DNA of 64,000 bases from Mobula hypostoma (taxonomy: Eukaryota). The position numbers and the translations under genes were made by a program. Below the pieces are notes generated by a model, which saw nothing but the letters and a program-made list of their open reading frames with translations, was not told the DNA's origin and searched no databases. The stretch lies in assembly GCF_963921235.1 (NCBI RefSeq), contig NC_086108.1:16182001-16246000 (forward strand), in the 5' to 3' direction. Below are positions 1 to 64,000 of this stretch, piece by piece; positions within the stretch are counted from its first letter, which is position 1; every line of letters starts with the position of its first letter.

Positions 1-50
1 AAAATCCCTCCTGGTGCGAAAGGGCTTCTTTGATTTTAACAATGGAACAT
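1..50 (-). CDS. RGSL1: Probable RGSL1-like exon start (continues beyond the window)
   Basis: Polypyrimidine tract plus GAGAAG acceptor, in frame with the previous exon: DVPLLKSKKPFRTRRDF, resembling RGSL1 ...STTRREIL. Confidence 0.55.
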
Positions 51-249
51 CTTCTCAAATAGGAGGAGAAAGAAACATGAATCAGACAGACTTACAAGTT
101 TCTGGATTCCATACCCAAAGGACTGTTACAGCTCAGATGGTATTTTCCAAGGGCTACCATACCTACACCCACATCCCTATCACACCCTCAACAGGCAAAG
201 CAGAGCATGGCTCTGGAAACACTTTGCTCCTCTCTGGCTAAGTTAGAAC

Positions 250-3229
250 TAGTCCGTGAGCCAGGACCCCAAATTTGGGCCACCAGTACCATCTGGGGGG
301 AATAATTCTTATAGTGATTTTTGGCAAGGTATACACCCCTAGTGCTAGAAAATACGTGATAGCATTGCAGCGGTGGTAGCTATTGAAGCCACAGTGAACA
401 AAGACACATAGACTCCTGGAGGCACATCACAGTTCAGCCTGAATGCTGGAGCTATCAAGCATTACTACATAACAGCTGAGCATCGCAGTGCATTCCTGGG
501 ACAGTTAAGGGAGATGGTGCAAGGCAACAAATCAGAGCTTTGTCCTGTGGAGTTACAGTGGCAAAGAATCCATAAAGATGAGGAGGCAGTTTCAGCAGTG
601 GTTACATGAATGGGTCAACCCATTTGCAGAGAAGTGGGACCTCATTAGCATCTCTACGGCAAAGGCAGCCCCCAAGGACATTGCCTCCGACCTGATGAAG
701 GCATATGAGATTGGTGAGCAATGCTATGCAACCTTCAAGGATCAGAGACTAGAGGAAGACCCACCAGCGAAGAAATTCCATGACCCAATGAAAACCAACA
801 AGCTGAAAACATTCAGTGATATGTGTAAGAAGAGAGAAGTGAAATCAAGTGGGAGGGCAATCATCTTGAAAGCAGACTGGTCCTTGTTTGGACGTATCAT
901 AGTGATGGCACAAGGGCGCAGTCTACGTATGGAGGATATATTTTCTCATCCTTTCTCTGCCAGGACAAATAGGTACAAGAACAGTTTCTTACCATATGCC
1001 ATCAGTCTTATGAACACTTGAATTTTAGTCTATTATAAACCAAGTCCACCTGTACATACACTGGTATATAGTTCACGATTATTTGAACTATTGTTTTGTT
1101 TGCTTTTTGATTCTGTACAGCGAGAGCTCAGGGAAACCGGCATCAAATTCCCTGTATGTGTCCACATACTTGGCGATAATAAAGGATTCTGATTCCGATT
1201 CTGATCCCCTTGGACCATTGCCCTGGGCCCTGTCCACACCAGAACGATCACTGAGAAAGACAAATAAAGCTACTTCAGCTACAACCTTGCAGAAAAATGT
1301 AGCAGTAGAAGAGCAACTCTCAGGAAACTCTGCTACAGTGGTTGATGGAATGAACTTGGTCCAAAGAGTGAAAGGTGATCAAGTTACTTTCAGAGATGTT
1401 GCCACAACAGTTCTGGGTATGGCTGTAAGGGAAGTCAGTCAGAGTAGCAGAATAGATATTGTGTTCGACACATACAAGGAGAACTCTATCATAGTGAAGG
1501 ATCTCTACGGGGTGAAGAGACTGGTCATGAGTTGCAAGATATTACAGGCACACAGATGGTGAGGCAGTGGAGGAGCTTCCTGACCAAAGTCAGTAACAAA
1601 AATAGTCTCATTAGCTTCATAGCCCATGAATGGAGGAAGGTGGAGTTCAGAGCAAAGCTACAGGAGAAGATTCTGTATGTAACTGTGAATGATAAATGTT
1701 ACAGAATCACATCTCAAGACAGTGAGGAGGTGTCAGCTCTTCAGTGTCAACAAGAAGAAGCAGATGGCCGCCTACTTCTCCATGCTGCCCATGCCACAAG
1801 AGAGGGATACCAATCTGAGGTGATCTGCTCAGAAGACACAGGTGTCTTTATCATGACTTTAGCATTTTGTGACAAGATTGAGGCCCCATTGTTCCAGAAG
1901 TGTGGCACTAGAACCTGTGCAAGGCTTGTAGACATCAGGAATGTTGCTACCACTGTTGGCATAGAGGTTTGTAGGGCTCTCATCGGGTTGCACACATATA
2001 CGGGATGCGACACTGTAAGCACTTCTGCAGGCAAAGGGAAGACAAGTGCCCTAAAACTTCTGACCAGCAACAACTCAGGCCATATTCTTTGAGTTGGGTC
2101 AGGAATGGGACCTCTCTCCAGAACTGATGGACAAACTAGAGGCATTTACATGTCTCTTGTATGCCCCAAAAGCATCAACCACCAAGGCCAATGAGCTCAG
2201 GTATCACCTTTTCTGTGTCAAAAAAGGTGAAGTCGAAAGTCGTCAACTCCCACCATGCAAGGACTGCTTAGCAAAACATGCACAGTGAGCCAACACCAGG
2301 CTGGTATATGGAGAAGATAGAAACATAGAAAATAGGTGCAGGAGTAGGCCATTCGGCCCTATGGTGATTTGCACTCAGTGCCACTTCATTAGATGCATCT
2401 GTACACTTGCTCATTTATGCAAATATCTAGTCAGCCAATCAAGTGGCAGCAACTCAATGCATAAAAGCATGGTCTGTGGTGTTTGGAGGAGGACCCACAA
2501 GTGCCAGGCCCCGTTGGTTGGTAGAGAAAAGAGGAAGCTGAACAATTGGTGGTGCATTGGATGGAAGGCCAGCCAGCACCCGATGCTGTCCTGAATCTAC
2601 TGGCCCGTAACTGTCCAAAAAAATGTTCACTCCCAAGATGTACGTGCAAATGGCCTCAGGTGTACTGACATGTGTAGACTGGCAGACTGTGAGAAGCAGG
2701 CGTCCACCTCAGAGAGTATGGAAAGTTCAGATGAAAATGTGGAAGACATAGAAGACTTGGAAAATTATTATGATTATTAATAGGTTATGAGAGTATGGAA
2801 AACAAAGTATGGAAAGCAGTCTTTGATTAAATATATTCATTTTACAACCAAATGGGGCCTAGGTTATGGCCGTGTGGAACCCTACATTTGAATTATTGTA
2901 CTGTAATTCTATATGCTGTAACAAAAGCTTAAGATTGTTTTGATTTGATACAACAATATGGAAAATATCATGACATTGATAAAACTCCAGAAATCTCTCC
3001 AAATGAGGATTTTTTACCTTTTGGGGTGGGGGGGGGTAACATTTTCTGCTGTACTGATGTTAATATGGAATATATACAATAAGTGATTACTGAGTTGAAG
3101 TAATAAAGCTATCACTGGTGCAATGCTATCACATATTTTCTAACTCTAGAGATGTATACCTTGCCAAAAATCACTATGAGCATTATTCCCCTCAGATGGT
3201 ACCGACCAACCCTTCTGGATCACGGACTA
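250..3229 (+). mobile_element. Academ-superfamily (XPG-nuclease type) DNA transposon, internally deleted and decayed
   Basis: Imperfect ~85-90 bp TIRs (250-342 / 3146-3229) with TAG...CTA termini and a 3-bp AAC TSD. Broken ORF carries XPG/FEN-like motifs (EEADGRLLLHAAHA, SEDT, HTYTGCDTVS..GKGK, LPPC) and a Cys-rich tail near 2600-2700. Confidence 0.8.
952..1206 (+). mobile_element. Rex1/L2-like LINE 3' fragment inserted in the Academ ORF
   Basis: ARTNRYKNSFLPYAISLMN* then AATAAA and a (GATTCT)-like tail; the host ORF resumes SHP|LGPLPWALS. Confidence 0.65.
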
Positions 3230-4869
3230 AACATAGAATATAAAACAGAACAGGCCCTTCAGCCCACGATGTTTTGACAAAATAATTAAAGTAGTAACTA
3301 AACTCCTAACCAAACTATTCTCTTCTGCCTACTCAATGTCCATATCAATTCATTTCCTATATATTCACATGCCCGTGTCAGTTTCTTAAACATCGCTCTC
3401 GTATTTGCCTCCACTACCACCCCTGTCAGTGGATTCCAGGCATCCAGCACTGTGTGAAAAGCTTGCTCCACTGCACGCACCTTTAGCATCAGACACGTGG
3501 GGGTGGAACTTCCCCCCTTGTCAAAGCTGTCAAGGCCATACTACAAGTTCAAAATATCTCTGCTAGTGAATGATATTTAAAACCCATTAAAATTTCTATA
3601 AAAATTAGAAACATTAACTCTTAAAAACTTAAAAACACCACAGTATACGTATGAATCATTAGAAGCACACAAAAAAAACTTATCTCCTAATCTGCAGGTC
3701 ATGATTCTGGAATTAGATAAATGTAGACCCTAATGTTACACCAGTGTTGTCTGGCATTGGATAGGAAGAGTCAGCAAGACTGACCTCCCACATTGGATGC
3801 CAGGTGGAGTCCAGTGGTGGATCAGACTGACTCACTCAGCTCACCTGGAGGCACAGTAGGCTGGCTTGGGTCCAAGACATTTATTAGGAGCTGATTATTC
3901 CTCTCAGAAACAACCAGGCACAGCCAGCATGATGCTGCCTAGTTCTTATGCGCCACATCAGCAAACCTGGAGACCTGCCTGGCTATTCTAAGTCATAATA
4001 AAGTGAGAAGTTTCAATCTGTCATATTCGGCTTCATCCCTGTCCTTGATCTCCCACCAACTAATTTTTACAAGTTTGTGAAGGGCCCAGAGGCAGAGATC
4101 TAAACTGTGGTAAAGGAAAAGAAGGGACAGAGAAAAAGAGAGCACCCTTGAATAATGGAGGATGAGTCAGAAGACAGATGTGAACTTGGCCACCAGCAAC
4201 ATAGGTGAGGGAAGCAACAGAAGAGATTGTCAGAGGTGCTGCTGAAGGGCTGATGACAAAAATCATGATTGTAACTGCTGCAAAGGGACTGTAAATAGCT
4301 GAATTATAAACAAGCAGGGAGATTAAGCAAAAATTCATTCTAAGAAAGAGACAAGTATCTGAAAAGAAAATAATTCAGAGAGGAATACAGGAGAGGGGGA
4401 ATCTAGCACACAGCCTGTAATCAGGCACTCTGCTGACATGTACGATTGCAATGAAAGCAAAGGCAATTTATACAAATGAAGCTCCCACAAACGGCAATAA
4501 CAAGCAGTAGGCAAGTCTGATTTGCTCTGCAGAGGTGAGGAATAAGGTGAGGACACTAGGGGAACTCCTTGCCATGGGTCCATGGGTACTAATCCATCTA
4601 ATCAGGGAGTTAAGGCTTAAGTTTAGAACACGGCAAAACACAATGCTTCTGACAGTGTTGCATAGAGTTAGCACAGGGGTTCCCAACCTTTTTATGCCAT
4701 GATGCCTACCATTAACTGAGGAGTCCATGAACCCCGGGTTGGGAATCCGTGAGTTAGCACTTGCTGCAAGAATGAGCAAGGTTGCTACTGTCAGATATTG
4801 CCTTAGCACATAAATGACTACGGCAGAAAGTGACTGAGCTGCCATTGCAGCTTTTAATGTGACAATTTA

Positions 4870-5465
4870 ATAGTCATAGTCATACTTTATTGATCCCAGG
4901 GGAAACTGGTTTTCATAACAGTTGCACCATAAATAATTAAATAGTAATAAAACAATAAATAATTAAATAGTAATATGTAAATTATGCCAGGAAATAAGTC
5001 CAGGACCAGCCTATTGGCTCAGGGTGTCTGACCCTCCAAGGGAGGAGTTGTAAAGTTTGATGGCCACAGGCACGAATGACTTCCTATGACGCTCTGTGTT
5101 GCATCTCGGTGGAATGAGTCTCTGGCTGAATGTACTCGTGTGCCCAACCAGTACATTATGTAATGGATGGGAGACATTGTCCAAGATGGCATGCAACATG
5201 GACAGCATCCTCTTTTCAGACACCACCGTGAGAGAGTCCAGTTCCATCCCCACAACATCACTGGCCTTACAAATGAGTTTGTTGATTCTGTTGGTGTCTG
5301 CTACCCTCAGCCTGCTGCCCCAGCACACAACAGCAAACATGATCGCACTGGCCACGTCAGACTCATAGAACATCCTCAGCATCGTCCAGCAGATGTTAAA
5401 GGACCTCAGTCTCCTCAAGAAATAGAGACGGCTCTGACCTTTCTTGTAGACAGCCTCAGTGTCCT
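4870..5465 (-). mobile_element. Rex1/Babar LINE 3' fragment
   Basis: KKGQSRLYFLRRLRSF...AVVCWG...TERHRKSFVPVAIKLYN; tail AATAAAGTATGACTATGACTA. Related ends at ~28920-29160 and ~61567-61680. Confidence 0.85.
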
Positions 5466-5488
5466 TTAATCCCTCCCTTACTTTGGTT

Positions 5489-7474
5489 ACATAGAAACAT
5501 AGAAAATAGGTGCAGGAGTAGGCCATTCGGCCCTTTGAGCCTGCACTGCCATTTATTATGATCATGGCTGATCATCCAACTCAGAACCCTGCACCAGCCT
5601 TCCCTCCATACCCCCTGATCCCCGTAGCCACAAGGGCCATATCTAACTCCCTCTTAAATATAGCCAATGAACTGGCCTCAACTGTTTCCTGTGGCAGAGA
5701 ATTCCACAGATTCACCACTCTCTGTGTGAAGAAGTTTTTCCTAATCTCAGTCCTAAAAGGCTTCCCCCTTATCCTCAAACTGTGACCCCTCGTTCTGGAC
5801 TTCCCCAACATCGGGAACAATCTTCCTGCATCTAGCCTGTCCAATCCCTTTAGGATTTTATACGTTTCAATCAGATCCCCTCTCAATCTTCTAAATTCCA
5901 ACGAGTACAAGCCCAGTTCATCCAGTCTTTCTTCATATGAAAGTCCTGCCATCCCAGGAATCAATCTGGTGAACCTTCTTTGTACTCCCTCTTTGGCAAG
6001 GATGTCTTTCCTCAGATTAGGGGACCAAAACTGCACACAATACTCCAGGTGTGGTCTCACCAAGGCCTTGTACAACTGCAGTAGTACCACCCTGCTCCTG
6101 TACTCGAATCCTCTCGCTATAAATGCCAGCATACCATTCGCCTTTTTCACCGCCTGCTGTACCTGCATGCCCACTTTCAATAACTGGTGTATAATGACAC
6201 CCAGATCTCGTTGCACCTCCCCTTTTCCTAATCGGCCACCATTCAGATAATAATCTGTTTTCCTATTTTTGCCACCAAAGTGGATAACTTCACATTTATC
6301 CACATTAAATTGCATCTGCCATGAATTTGCCCACTCACCTAACCTATCCAAGTCACCCTGCATCCTCTTAGCATCCTCCTCACAGCTAACACTGCCACCC
6401 AGCTTCGTGTCATCCGCAAACTTGGAGATGCTGCATTTAATTCCCTCACCCAAGTCATTAATATATATTGTAAACAACTGGGGTCCCAGCACTGAGCCTT
6501 GCGGTATCCCACTAGTCACTGCCTGCCATTCTGAAAAGGTCCCGTTTATTCCCACGCTTTGCTTCCTGTCTGCTAACCAATTCTCTATCCACGTCAATAC
6601 CTTACCCCCAATACCGTGTGCTTTAAGTTTGCACACTAATCTCCTGTGTGGGACCTTGTCAAAAGCCTTTTGAAAATCCAAATATACCACATCCACTGGT
6701 TCTCCCCTATCCACTCTACTAGTTACATCCTCAAAAAATTCTATGAGATTCGTCAGACATGATTTTCCTTTCACAAATCCATGCTGACTTTGTCCGATGA
6801 TTTCACCGCTTTCCAAATGTGCTGTTATCACATCTTTGATAACTGACTCCAGCAGTTTCCCCACCACCGACGTTAGGCTAACCGGTCTATAATTCCCCGG
6901 TTTCTCTCTCCCTCCTTTTTTAAAAAGTGGGGTTACATTAGCCACCCTCCAATCCTCAGGAACTAGTCCAGAATCTAACGAGTTTTGAAAAATTATCACT
7001 AATGCATCCACTATTTCTTGGGCTACTTCCTTAAGCACTCTGGGATGCAGACCATCTGGTCCTGGGGATTTATCTGCCTTTAATCCCTTCAATTTACCTA
7101 ACACCACTTCCCTACTAACATGTATTTTGCTCAGTTCCTCCATCTGACTGGACCCTCTGTCCCCTACTATTTCTGGAAGATTATTTATGTCCTCCTTAGT
7201 GAAGACAGAAGCAAAGTAATTATTCAGTTGGTCTGCCATGTCCTTGCTCCCCATAATCAATTCACATGTTTCTGTCTGTAGGGGACCTACATTTGTCTTT
7301 ACCAGTCTTTTCCTTTTTACATATCTATAAAAGCTTTTACAGTCAGTTTTTATGTTCCCTGCCAGTTTTCTCTCATAATCTTTTTTCCCCTTCCTAATTA
7401 AGCCCTTTGTCCTCCTCTGCTGAACTCTGAATTTCTCCCAGTCCTCAGGTGAGCCACTTTTTCTGGCTAATTTG
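5489..7474 (-). mobile_element. 5'-truncated young CR1 LINE with an uninterrupted RT ORF
   Basis: 634-aa open frame with KSPGPDG, NYRPVSLTS, YLDFQKAFDKVPH, PQGSVLGP, FADD; 3' UTR ends in a TTTCTATG-type tail. Confidence 0.95.
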
Positions 7475-7503
7475 TTACCACCCAAAGGCTACCTATTCCT
7501 TAC

Positions 7504-7665
7504 CAGTAAAACCTCCGCAGGTGGACATTACAACGGAGCCCTCTTGCAGGTGAGTAGCCTGTATCGTGCGGAGTTGAGCAAAGTACTGGTCTCGCTGGTT
7601 GATGTCAGTCTCATCGAGTTTCCGCATCCTCTCCATCCTCATCCAGAACTCCACCAGCTCTGCCC
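7504..7665 (-). CDS. RGSL1: RGSL1-like coding exon (162 nt)
   Basis: tacag|..AELVEFWMRMERMRKLDETDINQRDQYFAQLRTIQATHLQEGSVVMSTC..|gtaag; cf. RGSL1 ELVDFW...RATHLQEGSRVVTLC; phase 1-1. Confidence 0.92.
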
Positions 7666-7802
7666 CTGTACAACAGGAGAACACCCAGCATTGTTTAGCC
7701 ATATCTCAACTGCATTCTGAGTACAACAGCAAGCATTCTTAAAGGGACATGAAACTTAGGACTCGTCTCCTTTCATTAACGCATCCCACAAGATTTGCCT
7801 AC

Positions 7803-7907
7803 CATTTGTCCCCATGAGAAACGATCGAAAGCATTTCATTCCTCGCACACTCCCAATACACCTTCTCAGTAGCCACTGGTCTCGCATCTCGCCCATCTGT
7901 GCCTCTT
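7803..7907 (-). CDS. RGSL1: RGSL1-like coding exon (105 nt)
   Basis: aacag|..EAQMGEMRDQWLLRRCIGSVRGMKCFRSFLMGTN g|gtagg; cf. RGSL1 DQWLLQKCIGGVRGMWRF; phase 1-1. Confidence 0.92.
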
Positions 7908-9351
7908 CTGTTGGAACAAAATGGGAACAGAAAGGCTTAGTGGTTGGATAAAAGGGTGACACATAGCAAACCTCTTCAGTGGATCAACCGTGACTTCGGA
8001 CAGTGACCTTGAAATACTTAAGTTGCTACATACATAAGCCTCCACATTGATTTTTTGGGAATCTGTGTGTTGCTGACAAGTTCGGCATTTATTACCCATC
8101 CAGAGTGTCAGAGAAAGCTGGCTTCCTGAACCACTGCAGTGCTACTGGTGAAGGTGCTCCCACACGACTGCTGAGCTGGGAGTTCCAGGATTTAGATCGA
8201 TGACAGTGAAGGGCTGGCGGTACATTTGCAAGTCAGGATCATATGTAATTTGGAGGGGTAGCTGCAGGCAGTGGTACCCCCATGCAGCTGGTGCCTTGTC
8301 CTTATTTTGGAGCATGTGGGAAATGAACACAGTATTCAGGGAAGGACTTGGCTGAGGTATAACCCCATCATGATGTCGGTCTGTTGCAGTCTTGACATCA
8401 GGAATCAGTCTGGTGAACCTTTTCTCCAAGTTTATCCTTGAAGCAGGAGACACCAAGAAAAAGCAACAAAAAGAAAGAGAAAAAAGAAACTTGCAATGGT
8501 ATAACCTCAAGATGGTATAAGATGTTTTAATGACAATGAAGTTCTGCTTGTCATTGAATGAATGCACAGCAAAATTACATAAACAGCAATGTGATAATCA
8601 TCAGAATTTAAGTGAGGCTCGAGTGTTGGGAGTGTTGTATGTTGGGAGTTGGGAGAAGCTCTCCTTGCTTTGGAGCAATGCCACTGAATCTCTGAATATT
8701 CATCGCTGAGGGTTTCTTGCTCACTTGTGATTCTCCTTACCTCCAGCACGTACTCAGCATCGTATCAACAGGACGTCTGAAGTGTGGTGTGAATCACAAC
8801 CTTTTGATTCAGAGGCAAGAGCTCATGTGATACTTGAAAAATGAAGAAAGCAAAACCCTAGCAAGAGGTTACAGTTTATAGGTCTATTCTAAAACATGGA
8901 TTCCCAACCTTTTTTATGCCATGGACCCCGAGCTGTGTACACTGGTGGAAGAAGCTAATATGGAGTTTTAATGTGGACCATTACAGACAGATGATGCAGG
9001 ATACAAGTTTTCAGTACATTTGCTGAGCCTGAAATTCACACCTGACTATAGCCCCTGTTAACATCCCCTGGCATATATAACCTGACAGTTCATCAGGAAG
9101 ATTTGTACTGAACCATGAAAGATAATGTTCCGGTTGGGAAATTTGATACTACATTGATTGTCAGGTGGTCACTCACCCTCCATGGCCTAAGGGTGTGATT
9201 ACACTTTGGGCAACATTTTAATCAGCAGCTGGAGGAGAGCCTGGACCACAAATGACTTGAAATTTGCACAAATGTAGCTCTTCACTTCATCCCGTTTAAT
9301 TCAGAACAGTTAGAGAAGATATCACGGATCTCCCTATTCTTTGGTACTCAC

Positions 9352-9492
9352 CATTTGATGGCTCTTGTACCAGCTGGGCATCAGAGTCGGGTGTTTTACT
9401 GCTCAGGGAAGAGGAGGATGGGCTATCCTCAGAGAACTGCAGTGTTAGGAGGGACTCTGATGATTCCTGATGCTCCACTGCAAGTCTGGACA
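9352..9492 (-). CDS. RGSL1: Probable extra RGSL1-like exon (141 nt, Ser-rich)
   Basis: ttcctag acceptor and gtgagt donor; open in the phase 1-1 frame required by the flanking exons (SRLAVEHQESSESLL...QEPSN). No recognised homology. Confidence 0.6.
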
Positions 9493-9594
9493 CTAGGAAA
9501 CAGAAATTATGTCATTAGAAATCTGGAAGAAAAATCTAACAGCAAGATACATTCTTCAGCATTCACTTTTATCTAGAAACAAAATTAATTTTGG

Positions 9595-12450
9595 CAACAC
9601 CTACAAAATGCTGGAGGAACTCAGCAGGCCAGGCAGCATCTATGGAAAAAAGTACAGTTGACATTTTGGGCCAAAAGCCTTCAACAGGACTGGAGAGTAA
9701 AAGCTGAGGAGTAGATTTAAAAGGTGGGGGGAGGAGAGAACCACCAGGTGATAGGTGAAACTTGGAGGGGGAGGAATGAAGTAAAGAGCTGGGAAGTTCA
9801 TTGGTGAGATGAGGTGAAAGAGAGTAATGGGGGGTGGGTCATGGAGAGGAGTGGGGGAGGGGGGAGGGGTCAGGGGGCATTACCGGAAGTTTGGGAAATC
9901 GATGTTCATGCCATCAGGTTGGAAGCTATCCAAACAGAATATAAGGTGTTGTTCCTCCAGCCTAATTGTCACCTCATTATGACAGTGGAGGAGGCCATGG
10001 ATGGAAATTATGGAATGGGAATGGGAAGTGAAATTAAAATGGGTGGCCACTGGGAAATCCTGCTTGTTCTGGCGAATGGAGCGTAGATACTTAGCAAAGC
10101 AGTCTCCCAATCTATGTCGGGTCTCACCGATGTACAGGAGGCCACACTGGGAGTACTGAACACAGTAAATAACCCCAACAGGTGAAGTATCACCTCACCT
10201 GGAAGGATTGTTTAGGGCCCTAGATGGTGTTGGAGGAGGTGTAGGGGCAGATGTTGCACTTGTTCCGCTTGCAAGGATAAGTGCCAAGAAGGAGATCAGT
10301 GGCGAGGGACGGATGGACAAGGGAGTCGAGTAGGGAGTGATCCCTGTGGAAAGCAGAAAGTGTGAAGTGGGAGGGGGGAGGGAAAGATGTGTTTGGTGGT
10401 GGGATCCCGCTAGAGGTCGCAGATGCTTCAGAGAATTATGTGCTGGATGAGGAGGCTGGTTCGGTGGTAGGTGAGGACAAGAGGAACCCTATCCCTGGTA
10501 GAGTGGTGGGAGGATGGGGTAAGAGCAGATGTGATTGAGGGTAGCGTTGATGGTGGAGGAAAGGAAGCCCCTTTCTTTGAAAAAGGAGGACATCTCCTTC
10601 GTTCCAGAATGAAAAGCCTCATCTGGAGAGCAGATGCGGCGGAGAAAAGGGGATGGCGTAGTAGGGTGGGACGAAGTGTAGCCTAGGTAGCTGTGAGAGT
10701 CCATGGGCTTGTAAAAGACATCAGTGGATACACTGACTCTGGAGATAGAGACAGTGAGGTCAAGAAAGGGAAGGAAGATGTCGGAAATGGACCAGTGAGA
10801 TTGAGAAAGGGAACTTGAGGGCGGGGTGGAAGTTGGAGGCAAAGTGGATGAAGTCAACGAGTTCAGCATGGGTGCAGGGAGTCATCAATGTAGCATAGGA
10901 AAAATGCAGGATGGTCACCAGTGTAGGCTTGGAACATAGACTGTTCCACGTAGCCAAAAGACACACATTGCAGGGACCCATGCGAGTGCCCATGGCTACA
11001 TCTTTTGTTAGAAGGAAGTAGGAGAACCCAACAGAGAAATTATTGAGAGTGAGGACAAATTCCGCTAGGCGAAGGAGAGTGGTGGTGGAGGGGAACTGGT
11101 TCGGTCTGGTGTCCAGGAAAAAAAAACGGAGAGCTTTGAGGCCTTCCTAAAGGGAGATGGAGGTGATTAGGAACTGGACATCCATAGTAAAAATGAGATG
11201 ATGGGGGCCAGGGAACTTGAAATCCTTGAAAAGATCAAGAGCGTGTGAGGTGTCAGGGATGTCGGTAGGGAGGGACAGAGTCGATGTAAGCCCGTATGAG
11301 TTCAGTGGGGCAGGAATAAGCTGAAACAATGGGTCTACCTGGACAAGCAGGTTTATGGATCTTGGGTAGGAGGTAGAAACAGGAGGTGCGGGCTACAGAA
11401 ACTGTGAGGTTGGTGGCGGAGGATGGGAGATCCCCAGAGTCAATAAGGTAGGTGAAGGTGTGGGAGACAATGGCTTGGTGTTCCACAGTGGGGTCCTGTT
11501 CGAAGGGTAAGTAAGAGGAGGTGTCTGAGTTGGTGCTGGGCCTCGGCAAGGTAGAGGTCAGTACACCAGACTACTACAGGATCTCCCTTATCTGTGGGGT
11601 TGATGGTGAAGTTAGGATTGGTGTGGAGGGAGAGCAGAATGTTTGAAAGGAGTGAGGGTGGAATAGGAGACAGGAGTGTTAAAATCTAAACTTTATTGTC
11701 CCGTCGGCAGTTGGCAATGAAAAGGTCCAGGGCAGGCAGAGGACCAGGGCAGAGTGCCCAGGAAGAGGAGGAGGGTGAAGACGGGAGAAGGGATCATCGC
11801 TGCGGGGTGGGAAGTCCTCGGGAAAGAACTAGACTCGGAGACAGAGGCAGCGGAAGAAGAGCTCAGCGTCGTGGTGGGCATGGAACTCACCGAGGTGTGG
11901 GCGTAGGGGGACAAAGGTGAGACCCTCACTGAGGACTGAACCTTCTGCCTTAGAGAGGGGAAGGTCAGAGGGATGGTGAAAACCCGACATGGATGAGAGC
12001 TGGGATTGGAGGGGTGAAGGGGGTTGGTGGTGCCTGAGGGGAAAGGAGATTTGGAATGTTCAGGAAAGGTGGAGTCTCCGAGGACCCAAGAGCTGGCGGT
12101 GGGACCTGAGAGAGATGGGATTGCGGAGTGGCAGTGGGGAAAGGGGAGACAGAGGTTCTAGCGGTAGCGCACTAAGACCCAGCCTGGAGGTCAAGGCTGG
12201 ATTCAGAATTGGAGGTTGCGCAATTGGCACTTTGGAGGTCGTTGGAACCTGCACTGATGGCAGTGGAATCTGGGTTTAGGATCTGCTCTGGATTGTTAGA
12301 GCCATTGAGGTCAGCAACAGGGATCGTGGTCTGGTGGCATCTAGCCCTGCCAGCGTTGGAGACAGCAGGTTCTGTGGTCTGTAGACGAGCGATCTTCCGA
12401 TCCTCGCAGGACATGAGAAAGTCAAAGAACTGGCGATTGAAAGCGTAATT
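9595..12450 (-). mobile_element. Penelope-like retroelement (decayed RT plus GIY-YIG endonuclease)
   Basis: Fragments YLLPKIHKPACPGRPIVS, MGTRMGP, LPFLDL and PVATHFN...RLEEQHLIF..QPDGMN; 3' terminal repeat shared with 18298, 27850, 28465 and 44360. Confidence 0.85.
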
Positions 12451-13513
12451 TTGGTCTTAGCACAATAGAGTGATGACTTTAGTTCTGGTAACAAAGAGAA
12501 CGGAGTTGTTTGTTGGAGTTGAGAAATAGCAAAGCCAACCTGTGGGACTGGTTTACCAGCCTGAGAGTAATGGCACAATAGGGCATATTAGAAAGGAAGA
12601 AATACCAGAAGCTATTCAGAAAGGAATCAATTTTAATCTGTAAAGAATGAAAATTGAGCAAATGTAGCCTGGATGGGGAGCTCATTAAGTGTTTTTGGGT
12701 TAATTTCTCAGGACATAGTACTGTAGCAGTTATCACGATGCTATTACAACTCGAGTTGTTGGAGTTCAGAGTTCAATTCCAGAGTCCTCTGTCAGCAAGT
12801 TTGTATGTCCCTTCCTGTATGCGCATGGGTTTCCTCCCACAGTCCAGCGGCGACCAGTTAGTAAGTTAATTGATCATCGTAAATTGTCCTGTGATGAGGC
12901 TAGGTGGGTTGCTGGCCAGTGTGGCTCAGAGGGCTGGAATGGCCCACTCCACACTGTTCTCTAAATAAATAACCAGCATGTCCTGTAGCCAGCCGGGGAG
13001 CCGAGGATTCTAGACCTGCTAGTCGATAGAATAGATTGAAGAACTTTATAGTGAAGACATCCCCAGATAGCAGCAGTCATAATGTGATAGGGGTGGCACT
13101 GGAGTATAGTAGTTAGCGTAATGCTTTATGGCACTAGCGGTAAGATCGCCACTGAATTCCTGCTGCAGTCTGTAAAGAGTTTGTATGTTCTCTCTATGAC
13201 TGTATGTGTTTCCTGTAGGTGCTCCGACTTCCTCCCACAGTCCAAAAGCGTACAGTTAACGTCAGCACCCTATGGAAGTGTGATGACACCTGCAGAATGT
13301 GTTGGTCAGTGACAGCAAATGACGCATTTCACCATACATGTGAAAGAAACAAGCTGGTTGAATTGAATTGAATTTTATATTCATTCTGAGAAACAGTAGG
13401 CTGGAAAGAAGAGGAAGATTTAAACTGTAAATAAGGGCATTTATACAGCACAGGGCAGATACAGTCACAGTGAACTGGTAAATTAGATTGAAGGTTCACT
13501 TCGACTACAGGTA

Positions 13514-13580
13514 CAGTCCTGTGCAAAAATCTTAGGCATATATATATATAGTTAGGGTATCTAAGACTTTTGCACAGGAC
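13514..13580. mobile_element. Tiny Tc1-like MITE remnant
   Basis: GTCCTGTGCAAAA.TCTTAG ... CTAAGACTTTTGCACAGGAC inverted repeats around a (TA)n spacer; TA before the left end. Confidence 0.5.
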
Positions 13581-13854
13581 CATATCTGTTTACATGGGTG
13601 TAGGACAGGCGGCAGAGAGCAGTGTATGTCAGAGGTAGTGCAGTTTAGAATACATAGAGTAAATAATTCCAATGATCTTTCCAGGGGGATCAAACCATTT
13701 TCTCAGAAGATTGGGCAGAACAATGAAAACAGCAAAATACGACATAAATATTCATAGGGAGGAAAAATCAGGGTATGAGCTAGAAATATAAAAGCTCACC
13801 AGCAACATAAAACAGATAGCTATGGTTTCTGTAGACATTTTAGAAAGAAAAGGA

Positions 13855-14272
13855 CATTGGTCTTGTAGGGTAAGAACATAGTTCCTGTAGGAAGTGAGAA
13901 CATAGTTCCTGTAGGAAGTGAGAACATAGTTCCTGTAGGAAGTGAGAACATTGTTCCTGTAGGGTGAGAACATAGTTCCTGTAGGAAGTGAGGACATTGC
14001 TCCTGTAGGAAGTGAGAACATTGGTCCTCTAGGAAATGAGAATGTTGTTCCTGTAGGAAATGAGAATGTTGTTCCTGTAGGAAGGGAGAACATTGGTCCT
14101 GTAGGAAGTGAGAACATTGTTCCTGTAGGAAGTGAGAACATTGCTCCCGTGGGAAGTGAGAACATTGGTCTTGTAGGAAGTGAGAATATTGTTCCTGTAG
14201 GAAGTGAGGATGTTGGTCCTGTAGGATGTGAGAATATTGGTCCAGTAGGAAGTGAGAACATTGTTCCTGTAG
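13855..14272. repeat. 24-bp minisatellite, about 17 copies
   Basis: Unit approximately CATTGTTCCTGTAGGAAGTGAGAA; produces the 8-aa periodic ORF 13752-14315. Confidence 0.95.
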
Positions 14273-15376
14273 AAAGCAAAATCATATGATGATAAAAATC
14301 AATCGATGATAACAAATCATTGGCTCCTAATGGACGTTGATCCTAGGGACTTAAAAGAAGTGGCCCATTAAATAGTTGATGCTTTGAAATTCTTCAGATT
14401 TTAGAGCATACAGTATGCTAAGATAGAGAAGCAGAATTAGGCCATTTGGCCTGTTGAGTCTGCTCCATCATTGATCATGGCTTATTTATTTTCCCTCTCA
14501 ATCCCATTCTTCTGCCTTCTCCCTGTAACTTCTCGCCTTCCTTACCATCAAGTCTACCTTCAAGTTATCCTTTAGTGAATCCTGCACTAGGATTCCCAAG
14601 TCTCTTTGCACCTCCAATTTATGAATTCACTCCCCTTTTTAAAAACAGTCGATACTTTTATTCCTTCTACCATGTCCATGATCATTCACTACACTGCATT
14701 CTATCTGCTACTGCTTTACCCATTGTCCTATCTGTCAAAGTCCTTCTGCAGACTTCCTGCTTTTCTAACACTACCTGCCCCCCCCCCCACTTACCTTTGT
14801 ATCATCCACAATCTTGGCCACAAAGCCATCTATTCTGTCATCCAAATCATTAACATATAATGTGAAAAGTAATGGACCCAGGACCCCCAACCCCCTACCA
14901 ACACTGATTTTAGGAAGGGCCCACTGGATTGGAAAATGGCAAAATGTAGCTCCTTTATTTGAAGAGACAGAAGGCAGGAAGCCACAAGCCTGTAACTAAG
15001 GAAAATGTTTGAAGCTATTAATAAAACATCATATTGGGGTACTTTGAAAAACTTAGGATATTTATACAACACCAGCAGGCATCATAGTCAAGTGAAGTCC
15101 TTTTGAAATGTAGCAATGCAGGGAATACAGCATACAGTTTCTGATTACACGAACTGCACCGCGATGGCTGAAGAATGAATTCTGGCCAGGGCACCTGGAA
15201 GAACCAAAATGATGCCATGGAATCAAATTCCTCTTGAGATGGCAGGCAGGGTCTTCCACAAAACATGGTGCCTGGGATATTATGGGCTTCATCTGCAGCA
15301 CACGGGGTCTTAGCCCTGGATATCAAAAATGTAAAATATACAGAAGCCTTTGATAAAATGTTGGGGGTGCACTCAC

Positions 15377-15506
15377 CAGTTAGAAGAGGCACAGCCATGT
15401 CCAGTAACAAATGACACAGAACGAGGTGAAGATACAGGTCTGTCTTCAGGAAATGGGGCAAACGATGTTCTTCCAGCCATTTCAAAAACCCATCCATGTT
15501 CTCGGT
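15377..15506 (-). CDS. RGSL1: RGSL1-like coding exon (130 nt)
   Basis: tcag|TENMDGFLKWLEEHRLPHFLKTDLYLHLVLCHLLLDMAVPLLT g|gtgag; cf. RGSL1 GLLTWLEKCRLPFFCKTNLCFHYILC; phase 0-1. Confidence 0.9.
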
Positions 15507-16532
15507 CTGAGGTCAAACACAGCACCCAATTTTAGTAACCCCATTCAAAGAGAGGCCAAGGCAAAGATGTTGTCCTCCAAACATTGAGCAGCTTGATCAA
15601 TAACTTTATATTTTCACTACTGACATATACTGATGTCAGCAAAGTGATCCTGTGGGACAAACCCAGAGAAGATTCCCATTGTTCTCTCACGGCTTCAGTC
15701 TCTTTGACTCACCACCATACTTGTAATTTTTCCCACATTTTCATGCCCATTTGTAACTCCAGATGCTCTGGATTGTAATCATTGACTTTATTTCCAGAGT
15801 TTGTAAGTGCATGAGCCATGACCAAAAAACAACATGACCAATATCCCAAATCACATTAATTTGTCTGTTGTTACATAGGAAAGGCCAGTTGGTGAAATCA
15901 TGTGTCCTGCATCTTAACACCATCTGTTGCTTAAGGAATCAGAACCTCCCGTCTCTTCCCAAGGAGCTGTGTGAGAGTTCGGCTCGGGGGCTTTGCCAGC
16001 AGGCAGGTGGACAGAAGGATTCTGGTTGGGTTCCACACATTCAGCAGAACACTGATGGTCCCCTGTTCACTGAAAGTGAAGGATACTTCCGCTCCTACCT
16101 ATGACAAAGCTCCGGGATTGAGTGGTCTCTAATCCAACTACTCATCAGAGTCCAGTCTGCATTTGCAGCTCCAATGCACAGAGAAATCTGCCAAGGCACA
16201 CTATGAGGCTAGTCCAGCACCAAGCTCCACACTCTTGCACACTCCCACATTATCTTCATGGCAGCCAGGCTGCAGTGGTTTCACTTCTACATTAACTATA
16301 GCCTGTGCAATTCAGCTCGGCCCAGGAACCTGGAACTGTTCACCCCTGGACTCTCCAGTTCAACTCGCCAGAGTCAACCTGCCGTCAGCTACTCCTGCCT
16401 TTGTGTATCAGAACTGGTGCAGGAACTGAAGGCAGGTCACCACCCCTGTGTGTCTCTGCTCCCAGACTGTGCACAGGCTTCACTGGGAAGGAGTATGTTC
16501 CTGGAGCTGTTTGGACACATTGGTGAACTCAC

Positions 16533-16607
16533 CAGGTTGGAAGGCAAGTTGGGCTGAAGCTCCCAAGATTTGTCTTTTAAAACATAGACTGGCGTCTGTC
16601 CGAACAC
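16533..16607 (-). CDS. RGSL1: RGSL1-like coding exon (75 nt)
   Basis: ttcag|VFGQTPVYVLKDKSWELQPNLPSNL|gtgag; cf. RGSL1 VFGQTPFY...W.L.PEIPCNL; phase 0-0. Confidence 0.9.
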
Positions 16608-17793
16608 CTGAAAACCAAATCACAGCATTGTTACTGTTACGGATACACTCTTTCAATGCCTGGAAAAAGATCTGGTCGTTCAGCCAACCATTGCAAAGGC
16701 ACACCATTAACAATCAGAGGCAGCATAATGAAATACCACTCACTAGAAAATGTCACATTGTCAGTGAAACACAGGAAAACATCAGAAGCTGCGAATTGAA
16801 AATAAACTTTTAACTTGAATTGTCGATATTCCCTTTCCACAGAGGCAAACTGATCTGCTGAGCACTTCCAGCAGGTTTTCTGTTTTTCATTGTAGGCCAC
16901 ATGGTAACGCAAGGGCTGAATAAGGAAATGGTCAATTAGTTCCACAAAAAGCAATGACATAATGAACTAGTCGAAGAGGTATGATTGGAGAATAAACATT
17001 GCTCAGGACCCCATGATCTGGAGGTGAGATTATCGAGGATATTTTATAATAAGGTAGAAGCATTTTTGGAAAATCAAGGATTAAAGGCCAGGGGACCTAG
17101 CACAGAGAGCAGTTGTGGCCTAAGCATACTCAATGGTGGGGCAGATTTGAGAGAGCTGTTCATATTTTCTTGTGAGACTGGAGTTAACCCCCATGTTCAT
17201 CACCAAAGAAGTGCTTTAATGCAGAGCAGAGGGGATGAGAGGCACCTCCGCCAGTGTAGCACTCACTCCCTCAATACTGCAACAGAGCGAGATATTGTTG
17301 GAACAGCACAACCAAAACACATTACAGCCACTCCCCAGGATATGACAGGGTTCTGTTTCTGAGAAATGTCTGTAACCCAGACTGTTCATCAGTTGGAAAT
17401 GAACCATAACAGTGGGTGGAGAGGATCTCAGCAGATCTCAGTTGTGGGAAGTGCGGCTGTCAGCTGGTCTCACGGACTCACTGAGTGAGTCAGCCCAGCA
17501 GCATCAGCTCTGCTCAACTCCATACAGCCCCAGAATGTTGAAGCTCGGTCGGGTAGAAAGGGGAGAGAGGGCATGTGGAGATGCCCTGTTCCCACCCAGC
17601 AAAAAATGCCTGCAGCCCAACACTGGTTGGTGCCCATAAGTTGAACGGTGGTAATCTGGGTGAACATGAACTGCCTGGTGGACGCCTGTCAGAAGCTGTC
17701 CAAGTCTCTCTTCACACAGTGAGAGTGCAACCTTGCCCTGTTTTCTGCCCCTTGCCTTGCCCCTGCTAATTGAGAAACAAGATCGTCACTCAC

Positions 17794-17867
17794 CGGTAGG
17801 CTGAGGAAGGTGTTTAAGAAATCCACACATATGTTGTTGTTTAACAGCTCAAGAATAGCGCCTGGAC
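17794..17867 (-). CDS. RGSL1: RGSL1-like coding exon (first exon identified; upstream start exon not found)
   Basis: ttcag|gt PGAILELLNNNICVDFLNTFLSLP|gtgag; resembles the RGSL1 N-terminus (LLEDEVFADFFNTFLSLP). Confidence 0.85.
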
Positions 17868-18196
17868 CTGAAATAGAAGCATCATGTGAACTGGGACTAT
17901 CTGAGCTACAGGGGCCTCAATCACCAATACTACCTGAATACTACCAGGATTTCAGGTCAGCCATCAAACACCCCCAGTCCCAAATCTAACTAGAAAACAA
18001 CCAGAGGCTCCAGAACAGAGACATCACCCAGAAACTTAGGCCAACCTCAAAGTCAAAATTGAGTTTATTGTCATATGCACAAGTAATCTATGTATAGGTG
18101 TGATGAAAATCTTACTTGTGGCAGCATCATGGGCACATTGCATCATATAAGCAGCATTCACAAGAAAAACATAAATTATTCACAATTTTTACAAGA

Positions 18197-19790
18197 GCTC
18201 TCTAGACTCTGGGCAGGTCCTGGCAGATTAGAAGACAGCAAATGTCACACCACTTTTTGAAAAAGGATGTAGGCAAAAGACAGGCAACTATAGGCCAACA
18301 AGAGGAATTCTGCAGATGCTGGAAATTCAAGCAACACACATCAAAGTAGCTGGTGAACGCAGCAGGCCAGGCAGCATCTCTAGGAAGAGGTACAGTCGAC
18401 GTTTCAGGCCGAGACCCTTCATCTATAGGCCAGTTAACTTAACATCTGTAGTTGGGAAACTCCTTGAAGCTGTCATCAAGGAAGAAATAGCGAAACATTT
18501 AGAAAGGAGTGGTTCCATTAGACAGGTGCAGCATGGATTCAGAAAGGGCAGGCCCTGTTTGACAAACTTACTGGAGTTCTTTGAGGACATAATGAGTGCA
18601 GTGGATAGAGAGGAACAGGTGGATGTCATATACTTGGATTTCCAGATAAGGTACCACACGAGACTTATAAATAAGATACGGATGCATGGAGTCAGAGGAA
18701 GTGTATTGGTTACCTGATAGAAGGCAGAGAGTTGGTATAAATGGGTGTTTCTCCGGTTGGCAGTCAGTGGTGAGTGGGGTGCCACAGGGGTCGGTGCTGG
18801 GCCCGCAGCTGTTTACCATTTATATTCATGATTTGGAAGAGGGGACTGAGTGTAGCGTAGCAAATTTGCTGATGACACTAAACTGAATGGAAAAGCAAAT
18901 TGTCGGAGGATGTGGAAAGTCTGCAGAGGGATATAGATAGGTTAAGTGAGTGGGCCAAGGTAGGGTAGATGGAGTACAACGTTGGTAAATGTGAGAACAT
19001 CCACTTTGGAAGGAATAATAGAAGGCAGATTATTATTATTTGAATGGTGAAAGATTGCAGCAAACTGTTGTGCAGAGGGACTTGGGAGTGCTTGTGCATG
19101 AATTGCAAAAAGTTGGCTTGCAGGTCCACCAGGTTATTAAGAAGGCAAACAGAATGTTTGCTAGAGGGATTGAACTCAAGAGCAGGGAGGTCATGCTGCA
19201 ACTATACAGGGTACTGGTGAGGCCGCACCTGGAGTACTGTGTGCAGTTCTGGTCTCCATACTTAGGAAGGATATATTGGCTTTGGAGGCAGTGCAGAGGA
19301 GGTTCACCAGGTTGATTCCAGGGATGAAGGGGTTAACCTATGAGGAGAGATTGAGTTGCCTGGGACTATACTCTCTGCAGTCCAGAAGAATGAGAGGAGA
19401 TCTTATAGAAACATTCAAAATTTTGAAAGGGATAGATAAGATAGAAGTAGGAAAGTTGTTTCCATTGGTAGGTGAGACTAGAACTAGGGGACATTGCCTC
19501 AAGATTCAGGGCAGAAGGTTTTGGATGGAGATGAGGAGAAATTGTTTTTCCCAGACAGTGGTGAATCTGTGGAATTCTCTGCCCAGGGAAGCAGTTGAGG
19601 CTTCTTCACTAAATATATTTAAGAAACAGTTAGATAAGTTTTTACATAGTAAGGGAATGAAAGGTTATGGGGAAAAGGCAGGTTGATGGAGCTGAGTTTA
19701 CGGACAGATCAGCCATGATCTTATTGAATGGCGGGGCAGGCTCAATGGGCTGGATGGCTACTCCTGCTCCTATATCTTGTGTTCTTGTGT
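18197..19790 (+). mobile_element. 5'-truncated decayed CR1 LINE, nested in a Rex1/L2-like 3' fragment (approx. 18050-20050, minus)
   Basis: Frameshifted RT pieces (YRPVNLTS, PQGSVLGP, RPHLEYCVQFWSP) and CR1 3' UTR; flanks rejoin to a LINE end encoding GRRYRSLKSHTTRFNNNYFP. Confidence 0.85.
18298..18422 (-). mobile_element. 125-bp Penelope-terminus insertion within CR1
   Basis: Flanked by the direct repeat CTATAGGCCA (18288-18297 / 18423-18432); sequence matches the Penelope terminal repeat. Confidence 0.8.
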
Positions 19791-20089
19791 AACACAATTA
19801 TAAGAAGCAAAAAGTCTATTATAATACAAAGTGGTCATAATGTTTCCAGATTAGGGATTTTCTGGTTGGTTCAAGAACTAAGGGTTGAAGGGAAGTAGTT
19901 GTTATTGAACCTGGTGGTGTGCGACTTCAGGCTTCTGTACCTTCTGCCCTGTGGTAGCTGGGAGAAAATGGCATGTTTTGGATAGTGAGGATCTTTGATG
20001 ATAAATATTGTCTTCGTTAGGCAATAGTTTATCATTAAATATCCCCAGTACAAAGCCTCATTTTGTACTTCCTGCAATAACAGCACACG

Positions 20090-20850
20090 AGCTGTGACCC
20101 CAAAAAGAGTTCTACAAGAGGACTATTGTCACAGAAAACCAGTGACAGACTGCAACACACTTACTTCAATCTCGCTAACTGCAAGGTTGCACCTTGGCTC
20201 CATCAAACATTGCCACTCAGTTATCTTTACTACCAAGGGAAATGTTCAACCCATGGCAACCACACTCCAGAACCCAGGCTGCAGTATACAGATGATGCTT
20301 GTATCTGTCCACTCACACAAGTCAAACTCCAAGCCATTGATGGTTGAAATGTATGAGAGAACAGACCCTCCATAGGAGAACAAGACAAGGTCCTCCACAA
20401 CCTGCACCACATAGCCCTCTGACAAAGTTTCACAGTTTAACCCTGGATAACACAGACCACTTCCCACATCTCAGGAGCCAATTCTCAGTAAATGCAGGCA
20501 TCAGTTATGACATTTCCCTGTTGCCTTTAATGCATCAATGTAGCTTTTGATGAAAAGAGTGCCCATTGTACAAGATCCCAGACTTGGTATTAAATCTAAG
20601 TCTGTGGGAGGTAATGATCATTGTCCTCTGAGACAAGGACTATTTACAGCGAGCATCTCAAGGCATCACATAAATGCCACCAACATTACTTGGCAAAATC
20701 AACTAAATTCAACAGAAGAACAAATCAACATCAGTGCCCGCCCCTCCACCTATATTCAGGCCCAGTTAGATATGTTGGCTGGCCTCGTCATTTGCATTCT
20801 TGACACCAGACTCTTCAGACAGAAACGCTATTCCATTGGGATTCAGCCCA
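20090..20850 (+). mobile_element. Old RTE-clade LINE fragment (similar 3' piece at ~26412-26770)
   Basis: Degenerate motifs LDNTDHFPHLRSQFS and VICILDTRLFRQ; downstream FKDGLKLSVKKCSI...; all resemble the RTE C-terminal region. Confidence 0.55.
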
Positions 20851-20929
20851 AAACATCAACAAGTGATGTTGTTGCAGAGCAATCTGGAGTGTGCTGAAGG
20901 AAGGAAAATGAAGTTTAATTCAGATAATA

Positions 20930-22120
20930 CAGAGAAATTTTACAAGGATTTTGCCAAGACTGGAGGACCTGAGTCATAAAGAAAAACTTGACAGGTTAGG
21001 ATTTATTCCTTAGAATGTAGAAGGTTGGGGGGGATTTGACAGAGGTACACAAAATTATGAGGGGTATAGATAGGATAAAAGCAAGTAGGTTTTTTCACTG
21101 AGAGGTCATGGGTTAAGGGTGAAAGGTGAAAAGTTTAAAGGGAACATGAGGGGCAATTTCTTCATTTGGAGGATCAAGAGAAGTGAGGAACGAGCTGCCA
21201 GCACAAATGATGGATACGATTTTGATTTGAATGGTTAAGTGAAATTTGGATAGGTACATGGATGGGAGGGATATGGAGGGCTATGGTCTGGTCCAGGTCG
21301 ATGAGAATAGGCAGGCCAAATTTCTGTGCCATACTTTCATGACCTCTATGGCTCTAAGTGTGAGGTATTGCATTGCAGAAAGACAAATCAGGATAGGACA
21401 GTCACAGTCAATGGTAGGGCCCTGGGCAGTGTTAACAGAGGGAGAGGGAGTTCCCTGAAAGTAGTGTTGCAGGCAGACAGGGCGGTTCCATCAGTCAGGG
21501 CATTATGTATAGATGTCGGGAGGTTATGTTGCAGGCAGACAGGGTGGTGAAGAAGGGTTCCACCAGTCAGGGCATTATGTATAGATGTCGGGAGGTTATG
21601 TTGCAATTGTACAAGACAGTCAGGTTGCACTTGGAATATTGAGTTCAGTTTTGTTCAGCCTGATATAGGAAAGTTGTCATTAAGTTGGAAGGAATGCAGG
21701 AGAGACTTACAAGGATATTATGCATTTTGAGGGATTTAGTTACAGAGAGAGGTTGATCATGATGGGACTGTTTTCATTGGAGTGTAGGAGCAAAGGTAGA
21801 TAAAATCATGAGGGAGTTTGCTAGGGTCAATGTGCACTGCCTTTTACCCAGGCTTAGGAAATCAAGAACTAAAATGCCTAGGTTTAAGTTCAGAGTGGAG
21901 AGATTTAATAGGAACCTAAGAGCCAATGTCTTCAAACAGATAGTGGTCAATAGATACAGGTACCTTGATAACATTTAAACGTTGTATGTACAGGTACATG
22001 GATAGGAAAGATTTAGAGGGGTGGGCCAAACATGGGCACATGGGACTAGCTCAGATGGCCACTTTGGTCTGCATGGACCAGATGCGCTGAAGGGACCATT
22101 TCAGTGCTGTATGACTCCAT
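20930..22120 (+). mobile_element. Two old CR1 3' fragments
   Basis: Decayed CR1 ORF2 C-terminus and 3' UTR sequence; a ~72-bp internal tandem duplication at 21484-21605. Confidence 0.7.
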
Positions 22121-22209
22121 CTAATTCACACCCTCCCCCAACCCACAGACGCTGCTCAACCCACTGAGTTCCTTCAGAAGATTCCAGGATCGGTAGTCCC
22201 TTATGATTC

Positions 22210-22903
22210 TGTAGCACCCCTGGCCACCCTCAGGGTCGCTCGACTCTCTGTCGTCCAGGGAAACAGCCCTCGGCCCCGCCAATCTGGGTAATTAGTTTGT
22301 GTGAATGCTGTGTGATGTACCCCACCCCGCCCAAATAACAGACAATACACCAGATACGATTAAATGATTTACAGTTTGTAGATATTACGGGAACTATATA
22401 ATTAATAGAGAATAAAATATAAAAGGAAAATAAAAGGCCACACTTATCAAAGTTCAATCTCTTCGTGCACAAAAAAGTTGGAGCTCAGGACCCTTCTTCT
22501 TCACCCTGCGACCCCTCGGACCACCTCAACCGGCCACCTGGGACCAACAACGGTGGTCGACCAGACGTTCCACACGAGTCCGTCTCCGTCTCCTCGCCGA
22601 ACGCCCTCCTCGGGGTCCGACCCCGTTAGCGGACATCACAGCACCTGGTCCATCCTCTGTCTCTCTCTCCCGCCTTCTGCCCCAAATCCCCGTGCATACA
22701 AGATCTTACAGATACACCAAAAACATAACAACTATCCCAATTGATTCATAACATCTTCTTATCAGTAACGTGATTCAACAAACTGCTAGCGGGAGGACTT
22801 TCTCAGCATTTAACATAACAAAGAAGCATTCCCAAGTATAACATAACAAAGAAGCCATTTTAATTAGCCTACGCAGTAACATAAGAGACGAAACCCCCTT
22901 AGA
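22210..22903 (-). repeat. 3' LTR of the non-autonomous element
   Basis: Direct repeat of 25706-26407, about 95% identical by eye. Confidence 0.95.
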
Positions 22904-23399
22904 CTCTCCCCCCACCAAATAAAGTCACGTCCTCATGACTTCTAAATAACTCGCCAATCAGTCCTGCAGACACACAACACACACATACACAGATACACAC
23001 AGTGACAGTGCTCCCCAAACAGTGGACCTCACACCCTCTCACGCGTGCTACATAGGCGAACCTATCTGGGAGCTTCTTAACCCTCCGAGACCTCCATACC
23101 CCCTCACCTAAACCCAAAAGGCTCAGACACTACCAGGGATACCTCGGGCCTGTTTGCCAACTCCTCTCTCACTTATGCCACCATTACAGCTCGAAGCCCC
23201 CTGTCCCGTGTCCGGGATCCCGCTACTTTTCCTTCCTGATCCTGCCACAACTCAGACTGCCCACAGCTAGCTCTCCCCACTACACCTGACTCAGTGGGAG
23301 AAGGGCCAAAGGTCTCTTCCTCAATCACAGGAAAGTTAGCGAAAGGCAGTGTGTACCACATGTGCAGCACATCATCCTTCGAATCCATATTCTTCCTCA

Positions 23400-24250
23400 T
23401 TCCCTCGATCGGTAGCTGCTGTTCGAGTTTCTCCAAACTGAAACATTTAGCCAGGGCTACCCCTACAGCCTCATGCAGTCGAGACGTCAGCTTCTTCGGG
23501 AACTCCTTCAACTCTCACCACAGCCTCACAGTTCTGACTCAGGGTTCTTGGCCATCTCCATCTGGGACGTAGTTACCCCACCAGCTTCTTCCTCCCTGAC
23601 CTGAGAAGCAGCAGTTAAAGAATGTTCAGCCTCCAGTTTTTCCTTCCTGATGACGCCTTCCAGGTCAACTTTCAGTTTTTCCACTTCATTTAAACTCGCG
23701 ATAGACATCTTCAAGTTCCTTTCAAGCATCCGCCTCCCTTTTCTGAGATCTGCCCTCCATTTCTTCACCTCCTCGGGAGTGTAGTCAAACTCCCCTCCCT
23801 GGGCTCTCGGTTTTCTGTTGGCCTTAGTCAGAACACTTCCTTGATCTTCCCCAACTTGTAAGTCTTCCAATCTTTTCTGAATCGATGTCTTGAGTTTCTG
23901 CTGATCCCTTGGAAGGTGGGTCATTGTTTCTTCTCGCTGGATTAATTCATCAGTACATGACCGCAGTGTCGGCTCGGAATTCTGTTGCTCCTTCTCCACG
24001 TTGACGAGCGTGAATTCCAAGTCTGCAATGGTTGTCCCACAAGTGCGGCACTCAGTCTGCAGCCAGCATTTCTGAGCACTCAGTTCAGCGGTGCAAATCC
24101 CCTCTCTCCCCTGTGTCTCATTCAGATGGATGGGTTTCCATCCCCAGGTCCACCACCGTCTGTTCCAACACCAGGAAGTTCAACTGGTATGTCAGGTCAT
24201 TTTTCTCACATTGTACCAAACTCCTCTGGTCAAAAACTCCTCCACATTTG
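23400..24250 (-). pseudogene. Captured intronless sarcomeric myosin heavy chain rod fragment (MYH16-like)
   Basis: Colinear myosin rod motifs: [118 protein letters not shown]. Confidence 0.8.
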
Positions 24251-25684
24251 ACACTTCGCTTATGTCGTCCAGGCTCAGCCACTTACCTCGCTTCATAGTC
24301 CCCCCAGGCGAATCCAAGCTCTAGGCGGTCATCCACATACGTCAAAACTCCACACACCTTCACTTCCCCCATGGTCTTCCTCATGCCCCGTGGGAAGGAT
24401 GCAGGGGCTCCGGATATGCCCTTGGGCATCTTTTCGGATCGGAAGAATCCTAGGGAACTAATAACGGCCATCTTCGGCTCGACAGCCGCACTCCTCGGGA
24501 TCTGGCAATGTCCACTCCTCAGATCCAGCACATTAAACTACATCGCATAATCCGCACACATGCTGCCTCCCTCTTCCATGGCGGCCAGGGTCCAGTTGCC
24601 GCAACCTCTCTCTCACTGAGGTGTCTTCAGCGGTCAACTCCCCTCCCTCGTGGTAGTTTGGAGCATTTACTAAGAGGGTCTACTTTCCCCAAGCCGTACC
24701 ACCGCTGGGTCTCGCTTTAATTCGGTACCGGCTCAAGGCTGCTACGCACTTCCTCAGAAGCAGCTCGACACACTGGGTGCCCAGACAATGCCCCCATGAA
24801 CTCCAGGGTCATCGTCTTCTGAATAACTACTGGCACTGGTATCCAAAATCTCCGGTGCCCTTGCGGTTGTCAAGGGTAAATGCTTCAGACACTGGTTGTA
24901 AAACGAACTGTACAACAACTTGACCTGCGCCCCGGGGTTGAGAATGGCTTTAGCATCACTTCCCTCTATCCATAACGACAGCCTAGGGCGTGGTCCCTCT
25001 AAGCCTTCAGGAATAGGGTCTTTTCCTTGTGGAAGTTCATTGGTACATTGCTAGGAACGTGCTTCCCCAGAGACCCCAAGCCGTTTCCCCACTGGGCCTC
25101 CACTAAGTTTCCCAACACCTCTCTGGTCAGCTGAACAACTGAAGGAGGGGCTGATCCCCTGAAATGATCCCCATGGCACTGCAAGCAATTTAGCCACCCT
25201 CCTAGCCAGAGAAGACACACTGAAAACTTTCCCCCCTCTTTCAAATAACTGACAGCTGTCACTACTGTGTAAGTGAACCTGACAGCTCTAACACCGTCAC
25301 CAGCCCGCCTACTTAAACTTTCAACCAATCCCTGTCGCTCTCCCTCAACCGAGCACTGCCACTAATCTAGCAACTGAGAGATCCGCTCCGCCCATGTCTC
25401 GCACACCTCCGCCCCTCTTGGGGTGGACACTATCTCAAGCACCAGGTGGAGCCTGCCAGAGCTAGAACATTTATTCGCAGACACTACCTCCAAATTAGAC
25501 CACTTTTTCCTCTCTCTCCCAACAGCATGGACAGCCCTGAGTGCCACGTCCAACTCATCAATGCCAGCCTGAACTTGAACAAAGATTGCACCTACCATGT
25601 ATACAGCAATAACCAGCAAATAACCCACAGAGACACACATTACAGATTTAAACAGGGCATCCACACAGCATACCAGTAGACCCA

Positions 25685-25702
25685 ATCCCGGATGAGCCCC
25701 CA
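25685..25702 (-). promoter_or_regulatory. Primer binding site (tRNA-Pro, one mismatch)
   Basis: TGGGGGCTCATCCGGGAT, 3 nt inside the 5' LTR; canonical PBS-Pro is TGGGGGCTCGTCCGGGAT. Confidence 0.9.
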
Positions 25703-25705
25703 CAA

Positions 25706-26407
25706 TGTAGCCCCCCCCCCTCCCGGCCACCCTCAGGGTCGCTCGGCTCGCTGTCGTCTAGGGAAACAGCCCTCGGCCTCGCCAAACTGGGTAATAGTTT
25801 GTATGGATGCAGTGTAATGTACCCCACCCCACCCAAATAACAGACAATACACCAGTTACGATTAAATGATTTACAGTTTATAGATATTACTGGAACTATA
25901 TAATTAATAGAGAATAAAATATAAAAGGAAAATAAAAGGCGCCACACTTATCAAAGTTCAATCTCTTCGTGCACAAAAAAGTTGGAGCTCAAGACCCTTC
26001 TTCTTCACCCTGCGACCCCTCGGATCAGCTCGACCGGCCGCCTGGGACCAACAACGGTGGTCGACCAGATGCTCCACACAAGTCCGTCTCCGTCTCCTCG
26101 CCGAACGCCCTCCTTGGGGTCCGACCCCGTTAGCGGACATCACAGCACCTGGTCCATCCTCTGTCTCTCTCTCCCGCCTTCTGCCCCAAAACCCCGCGCA
26201 TATAATATCTTACAGATATACCAAAAACATAACAACTATCCCAATTGGTTCATAACATCTTCTTATCAGTAACGTGATTCAACAAACTGCTAGCGGGAGG
26301 ACTTTCTCAGCATTTAACATAACAAAGAAGCATTCCCAAGTATAACATAACAAAGAAGCCATTTTAATTAGCCTACGCAGTAACATAAGAGACGAAACCC
26401 CCTTACA
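25706..26407 (-). repeat. 5' LTR of the non-autonomous element
   Basis: TG...CA termini; direct repeat of 22210-22903. Confidence 0.95.
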
Positions 26408-29400
26408 ATTCTATTTAACGCTCTGCCAAGGGATGCGATTTGCAGATTGACAGAAAAAAAATACAGTTTCAAAGATGGGCTCAAACTCTCTGTAAAGAAA
26501 TGCAGCATCCTGCATGACTCCCGGGAATCTGTGGCCTCTGAAGGTGCAAAGTCAAGAAGGAGCACTGGGATGATGTTGAGAACTTCAGGTCCACGTACCA
26601 GGAGAACATAGAGGCCCGTGCAAATGGCGGAAGGAGCACACCACCTTATATTCTGTACATCCACCACATAACCAGCTTTTGCCTCGTCTGTGGATGTATC
26701 TTTGGTTCCCACATTGACCACAGCAGTCACCTCAGAACTAGAGAGGAAATGAGACATCCTCAATCTCAAGGATCACCTGGGACAGCAGAGCTGCAGAGAT
26801 AGACTGCAGACAAAGCCAGTGGTCCACTTGATGTCAGAAATTATATGCACCAAGAGGCTTTAATAAGCATACTTATCCCAGGTTTATTGATTGGAAACAC
26901 CACACTATAGGAAGAATATCAACAAGTAGAGAGGGTGCAGAAAGCTTCACAAGGATGCTGGAGGGCTTCACTTATAAAGAGAGGCTGAGAATGCGTTCCC
27001 TGGGATAAAGGAGGCTGAGGGGTGATCTTATCGAGGTTTATTAAACCATGAGGTGCTTAAAAAAAGTGGGTGGATGGCATGGGTGAGTTGGGCCAAAGGA
27101 TTAGAATGGACGAGTTGGGCCAAAGGGCTGTTTCCATGCTGTATAACTCCATGTGCTGAAGTTAAATCCAAAGCTCCCTGGAACATGATGAGACTCTTTG
27201 GCTCTCTCCCACTCACATCGACTTGAATCCAAGCCCCCAGTTCGCTATGGAAACTTGAGTCTACCTGAATCTTTCTGACTGAAACATACCGCCTTATACT
27301 GCGAACCCGCAGATCACTTGCAGTACTTCCTGCGTTACCTGTGACACCCGCAATGCAAGTTACTGTGTGGCCTCCCGCAAGACCCGCCCTCCCTCATCAA
27401 CTGCAAGTGAAAAGGAACAGAGGCGTTGATGGCTAACCACAAACTTGTTTCTCTGGCGGCTGTGCTAAATGATGGTAAAAATAGCATTTCTCGTGCAACA
27501 AGTGGTCTGTTTAAACTGCAACTCCGAATAATAATACGACCCAAGTTTGTGGCGGTTGTGCTAGCAGCGTGGCGAAGCTGTGTCATTCGAGAGAGAAGGG
27601 TTCTATAGAGACTTTACCCGAATCACTCATCTTTGGTTGAAGATATTTGTGACCGGTTCCACCGACGGGTCTCTGCAGCGTGGCGCCAGGACCAGAGAGA
27701 TATTTCCTTACGTGTCAGTGTCCGGGATTGTGACGCTGTTTAATTCAACACTCGGTTCATTTGGGAAGATGAGACTAAAACTGTAGGTGGCTAACTGCGA
27801 ACTAGGATCTTGTTAATTCCTACTCTAGAGGGCTGTTACTGTTGCAATAGTAAAACGCTGGAAGAACTCAGCAGGCCAGGCAGCATCAATGGAGAGGACT
27901 TGACGTCCCCAGGCTAGATTCTTCATCAGAACAGGGTGATTCTTGATCTGGATTGTTACTGCTCCCGGGTTAACATACCTCGATAATCCTCTGCGTGGGA
28001 TGGTGATTTTATCGGAGAAGGGACGCAATTGGTTAAAACGTATGAAGTTTGTTGAAGATTTCGAGAACAAAACTTGCATTCCATTCCCCCGACTGGATCC
28101 CATGGCGAACCAATGCATTCTTTGGTCTTTTTTTAAAAAATGAATTGTGCTTTGAATACTTGTATACAGTAATGTAATGAGATAATCTTACAAACTGGTG
28201 CGTGCTCAAGAAATTCCCACAAACGACAGTCTGGAGTTTTTCCTGGATTTATTTGGCGATATTGGGCAGGATCGCGGAGTAACTCGCTGCTCCAACTAGT
28301 GCAGAGATTGGAGTTAAACCCACACGAGGTGGCTGGTGATAGTTTCCGACCACCATGTAGTTGACTGGGTTTTGGATTCCAGGATATTGAAAAGAATCGA
28401 CAGAAGAATCCGCAACTTCTTCTAAAAAGACTGCTAACGTTGAAAGTTCGATACAAAATAAAGAATGCTGAAGCGACACACACAAAATGCTGGGGGAGCT
28501 CAGTAGGTCAGGCAGCATCTATGGAAACGATGTTTCTGTCGGAGACCGTGCCTCAGATCTGGAAAGGATTTTGAGTGTGTCGCTCTGGATTTTCATTACA
28601 GTACTTGTAGAATCTCTTGTGTTAAAAAATGCTGGAAATACCCATCAGGTCTGTGGAGAGAGAAATGTTTCAGGTGGAAGACCTTTCTGCAGAATCCTTC
28701 CCCATTAATCTGAAACATTCACTGTGTTTCTCTCTCCTCAGATGTTGCTCAGAAATAGCCTGGGACTATTTCCAACATTCTCTATTTTATTTCCATAATT
28801 TTCTCTGTTCGTCGGAAAGAATCAGAATATCTCCAACCAGCTTTTTCTTGTGCGTTTGGAGTGTTGAACTCTAGGTGGGAAATTGCTGCAGTCCATTGGG
28901 TGAGATTTTCTTTTGATAGATAGATAGATAGATATACTTCATTGATCCCGAGGGACATTGCGTTTCGTTACAGCCGCACCAACCAAGAATAGAGCATAAA
29001 TATAGCAATACAAAAACCACAAACAATCAAACAACAAAATGCAAACTATGCCAGATGGAAAATAAGTCCAGGACCAGCCTATCGGCTCAGGGTGTCTGAC
29101 CCTCCACGGGAGGAGCTGCAAGTTCGATGGCCACAGGCAGGAATGACCTCCCGTGCCGGCCAGTGTTGTATCTCGGTGGACTGTGGCCGAAGTCCAACAG
29201 CAAAAAGTTCAATATCCGGTCTACAAACACGTTCCTCGATCGTAATATGACCCGGATTGCACCATCTGTTGTTAACCATCTTTGCAAGTAAAGGGCAATT
29301 TGGCCAATGCAATTTAAAGGTGCAATTTCAGGAGTTCAGGGGCAAAATGTCCCATGGGGTGAAGGGCAATGCTTAGGCAGCTTACATCAGATGTAGGTCA

Positions 29401-29469
29401 TTGGGATCAAGACAGAATAGAATAGAAAACCTACAGCACAATACAGGCCCTTCAGCCCACAATGCTGTG

Positions 29470-32400
29470 TCGAACATGTCCCATTGAGTCTATGCCACCA
29501 TTCCATCATGACTGATCCCAGATGCCACTCAATCCAATACATCTTACTTCTCTCCATATCCTGATCAGGAAACGATCAACTTCTGCCTTAAATGTATGTA
29601 CGGACTGGGCCTCCACAGCGGTCTGTGCTACAGCATTCCACAGATTTACTACTCTGGCTAAAAAAAATTCCTCCTTACCTCTGTTCTATAGCATGGTCCC
29701 TCAGTTCTGAGGCTGTGCCATCCAGTTCTGAATACCTCCACCACAGGAAATAGCCTCTCCACATCCACCCTATCTAGTCCTTTCAACATTCAGTAGGTTT
29801 CAATGAGATGCTCATGCACTCTTCTAAACTCCAGTGCGTCCCAAAGCTGCCAAATGCTCCTCATGTTACCCGTGCATTTCCGGAATCATCCATGTGAACC
29901 TCCTCTGGACTCTCTCCAATGACAACACATTCTTTCTGAGATAGGGGGCCCAAAACCTTTGACAATACTGTGGCCTGACTAGTCTCTTATAAAGGCCTAG
30001 CATTATCTCCTTGCTTTTATATTTTATTCCCTTTGAAATAAATGCCAACATTGCATTTGCCTTCTTTACCACAGACTAAACCTGTAAATTGACCTTCTAG
30101 GAATCTTGCACAAGGATTCCCAAATCCCTCTGCACCTCTGATATTTGAATTTTCTCTCCATTTAGATAACAGTCCACACTATTGTTCCTTTTACCAAAAT
30201 GCATGATCATACATTTCCCAACACTGTATTCCACCTGCCACTTTTTCACCCAATCTTCCCATTTGTCTAAGTCCTGCTGCAATCGCGTTGCTTCCTCAGC
30301 ACTACCTATCCCTCCACCTATTTTTGTATCATCCACAAATTTTGCCACAAAGCCATCAATTCCATTTTCCAAGTCATTGACAAACAATGTGAAAACCAAT
30401 ACTGAACCTTGAGAAACACCAATAGTCACCGGCAGCCAACATTTATTCCCACTTGCTGCCTCCTGCCCGCCAGCCATTCATTCCACTATCCATACCAGTA
30501 TCTTCCTGTAACACCACAGGATTTTATCTTGTTAAGCAGCCTCATGTGAAGTACCTTATCAAATGCCTTCTGAAAATCCAAGTAAATTACATCTACTGCT
30601 TGTCCTTTGTCCACCCTGCTTGTTACTTCCTCAAAGAACTCGAACAAATTTGGCAGGCAAGATTTACCTTTACAGAAACCATGCTGACTTCTTACTTTAT
30701 CATTAGACTCCAAGTACTCTGAAACATCATCCTTAGTAACAGATTCTAACACATTCCCAACCACTGAGGTTAGGCTAACTGGCTTATAATTTCCTTTCTT
30801 TTGCCTTCCTCTCTTCTTAAATATGACATTTGCAATCTTCCAGTCCTCTGGGGCCATGCCAGAATCAAGTGATTCTTGAAAGATCATGACCAATGCATCT
30901 CTTCAGCAAACTCTCCTGGTTCTTTGGGATTTAGTCCATCTGATCCAGGTGACTTATGCACCTTAAGACCTTTGAGTTTGCCTAGCACTTTTTCCTTTGT
31001 AATAGCAATGGCACTCACTCCTGCTCCCTGACACTCATGGACCTCTGGCTCACTGCTCATGTCTTCCACATTGAAGACTGATGCAAAGTACCTATTAAAT
31101 TAATTTGACATTTCTTTGTAGCCCTACTCCTACCTCACCAGCATCATTTTCCAATGATCCAATATCAACTCTCGCCTCCCTTTTACTCTTCATATAACTG
31201 AAAAATCTTTTGGTATCCTGCTTTATACTATTCACTGGTCTGCCTTCATAGTTCATCTTTTCCCTTCTTATAGATTTTTTAGTTGCCTTTTGCTGGATTT
31301 TAAAAATTTCCTTATCATCCAACTTCCCACTCACTTTTGCTACCTTATATGCTTTTTCCTTGACTTTTATGCAGTCCTTAACTTCCTTTGTCAGCTACAG
31401 TTGCCTGGCCCTGCCATTTGAGAACTTCTTCCTCTGTGGAATATATCTATCCTGCACTTTGTTAACTATTTCCAGAAACTTCAGCCATCTCTGCTCTGCT
31501 GTCATCCCCAACCTGCCATCATCCCCACCAGTATCCTCCTCCAATCCACCTGGGCAAGCTCCTCTCTCATGCCTCTGTAATTCCCTTTATTCTATTGTGA
31601 TCTGACTTATGTTTCTCCCTCTCAAATTGCAGTATGAATTCAATCATATTATGAAAACTGCCTCCTGAGGGTTCCTTTACATTAAGCTCCCTGATAAGAT
31701 CTGGGTTATTACACAACAGCCAATCTAAGATACTCTTTCCCCAAGCAGGCTCAAACATAAGGTGCTCTGAAAAGCCATCTCGTAGGTATTCAACAAATTC
31801 CTTCTCCTGCGATCTGACACCAACCTGATTTTCCCAATCCCCTTGCATATTGAAGTCCCCCATTACCATTGTGTAATTACCCTTATCACATGCCCTTTCC
31901 AGCTCCCTTTGCAATCGTAACCCCACATCCTGACCACAATTTGCGACCTCTTTCTAAAGATGTAATTCCATCTCTTACCAACAAAGCCACACCATCACCA
32001 ATGCCTTCCTGCATACAAAGTTTATCCTTTGCTGTTAAGCTCCCAGCTGTGGCCTTCCTTCAGCCACAAGTCAGTGATGCCCACAACATCATACTGACTG
32101 ATTTCTAATCGCTCCACGAGTTTGTCCATCTTATTCCAAATACTATGAGTATTTAAATAAGGCACCTTTGGTCTGCATTCTTCGTGCTTTTGAATTTTGC
32201 CTCTGTGTTACAATTTAACTCTTTGCTCTGTCTGCATTTGTACCCAATCATTGGCTTGTCCATCCTTATATTCATGTTACATCCATCATGTACTTGTAAA
32301 CCAGCTGGCTCATCCTCAGTTCTATCATTCTGGTTCCCACCCCCCTGCCATATTAGTTTAAATCACCCTCAACAGCTCTAATAAATCTGCCTGCAAGAAT

Positions 32401-32550
32401 ATTAGTCACCCTGCCCCAGAAGAGGTCCGAATTGTCCAGAAATCTGAATCCCTGCCCCCCACTCCAATTCTTCAGCCATGCATTTACCTGCCACTTCATT
32501 CTATTCCTATCCTCACTGTTGCATGGCACAGGCAGCAATCCCAAGATTAC
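29470..32550 (-). mobile_element. Long decayed CR1 LINE (ORF1 end, APE, RT, 3' UTR)
   Basis: VNAWLKNW..GFRFLD, VMGDFN, KSPGSDG, YLDFQKAFDKV, FVDDTK in broken frames. Confidence 0.9.
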
Positions 32551-32894
32551 TACCCTGTATCAGTGAATGGCACCTTGGGTGGCCCCCTAGCCCACAGGAT
32601 GGTATAATAATGCCCCTCAAAATATATAAAACAAACCTGAAGTTGCTGCTTGGCATCATCATCCCACTCCAGCTGCATAAGCAGATGACACTGAAGCTGA
32701 GAAAAGGTGCTCATAACCCTGCGGAGGTGCCCCGTACAGTTTTGGGGTTATTATGATCTCAGGTCGATTCGGGAGTACAGGTGGGACATCTGAAGTATTA
32801 GCATCTGCACGGGGGCCAACAGTGGCTCCACCTGCATAAAGATCTGCCCCACCCTTAACCCATGACTCAGGGCCAACTACTGGGGGAAAGGCTA

Positions 32895-35800
32895 TCATAG
32901 ATTGGGTGTCGTGTAATAATTCAGGTTTTATTAGTTGGCTGAACGTAAAGGAACCTTTAGGAGGCAGTGATCATAATATGATTGAATTCATACTGCAATT
33001 TGAGAGGGAGAAACATATGTTACATGTATCAGTATCGCAATGGCCTAAAGGGAATTACAGAAGCATGAGAGCTGCTTGCCGAGGTGGATTGGAGGAGGAT
33101 ACTGGCAGAGATGACGGCAGGACAGTGGTGGCTGAAGTTTCTGGGAATAGTTCACAAGGCGCAGGGTAGAAATGTCCCACAGAAGTAGTTGTTTTCAAAT
33201 GGCAGGGCTAGGCAACTGTTGCTGACAAAGGAATTAATAACTGCATAAGAACCAAGGAAAGGGCATATAAGGTCGCAAAAGTGAGTGGGAAGTTGGATAA
33301 TTGGGAAGCTTTTAAAATCCAACAAAAGGCAATTAAAAAGCTATAAGAAGGGAAAAGATGAAATATGAGGACAAACTAGCCGATAATATAAAACAGGATA
33401 CTAAGTTTTTTCAGTTATATAAAAAAAACAAAGGGGAGGTGAGATTAATATTGGACCACTGGAAAATGATGCTGGTGAGGTAGGAATGGGGCCAAAGAAA
33501 TGGCAGAACTTGATGGGTACTTTGCATCGGTCTTCACTGTGGAAGACACTAGCAGTGTGCCTGAGGTCCATGAGTATCAGGGAGCAGGAATGAGTGCTAT
33601 TACAAAGGAAAAAGTGCTAGGTAAACTGGGAGGTCTTTTGGTGAATAAGTCACCTGGGCCAGATGGACTACATCCCACATTCCTGAGAGAGGTTGCTGAA
33701 GAGTTAATGGATGCATTAGTCATGATCGTTCAAGAAGCACTTGATTCTGGCATGGCCCTGGAGGACTGGAAAACTCCAAATGTCACTCCACTCTTTAAGG
33801 AGGGTGGAAGGCAAAAGAGAGGAAATTATAGGCCAGTTATCCTAACCTCAGTGGTCGGGAAAGTGTTGAAGTCTATTATTAAGGATGAGATTTTGGGGTA
33901 ATGGAGACTAATGATAAAATAAGTCAAAATCAGCATGGTTTCTGTGAAGAGACACCTTGCCTGACAAATCTGTTAGAATTCTTCAGGGAAGTAAGAAGCA
34001 GGATGGTCAAAGGAGAGGTAGTGGATGTCACTTACTGGGATTTTCAAAAGGCATTTGATAAGGTGACTCACATCATGCTGCCTAACAAGATAAAATCCAA
34101 TGGTCTTACAGGAGATATATGGCATGGATAGAGGAATGGCTGACAGGCAGGAGGCAGCGAGTGGGAATAGATAAAAGGGCCCTTTTCTGGTTGGCTGCCA
34201 GTGACTAGTGGTGTTCCTCACGTGTCAGTATTAGGACTGCTACTTTTCTCATTGTTTGTCATTGATTTAGATAATGGAATTGATGGCTTTGTGGCAGTTT
34301 GTGGATGATACAAAGATAGGTGGAGGGGTAGGTAGTGCTGAGGAAGCAATGCAATTGCAGCAGGACTTAGTCAAATATATCAGAATTACAGTGGAGTAAA
34401 GGGAATTACAGGAGCATGAGAGAGGAGCTGGCCAAAGTTGATTGGAAGGGGGCACGAGCAGGGATGACAACAGAACAGCAATGGCTGGAGTTTCTAGGAG
34501 CAATTCGAAAGGTGCAGGATAAATACATCTCAAAGATGAAGTAGTATTTTAAAGGGAGAATGAGGCAATCGTGGCTGACAAGGGAAGTCAAAGACAGCAT
34601 AAAAGCAAAGGAGAGGGCATATAATATAGCAAAAATTAGTGGCTTTTAGAGGATTGGGAAGCTTTTAAAATCCAACAGAAGACAACTACAAAACCATAAG
34701 GAGAAAAAAGATGAAATATGAATGTAAGCTAGCCAATTATATAAAAGAGAGTACCAAAAGCTTTTTCAAATATATAAAGAGTAAAAGAGAGGTGAGATAG
34801 ATATTAGGCTGCTGGAAAATAACGCTGGAGAGGTAGTAATGGGAGACATAGAAATGGAGGATGAGGATAAGTATTTTGCATCAATCTTCACTGTGGAAGA
34901 CACTAACAGTATGCCAGAAACTTGAGAGTATTGGGGGCAAAAGTGTGTGATGATGTGGTTACTAAGGAGGAGCTGCTAGGAAGCTTACAGATCTGAAGGT
35001 AGCTAAGTCACTCGGACCAGATGGACTGCACTCCAGGGTTCTGAAAGAGGTGGCTAAAGAGATTGAGGTAATAATCTTTCAAGAACTACTAGATAAAGAA
35101 TGGGAACAAAGGGAGTCTTTTCTGGTTGGCTGCCAGTCACCAATGGTGTTTTGTAAGGATCGGTATTGGGACCACTTCTTTTCATGTTATATGAAGAAAT
35201 GATGTTAGTACTCCAGTTAACCTGACCAGTGGTTGGGAAGGTGTTGGAGTCCATTATTAAGGATAAAATTATGATGGGTATAGATAGAGTGAATTCAAGC
35301 AGACTTTTTCCACTGAGGCAAGGGGAGGAAAAAACCAGAGGACATGGGTTAAGGGTGAGGGGGGAAAAGTTTAAAGGGAACATTAGGGGGGTCTTCTTCA
35401 CACAGAGAGTGGTGGGAGTATGGAATGAGCTGCCAGACGAGGTGGTAAATGCAGGTTCTTTTTTTAACATTTAAGAATAAATTGGACAGATACATGGATG
35501 GGAGGTGTATGGAGGGATATGGTCCATGTGCAGGTCAGTGGGACTAGGCAGAAAATGGTTCGGCACAGCCAAGAAGGGCCAAAAGGCCTGTTTCTGTGCT
35601 GTAGTTTCTATGGTTCTAAGCTTTTAGGGTACTTCGAAGCACATGATAAATCAGGCCAAAGTCAACATGATTTCCTTAAGGGGAAATCTTGCCTGACAAA
35701 TCTTTTGGAATTCTTTGAGAAAATTATAACCAGGATAGACAAAGTGGATGTTGTTCACTTGAATTTTCAGAAGGCCTTTGACAAGGTGCCACACGAGGCT

Positions 35801-35985
35801 GCTGAACAAGATAACAGCCAGTGTTTATAGGAAAGATACTAGCATGGATAGAAGATTGGCTGTCTGGCAGAAGGCAAAGAATGGGAACAAAGGGAGTCTT
35901 TTCTGGTTGACTGCCAGTGACCAATGGTGTTTTGTAAGGATCGGTATTGGGACCACTTCTTTTCATGTTATATGTTACTTCATGT
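32895..35985 (+). mobile_element. Cluster of nested and tandem decayed CR1 LINE pieces; the last continues at ~43140-44080 after the Gypsy insertion
   Basis: Repeated LGGSDHN, KSPGPDG, DFQKAFDKV fragments; the RT motif region resumes (FVAKFADDTK) to the right of the Gypsy element. Confidence 0.85.
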
Positions 35986-35988
35986 TTA

Positions 35989-36596
35989 TGTAACGTTCAG
36001 TTATATTGGCTCGTGTATGTCTAGGGGAAATCCAGCCCAGCACCGGCCTCAACACTCCCCACAGGGTCGGTTGCCGCCCGAATCAATCACAAACATCAAT
36101 CATCAGCCAGCACACCCAGTAAATTTTAACAAATACACTTTATAGATATTACTAATTCTATGACATTAATATACATTTGATACAGAGAGGAAAGTAATGG
36201 AAAAAAAAGGCGCCAACACTTATCAAAGTCCAAGTTCTTTGCGCGCTACGTTGGAGTTCAATTCGACTTCAGACGACCACCCGAATTCCGTCGACTCAGG
36301 GCTCGGGACCACCCTGAGTGATCGACCGGAGCCTCTCCACACGTCCGCGGTCCTCCTCGTCTCTCCTCCAACTCCCCGCCAAAACTCAGTCCACAGTCAT
36401 ATCATACAGCATGGTATCCGAAAACAAAACCATACATAACCACCCATTGGCTAATAGAACCCTGTTATCTCATTTTAAAGTAAAACAAAGTGTTAGCGCA
36501 AACTCTCTTCAGCGTTAAAGCACAACAAAGCCGCATTCCCCAGATTAACATAACAAAGTCGCCATTTTAAATGTAACAAAAGAAAGACCCCGTACA
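35989..36596 (-). repeat. Gypsy 3' LTR
   Basis: TG...CA; about 97% identical to 42521-43129 by eye. Confidence 0.96.
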
Positions 36597-36655
36597 CTCT
36601 CCCCCCCCACCTCAAAAAGTCATGCCCTCATGACGTTAACAGAGTTCACCAGGGC

Positions 36656-39600
36656 TCATTGTAAAACACAAAACCCAACCCAGGTGCATAAAGCAGTGAC
36701 ATAACTTTGCAGGGCAGTAGAGATCACACCCTGCTCTCCCGGCGCTATATAAGTGAGTCTTTCCGGGGGATGCCTACTCCTCTGAGGCCTCTGTACTTCC
36801 TCTGCTGACTCTCCCTGTTCAGACACCCCAGTTGACCCCTCGGGCCTATCTGACGGACCTTCCCCTTCACCGGGATCCCTCTGCCCCGGTGAGCCCTCTG
36901 GCTCGGGTTCTGCCTCCACCCTCTCCTCCCCCAATCCCGGCTGTAATACAGGCGGCTCTGCAACACCCTCCCCCAATCCCGGCTGTAATACAGGCGGCTC
37001 TGCAACTCCCTCCCCCAATCCCGGCTGGAATACAGGCGGCTCTGCAACACCCTCCCTCGGTTCCCCTGACTCAGTGATGGAAGGGCCAAGAGTCTCTTCT
37101 CCCGGCACTGGGGAATCAGCGAATGGAAGCAGGTACCACACGTCCGAATCATCATCTTCCGATGACGTATCCCTTCTGGAGGTGGGGACCGGCCCCGTTT
37201 TCTTCGCAGCGGGCTCTTTCCGCGCCCTCGCAAAGTCCTCGTAATAGGAGTAAACTCCCATTTGGGCTCTGGGTCCATCTTCACCTCTCGACCCAGAGGC
37301 AACAGGTGGTTCCAATGGAGTACCTTGACAGGCCCCTGCCCGCCCTCAGGTCTCACCCGGTAAACCGGGAGATTCGGCATCTGACTCTCCACCACATAGG
37401 GGGTGGCTGCCCAACGGTCCGCCAACTTGTGCTTACCCTGTAGTCCTAAATTCCGGATAAGGACTCGGTCTCCCGGCAATAGCTGGACAAACTTTACCTT
37501 CTGATCATACCTCCTTTTATTCCGCTGGTTCTGCTTGGTGGCTGCCGCCTCAGCCAACTCGTACGCCCTTTTCAACTCTCTCCTCATATCGGACACGTAC
37601 TTCAGACATGGCTTCGAAGGTATTTCCCCCGCTTCAGTCCCAAAACACAGAGCAATGGGCAACCTCGTTTCCCGTCCGAACATTAGATAGTAGGGCGAGT
37701 ACCCCGTGGCATCATTGCGAGTACAATTGTAACAGTGAACCAAATGGGCAATGGGCTGACTACACTTACTCTTCTGTCCAATCTCCAAGGTGCCGAGCAT
37801 GTCCAGCAGGGTCCGGTTAAACCTCTCGGGTTGAGGATCACCCTGCGGGTGATAGGGGGTGGTTCTGGACTTTCCAACCCCAAGCATATCCAGCAATTCA
37901 TGTTCTCTTGAAGTCCCGTCCCTGATCACTGTGGATCCGCCGGGGAAGGCCATAATTAACAAAGTACTTCTCCCATAACACCTTCGCCACTGTAGTCGCT
38001 TTCTGATCCTTAGTAGGAAAAGCCTACGCATATCTAGTGTAGTGATCCGTGAGGACCAAGACGTTCGCGGTATTGCTGGTGTCTGGCTCAATAGACAGGA
38101 AATCCATGCACACCAGGTCCATGGGTCCCGCACTCTGCAAATGGGGCAAAAGAGCCGCCTGCGCAGGCAAGATCTTCCTCCTGACGCAACGGCTACAGGT
38201 CTTACAGTATTCTTCCACTTCCCCGCTCATCCGGCGCCAGTAAAACCGGTCCTTGACTAATCCATTGGTCTTCTCTACCCCTAAGTGCCCGGAATCATCA
38301 TGTAGAGCCTGGAGCACAGTCTTCCGATACTTCTCAGGCATGACCAGCTGCCAGCGCCGGGGGTGGTCCGGAGGCGACGTGACCCGGTACAGGACGTGGT
38401 TCTTCAGCTTCAACCGGGGCCACTCCTTCAGTAGTAGGGGAACGGAGGCATGTTTCGCCTTCTCCACCTGCCCCATATCACCCTGGCTAACCGCGTACCA
38501 GATAGTGCCAATGCTCGGGTCATCACGCTGAGCCGCCTCTACTTCCTGGGGACTCAACTCCGGCAGCTGCCTGTTCCTCAGAGCAGTCACATTACAGTAA
38601 ACAGTGGGCAGCGCGTCATCGTCAGCCCCCAGTTGATCTACTGCCCGATCCGTTCCCATCTGTACTCCGACTACCCCGTCGCTCCCAACTTGACACATGG
38701 CCTTTACTCCCTGGGCGGGGACACTCTTCCACTCCTCGGCCGTGCCCGACTCGTCGTGCGCCCGACGAGACAGGGCATCTGCATCGATGTTCCGACTCCC
38801 CGGGTGGCACTTCAGGCTGAACTCATAGGCAGACAAGGCTGCTAACCACCGGTGCCCAGTAGCGTCCAGCTTCGCCGAGGTCAGGATATAAGTGAGGGGG
38901 TTGTTATCAGTTCTCACCTCAAACTGGGCCCCATATAGGTAGTCATTCAACCTGTCCACCACCGCCCATTTCAACGCCAAGAACTCCAGCTTGTGAGTGG
39001 GATAGTTTCTCTCAGATGGCGACAAACTCCGACTGACAAACGCTACCGGCCTCAATCCGTTTCCCTATTCCTGGTACAGAACAGCCCCCAGACCGTCGTG
39101 ACTGGCATCAGTGTGTAGAACATACGGCTTCCGGGGATCAGCAAATGCCAACACTGGGGCCTGCGTCAGCGCCCTTTTTAGAGATTGGAACGCCTCCTCA
39201 CATTGAGCATCCTACCTCAATCCAAAAGGCTCTCCCGGGTTCAAGTATCCTCCTACCTCCGACCCTCGGTCTCCCTTCCTCCTCCTCCCCACAGGTGGAT
39301 AGCCACACAGCAGCTGGTTCAATGGATGACTCATTTTCGCATATCCTTTCACGAACCGCCGGTAATATCCGCAAAACCCCAAAAACGAGCGTAAGGCGCG
39401 CACCTTCTGAGGTCTCGGCCAGGTGGTGACTGCGGCTATCTTATCCGGATCGGTGGCCACTCCATTTCGCGAGATTATGTGCCCAACATAACTGACTGAC
39501 GTTTTGCAGAACTGACATTTATCCAGGGAAAGTTTTAACCCTTCCTCCTTCAGCCGACTCAGCACCTTCAGCAGCCGCTCCTCATGTTCCTCCAACGTAG

Positions 39601-41158
39601 ATCCAAACACTATCAGGTCGTCCAGGTACACCAATACCTCCAGCAGGTTCATGTCCCCCACTGTCCGCTCCATGAGCCGCTGGAAGGTGGCTGGGGCCCC
39701 CGAGATGCCTTGGGGCATTCGTTCGAACTGGAAAAACCCCAGGGGGCAGATAAAGGCCGTCTTCTCCTTATCAGTCTCGCTCATCGGAATCTGGTAATAC
39801 CCACTCCGCAAATCCAATACACTGAACCACTGTGCACCACTCAGACAGGCCAATGCGTCTTCCACCCTCGGGACCGTATATTGGTCGGGAACAGTGCGCC
39901 GGTTCAGGGTCCTATAGTCCACGCACATGCGTACCTTCCCATTTTTCTTCCTGGCCACCACTATGGGGGACGCATAGGAGCTTCGGGACTCCGCGATAAT
40001 CCCTGCATCCTTCAACTGCCGCAAGTGCTGCCGCACATCTTCCACATCTGCTGGGGCCAACCGCCGCGACCTCTCTCTAAACGGGGTGTCATTTGTTACC
40101 CGAATGGTGTGCCGAGTGCTCTTGGAACATCCCACATCAAACTCGTCCTGAGAAAAGACATCCCCTAGCTTCAGCATCTTCTCCACCAGCCTGCTCTTAT
40201 ACTCCAGCGGTACAGGGGAGTTTTCAAAATTAAACGCCTCCTCGGTCAGCCGCCCCCCGTTTCCCAATAGTTTCCCTCCAGTGGGCTTCACGGGGGCGCT
40301 GGACATCATTGTCACCGGGAACAAGTGCGCAAGGAGCATCCCGCGCTTAAAGGTGATCTCCCGCTCCGTTATGTTCCTCACCATCACCCCCATCCGCCGT
40401 GCCTGTACAGCTGAGGGCCTCTGCAATTCAGGTCTCACTAGCGCCCCAGCCGGGAACCGGGACTCCCTTTCCAGGTCGTCGGGGGCGTCTACTAGCAGGG
40501 CCTCGCCCGGCGGTAATCCGGGGAATCTGGGGGTCCCCATCACTAATGCCTCCTCCCCTGGCCGTATCACCTTAGGCCTCGCCTGAGTGCACCACACCGT
40601 CCCTCGTTTGCACTCAGGATCCAGCCCCTGGGGGTCACTCACTCCTTCGTACACCGCTCGGAACACGGGGTGTACCGAGAGGGTCTCCAAAAAGTTCTCT
40701 CCCCTCCCCTTCTTTTTACAGGCTCCCAAGAGCCGTCGCACCAGAGGGGAGTTAGTCCCCACCAACAGGGCAGCACCACCGGTCTCCACCGGGTCCGGAC
40801 AAACCAACACCAGCGTCTCAAAGGCTTCCGATACTCCCACATCTCCCTCCGAAAATTCCAATCTCACTGACAAGTATCCATCGTACGGGTAATCACCATC
40901 ACTTATGCCTCAAATCTCCAATGCTTTAAACGGAGTGACTGCCAAATGTTTCAGATATTTGTTGTAGAACGACCGGTACAGTAAGGTAACCTGCGACCCG
41001 GTGTCAAGGATGGCTTTCGCAAAGATTCCCTCTATCCGTAGGGACACGCTGGAACGGGGTCCCTCCAGTCCATCAGGAATTTGTGCTTGTTCTTTCCGGG
41101 GTTCCATAGCGGTTTTCTGGGAACGTGTTCCTCCCGAGACTCCAGTCCGTTCCCTCAA
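36656..41158 (-). pseudogene. Gypsy pol (protease, RT, RNaseH, integrase), disrupted
   Basis: AILDTGSQV; LDLRSGYYQI, YLDD; RPVAFVSR, VRTDNNPL; HDDSGHLG..CKTCSRC, CMDFL, YHPQGDPQPERFNRTL. Split by a stop at 40910 and several frameshifts. Confidence 0.93.
36925..37055 (-). repeat. 39-bp tandem repeat (about 3 copies) in the integrase C-terminal tail
   Basis: Encodes EGVAEPPV(L/F)QPGLG three times. Confidence 0.9.
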
Positions 41159-42450
41159 TGAGCCTCTCCTAAGTTTCCCGACACCTCTCCCTTCTTAGTG
41201 ACCCGGGGGCCCTCCCCCCTCGGCGCATCTCGTCTCTCACAATCCTTCCGCATGTGGCCAGCTTCCCCACCGCGGTAGCACGCCCCCGGCCACTTACATT
41301 CCCGGCGGAAATGCCCCTCTCTCCCACAGTTATAGCACCCACTACTCGCCGCCTCTCTCCTCCCGATACGGCCCCCTGGAGACCCCTTGGATTTCTCTGG
41401 TATCACCCCGACTACCACCTCCTGAACCGCTGAAGACCGTCCCTGAGGGTCCGAGCCCCCTGGTCGGCCCAAAGCACACTCCTCGGCCCGTACCTCTCGG
41501 ATCAGCTGTCCGAATGATGGAGGGGGGCTCTGCTTAAGTGACTGTCGTACACTCCAAGCCACTCTGTCATCCCCCCGGGAACCGCTACATATCTGTCTCA
41601 TCCTTAACTCCGCCACTTCGTCCTCCTTCACTACCCCTCGTCGCAGCAACCCCGTAAGCTTTCCTTCCAGCCTGAAAGCATAGTCTGAGAGCTTTTCCCC
41701 TCTTCTCTGCCCCATCCGTTCCGCTAAATGCCGCCAGGGATCCCCTGACAGTCCAAACACTTCCTCCAAAGCGTCCAAACACTCCGACAGGGAAGCCAAG
41801 GGGCGTGCCGCTCTCAGATCGCGGACCACCCGGGCCGCCCCGCCCCTTAAGCTTTTCACCAATCGCTGTCTCTTTTCCTCATCCGAAACTGGCCACACCT
41901 CTAACAATTGGGATGTATCTTCAACATCCTCCCCTTCCGGGGTGGGCTTGGCTCCCGAGAAAATTCTCAGCTTCGGGCAGTGCCCCTCAACCCTTCTCGC
42001 CAGGGAGGTAATGGCGGCCGTTAACTCGGCAGTCTCATCCCGCCCATGGGGGCCGGGCCTGGCCAAACCTTCCCACTCCACACCTCCACCCCTGGCTACT
42101 GGCACCTCCCTTGGGGCCTCATCTAGCTCCTTCTCCTCTGGCACCTCCTCACTTGCGTCCTTGGGGAGAGTGTGGAGACCCCACGGCCCCGCCTCCCCCG
42201 GGACATGGACTGTCGCTGGTAGTTCCAAAGTCATGACGTTGGCACTCGTCCGCACCAACATCCAGCTAGCCTCCAGTTCTTTCCCACCTCTTCTAGCTAC
42301 AAGTTCTACCTGCCCGATACCTTTAATCAAACTCAACCCTCGCACCAGTACCTCTGCCGGAATGCGATAATCGACCCCGCTTACCACACATGCATGATTC
42401 ACTGGTACCTCCTCCAATTCACACCAACTTACAATCTTATCTCGATCCAT
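41155..42450 (-). CDS. Gypsy gag (PNMA-like, with CCHC zinc knuckle)
   Basis: Open frame from ATG (MDRDKIVSW); LRIFSG..P, KRQRLVKSLRGGA, QRRGEKLSDY..RLE, CYNCGREGHFRREC and a second degenerate knuckle. Confidence 0.85.
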   Translation of the reverse strand: MDRDKIVSWCELEEVPVNHACVVSGVDYRIPAEVLVRGLSLIKGIGQVELVARRGGKELEASWMLVRTSANVMTLELPATVHVPGEAGPWGLHTLPKDASEEVPEEKELDEAPREVPVARGGGVEWEGLARPGPHGRDETAELTAAITSLARRVEGHCPKLRIFSGAKPTPEGEDVEDTSQLLEVWPVSDEEKRQRLVKSLRGGAARVVRDLRAARPLASLSECLDALEEVFGLSGDPWRHLAERMGQRRGEKLSDYAFRLEGKLTGLLRRGVVKEDEVAELRMRQICSGSRGDDRVAWSVRQSLKQSPPPSFGQLIREVRAEECALGRPGGSDPQGRSSAVQEVVVGVIPEKSKGSPGGRIGRREAASSGCYNCGREGHFRRECKWPGACYRGGEAGHMRKDCERRDAPRGEGPRVTKKGEVSGNLGEAH

Positions 42451-42500
42451 CTTCACACCACTTACCACAACAACAAGTACAACTTTCCTGAAAAGTCCAA

Positions 42501-42518
42501 ATCCCGGACGAGCCCCCA
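42501..42518 (-). promoter_or_regulatory. Primer binding site, tRNA-Pro
   Basis: Exact TGGGGGCTCGTCCGGGAT, 2 nt inside the 5' LTR. Confidence 0.95.
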
Positions 42519-42520
42519 CT

Positions 42521-43129
42521 TGTAACGTTCCGTTATATTGGCTCGTGTATGTCTAGGGGAAATCCAGCCCAGCATCCGCCTCAACACTCCCCTCAGGGTC
42601 AGTTGCCGCCCGAATCAATCACAAACATCAATCATCAGCCAGCACACCCAGTGAATTTTAACAAATACACTTTATAGATATTACTAATTCTATGACATTA
42701 ATATACATTTGATACAGAGAGGAAAGTAATGGGAAAAAAAAGGCGCCAACACTTATCAAAGTCCAAGTTCTTTACACGCTACGTTGGAGTTCAATTCGAC
42801 TTCAGACGACCACCCAAATTCCGTCGACTCAGGGCTCGGGACCACCCTGAGTGATCGACCGGAGCCTCTCCACATGTCCGCGGTCTTCCTCGTCTCTCCT
42901 CCAACTCCCCGCCAAAACTCAGTCCACAGTCATATCATACAGCATGGTATCCGAAAACAAAACGATATATAACCACTCATTGGCTAATAGAACCCTGTTA
43001 TCTCATTTTAAAGTAAAACAAACTGTTAGCGCAAACTCTCTTCAGGTTTAAAGCACAACAAAGCCGCATTCCCCAGATTAACATAACAAAGTCGCCATTT
43101 TAAATGTAACAAAAGAAAGACCCCGTACA
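42521..43129 (-). repeat. Gypsy 5' LTR
   Basis: TG...CA; direct repeat of 35989-36596. Confidence 0.96.
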
Positions 43130-44359
43130 TTTATATGTGATTTCACATTTTAGACGGCTGAAATTGTCGGCTTTGTGGCCAAATTTGCAGATGACACAAA
43201 GATAGGTGGAGGGGCAGGAAGTGTTGGACAAGCAGGACTTGGGACAGGGAGAATGGGCAAAGAAGTGGTAGATGGAATGTAGTATAGTGAAGTGTATGGT
43301 CATGCACATCGGTAGAAGGGATAAAGGCACTAACTACTTTCTAACAGGGAGAAAATTCAAAATCAGAGCTGCAAGGCAACTCGGGAATCCTCATGCAGGA
43401 AGAATTTATTAGGGAGTGATCATTTCTTGATCAAGTGTGTGGTAGGTGTGGAGTTGTATAGGACTGTGAGCTCTTCTGTTCTTAGATGGAACAGATGCTG
43501 AGTTGCAGGTTGAGTCGATGGTAAGGAAGGCAAATGCAATGTTAATATACATTTTGAGGATTAGAACATAAAAGCAAGGACGTGATGCTGAGGCTTTAGA
43601 AGGCACAATACTCAATGCACCCTTTGAGTATTTTGAGCAGTTTTGGACCCCTTATCTAAGGTAAAATATGCTGGCATTGCAAAGGATCCAGAGGTGGTTC
43701 ACGGGAATGATTATGGGAATGAAGGGGTTAATGCATAAGGAGTGTTTGATGCCTCTGGGCCCATACTCACTGGAGTTTAGAAGAAAGAGTGAGGATCTCA
43801 TTGAAACCTATTGAATATTGAAAGGCCTAGACAGAGTGGATGTGAAGGGGATGTTTCCTATAGTGGGTGAGTCTAGGATCAGAGGGCCTCAGAATAGAGG
43901 AACATCCATTTAGAACAGAGATCAGAAGGAATTTTGTTTTGCCAGAGTATGGTGAATCTGTGGAATTCATTGACATGGATGGCTGTGGAGCCCAAGTCAT
44001 CATATGTTTAAAGGGGAGGTTGATAGGTTAGTAAGTGTCAAAGGTTATGGGGAGAAGGCAGGAGAATAGGGTTGAGAGGGAAAGATGTTGTTAAGCTTGC
44101 AAATGAAGACAAGAATTAAAAGGTTGGGCATGGTGGGAATAATGTTCTGAGTTGTGTCTATTTCAATGCAAGTATTGTAGGCAAGGCAGATGAGCTTAGA
44201 TCATGGATCAGCACATAATATTATGAGATTGTAGCTATTGGTAAGACTTGGTTGCAGGAGGTTGACAGGCAGCTCGATTTTCTGCTCAAAGTTCCGCTGT
44301 TTTACACGTGATAGAGCAGGAGGTATTAAAGGGGTGGAGTGGCATTAGTAGTCAGGGAA

Positions 44360-45045
44360 AGCAGCATCTACAGAAACGAGTAAACAGTCAAATGTTTGGG
44401 CAGAAACCCTTCATCAGGACTGGAATAAAGTGATGAGAAGACAGATGTGCTTGGTGGTTGGATCCTGTTGGAAATTGTGGAAGTTACGAAGAATTATGTG
44501 TGGATGCAGAGGTTGTTTAGGTGGTGGACGAGGACAAAACGAACCCTATTCCTGGTAGGGTGGCAGGTGGATGGAGTGAGGACAGACGTGTGAAATGGAA
44601 AAGATGTGGTTGAGGGCAGCATTGATGATGGAGGAAGGAAAGCCCTTCTCTTTGAAGAAGGAGAATGTCTCATTAATTCTGGAATAAAAAGCTTCACGCT
44701 GAGAGCAGATTTTGGAATTGAGAGAAGGGGATAGCGTTTTTACAAGTGACGGGGTGGGAAAAGGTATAGACCAGGTAGCTGTCAGAATCAGTGGGTTTAC
44801 AGAAACTGTCTCCAAAGATATCTTCCATGGCTCTCTGTCCTCTCCTATCAGATTCCCCCTTCTCCAGCTCTTCATCTCTTTCACCAATCGACTTCCCAGC
44901 TCTTTACTTCAGCCCTCCCACTCTCCCAGTTTCACCAGTTATCTACTACCTTATACTTCTTCCTCCCCTCCCCCTACCACCTTCTTACTGTCTTCTCATC
45001 ACTTTTTTCCAGTCCTGATGAAGGGTCTCGGCCTAAAACATCTCT
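44360..45045. mobile_element. Penelope-like fragment with inverted terminal segments
   Basis: Minus-strand Penelope end plus RT-thumb remnant (44360-44810) joined to a plus-strand copy of the terminal region ending CCTGATGAAGGGTCTCGGCC. Confidence 0.7.
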
Positions 45046-45526
45046 TCCATTTCACAAGATATCCAGGATCTTGGGGGGTAAAGACAAGGTGTAAGTACAG
45101 TCTCCCCCTCCCCCAAAAAAAAGTGGTGCTAAAATTAAGGGGGCATGGGTTTAAGATTAGAGGCAAGAGATTTAAAATGGACATCAGGGCAGCTTCTTCA
45201 CGCAAAGGGTGATATATATTTGGAATGGGCTGCCAAAAATATTGTTTGAGGCAGGGACATTAGCAGTGTTTATGTGCCATCTAGAAAGTAGATGGATTGG
45301 AAAGGTTTAGAGGGCTATGAGTCAAACACAGGCAAGATGGGACTAGCTTACTGGGCAACACAGTTGGTATGACAAGTTTGGCTAAAGAACCTGGTTTCAT
45401 GCTGTAAGAGTAGAATAATGACGTTTTCACTATGCCACTCGACCTGATCAGGGAGGAGATTGTTCTCAACCATACTGCTGATGAGAAAAGAAATGAATAC
45501 TGAATCGGCTTAGAAATCAATAGTGA

Positions 45527-45532
45527 TTTATT
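45527..45532 (-). terminator. Candidate CEP350 polyadenylation signal (implies a ~3 kb 3' UTR)
   Basis: AATAAA on the minus strand with T-rich sequence downstream, at the boundary between mostly unique AT-rich UTR-like sequence and dense repeats. Other AATAAA candidates exist. Confidence 0.4.
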
Positions 45533-48500
45533 TACAAAATTCTTAAGTATTAATAAGTCAATTTGTTATCAAATATATATATTATAGTTATATATACACA
45601 GAAAAACCTATTTTACATTTCCATACTGCACACATTGGCCCTTCCCATAAAATTACAAAAGGGAAGGGAATTGCCTCAGATAGGAATGCTCAACCAGTAT
45701 TTACACACATTCACACAACTATACAAATACACAGTCAAGTACTCCTTTGTATAGCTCTGCACTATAAAGTACACATAGGCAAATCCCCTTGTGTTTGTCT
45801 ACCCAGCAGAGTAACAGAGACTGAGCACACGTAATGGGGAGACAAGGAACAGCACTGAGCACAGCAGCATTTGAACTCCTAGTTCTAAATAAATAGGTTT
45901 CATTCTCTTATTGTGTCATCGAGCAGCCAAGAACTTGTGCCTTGCATACACAGCACTGGCTTTCTCAAGTATATAAGTAACTAAGGCAATCATTTTAAAC
46001 TCGAGCCCTATGGATAAACTGGTCACAACTTCCCTGAACAGGCTGCGAATTAGAACACTATAATTACTGAGTAAGTTGTGTTTATTAATTATTGGCTTGG
46101 ATCCTGTGGTTTGCATTTCAACCTGTATCTGAAGGAAGAGTGTTACCCCATCAGTCAATGAACATGGGGTGTTTGTTCAGTAGCAAATAGTTTGGTAAGA
46201 AGCACGTTTGCAAATTTGCTCCAGTTCCTTTGGTACTCTGCTAATTGTTGGAGAGGAGGGTGGAGGAGAGAGGCAGGGGAGATGAGAGGGTTGATGTTAC
46301 CCTATCTAGAATTTCAGTTTTTACTGCAATATTTTATTTTATTTAGAGATACGGCGCAGGATAGGTTATTCCAGCCCTTTGAGCTGCACCACTCAACAAC
46401 CCCCAATTTAATTTAATCACTGACAATTAACGATGACCAATTCACCTGCCAACCTGTATGTCTTTGGACTGTGGGAGGAAGCTGGAGACCTTGGAGAAAA
46501 CCCACGCGTTCCATGTCCTTACAGATGACTTCGGAACTGAACTCCGAAATCTGACACCCTGAGCAGTAATAGTGCCGCATACCAACTCTGCCTAGTTGTT
46601 AACCCACCAACTCTTGACCAAACACTAGCATTGCTGTTGATGTGGGTTAAGGCAGTAAGTCAGCAATCTACTAAATTAAATAAGTGAATAGAAACCTGGT
46701 CAATATTGTGCAATGAACAGAAGAGATTTGGCATCATTGTCAAGTTGAGCATTGCTGAACTTGCTTGTCTGTTCAGTACTTGCTCGACCTAAGCTTCATT
46801 ACACTATGGATGGTACTTAACCCTGCTTAGTGATTACTTCTCCCCTCAGGTGTCAAGGCATCCAATGTGCATGGAAATCCACACTGCACTGCTGTGCAGA
46901 AATTGCACCTCTGTAAAATTTGCTCCTAACCAAAATCCATTCTTTTGTTTTTGCTCAAAAGAGAATGTTTCTCCTTTAAACTGCATTTCCTTGGACTTCC
47001 AATAGAAAATGCTGTTCCGGCTGACTGGTGAAAGTTAATTTTATTACTTGAACAGATGCCCCAGTTCTGATCATGAGGTAAGGAAAGATGTTTACTGAAT
47101 ACTAAAATACTATTTAATAACCAGGTTAAAAAGCAATCTGAAAGATTGTTTACCTCCTCCAGTGAGTGAAGCAGTTCCAACCCACAAACTGTTCTATGAT
47201 ATTGAGCAGCTGAGCCTTTGATGTTTGAGGATCGATCTCAATGATCCCCAGACTATCTCCACATGACCATCTTTCCCTAAAACAGAGACTTGATGAAGTA
47301 AATGGTTTACTATGCAATCCTGTCTCCCACTAATTTTACCTGCAATATTTTCTCCCCAGTTCCCATCCCACCTACACACTAGGGGTACTTTACATCAGCC
47401 CCATTAATAACTAACCCCAAAAAACTTTGTAATGTGGGAGGAACCCCATACAGTAACAGGGAGTCCATGCAAGTTCTGCAAATAGCATCTGAGGTCTGGA
47501 TTAAACTTGGGTGATTGGAGCTGTGAGGAAGCTGTTCCAGGAGCTGAACACCGAAAAGGAAATGTTCAGCCAGCATCCCAACTCGAGTAAGCCTTATTGA
47601 AAAATATCACCATTCTCCTCATCAAAACCAGTGTTTCTCAACCATTCATTAAGCATCTTGCACTCACCGTCAAAGATAGAGGCAGTAGCACCTTAGATAT
47701 AATATCACTGAAAAAAAGAGTGCAAACTGGAAAGCAACCAACTTCTCTCAATGTGTGTCATGTCATGTACAGTGAGGTCATTTTTGTGTTCCTCAGGTAA
47801 AGGAATCTGCGATCTAGCATCCATGACTACCTCTCTCCATCTACTAAAGAATCATTCTTTAGGTGCAGTTTTACCTTGGAGTGCAGTGTACAAACGAGTG
47901 CAAGGAACAACGCTGCACTGATTCACTTCCAAGTCAAGATGCTGTGATCCAAATTACAGTTCTTTAAGAAAACAGCTCCTGAACTAACAAGTGATCTCAA
48001 AGGTGCAACATTTCCTAGAATGAACTCAGTAGGGCCCATTTAATTGAATAAAACACTATGCTTTCTTTGAAAATAACTTAAAACAGAAAAGGTTAATGAA
48101 GAAGCTATGTCAAAAATCTTTTTGTCCTCCACTTCAATCATGCAGATACACTTCTAGCTCAGAGATCCTGTTTACTTTCAATGCATGTTGAGAGTCATCA
48201 ACTCTCAGAGCTAGCAAAACACCAAACACAGAAACCATAGCACCTCCAGATACATGGTCACATTTTTAAAAAGTAAACAGGCATAAATCAGAACAAAATT
48301 AATGTGCAAACTTCTCAATTCAAAACTATGCTACAGTTTAGATAAATAAATGGAACAATAACAAATAAAGAAGGGAAGGGAAAATTGGCACTTCTGGCTT
48401 CCACACGCTGCCTACTTCACGATGAGGTCAGTATGATAAATCATCTTCTCATTCACAAACCAACATGCCAGGTGACAACCCACTGGATGGGATAGGTTCA

Positions 48501-48572
48501 CAGGCTGAAGGTCAGCTTGCTGACATGCTTGAGTTCTTAATGTAGTTTAGTCATGTGATGGTGTGACTGCAG

Positions 48573-48737
48573 TTAAGATGCAGTAAGCTTCGATCGTTTC
48601 TCTTGAATCTGATTAAGTACATTTACTGTGTCTTTAATCAGGGCATCAAAAATTCCATCTGCCAACTGCATCTTCACACACAACTCGTCTTCATCATAAT
48701 TGACCCATTGAGCTTCTTCCTCGTGAAGTTCCTGGAC
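48573..48737 (-). CDS. CEP350: CEP350 terminal coding exon
   Basis: gcag|VQELHEEEAQWVNYDEDELCVKMQLADGIFDALIKDTVNVLNQIQEKRSKLTAS*; conserved CEP350 C-terminus. Confidence 0.96.
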   Translation of the reverse strand, partial: VQELHEEEAQWVNYDEDELCVKMQLADGIFDALIKDTVNVLNQIQEKRSKLTAS

Positions 48738-50640
48738 CTGCAAAAGGAGATATTGTATTTGTTGTGTGTAAAAGACAATACAAAGGTAAACTTTGGGATA
48801 CCTAAGGTTGTGCAGTTTTATTTCACTTTTTATCCTAACTTCAGGATCGCCTCTACCCTTAGCTGTTGGGTGCCCCACAGACACCCATGCACTCTGAAGA
48901 GCACTAATACTTTAGTTAGAAGCTCCAGAGGATTTGGGGAAATATCAATGGATGTGTCCAATTGATCCCGCACCATACGATATTAGGGCTTAAAGAGTTA
49001 AATTATAAAGACACATAGATTGACTAAGTTTGTATTACTGGAGTGTGCAGCCTGAGGAACTGTTCCACTGAGATATTTAAGATGACTGAAGATTACAGAG
49101 AAACTGCTTGTGCTTGCAGAGCCACCTTCAAGTTAACATCAGGGTTATTCATGAGTGACACTGAAATATGGAGCTCTGCCCAAAAAGCTCAAGATGGGGC
49201 TATGAAAAATAAGTTTTGTTGTTAGATGGGATTATTAAGGTTTTGAAGATGAGTTACTACAGACTGGACACAATCTATTCATTTACGAAGCACTAGTAGC
49301 CTTATACTGTTTACTGTAAATGCGCATTATTTGTTATTTGTGGTAATATTACTGTGAGTTATACGTGTTGTGCACCTTAATCTGGAGGAACATTGTTTCA
49401 TTTGGTGGTATACATGTATATGGCTGAATGATGATAAACTTGAACATAATCTAATTCATTAATGTTACAAAGGTTGAGGAACTAATTTCCTCCTCTGTTC
49501 ACATTCTTTTGAAACGATTTATAGCAGTCACAGTGCAACACCTTTCTAAATCACAATATTGATAGGGATAGGGTGCTTTAACATTTCGCTGGAACAGGGC
49601 ACTGACATAAAACTCAAGAAAGGCTTTTTAATGGATTTCCTTTTCTTTCTGTTTGTGGAGTCGAGACCAAAAGGTCCCTATTGATTTTGGAAGATAAAGA
49701 ACAGGAATTTAAACTGCTCAGGGACAAAGAACGCCGCTCACAAACCACACAACATGACTGGAGTAGTAAGTTATTATATTACTTCCAAGATAGAAATACA
49801 TTTATGAAGCAGGAAAAAGTGAGCTCTGGTCTATATCTAGAGGGCACAAGCCTCAAGCTGAAAACATAAGCGAATACTTTACTTTTTGATTGGTTTAATG
49901 GCAGCTTTTTATTTTATTTTTAATTTATTTAGTAATACGGTGTGTGGTAGTGCCTTCTGGCCCTTCAAATCACGCCACCCCAACAAATCCAATTAATGCT
50001 AACCTAATCATGGGACAATTTACAATGACCAATTAACTTAACTCTGTGGACTGTGGAAGGAAACCAAAGGAACCTGGGAAAACCCAAGCATTTCACGGGG
50101 AGGACGTACAGAGATCTTACAGAATGGCTCCAGAATTAAACTTTGAACTCCGGAATGGCCCAAACTGTAATAGCGTCACACTAATTACTACGCTTCTGTG
50201 ACATTTTTAAAGCCAAATGGAGGGAAATTATTGCTAAGCCTGACACTTACTGTTTGCTCTCAAGATGCAACTTTTGTGGGAACATTATTTCTACAGTACT
50301 ACAAAGTTGGGATTCTGACTAATAAATGACGCAAGATCTTCAGATGGTATTCAATTTGGATAAGTTCTTCTTAGCAGTCAGCTAGCTTTATCCTTAGAGT
50401 GGTGCTGTCATAAAGTCAGATTATAATGCTAACTCTTGGGAAATTTTGAAATGTTTCTAGTTTTCAGGTCAATTTGAAACGTAAACCATTTTCTTAGAAC
50501 ATACAGTATATAAAAGCAGGCATAAAGACACAAAGGCATATGGCATTTGAAATAGGTTGAATTCACTAATGCAGAGATAACAGTCCTATAATTAAGGACA
50601 AGTAAAAACTCTACTACTTTAGAACAGGAATTGGATTTAC

Positions 50641-50763
50641 CAGAATGTGATCCACTCGGTCCCGTTTCTTCCTGCCAAATTTCATCATTTTTTGCCAGTC
50701 AGTCTTATGGTTTTGTTCTTTACTGAACCCAAACAGCTTCAGGACTTCACTGGAAATGAAACT
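50641..50763 (-). CDS. CEP350: CEP350 coding exon (123 nt)
   Basis: atag|SFISSEVLKLFGFSKEQNHKTDWQKMMKFGRKKRDRVDHIL|gtaaa; absent from the ORF track, read manually. Confidence 0.95.
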
Positions 50764-51124
50764 CTATGGACAGAAGCATAGGAGAAATACCAACTGCTGC
50801 ACACATCATAATACTCACACTGCGGCCCCACAGCTTTCAACCCTCCCCTAAAGAGTTTGCCTTCTACAATTTCTTCTTTTGATCAAATTTATAGCTTTAT
50901 TTCAAATTGTAGCAAACTTAAAGCACCAGCAAAATTTAATATATGTAATAAATAAACCTTCAAGACTGAAGATAAAGGTGGATTCCAGAAAGTCGTAGAG
51001 AGCCACAGGGGATGGTAGAATTGAACTGATGAAGAACTAGGGGAGGTTTAAAAAACAGAAGAAAGCAGTCTGTTGAACTCTTCTCTGAGAATGAGCAGTC
51101 TATTTCCTTGCCTATTACGTGTGT

Positions 51125-51405
51125 TGGGGTGGTACACAGCTGGTAGAGCCACAGCCTCACAACACCAGAGGCTGGGGTTCAACCCCAACTTTGGATGTTG
51201 TCTACATGGAGTTTACACGTTTTCTCGGTGACTAATAGATTAACTGGCCACTGTAAATTGTCCTGAGTGTGTAAACAAGTGGAAGAATCTGTGGGGAGAT
51301 GACAATGTGGAGAGAAAAATGGGATCAATGTAGTATTTGTGCAAATGGATGACTGATAGTCTGTATAGGCTTGGGAGGCTGAAAGACTGGTTTCTATGCT
51401 GTACC
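51125..51405 (+). mobile_element. tRNA-derived SINE (V-SINE/HE1-like); related decayed copies near 12715-12970, 13090-13350, 46330-46590 and 49925-50190
   Basis: A/B-box-like head (TGGTACACAGCTGG...GGTTCAACCC), GGAGTTTACACGTTTTCTC core and a LINE-like tail. Confidence 0.65.
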
Positions 51406-52146
51406 TATCTGAATACCTCAATACAAGCTGTAAAAGATTACACCAGAGCATTCAAAAGGGAACAAATTTTCAGGAGGATAAATTTATTGCATCATTCAAC
51501 ATGGCCCTGTGAATAGTCCACCACTGCCCGCTACCGTAATCTTTACCCCCAACAACCTCCCCAAAGTGTCATTATTAATTTGTTCCTAATCATCTGAGCA
51601 GGGCAGGTGAAGGGAAAGTAACTAATGAATATCAGTAATGAGTCTTGGAGGTGAAAAGGCATGGTTCATTCATTATGTTGTTAATTTGTGGGTCACATTG
51701 AAATCTGATGATCTGCCTTTCACACATTATTCAACACTTGTGCCATCCCAGCTTTGTGTGCTGGATGTTTTTGGATTGGCCTTATTCATCAAGATTAGTC
51801 AGTGAAGCATCATTCTATTTCACCTTAAAAGGTGCAACATTATGTAAGAATATCGTAAATTTTGTTTCTGATTAGTATTCTGGAAGGAAGCTGAGAAAAG
51901 TTACAGATTTTTCACTGGTTTATACTAAAATCTGACACAATGGAGACAAATAAAAAAAATGTTGAGTTAAGTGAAAAAAGGAAGACAGTCTATAATGTAT
52001 TTCAGATGTGCTGACGATGGGATTTCTCAGTGACCAAAACATGTGGCCACTTCACAAAAACAAAGTCCTTTGTCGTTGCAGTCTACACAATTCAGCTCAA
52101 ATCCATCATTTTCCTGCACTATTTCTGATAAGCAAGGAAAAGTTAC

Positions 52147-52293
52147 CTTCACTTCACTGATATCCTGTGGGTTCCTCACTCGCCTAAAATAAGCAGAGCA
52201 GTTCCTGCTCGACTTCATCCATGGAGGTTGCCTGGCATTGGGGTCTTCTGCAAAAATCTCACTGAATATCTCTCTTGTTAAGTTAAATATAGC
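52147..52293 (-). CDS. CEP350: CEP350 coding exon (147 nt)
   Basis: ccag|AIFNLTREIFSEIFAEDPNARQPPWMKSSRNCSAYFRRVRNPQDISEVK|gtaac; phase 0-0. Confidence 0.95.
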
Positions 52294-52879
52294 CTGGAAG
52301 AGGAAAGAAATTTAATTAATTTCTCTTATCATAGAGAAAGGATACTGCATTGAACAAATTCTCAACAATAAAGCATAAATTTGTTTGCTTTGGCCCCGGG
52401 ATAAGTAGAGAATTCTTTTAGTGCAAGAGTTCATGTACAAACAGTTTTAGAATAGCAGCACCTTAAAACTACCAACAGCAAGTAGCATCTGTGTTTAAAA
52501 ATTATTCTTCAAAGAGAAGTGCTAAAAAAAACACCCCAAGTTCATTTTTCACCGTGTTAAGATTTGTAGCATTTTATGACTAGAGCTATCACATTTTTCT
52601 CCCTATTTTCTGCAAGACTGAGTAATAACTTGGTATAAATCTATGAGTAAAAGGTGAGGTGAATTATCTGGTGAAGAGTAAAGATCCACATGTGGATCTG
52701 CCCTTAGCTGCTTCAGTAATGGACAGACATAATGCTAGAGACACCAACACCACCAAATACGGGTTGCAGAAGTTAAAATTATGAAAATTGTAAAAAAAAA
52801 CACTGGACGCAGATAAGCACGATGAGAAGATACCAAAATTCAAATTTACAGAAATCTAATGTAATGCATTTCTAAAGGA

Positions 52880-55800
52880 GGGAATGATCGAGGCACAACT
52901 GCGCAAGGGATCAAGGCATGACTGCGTAAGCGCGTGGATGTCAGTGAGTTAGACTGGCAGGAAGGATTTAAAAGAAGACAGCTTTATAGAGCGGGCGCCA
53001 GAGGAGTGGGCGACAGAGAAGAGGGAGACAGAGAAGAGGGAGACAGAGAAGAGGGAGACAGAGAAGAGGGAGACAGAGAAGAGGGAGACAGAGTAGGAGG
53101 GCTTTGGTTCAGCAGAGCTTTGGCGATAGTGCTTTGAGGTGAAGTTATCTACTGGTGAGGAACAGAAAGTATGTCTGTGAGGCCGGTGTTCTGTACTGGG
53201 TGTCAGATGTGGTATGTCCGAGAGATTCCCAGCCTCCCGGAATGCCACATTTGCGCCAGGTGCATAGAGCTGCAGCTCCTTAGGGACCGCATCAGGGAAC
53301 TGGAGATGCAGCTCGATGACCTTCATCTGGTCAGGGAAAGTGAAGAGGTGATAGAGAGAAGCTATGGGCAAGTAGTCACACTGGGGCCTTGGGGGGGTAA
53401 CAGTAAGGAGACGGAAGGGCAAGAGTTAGATACTAGAAGTTATCCCAGTGGCTGTCCCCCTTAACAACAAGTACTCCTGTTTGAGTACTGTTGGGGGGGG
53501 GGGAGAGGGGGCAGAACAACCTACCTGGGGAAGCAACGGTGGCCACGTCTCTGGCATAGAGTCTGGCCCTGTGGCACAGAAGGGTAGGGAAAGGAAGAGA
53601 ATGGCAGCAGTGATAGGGAACTCTATAGTTAGGGGTCAGACAGGCGATTCTATGGATGCAGGAAAGAAACACGGATGGTAGTTTGCCTCCCAAGTGCCAG
53701 GGTCTGGGATATTTCTGATAGCGTCCACGATATCCTGAAGTTGGAAAGTGAACAGCCAGAGGTTGTGGTACATATTGGTACCCAGGACACAGGTAGGAAA
53801 AGGGAGGAGGTCCTGAAAACAGACTACAGGGAGTTAAGAAGGAGATTGAGAAGCAAGACCTCAAAAGGTAGTAATCTCGGGATTACTGCCTGTGCCACGT
53901 GACAGTGAGTATAGGAATAGAGTGAGGTGGAGGATAAATGCATGTCAGAGGGATTGGAGCAGGGGGCAGGGATTCAGATGTCTGGACCATTGGGACTTCT
54001 TTTGGGGCAAGCGCAACCTGTACAAAAAGAACGGGTTGCACTTGAATCCAAGGGGGACCAATATCCTGGCAGGGAGGTTTGCTAAGGCCACTGGGGAGAG
54101 TTTAAACTAGAATTTCTGGGGGGGGGGGAGTGGGTGGGAACCTAACTGAAGAGATGGAGGAAGCAGAGGTTGGTCACAAATAGAGAAAGCTTGGAGACAG
54201 TGTGAGAGGGAGAGTAGGCAGATGATAGAAGAGGGATGCGCTCAGACTGATGGTTCGAGATGTGTCTATTTTAATGCAAGGAGTATTATGAACAAAGCGG
54301 ATGAGCTTAGAGTGTGGATGAGTACTTGGAGCTATGATGTTGTGGCCATTACAGAGACTTGGACGACTCAGGGGCAGGAATGGCTATTTAAGAGTGCCAG
54401 GCTTTAGATGTTTCAGTGAGAACAGGGAGGGAGGCAAAAGAGGTGGGGGGGGGGCATGGCACTGCTGATCACAGAGTGTCACGGCTGCAGAAAAGGAGGA
54501 AGTCATGGAGAGATTGTCTACTCTGTGGGTGGAAGTTAGAAACATGAAGGGGTCAATAACTTGACTGGGTGTTTTTTTTATGGACCTCTCAATAGTAACA
54601 GGAACATCGAGGAGCAGATAGGGAGACAGATTCTGGAAAGGTGTAATAGTAACAGGGTGATGGTGGTGAGAGATTTTAATTTCCCAAATACCGATTGGCA
54701 TGTCCCTAGAGTGAGGAGTATAGATGGGGTGGAGTTTGTTAGGTGTGTTCAAGAGGTTTCCTGCCACAATATGTAGATAAGACTACAGGAGAGGCTGCAC
54801 TTGATCTGGTATTGGGAAATTAACCTGGTCAGGTGTCAGGTCTCTCAGTAGGAGAGCATTTTGGAGATAATGAACACAATTCTTCCTCCTTTACCATAGC
54901 ATTGGAGAAGGATAGGAACAGATAAGTTAGGAAAGCGTTTTATTGGAGTAAGGAGAAATATGAAGCAATCAGGCAGGAACTTGGAAGTATAAATTGGGAA
55001 CAGATGTTCTCAGGGAAATGTACAACAGTAATGTGGCAAATGTTCAGGGGATATTTGCGTAGTGTTCTGCATAGGTACATTCCAATGAGATGGGCAAAGG
55101 ATGGTAAGGTACAGGAACCATGGTGTACAAAGGCTGTTGAAAATCGAGTCAAGAAGTTTTATGAAAGGTTCACAAAACTAGGTAATGATAAGAGATCTAG
55201 AAAATCATAAAGCTAGCAGGAAGGAGCTTAAGAATGAAATTAGGAGAGCCAGAAGGGGCCATGAGAAGGCCTTGGTGAGCAGGATTAAGGAAAACCCTAA
55301 GGCATTCTACAATTATGTGAAGAGCAAGAGGATAAGACATCAGAGAATAGGACCTATCAAGTGTGACAGTGGAAAAGTGTGTATGGAACTGGAAGAGATA
55401 GCAGAGGTACTTAGTGAATACTTTGCTTCAGTATTTACTACAGAAAAGGACCTTAGCGATTGTAGGGATGACTTACAGCATCAAGTTGGATAAGTCATCA
55501 GGACCGGATGAGATATACCCCAGGCTACTATGGGAGGGTAGGGAGCAGATTGCTGATCCTCCGGTAATGATCTTTGCATCATCAATGGGATGGGAGAGGT
55601 TCTGGAGGATTGGAGGGTTGCAGATGTTGTTCTCTTATTCAAGAAAGGGAATAGAGATATCCCAGTGAGTCTTACTTCAGTGGTTGGTAAGTTGATGGAG
55701 AAGATCCTGAGAGGCAGGATTTATGAACATTTGGAGAGGCATAACATGATTAGGAATAGTCAGCATAGCTTTGTCAAAGGCAGGTCATGCCTTACAAGCC

Positions 55801-57040
55801 TGATTGAATTTTTTGAGGATGTGACTAAACACATTGGGGAAGGTAGACCAGTAGATGTAGTGTATATGGATTTTAGCAAGGCATTTGATAAGTATCCCCT
55901 GCAAGGCTTATTGAGAAAGTGAGGAGGCATGGGATCCAAGCTTGCTTTGTGGTTCCAGAACTGGTTTGCCCACAGAAGGCAAAGAGTGGTTGTAGATGGG
56001 TCATATTCTGCATTGAAGTCGGTGACCAGTGGTGTGCCTCAGGGATCTTTTCTGGGACGCCTCCTCTTTGTGATTTTCATAAATGACCTAGATGAGGCAG
56101 TGGAGGGAAGGGTTAGTAAATTTGCTGATGACACAAAGGTTGGAGGTGTTGTGGATAGTGCTGAGAGCTGTCAGAGGTTATAGTGGAACATCGATAGGAT
56201 GCAAGACTGGACTGAGAAGTGGCAGATGGCGTTCAACCCAGATAAATGTGAAGTGGTTCATTTTGGTAGGTCAAATATGGTGGCAGAATATAGTATTAAT
56301 GGTAAGACACTTGGCAGTGCGGAGGATCAGAGGGATCTTGTGGGTCCGTGTTCATAGGACACTCAAAGCTGCTGCGCAGGTTGACTCTGTGGTTCAGAAG
56401 GCATACGGTGCATTGGCCTTCATCAATGGTGGGATTGAGTTTAGGAGCCGCGTGGTAATGTTACAGCTTTATAGGACCCTGGTCAGACCCCACCTGGAGT
56501 ACTGTGCTCAGTTCTGGTCACCTCACTACAGGAAGGATGTGGAAACAATAGAAAGGGTGCAAAGGAGATTTACAAGGATGTTGTCTGGATTGGGGAGCAT
56601 GCCCTATGAGAATAGGGAATAGAGAGCAAACTTGGCCTTTTCTCCTTGGAGCAACGGAGGATGAGAGGCGACCTAATAGAGGTGTATAAGATGATGAGAG
56701 GCATTGATCGTGTGGATAGTCAGAGGCTTTTTCCCAGGGCTGAAATGGCTAACACGAGCGGGCCGTTTTAAGGTGCTTGGAAGTAGGTACAGAGAAAATG
56801 TCAGGGGCAAGTTTTTTTTTAAGACACAGAGGGAGGTGAGTGCATGGAATGGGCTACTGTCGACGGTGGTGGAGGCGGATACGAGGGGGTCTTTTAAGAG
56901 ACTCCTCAATAGGTACATGGAACTTAGAAAAATAGAGGGTTCTGGGTAACCCTGGGTAATTTCTAAAATAAGTACATGTTGGGCACAGCACTGTGGGCCG
57001 AAGTGCCTGTACTGTGCTGTAGGTTTTCTATGTTTCTATG
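52880..57040 (+). mobile_element. Near full-length decayed CR1 LINE in a CEP350 intron (antisense to the gene)
   Basis: ORF1 Cys/leucine-zipper start (CTGCQMW..CARC..LRDRIRELEMQL) and esterase motifs (VIGNSIVR, VHIGTQD, GLHLN); ORF2 APE (YFNARS, ITETW) and RT pieces; TTTCTATG tail. The 5' boundary is approximate. Confidence 0.9.
53012..53093 (+). repeat. 15-bp tandem repeat (GACAGAGAAGAGGGA) x5 in the CR1 5' UTR
   Basis: Perfect copies visible directly. Confidence 0.95.
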
Positions 57041-57285
57041 AACTGCAATGAAAAGATTTAATAAAGTTAGCAAAAGGCAGAAGAGTAGTCACTCGTATAG
57101 ACAATTAGTAGAATAAATAAGTTCATAAAATAAACTGATAACTTTCTCACTGAGACACAAAACACAAGTGTGAAGAGAAAATGTTAACTGTTTAAAACCT
57201 TAGTTCTAATGTTCTGTACCATTTCTATAGCACTTGAGTATTTAGGGTGTAATTTCAGTAATATAGAAAGAGGAGAAAGGGTTTG

Positions 57286-57797
57286 CAGACATCCCACTCT
57301 GCAAAAACTCATATCAGGGAGGTAGCACCATCAATTTGCGGGAGACTCCTGGAACTTCCGGGAGAGGTGGGATGTCTGCAGTAGAGTAGCTCCTTAGCAG
57401 CTAGCCAGCTAGCTTAAATAACGTTAGCTATGCTACTGAACGAATGACACCTGTTAAACTCACCACAACATCTCTTTTACAGTATTAACCCACCATGGGC
57501 AATAGAAAAGTCACTGTTGCCAACAGTGCAGTGAGCAACACTGTCATTATTTTTGACCCCTATTAGGCAGGGGTGCACTGTAGTGTGGTCTAGGGTGATG
57601 TACGTTTCATATTTTCTTTTTTGAACACTCTCCCATGGTGCACGCGTGCGCTCTCTCTCTCTTGCGCTCGCTCCGTCACGTGCCCTCTCTCTCAAAAAAG
57701 TTGATTTCCGGGACACTGTATATAATTTGTGGGCATCAGGGAGCCACTATTAATATGCAGGAGACTCCCAGAACTTCCGGGAGAGGTGGGATGTCTG
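57286..57797. mobile_element. Non-autonomous TIR DNA element (MITE, possibly hAT-like)
   Basis: CAGACATCCCAC...GTGGGATGTCTG termini flanked by a GGTTTG direct repeat; internal duplicate of the right end at 57338-57378. Confidence 0.65.
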
Positions 57798-58199
57798 GGT
57801 TTGGCAGTATAAAGTTAGATTTGAGCAACTGTTTTTCATACTAAGAATAAAACATGAACCTTATGGTAAAAGAGTTTGAGAGTACAAATGCTTGTTTATT
57901 GTGTCACACTGATACCACAGTGGCAAAGGAGAAAAGGAAAATAATTTTTAAAAAATATGGACAAAGAATAGCCGGGTAAAAGCACAAATTACCCCAAAAA
58001 AATAGAGGACGAAAGGGGAATCAATGAGTAGGTAGAACTTTGGGAGCGCGCCTCAAAGGCAGCATTCACCCACTTTGGATCTGGAAAAGACAAATTGGAA
58101 TACTTTATAATTAGCCAGAGAATAGAAACTGAGTGATGGAAAAAGATTTAGGATTGAGTTGACACAGGAAATTTACCAGTGCTGCAAAAATCAACTTTA

Positions 58200-59830
58200 T
58201 TCAAGGGCCATTTAGTCTAATACAATAGTAGAGAAGTTACGGTGGTGGGGGGGGGGTGTGTGGAAAATCACTGAGAATAGGATCAATCTATACTTGGAAA
58301 AGCTGAATCTCAGAGATTTGTGATTGGAGATGCTGTCTTGATTAATTTAATTGAGTTTTTTTGAATTAAGTCACTAACATATTGATGAGGTCAGTGCAAT
58401 TGATGTGATTTACATGAGAATCAGTGAAATTTTGATCATTCGCTTGGGAAATTATGGGATCCAAGGAAAGTTAGCAAATTGGGTACCAAATTGCTTTGGT
58501 AATAGGAGGCAGACCTCCAAGAGAACCACAACTTTGTCATGGTTCAGAGGCTTGTGCCTCAATGATCCGGAGAACTATGCAGGCTCTTTTTTATGCTTTG
58601 GCTCTTGGTAGGGTCAAACAGGTCAAAGGGGAGAGGCCAGACCAAGAGTGATCCACTGATCCTCAGGTTCGGGGGTTCAGCTCAGGACTGACAGGTTAAA
58701 AAAAAATGTTTCGGAAACAGCAATGAAGAATCCTTTTATATCTGTATGCAACAGTATTCTTGATTTTCCATCTGGGACTTGCAAGACTAACATTAAACCA
58801 GGAGGAAGTTACTGACATGATAAAGGAAGCAGTGAACGCCACAAGAGATGGAGAACCTTCATTGCTGCCCTAAACGCCAGTGGCATAATGGGCAAAAGAA
58901 GAATAGGAGACAGAGGTGATGGTAGAAGATTGCTTTTGTTATTGGAAGCTGTAATTAGTGTTGTGGCTCAGAGATAGGTGCTTCTGATGTACACTGATGA
59001 ATGCAGAATGTATTATCAATAAACTTTCAGATGACAAAAATTAGTGTTGTTGAAAGGAACATAGTCTTAGGCTAAAAATTATCATGTTCAGCTGGTAAAC
59101 TGGACAGGATACTGGCAGGTATAATTTATCCTGCTAAGTGTGATGGGTTGCATTTTAGGAAGTTTTATAAGGGCAGGCTATGCATCATGACTGGTAGGGC
59201 CCTATGTGGTCTTGTGGAACAGATGGCATATGAGGTGTTTGATTTCATTAATTGAGACATTAAGTCTGACAAGGAGGTCTTGGTGCAACCTTACAAAATA
59301 TTGATTAGGTCACAGCTACAGTGCTGTGCACCTTTTTAGTTGCAATCATATAGGAGGATATGATTGCTTTGAAGAGGATGTAGAGGGCACTCACCAGGAT
59401 AGGCTGGGTTTGTTTTCCTTGGAGCAGAAGAGTCTGAGTGATGGTGACAGGGTGATGAGGGCTTGCTGAAAGAAGTATACAAAATTATGAGAGGCATAGG
59501 TAGGGCAATAGGTCAGCTACTAAAACCATACTCCTACAGCAGGGGTTTATGAGAGAGCAGAGGTATACAAGAGAACATTGCTTTAAGGTGAAGAGTGAGA
59601 TTCAGAAGAGAATGGAGAGAGAGCTACTTCAAACTTAGGGAGTTTGGAATTTGGAATGTTCTGCTTGAAGGGATATACTGCAAACTGAATCTCCCAATAT
59701 TTTACTAGCAATTCAATAAGCACTTGAGTTACCAAATATAATAGGCTAAGGACCAAGTGCTGCTAAATGGAATTAGTACAGCAGGAACATGGTGGGCTGG
59801 AGATGCAACTTCTGTGCTGTATGACTTCTC
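58200..59830 (+). mobile_element. Very old CR1 fragment with a ~390-bp insertion (58514-58901)
   Basis: Degenerate CR1 RT and 3' sequence; the insertion is flanked by AATAGGAGGCAGA / AATAGGAGACAGA. Confidence 0.55.
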
Positions 59831-59920
59831 ATTACAAGATCTATATCAGTTATGTATATAGTCATCCAGATTCACTTTAGGGTAACATTTAATGAGATAC
59901 AACTTATGTTTTGAGCTCAC

Positions 59921-60313
59921 CTCACAATATACTCTTTTGCTGACACTTTCTACATTTTGTCCTTTGTTATTTCCAAAATAATCCTGGGGTAACTGAATAT
60001 CCCACAGACTGTGTGCCAACTCCTGCCACTTCCAAAGCTCTTCAGCAGCTGTGTGAACTAACTTCTCAACCTCCAGTGCATCATGAGGTACAGCAAAATA
60101 CTGCTCTTCACGGATTTTCAGAGCCACAGTCTTTGGTAATTGTGGCTCTAGCTCTGGTCCTGGCTGCTGCACTTTGCGAGAACTTAGTCCAAAGTCTTCA
60201 TCAAACCAGTCCTGGTCATCTCCCAGATCATCAAGGAGCTCGCGGCTCAATTCCAGCTCTGCAAGGCGCTTGGCCAATTCTTCCTGCCCACTTGTGCCAA
60301 ACACTGGGCTGCC
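59921..60313 (-). CDS. CEP350: CEP350 coding exon (393 nt)
   Basis: acag|GSPVFGTSGQEELAKRLAELELSRELLDDLGDDQDWFDEDFGLSS...SKRVYCE|gtgag; characteristic CEP350 C-terminal sequence, phase 0-0. Confidence 0.95.
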
Positions 60314-61883
60314 CTGTCACAGACAACAGAAGCAAGTTAAGAATCACAAAGCAAGAAATAAATAAATAGGCAAAACAAACTTTAAATAAAATGTGGAATT
60401 TTGATTCTAAACCCAAGGCTGCAGAACATAAATCTGGAAAAGATGTAAGCAACATGTGTAATGGGTTAGAAAGTGGCAATGACCTTGTGCATTCCAATTT
60501 GCCATAGATTGGTACAAATGTGACAGACACACTTAGAACCCAAAAAACAAAACAATTTCCAATTCAACAAGAATGATTCTCACCTCCTCACCCTGTACCT
60601 TTTTAAGTTAATTAAAAATAATTCATAACACTCAATCTAAAAGAGAAAAAAATCTTTACTGGCAATAGGTTTCAAAGTATATCTCTGACAATCCAGCACT
60701 CTAATGGGTTTTGGTGCCAGAGTAGTAGATTTTCCACAATATTGGATATTACTCCTATTAATATCCCAACATATTTTAGTAAACAAAAATTATATGCATA
60801 CTATAACAAATTTTCCCGTGAACCACTGTGGCCCTGCTGGTGGAAAGGAAAAACCTGGTGAACTGGATGGGAACTATTAGCATCAGTCAAATAGCAATTA
60901 CTGGAATTTTACTGTACTTTCAGCAGCCTTAATTATAAATCCACACATTCCAAACAAGGTATGTGTACTGTATCAATGTAGTCCATCAATATGTCTAATA
61001 GTTATTTCTCCAATTAAGGAAAATTTAATATTAGTGATACGTGAAGGGTTGAGGAAGACAGGAGAAGATCTGCTTTTGATCTGTTTTGGTCAGTCAGGTT
61101 GTGGTGAAACCAATCTCCTTTCCCCAAACTAAAATGAAAACTGATTACAGCATCCAACTGTGTCTTTGGCACTTCAGAAAAAAATGGATTCTCTTAATTT
61201 ACTTTTAATAAGGTCACATCCAGTTTAACTGTTGGATACATTTTTCCTCCAACATTGTCCAAATATTAGCCAAATAGTCAAAGACAGAATCCATTTGTCT
61301 CATTATCCAGAATGCCATTGTTTGAGTGGACCACAGTTATTTCAATTTAGCCACATCATGTGTATTAATATGGAAAGCAGGAGGACTTCTAACACTTCCA
61401 TGAGGAGACTGTTTGTCCAGATGAACATTATTAACAATAATGCAACCGTGCTCTCTCTTCTCTATTGAGTGCTGTTGGATTTGGTTTGTTGAGAATTTAC
61501 AGCACTTCTTCCACAAGTCACATTTCTCACAAAATCTTTTTCTTTAAAATTAAAAAGTGCAAATTTTAGTCATAGTCATACTTTATTGATCCCGGGGGAA
61601 ATTGGTTTTCGTTACAGTTGCACCATAAATAATAAATAGTAATAGAACCATAAATAGATAAATAGTAATATGTAAATTCTCTAAAAGATCTCTAAAAAAT
61701 TTTAACAGTTTCAGGGAGGGGCAATGATAGGGTGAGAGATGTTCTTGTACAAGTCATGATTATATGATGTCACCAAATATACAGCAGAAACTTCTACCAA
61801 ACAAACATTAGAGACACCAAGAGACCACTGATCAGCCTCTTGTCTCACCAAACATTATTAATTGGATGGTCTGTATACACTTA

Positions 61884-62358
61884 CGAGGGGTGATTGATAA
61901 GTTTGTGGCCTAAGGTAGAAGGAGTCAATTTTAGAAAACATTGCACATTTATTTTTCAACATAGTCCCCTCCTACATTTACACACTTAGTTCAGCAGTCG
62001 TGGAGCATACGGACCCCTTCTTTGTAGAAGTCGGCGTCTTGGACCTCCAGAAAGTGGTCCACAGCAGGGGTGATTGATAAGTTTGTGGCCTAAGGTGGAA
62101 GAAGATGAGTTATACAGCTCTTGTTACATGCACATGCAGTTCAACTCTTTGAGTGAGTATGCAGAAAGTTTGAAGTTATCCTTCAATCCTTCTAGAAGTC
62201 CAAGGTGCCAACTTCTACAAAGAAGGGATCCATATGCTCCATGACCGCTGGACTAAATGTGTAAATGTAGGAGGGGACTATGTTGAAAAATAAATATGCT
62301 AGGTTTTCTAAAATTGACTCCTTCTACCTTAGGCCACAACCCTACCAATCACCCCTTG
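61884..62358. mobile_element. Mariner-derived palindromic MITE
   Basis: TA|CGAGGGG terminus, ~165-bp inverted arms; the right arm encodes the mariner C-terminus FYKEGIHMLHDRWTKCVNVGGDYVEK*. Confidence 0.85.
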
Positions 62359-63164
62359 CATAAACTACTAGGCAAGGTAGAAAGTACTCAAAAGCGGTAA
62401 GTGTTGAGGGGATCCACAAAGGTTTGATTTAATTACCTTAATTTACATTTATAGAATTATCAATCTAATTCTTGCCCACACTCAGCTGTGGTTATACAGC
62501 ACCTGTGTACTGTAATTTTGTATACTGTATTTTTATGGTTTATGGAAGCAGAGCAGCACTGCAAAAAAATAAATAAATTCCAGTCTAATAATCAGAATAT
62601 TCAACGTACGGTTTAAGAAGATTAAATGGTAATTTTATTAATGTTTAAGATATTTAATGATCTGCTGATTAAACTGAGAAAAATCATTTTTGCTTTTCGG
62701 GGAGAGTTTCTATGACTAGCAGGAAGCATTTTGCGTGCAGAGTTTGAGGTTTCCTTCTGAAATGCTAGTTAACCTCAGATCAATTATTAATTTCATATCT
62801 GATATTAGATTTCAGCTAATCAAAATTATTTAGTGATACACAGTAAAGGGGAGTTTAAGGAATTAGGTCACTGATCAGTCATAACCTTGCTGAATATTAA
62901 AAGCAGCTGAAGGGGTTAAACAGGTATTCCTCTCATCAGATCCTGAATCCTCTAACAATACTGTTGAGTTTTACAAATTAGATTTTAGACAAAGGTATGA
63001 CCTGAAAGAAAATTTGGTTTTAACTTTTATTCCATGCTAAACAATGAAAAGTAAAAGAAATGAGATTAAACAATAAGATTATAATTCTGTCATAGATACT
63101 TCACCTCTATTTTTTACAAAGTTATACCCCCCTCCAAAAATATTGGTTGAAAATTAATACATAC

Positions 63165-64000
63165 AGGTCTAGGACAAAGATCTGGAGATAATATTTCTTC
63201 TTTATCCTCATCACTGTCATCTCTTTCAGTTGAAGTCTGTAACTGGACACCAGCTCCACTTTGTACCTCCATATACTTGGGAGATGACCTGGGTGAGGAT
63301 ACTTCAGCTGATTTGAGACATAACATTTGGTTAGTTAGTTCAATCTTTTCATCTCTAGCCTTTTTGATTTGCTGGAATTCTTTGACTGCATCTTTCAGAT
63401 AGGAAGACAGGATATCAGCAGCCAAAGAGCTAGCTTTTGTCTCTTTGTCCTTCTGTTCTTTTCTGAAGTTTTCATTGTCTTCAAAAATGGCCTTTGACTC
63501 CACCACTTTAAAATCCTCACTGTCAAGCATTTTTTCAGATTCAGAACTGAGGCCTGGTACTCTCAGTTGTGCCTCAAGTTGCTTCTTCTCCTTGTTCAAT
63601 AGATCCAAGAGAGGGGTTGGTGTTTTTTTATGAACAGGAGATGATAATTCTTTTTCACTGGGAGAATGCACAGACAACTCAGTGAGGAAATCAGCATCCT
63701 TCTCCAGTGTAATTTTGGGTGGCTTCTTAATGGATACATCAGCCACACTGTGCGTTTCATCTTGATCTTTAAAATTAGGTGGTTGTTCCTCCTTATGAAA
63801 TTCGGGCACACTCTCTAAATTCTGATCATTTAAAGATTTACTGATATCATGAACCAAATCAATGGCAATAGACTCAGAAAACAGAACGTTTGCAATTGGG
63901 TCATTTAAATTGTTTTCAGACTGAGTCGACTTAAAATCAATTTGATCAGAGGTTTTCTTGAGGTAATATCCACACTCTTCTTGCAGCTTTGATTCATCTT
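63165..64000 (-). CDS. CEP350: CEP350 large internal coding exon (runs off the window edge)
   Basis: Frame is open from 64000 to ...EDKEEILSPDLCPRP, followed by a GTATGT donor. The end resembles CEP350 EDKEEISSPDMCPRP; phase 0 joins the next exon. Confidence 0.9.

Follow-up and report, generated by a model that had tools for sequence, protein, structure and literature searches.

A multicopy, non-autonomous Ty3/Gypsy retrotransposon family of rays carrying an MYH16-like myosin rod fragment

Acute transforming retroviruses (v-onc) are defective and helper-dependent, spliced host sequence having taken the place of viral genes in their genomes. They arise when reverse transcriptase (RT) switches templates on co-packaged RNA, template switching being the standard mechanism for such captures, and their cargo is selected for oncogenesis and spreads from cell to cell as virus. 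In animals, LTR-mediated retroposition leaves a partial, spliced host mRNA inside an LTR retrotransposon, part of which is replaced (Tan et al., 2016, Genome Res, PMC5131818). As described in that source, the animal retrocopies carry neither a poly(A) tract nor a target-site duplication (TSD), the chimera can act non-autonomously and retropose again, in-frame sense ORFs are common, and microsimilarity at the switch point is a hallmark (PMC5131818). The same paper describes maize Bs1 as an LTR element with exon fragments of three host genes, present at 1-5 copies per Zea genome (PMC5131818). Crocodilian endogenous retroviruses (ERVs) are reported to have captured KIT-ligand and nectin3 mRNA, nectin3 having replaced env, and the account given there is of near-complete ORFs under purifying selection in few copies, with six insertions for nectin3 (Chong et al., 2014, PMC4299795).

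The locus described here lies in a 64,000-nt stretch of the Mobula hypostoma genome (NCBI RefSeq assembly GCF_963921235.1, contig NC_086108.1, positions 16,182,001 to 16,246,000 of the forward strand), hereafter the window. Like the v-onc retroviruses it is a defective element with spliced host sequence in place of viral genes, but its cargo is neutral, a fragment within a parasite that multiplies inside the germline genome. It resembles the LTR-mediated retroposition cases in holding a spliced partial mRNA within an LTR element, the cargo itself having neither poly(A) nor TSD; whereas the animal cases set out in that source are young and present in one or few copies, the window's family has at least 477 copies of the exon junction, diverged subfamilies and a distribution over two ray families (PMC5131818). 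Host exon fragments are likewise carried in Bs1 as it is described (PMC5131818), but the window's family is a vertebrate one, holds a rod fragment from a single gene and numbers hundreds to thousands of copies. With the crocodilian ERVs, as reported, it shares the taking of a host mRNA, the loss of a viral domain, multiplication by retrotransposition and an age greater than a speciation; it differs in being of Gypsy type, in carrying an internal coiled-coil fragment, in having no detectable selection and in its far higher copy number (PMC4299795). A full-text literature search found no paper in the searched library describing a ray MYH16-like Gypsy family.

Positions 22210-26407 of the window (minus strand) are a copy of a 4.2-kb non-autonomous Ty3/Gypsy LTR retrotransposon, in which ~700 bp of sarcomeric myosin rod lies between RNase H and integrase remnants. 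Its features, in element sense, and those of a related element in the same window are as follows.

26408..26411, no strand: TSD GAAT on the upstream side; the flank reads ...ATAGAAT/TGTAAGG, against GCTACA/GAATC at the opposite end
25707..26407, minus: 5′ LTR, 701 bp, starting TGTAAGG and ending GCTACA
25686..25703, minus: primer-binding site (PBS) TGGGGGCTCATCCGGGAT, 3 nt past the 5′ LTR, read from the sequence
24754..25685, minus: leader and gag/protease remnants, frames broken
24283..24586, minus: reverse-transcriptase remnant, colinear with the RT of the window's intact Gypsy
24148..24234, minus: RNase H remnant, shortened by a secondary deletion; 24224-24148 corresponds to Gypsy 39030-38954
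23601..24128, minus: cargo part 1, myosin rod, ~residues 916-1100 of MYH16-like P0042
23529..23594, minus: cargo part 2, EEAGGVTTSQMEM..., ~myosin residues 1150-1172, from phmmer domain 3 alignments
23428..23514, minus: cargo part 3, including an 18-residue peptide, ~myosin residues 1385-1415, in a shifted frame
23173..23412, minus: integrase C-terminal tail remnant; 23412-23284 corresponds to Gypsy 37192-37064
22904..22916, minus: polypurine tract (PPT) GGTGGGGGGAGAG, adjoining the 3′ LTR on its upstream side, read from the sequence
22210..22903, minus: 3′ LTR, 694 bp
22206..22209, no strand: TSD GAAT on the downstream side
35989..43103, minus: related, largely intact Gypsy, LTRs 97% alike

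The LTR pair has TG..CA termini and is 95.3% identical over 685 aligned nt (JC K = 0.044), and the PBS may be of the tRNA-Pro type. Segments 25379-25304 and 25123-24878 are ~72-75% identical in nucleotides to the gag/protease (PR) region of the intact Gypsy; the gag/protease remnants of the window copy gave no Pfam match, and a sister copy has a PNMA-type gag remnant at 24.4 bits (cut-off 25). The RT remnant gives a weak RVT_1 match over 24283-24537 (E = 4.7e-4, below the Pfam cut-off), is 47% identical in amino acids to Gypsy PR-RT residues 350-445, and at 24541-24312 aligns with Gypsy 39830-39601 at 69% nucleotide and 47% amino acid identity (tblastx), while the integrase tail at 23412-23284 reaches 53% in amino acids (tblastx) and 71% in nucleotides (blastn). 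Together the remnants keep the RT, RNase H, integrase order of the intact Gypsy, and the RT and integrase-tail remnants that the original prediction placed on either side of the cargo are thus both matched to that element. Because no intact RT, RNase H or integrase domain is found in the element by Pfam, where RVT_1 stays below cut-off, it is classed as non-autonomous. The ORFs of the intact Gypsy encode, in order, a PNMA-type gag with CCHC, RVT_1, RT_RNaseH and Integrase_H2C2. It is 68-82% identical in nucleotides to the chimeras and is a relative of their ancestor; a helper role for it would be conjectural.

In the intact Gypsy there is no counterpart to the stretch between the RT/RNase H and integrase-tail remnants, as had been noticed from the sequence and is borne out by alignment. 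The cargo takes the place of Gypsy 38954-37192 in the window copy, and of 38723-37170 in older subfamilies. A minus-strand stop-to-stop frame at 23526-24179 (217 aa), of which the previously noted 164-aa frame is the portion starting at TTG 24020, holds DLEFTLVNVEKE, LEDLQVGEDQGSVLTK, NLKMSIASLNEVEKLKVDLEGVIRK and EEAGGVTTSQMEM. Searched against PDB chains with phmmer, it matches Myosin-4 (6ysy_A, E = 1.6e-16), with query residues 26-198 colinear with myosin 932-1101, and all 12 matches are sarcomeric myosin II heavy chains. Against the Callorhinchus myosin-16-like protein P0042, the cargo is 37% identical over 155 aa at residues 926-1080 (E = 1e-24), and part 1 is 36% identical over residues 916-1080 in a separate alignment. 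The proposed colinearity with the rod of sarcomeric myosin II therefore goes well past generic coiled-coil likeness, and chance resemblance is ruled out by the PDB match, the P0042 match and the nucleotide identity to parental exons given below. It is pairwise homology that carries this result, the Pfam Myosin_tail_1 profile giving no match at E ≤ 1 for the 217-aa frame.

Cargo part 2 gains support from relatives, aligning with residues 1141-1175 at 60% in locus L040 and being contiguous in L039 and L043. Part 3 lies in the frame that follows (23173-23514, a 113-aa piece), which alone has no significant match to P0042 (the lowest E, 0.87, falls in a different part of that protein); we call it myosin because less decayed relatives align there (L047, residues 1368-1415, 54%, E = 1e-8). 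The window copy holds ~230 rod residues, against ~340 in the fullest form, and its frame is disrupted at both cargo ends. At the RNase H/cargo border this copy alone has lost 5 nt (24126-24130), which puts the cargo out of frame with the remnant upstream, and a 36-mer spanning that border matches only the window at ≤3 mismatches. The motor domain and the full rod are absent from the cargo, which is a rod fragment within a transposon and not a myosin gene. The observation of myosin in an LTR element is thus real, with the cargo placed inside the element by the LTR pair and the colinear Gypsy patches on either side, where it replaces RNase H and integrase sequence as originally predicted.

The same genome contains an intron-bearing, MYH16-like parent gene, with four exons on contig C68 (C68:14583580-14651304), each with a polypyrimidine tract and AG acceptor and a GT donor. 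The exons mapped are A to D, residues 883-1013 and 1150-1415 falling outside them, and the introns between them measure 28.7, 3.0 and 35.6 kb. Three of the exons can be followed into the window copy:

23790..23879, minus: cargo from parent exon A, 86.7% nucleotide identity to C68 exon A
23643..23791, minus: cargo from parent exon B, 79.2% nucleotide identity to C68 exon B, without the 28.7-kb intron
23601..23639, minus: cargo from parent exon C, its start deleted in the window's subfamily, 84.6% over 39 nt; the 3.0-kb intron is missing

The exon A and exon B parts abut at 23790/23791, and B is joined to C in this copy as well. Across 17 loci of older subfamilies the exons are 80-100% identical to the parent in nucleotides (mostly 87-98%), with exons A and B abutting in 17 of 17, B and C in all except L047, and C and D in eight. 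Since the exons are joined precisely and without introns, the source was a spliced mRNA, and the intron-free crossing of exon junctions, noted in the original prediction for vertebrate MYH genes, is here shown directly against a parent gene in the same genome. A search for motor domains located a myosin heavy-chain gene cluster at C68:15.30-15.91 Mb and no myosin motor exon beside the parent exons, in a strict first-look search that could miss some. The parent gene may be a relic.

How close parent and cargo stand to MYH16 was addressed by naming and by phylogeny. P0013 is a Narcine gene model of the same kind as the parent, and among its 42 best matches 33 bear the name myosin-16 or myosin-16-like. 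In a tree built with a quick method and SH-aLRT support, with the reference myosins cut by best-scoring match, the parent groups with P0013 and eight cargos (SH-aLRT 99), and a split supported at 96 sets this clade, along with MYH16, apart from MYH7, MYH7B, fast and invertebrate myosins. With short rows and a long branch, the parent joins at an open node and does not fall within gnathostome MYH16. The claim that the cargo is closest to MYH16 is thus favoured by the names and consistent with the tree. Much of the cargo's divergence from textbook myosins was inherited from this divergent parent gene.

Copies of the chimera are dispersed in the genome, by counts that are floors or first-look numbers. 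Among 1520 first-look candidates, 42 DNA matches were scored, and 40 of these span nearly the full length with 91-100% identity. The window accounts for one of them, and the other 39 all carry the whole chimeric structure. The internal region aligns colinearly with each of 30 loci retrieved, nearly throughout in 20 and with internal gaps or truncation in 10. A 30-mer over the spliced exon A/B junction returned 477 matches at ≤3 mismatches, versus 0 for a control, and the protein query P0001 returned 3730 candidates. The family thus has at least several hundred copies and probably thousands. The five complete copies have five different 4-bp TSDs (GAAT, ATAA, CATG, AGTA, TTGG), two further copies being left out of this count as their 5′ LTRs lie beyond the fetched stretch, and the suspected multicopy family with distinct TSDs is thereby established. 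For the nearby copy L002, segmental duplication was considered and rejected, ~550 bp of flank on one side sharing nothing with the window. Four sequencing runs, kept as contigs and guessed to be RNA, cover the whole element and both cargo borders, and a subfamily with a 120-nt deletion is visible in 4/4; such coverage is no proof of transcription.

Family ORFs also occur in Mobula birostris, Hemitrygon akajei and Hypanus sabinus, so that with M. hypostoma at least four myliobatiform species from two ray families carry the element, and it has outlived the split between the manta and stingray lineages. In all four species these transposon ORFs are misannotated as myosin genes, under the RefSeq names "myosin-16-like", "myosin heavy chain ...-like" and "putative uncharacterized protein MYH16".

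Those gene models raise the question of whether the fused frame of gag remnant, RT remnant and myosin coiled coil is a working protein, one that aids assembly or packaging, inhibits the helper, or has been domesticated by the host, as the RefSeq names suggest. In many copies the cargo reads on in frame from the remnants before it, open frames of up to 836 aa and 716 aa occur, and 21 of 92 near-full-length P0001 matches have no stop over ~419 codons (counted from the match table). Between copies the cargo is also slightly more alike (93-95%, and 98.5% for L002) than whole elements are (mostly 89-92%). However, the other 71 of 92 contain stops, the median cargo-bearing frame across 35 loci is ~250 aa, different subfamilies have lost different parts of the cargo, and the window copy is frame-broken at both cargo ends. 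The dN/dS comparison called for at the outset was carried out by NG86 on 34 young copies plus the window and 11 old copies. In the true frame dN/dS is 0.70 within the young copies, 0.64 between young and old and 0.48 among the old, against 0.57-0.71 in two wrong frames used as controls. Because the true frame is no lower than the controls, within or between subfamilies, the cargo is a neutral passenger without sign of protein-level selection, and a working protein is improbable.

The history of the capture is best read in older subfamilies, which retain more RT and RNase H, the latter running on to Gypsy 38723, and a longer cargo (myosin ~883-1186 and ~1384-1415). Loci L032, L033 and L043 have a common junction between RNase H ~aa 96-114 and myosin residue 883, and the gap from 1186 to 1384, along with the same junction between myosin and integrase tail, is present in all subfamilies inspected. 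Since these junctions are common to the older subfamilies, a single capture event is supported. The gap could date from the capture or from soon after it, or could already have been present in the parent transcript. The original RNase H ~aa 100/myosin ~883 junction survives only in the older subfamilies: RNase H was replaced, as predicted, but the RNase H/cargo border of the window copy reflects a secondary deletion and is not the capture junction. The family's age must also be argued differently. It had been proposed that LTRs far more alike than the cargo is to myosin imply transposition long after capture; this fails in that form because the divergent parent supplies much of that distance (cargo and parent are 79-87% identical in nucleotides in the window copy). 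Long propagation itself still follows, because deeply diverged subfamilies share one capture junction.

LINE retrocopies extend inward from the poly(A) end of their source. A LINE-made processed pseudogene that landed in one Gypsy copy, followed by deletion of pol and amplification, might after enough deletions give a similar product, and further internal deletions did occur in this family. Yet the cargo comes from the interior of the mRNA (residues ~883-1415 of ~1940) and includes no 3′ UTR; no A-rich tract is present at its 3′ border, and neither a poly(A) tract nor a TSD brackets it, in the window or in the least-deleted copies. It replaces a pol segment of similar size without adding length, and one junction per side is common to all subfamilies. 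We regard this route as improbable. An origin at the DNA level, by insertion into or recombination with a myosin gene or by gene conversion that carried genomic DNA along, is hardly credible, for although the parent and many copies share one genome and ectopic exchange is conceivable, nothing specific points to it, and three introns totalling 67 kb are missing with exon ends joined to the base.

We therefore consider it very probable that an MYH16-like spliced mRNA was transduced by a Gypsy-type element and then amplified as a chimera, and the original prediction's reading is supported as largely right. In the family's ancestor ~1.5 kb of pol, comprising the final part of RNase H and the bulk of integrase, gave way to ~1 kb of spliced MYH16-like mRNA. 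By the likely mechanism, host mRNA would have been co-packaged, and RT would have switched templates twice during cDNA synthesis. The resulting provirus would have kept its LTRs, PBS, PPT and leader and lost its enzymes, with autonomous Gypsy relatives supplying RT and integrase in trans. A search for such helpers scored 40 of 2876 candidates and found no fuller Gypsy above ~86% nucleotide identity to an older chimera, the fuller relatives scored being 83-86% / 74-79% identical to it. The chimera was then recopied repeatedly, leaving the integrase-type 4-bp TSD at each complete copy examined, and split into subfamilies with further internal deletions as copies rose to hundreds and probably thousands.

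For the rays themselves, the most immediate consequence concerns annotation, as the misnamed models would swell myosin gene counts in comparative studies. It is also conceivable, though a long shot, that sense and antisense rod copies feed the germline piRNA system, with the parent myosin as a collateral target. If so, the transposon would have silenced the gene from which it had stolen and contributed to its death, and piRNA targeting could explain the fast-evolving, possibly headless parent with giant introns in stingrays and mantas. The type of event, LTR-mediated retroposition, is known, and its copy number here is unusually high: the published animal cases considered here are single- or few-copy (PMC5131818), whereas the ray family has reached at least hundreds. 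What the rays offer is a clean vertebrate mRNA transduction: a single genome shows the parent, the precise removal of three introns, the junction made at capture, the deletions that followed and copies with TSDs of their own.

The copy in the window is colinear, at ~70% nt, with a largely intact Gypsy whose open frames comprise a PNMA-type gag with CCHC, RVT_1, RT_RNaseH and Integrase_H2C2, and which is a relative of the chimera's ancestor.

Elements of the chimera and corresponding parts of the intact Gypsy (window positions)
22210-22903 and 25707-26407, minus strand: LTRs of the chimera, 95.3% alike over 685 nt (JC K=0.044), with termini on the minus strand that start TGTAAGG and end GCTACA
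Both flanks: target-site duplication (TSD) of the window copy, GAAT
After the 5' LTR: primer-binding site, and directly before the 3' LTR: polypurine tract, both recognised in the sequence
~35989-43103, minus strand: largely intact Gypsy, LTRs 97% alike
25379-25304 and 25123-24878: gag, equivalent to intact Gypsy 41913-41839 and 41189-40944
24541-24312: reverse transcriptase (RT), equivalent to 39830-39601
24224-24148: RNase H, equivalent to 39030-38954
23412-23284: integrase tail, equivalent to 37192-37064

The primer-binding site is presumably of the tRNA-Pro type. In the stretch from the RNase H patch to the integrase-tail patch no chimera sequence matches the window's intact Gypsy, and the myosin stretch (the cargo) therefore occupies the place of the RNase H end and most of the integrase, which bears out the original prediction that it has no counterpart in the related element. 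Elsewhere in the window, a 635-aa open frame on the minus strand (5581-7488) with a strong RVT_1 match (E=4.2e-34) belongs to a separate retroelement unrelated to the chimera, and positions 21484-21605 hold a 72-bp tandem duplication with two 50-nt copies 98% alike.

The cargo is recognizably myosin. A 217-aa stop-to-stop frame on the minus strand (23526-24179) contains all the motifs that the original prediction had named, and the adjoining minus-strand frame (23173-23514) contains [18 protein letters not shown]. Compared with all PDB chains, the 217-aa frame matches Myosin-4 (6ysy_A; E=1.6e-16), with residues 26-198 aligned to myosin 932-1101, and 12 of 12 PDB matches are sarcomeric myosin II heavy chains. 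Its alignment to a Callorhinchus myosin-16-like protein (P0042) shows 37% identity over 155 aa (E=1e-24). Homology is thus strong in pairwise comparison, whereas Pfam Myosin_tail_1 gives no match at E<=1 for the window cargo ORF; the 113-aa piece from the downstream frame is not significant alone against P0042. The window copy also carries a private 5-nt deletion at 24126-24130, which puts the cargo out of frame with the RNase H remnant and renders a 36-mer of this region unique in the genome; contigs of 4/4 runs retain these nucleotides.

The source of the cargo can be read exon by exon. A profile-free protein search over 1.84 billion representatives produced 39 matches, which include short ORFs from related chimeras as well as two genuine MYH16-like fragments. 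One of these, the Narcine bancroftii model 'myosin-6-like isoform X4' (P0013), led to a probable exon at 14612355-14612513 of contig C68 in the same genome as the window, within a myosin-rod gene of which four exons were located (C68:14583580-14651304).

Exons of the parent gene (offsets in the 80-kb C68 stretch examined)
1580-1666: exon A
30358-30503: exon B
33500-33590: exon C
69248-69304: exon D

Each exon is preceded by a pyrimidine tract and AG and followed by GT, and the introns measure 28.7, 3.0 and 35.6 kb. In the window cargo, the parts that correspond to exon A, exon B and an incomplete exon C are 86.7%, 79.2% and 84.6% identical in nt to the parent, and the first two are directly joined at 23790|23791. 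In 17 loci of older subfamilies the parent exons are matched at 80-100% nt with their ends directly joined (A|B in 17/17, B|C in all except locus L047, C|D in 8/17). Because the exons are joined without introns, the cargo is a copy of the spliced mRNA of this C68 gene, and the predicted crossing of exon junctions is seen directly against the parent. The unusual cargo residues LQVGED and AQRGE are present already in the parent exons, so that the distance of the cargo from canonical myosin is mostly inherited rather than due to decay. A strict first-look search, which could miss such an exon, turned up no motor-domain exon next to those of the parent, and the parent may be a myosin gene that is headless or in decay. 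About 0.65 Mb from it, at C68:15.30-15.91 Mb, is a cluster of myosin heavy-chain genes.

Which myosin this is was addressed by names and by phylogeny. Of the best rows for P0013, 33/42 are named myosin-16(-like), the top one having 51% identity to Callorhinchus. In a quick ML tree with 33 rows, those for parent and cargo being short, P0013 groups with the parent exons and with eight cargos in one clade (SH-aLRT 99), and a split supported at 96 separates this clade, lamprey MYH16 and gnathostome MYH16-like proteins from MYH7, MYH7B, fast and invertebrate myosins. The node joining the parent/cargo clade to the MYH16 side is open. The proposed affinity to MYH16 thus holds for the names and the side of the split but not for nesting inside MYH16, and we read the source as 'MYH16-like, divergent'.

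The chimera moves as a unit. Searching the 3.48-Gb genome with the 1141-nt cargo region gave 1520 first-look candidates, and 40 of the 42 scored matches, the window among them, are near full length at 91-100%. All 30 loci examined are colinear with the internal region, nearly complete in 20 and with internal gaps or truncation in 10. A 30-mer over the spliced A|B joint has 477 genome matches at <=3 mismatches (243+234; control, 0), while the Mobula birostris family ORF P0001 gave 3730 candidates and 97 scored matches, the best at 95% aa and none at 100% among those scored. The far ends of six copies were examined, and two further copies have no 5' LTR in the stretch examined; the five complete copies, including the window's, all differ in TSD (GAAT, ATAA, CATG, AGTA, TTGG). 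The insertions are therefore independent, and the multicopy family with distinct TSDs foreseen by the original prediction exists. LTR-LTR distances in these five (K=0.044-0.091) would suggest ages of roughly 20-45 million years at an assumed 1e-9 substitutions/site/year, which is not a ray-calibrated rate. Locus L002, in opposite orientation ~44 kb beyond the window copy and just outside the window (contig C50:16250087-16254233), is the relative most similar to that copy (95% overall, 98.5% in the cargo). None of its ~550-bp flank, available on one side only, matches the window, so that plain segmental duplication does not account for L002.

Loci L031-L045 and L047 represent other subfamilies, for the most part with 71-88% nt identity to the window copy. 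More of their RT survives, as do the initial ~100-114 residues of the RNase H/integrase ORF, with identities of up to 73-80% aa to the intact Gypsy of the window. Their cargo is longer, begins at myosin residue 883, and in the least-deleted loci (L039, L043) reads to ...LRRELEES, then KKKLTSRLQ.AEEAA.AAQAKCS.LEKTKQ (~1186->1384), then the integrase tail. Since the RNase H|myosin-883 junction is common to L032, L033 and L043, and the ~1186->1384 gap and the 3' cargo|integrase-tail junction to every subfamily inspected, the sequences point to one capture of ~1 kb that replaced ~1.5 kb of pol, with lineage-specific deletions later. In the window subfamily, part of exon C, myosin residues ~1100-1148 and the greater part of gag, PR and RT are missing; its RNase H end and myosin residues 883-915 are also deleted, making its RNase H|cargo border secondary. 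An abundant sister subfamily lacks 120 nt (23967->24088; 40 aa of cargo), a joint seen in 4/4 runs and in P0001. From the anatomy and known LTR-element biology, capture would have occurred by template switching and the chimera would be mobilised in trans. Fuller Gypsy relatives are common, many at 83-86% and 74-79% nt and with ~360 bp of RT absent from the chimera; none exceeds 83-86% among 40 scored of 2876 candidates, and the window's intact Gypsy is more distant (68-82%). The original observation is thus confirmed, and the proposed capture and propagation of a myosin mRNA is supported, with inherited divergence and the secondary border as corrections.

Pairwise NG86 dN/dS of the cargo (individual copies, pooled over pairs, no consensus)
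Within the young subfamily (34 copies and the window copy): true frame 0.70; wrong frames 0.57, 0.62
Young versus 11 older copies: true frame 0.64; wrong frames 0.62, 0.71
Old versus old: true frame 0.48; wrong frames 0.55, 0.71

Relative to the wrong-frame controls, the cargo shows no sign of constraint at the protein level; for the gag remnants (0.45-0.63 versus 0.71-0.86) there is only a hint of it. Long open frames occur (up to 836 aa), and one of 35 loci examined has a 716-aa frame joining PNMA remnant, RVT_1 remnant and cargo. With no dN/dS constraint, stops in 71/92 near-full-length matches to P0001 and a median cargo-bearing frame of ~250 aa (35 loci), we read the cargo as a passenger.

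Family ORFs appear as RefSeq models (P0002-P0008, P0010, P0012, P0016, P0161) in four ray species, named 'uncharacterized protein' in Mobula birostris and Hemitrygon akajei, 'putative uncharacterized protein MYH16' in Hypanus sabinus, and 'myosin-16-like', 'myosin heavy chain, cardiac/skeletal/striated muscle...-like' or 'putative uncharacterized protein MYH16' in M. hypostoma. They are transposon ORFs, as several have the RT remnant or integrase tail in the same frame. The dasyatid ORFs carry derived deletions of the young subfamilies, which implies that these deletions arose before the split or that the element has passed from one lineage to another. Full-text literature searches found no published description of the family. 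The chimera belongs to a known kind, LTR-mediated retroposition. Mammals, chicken, zebrafish, mosquito and fly all provide documented cases, in which microsimilarity guides the template switching and secondary retroposition follows occasionally, and maize Bs1 has 1-5 copies (PMC5131818); crocodilian ERVs have captured KIT-ligand and nectin3 mRNAs (PMC4299795). Compared with these cases, the ray chimera stands out by its copy number and subfamily radiation, by its spread over two ray families and by a parent gene whose exons can be followed one by one in the same genome.
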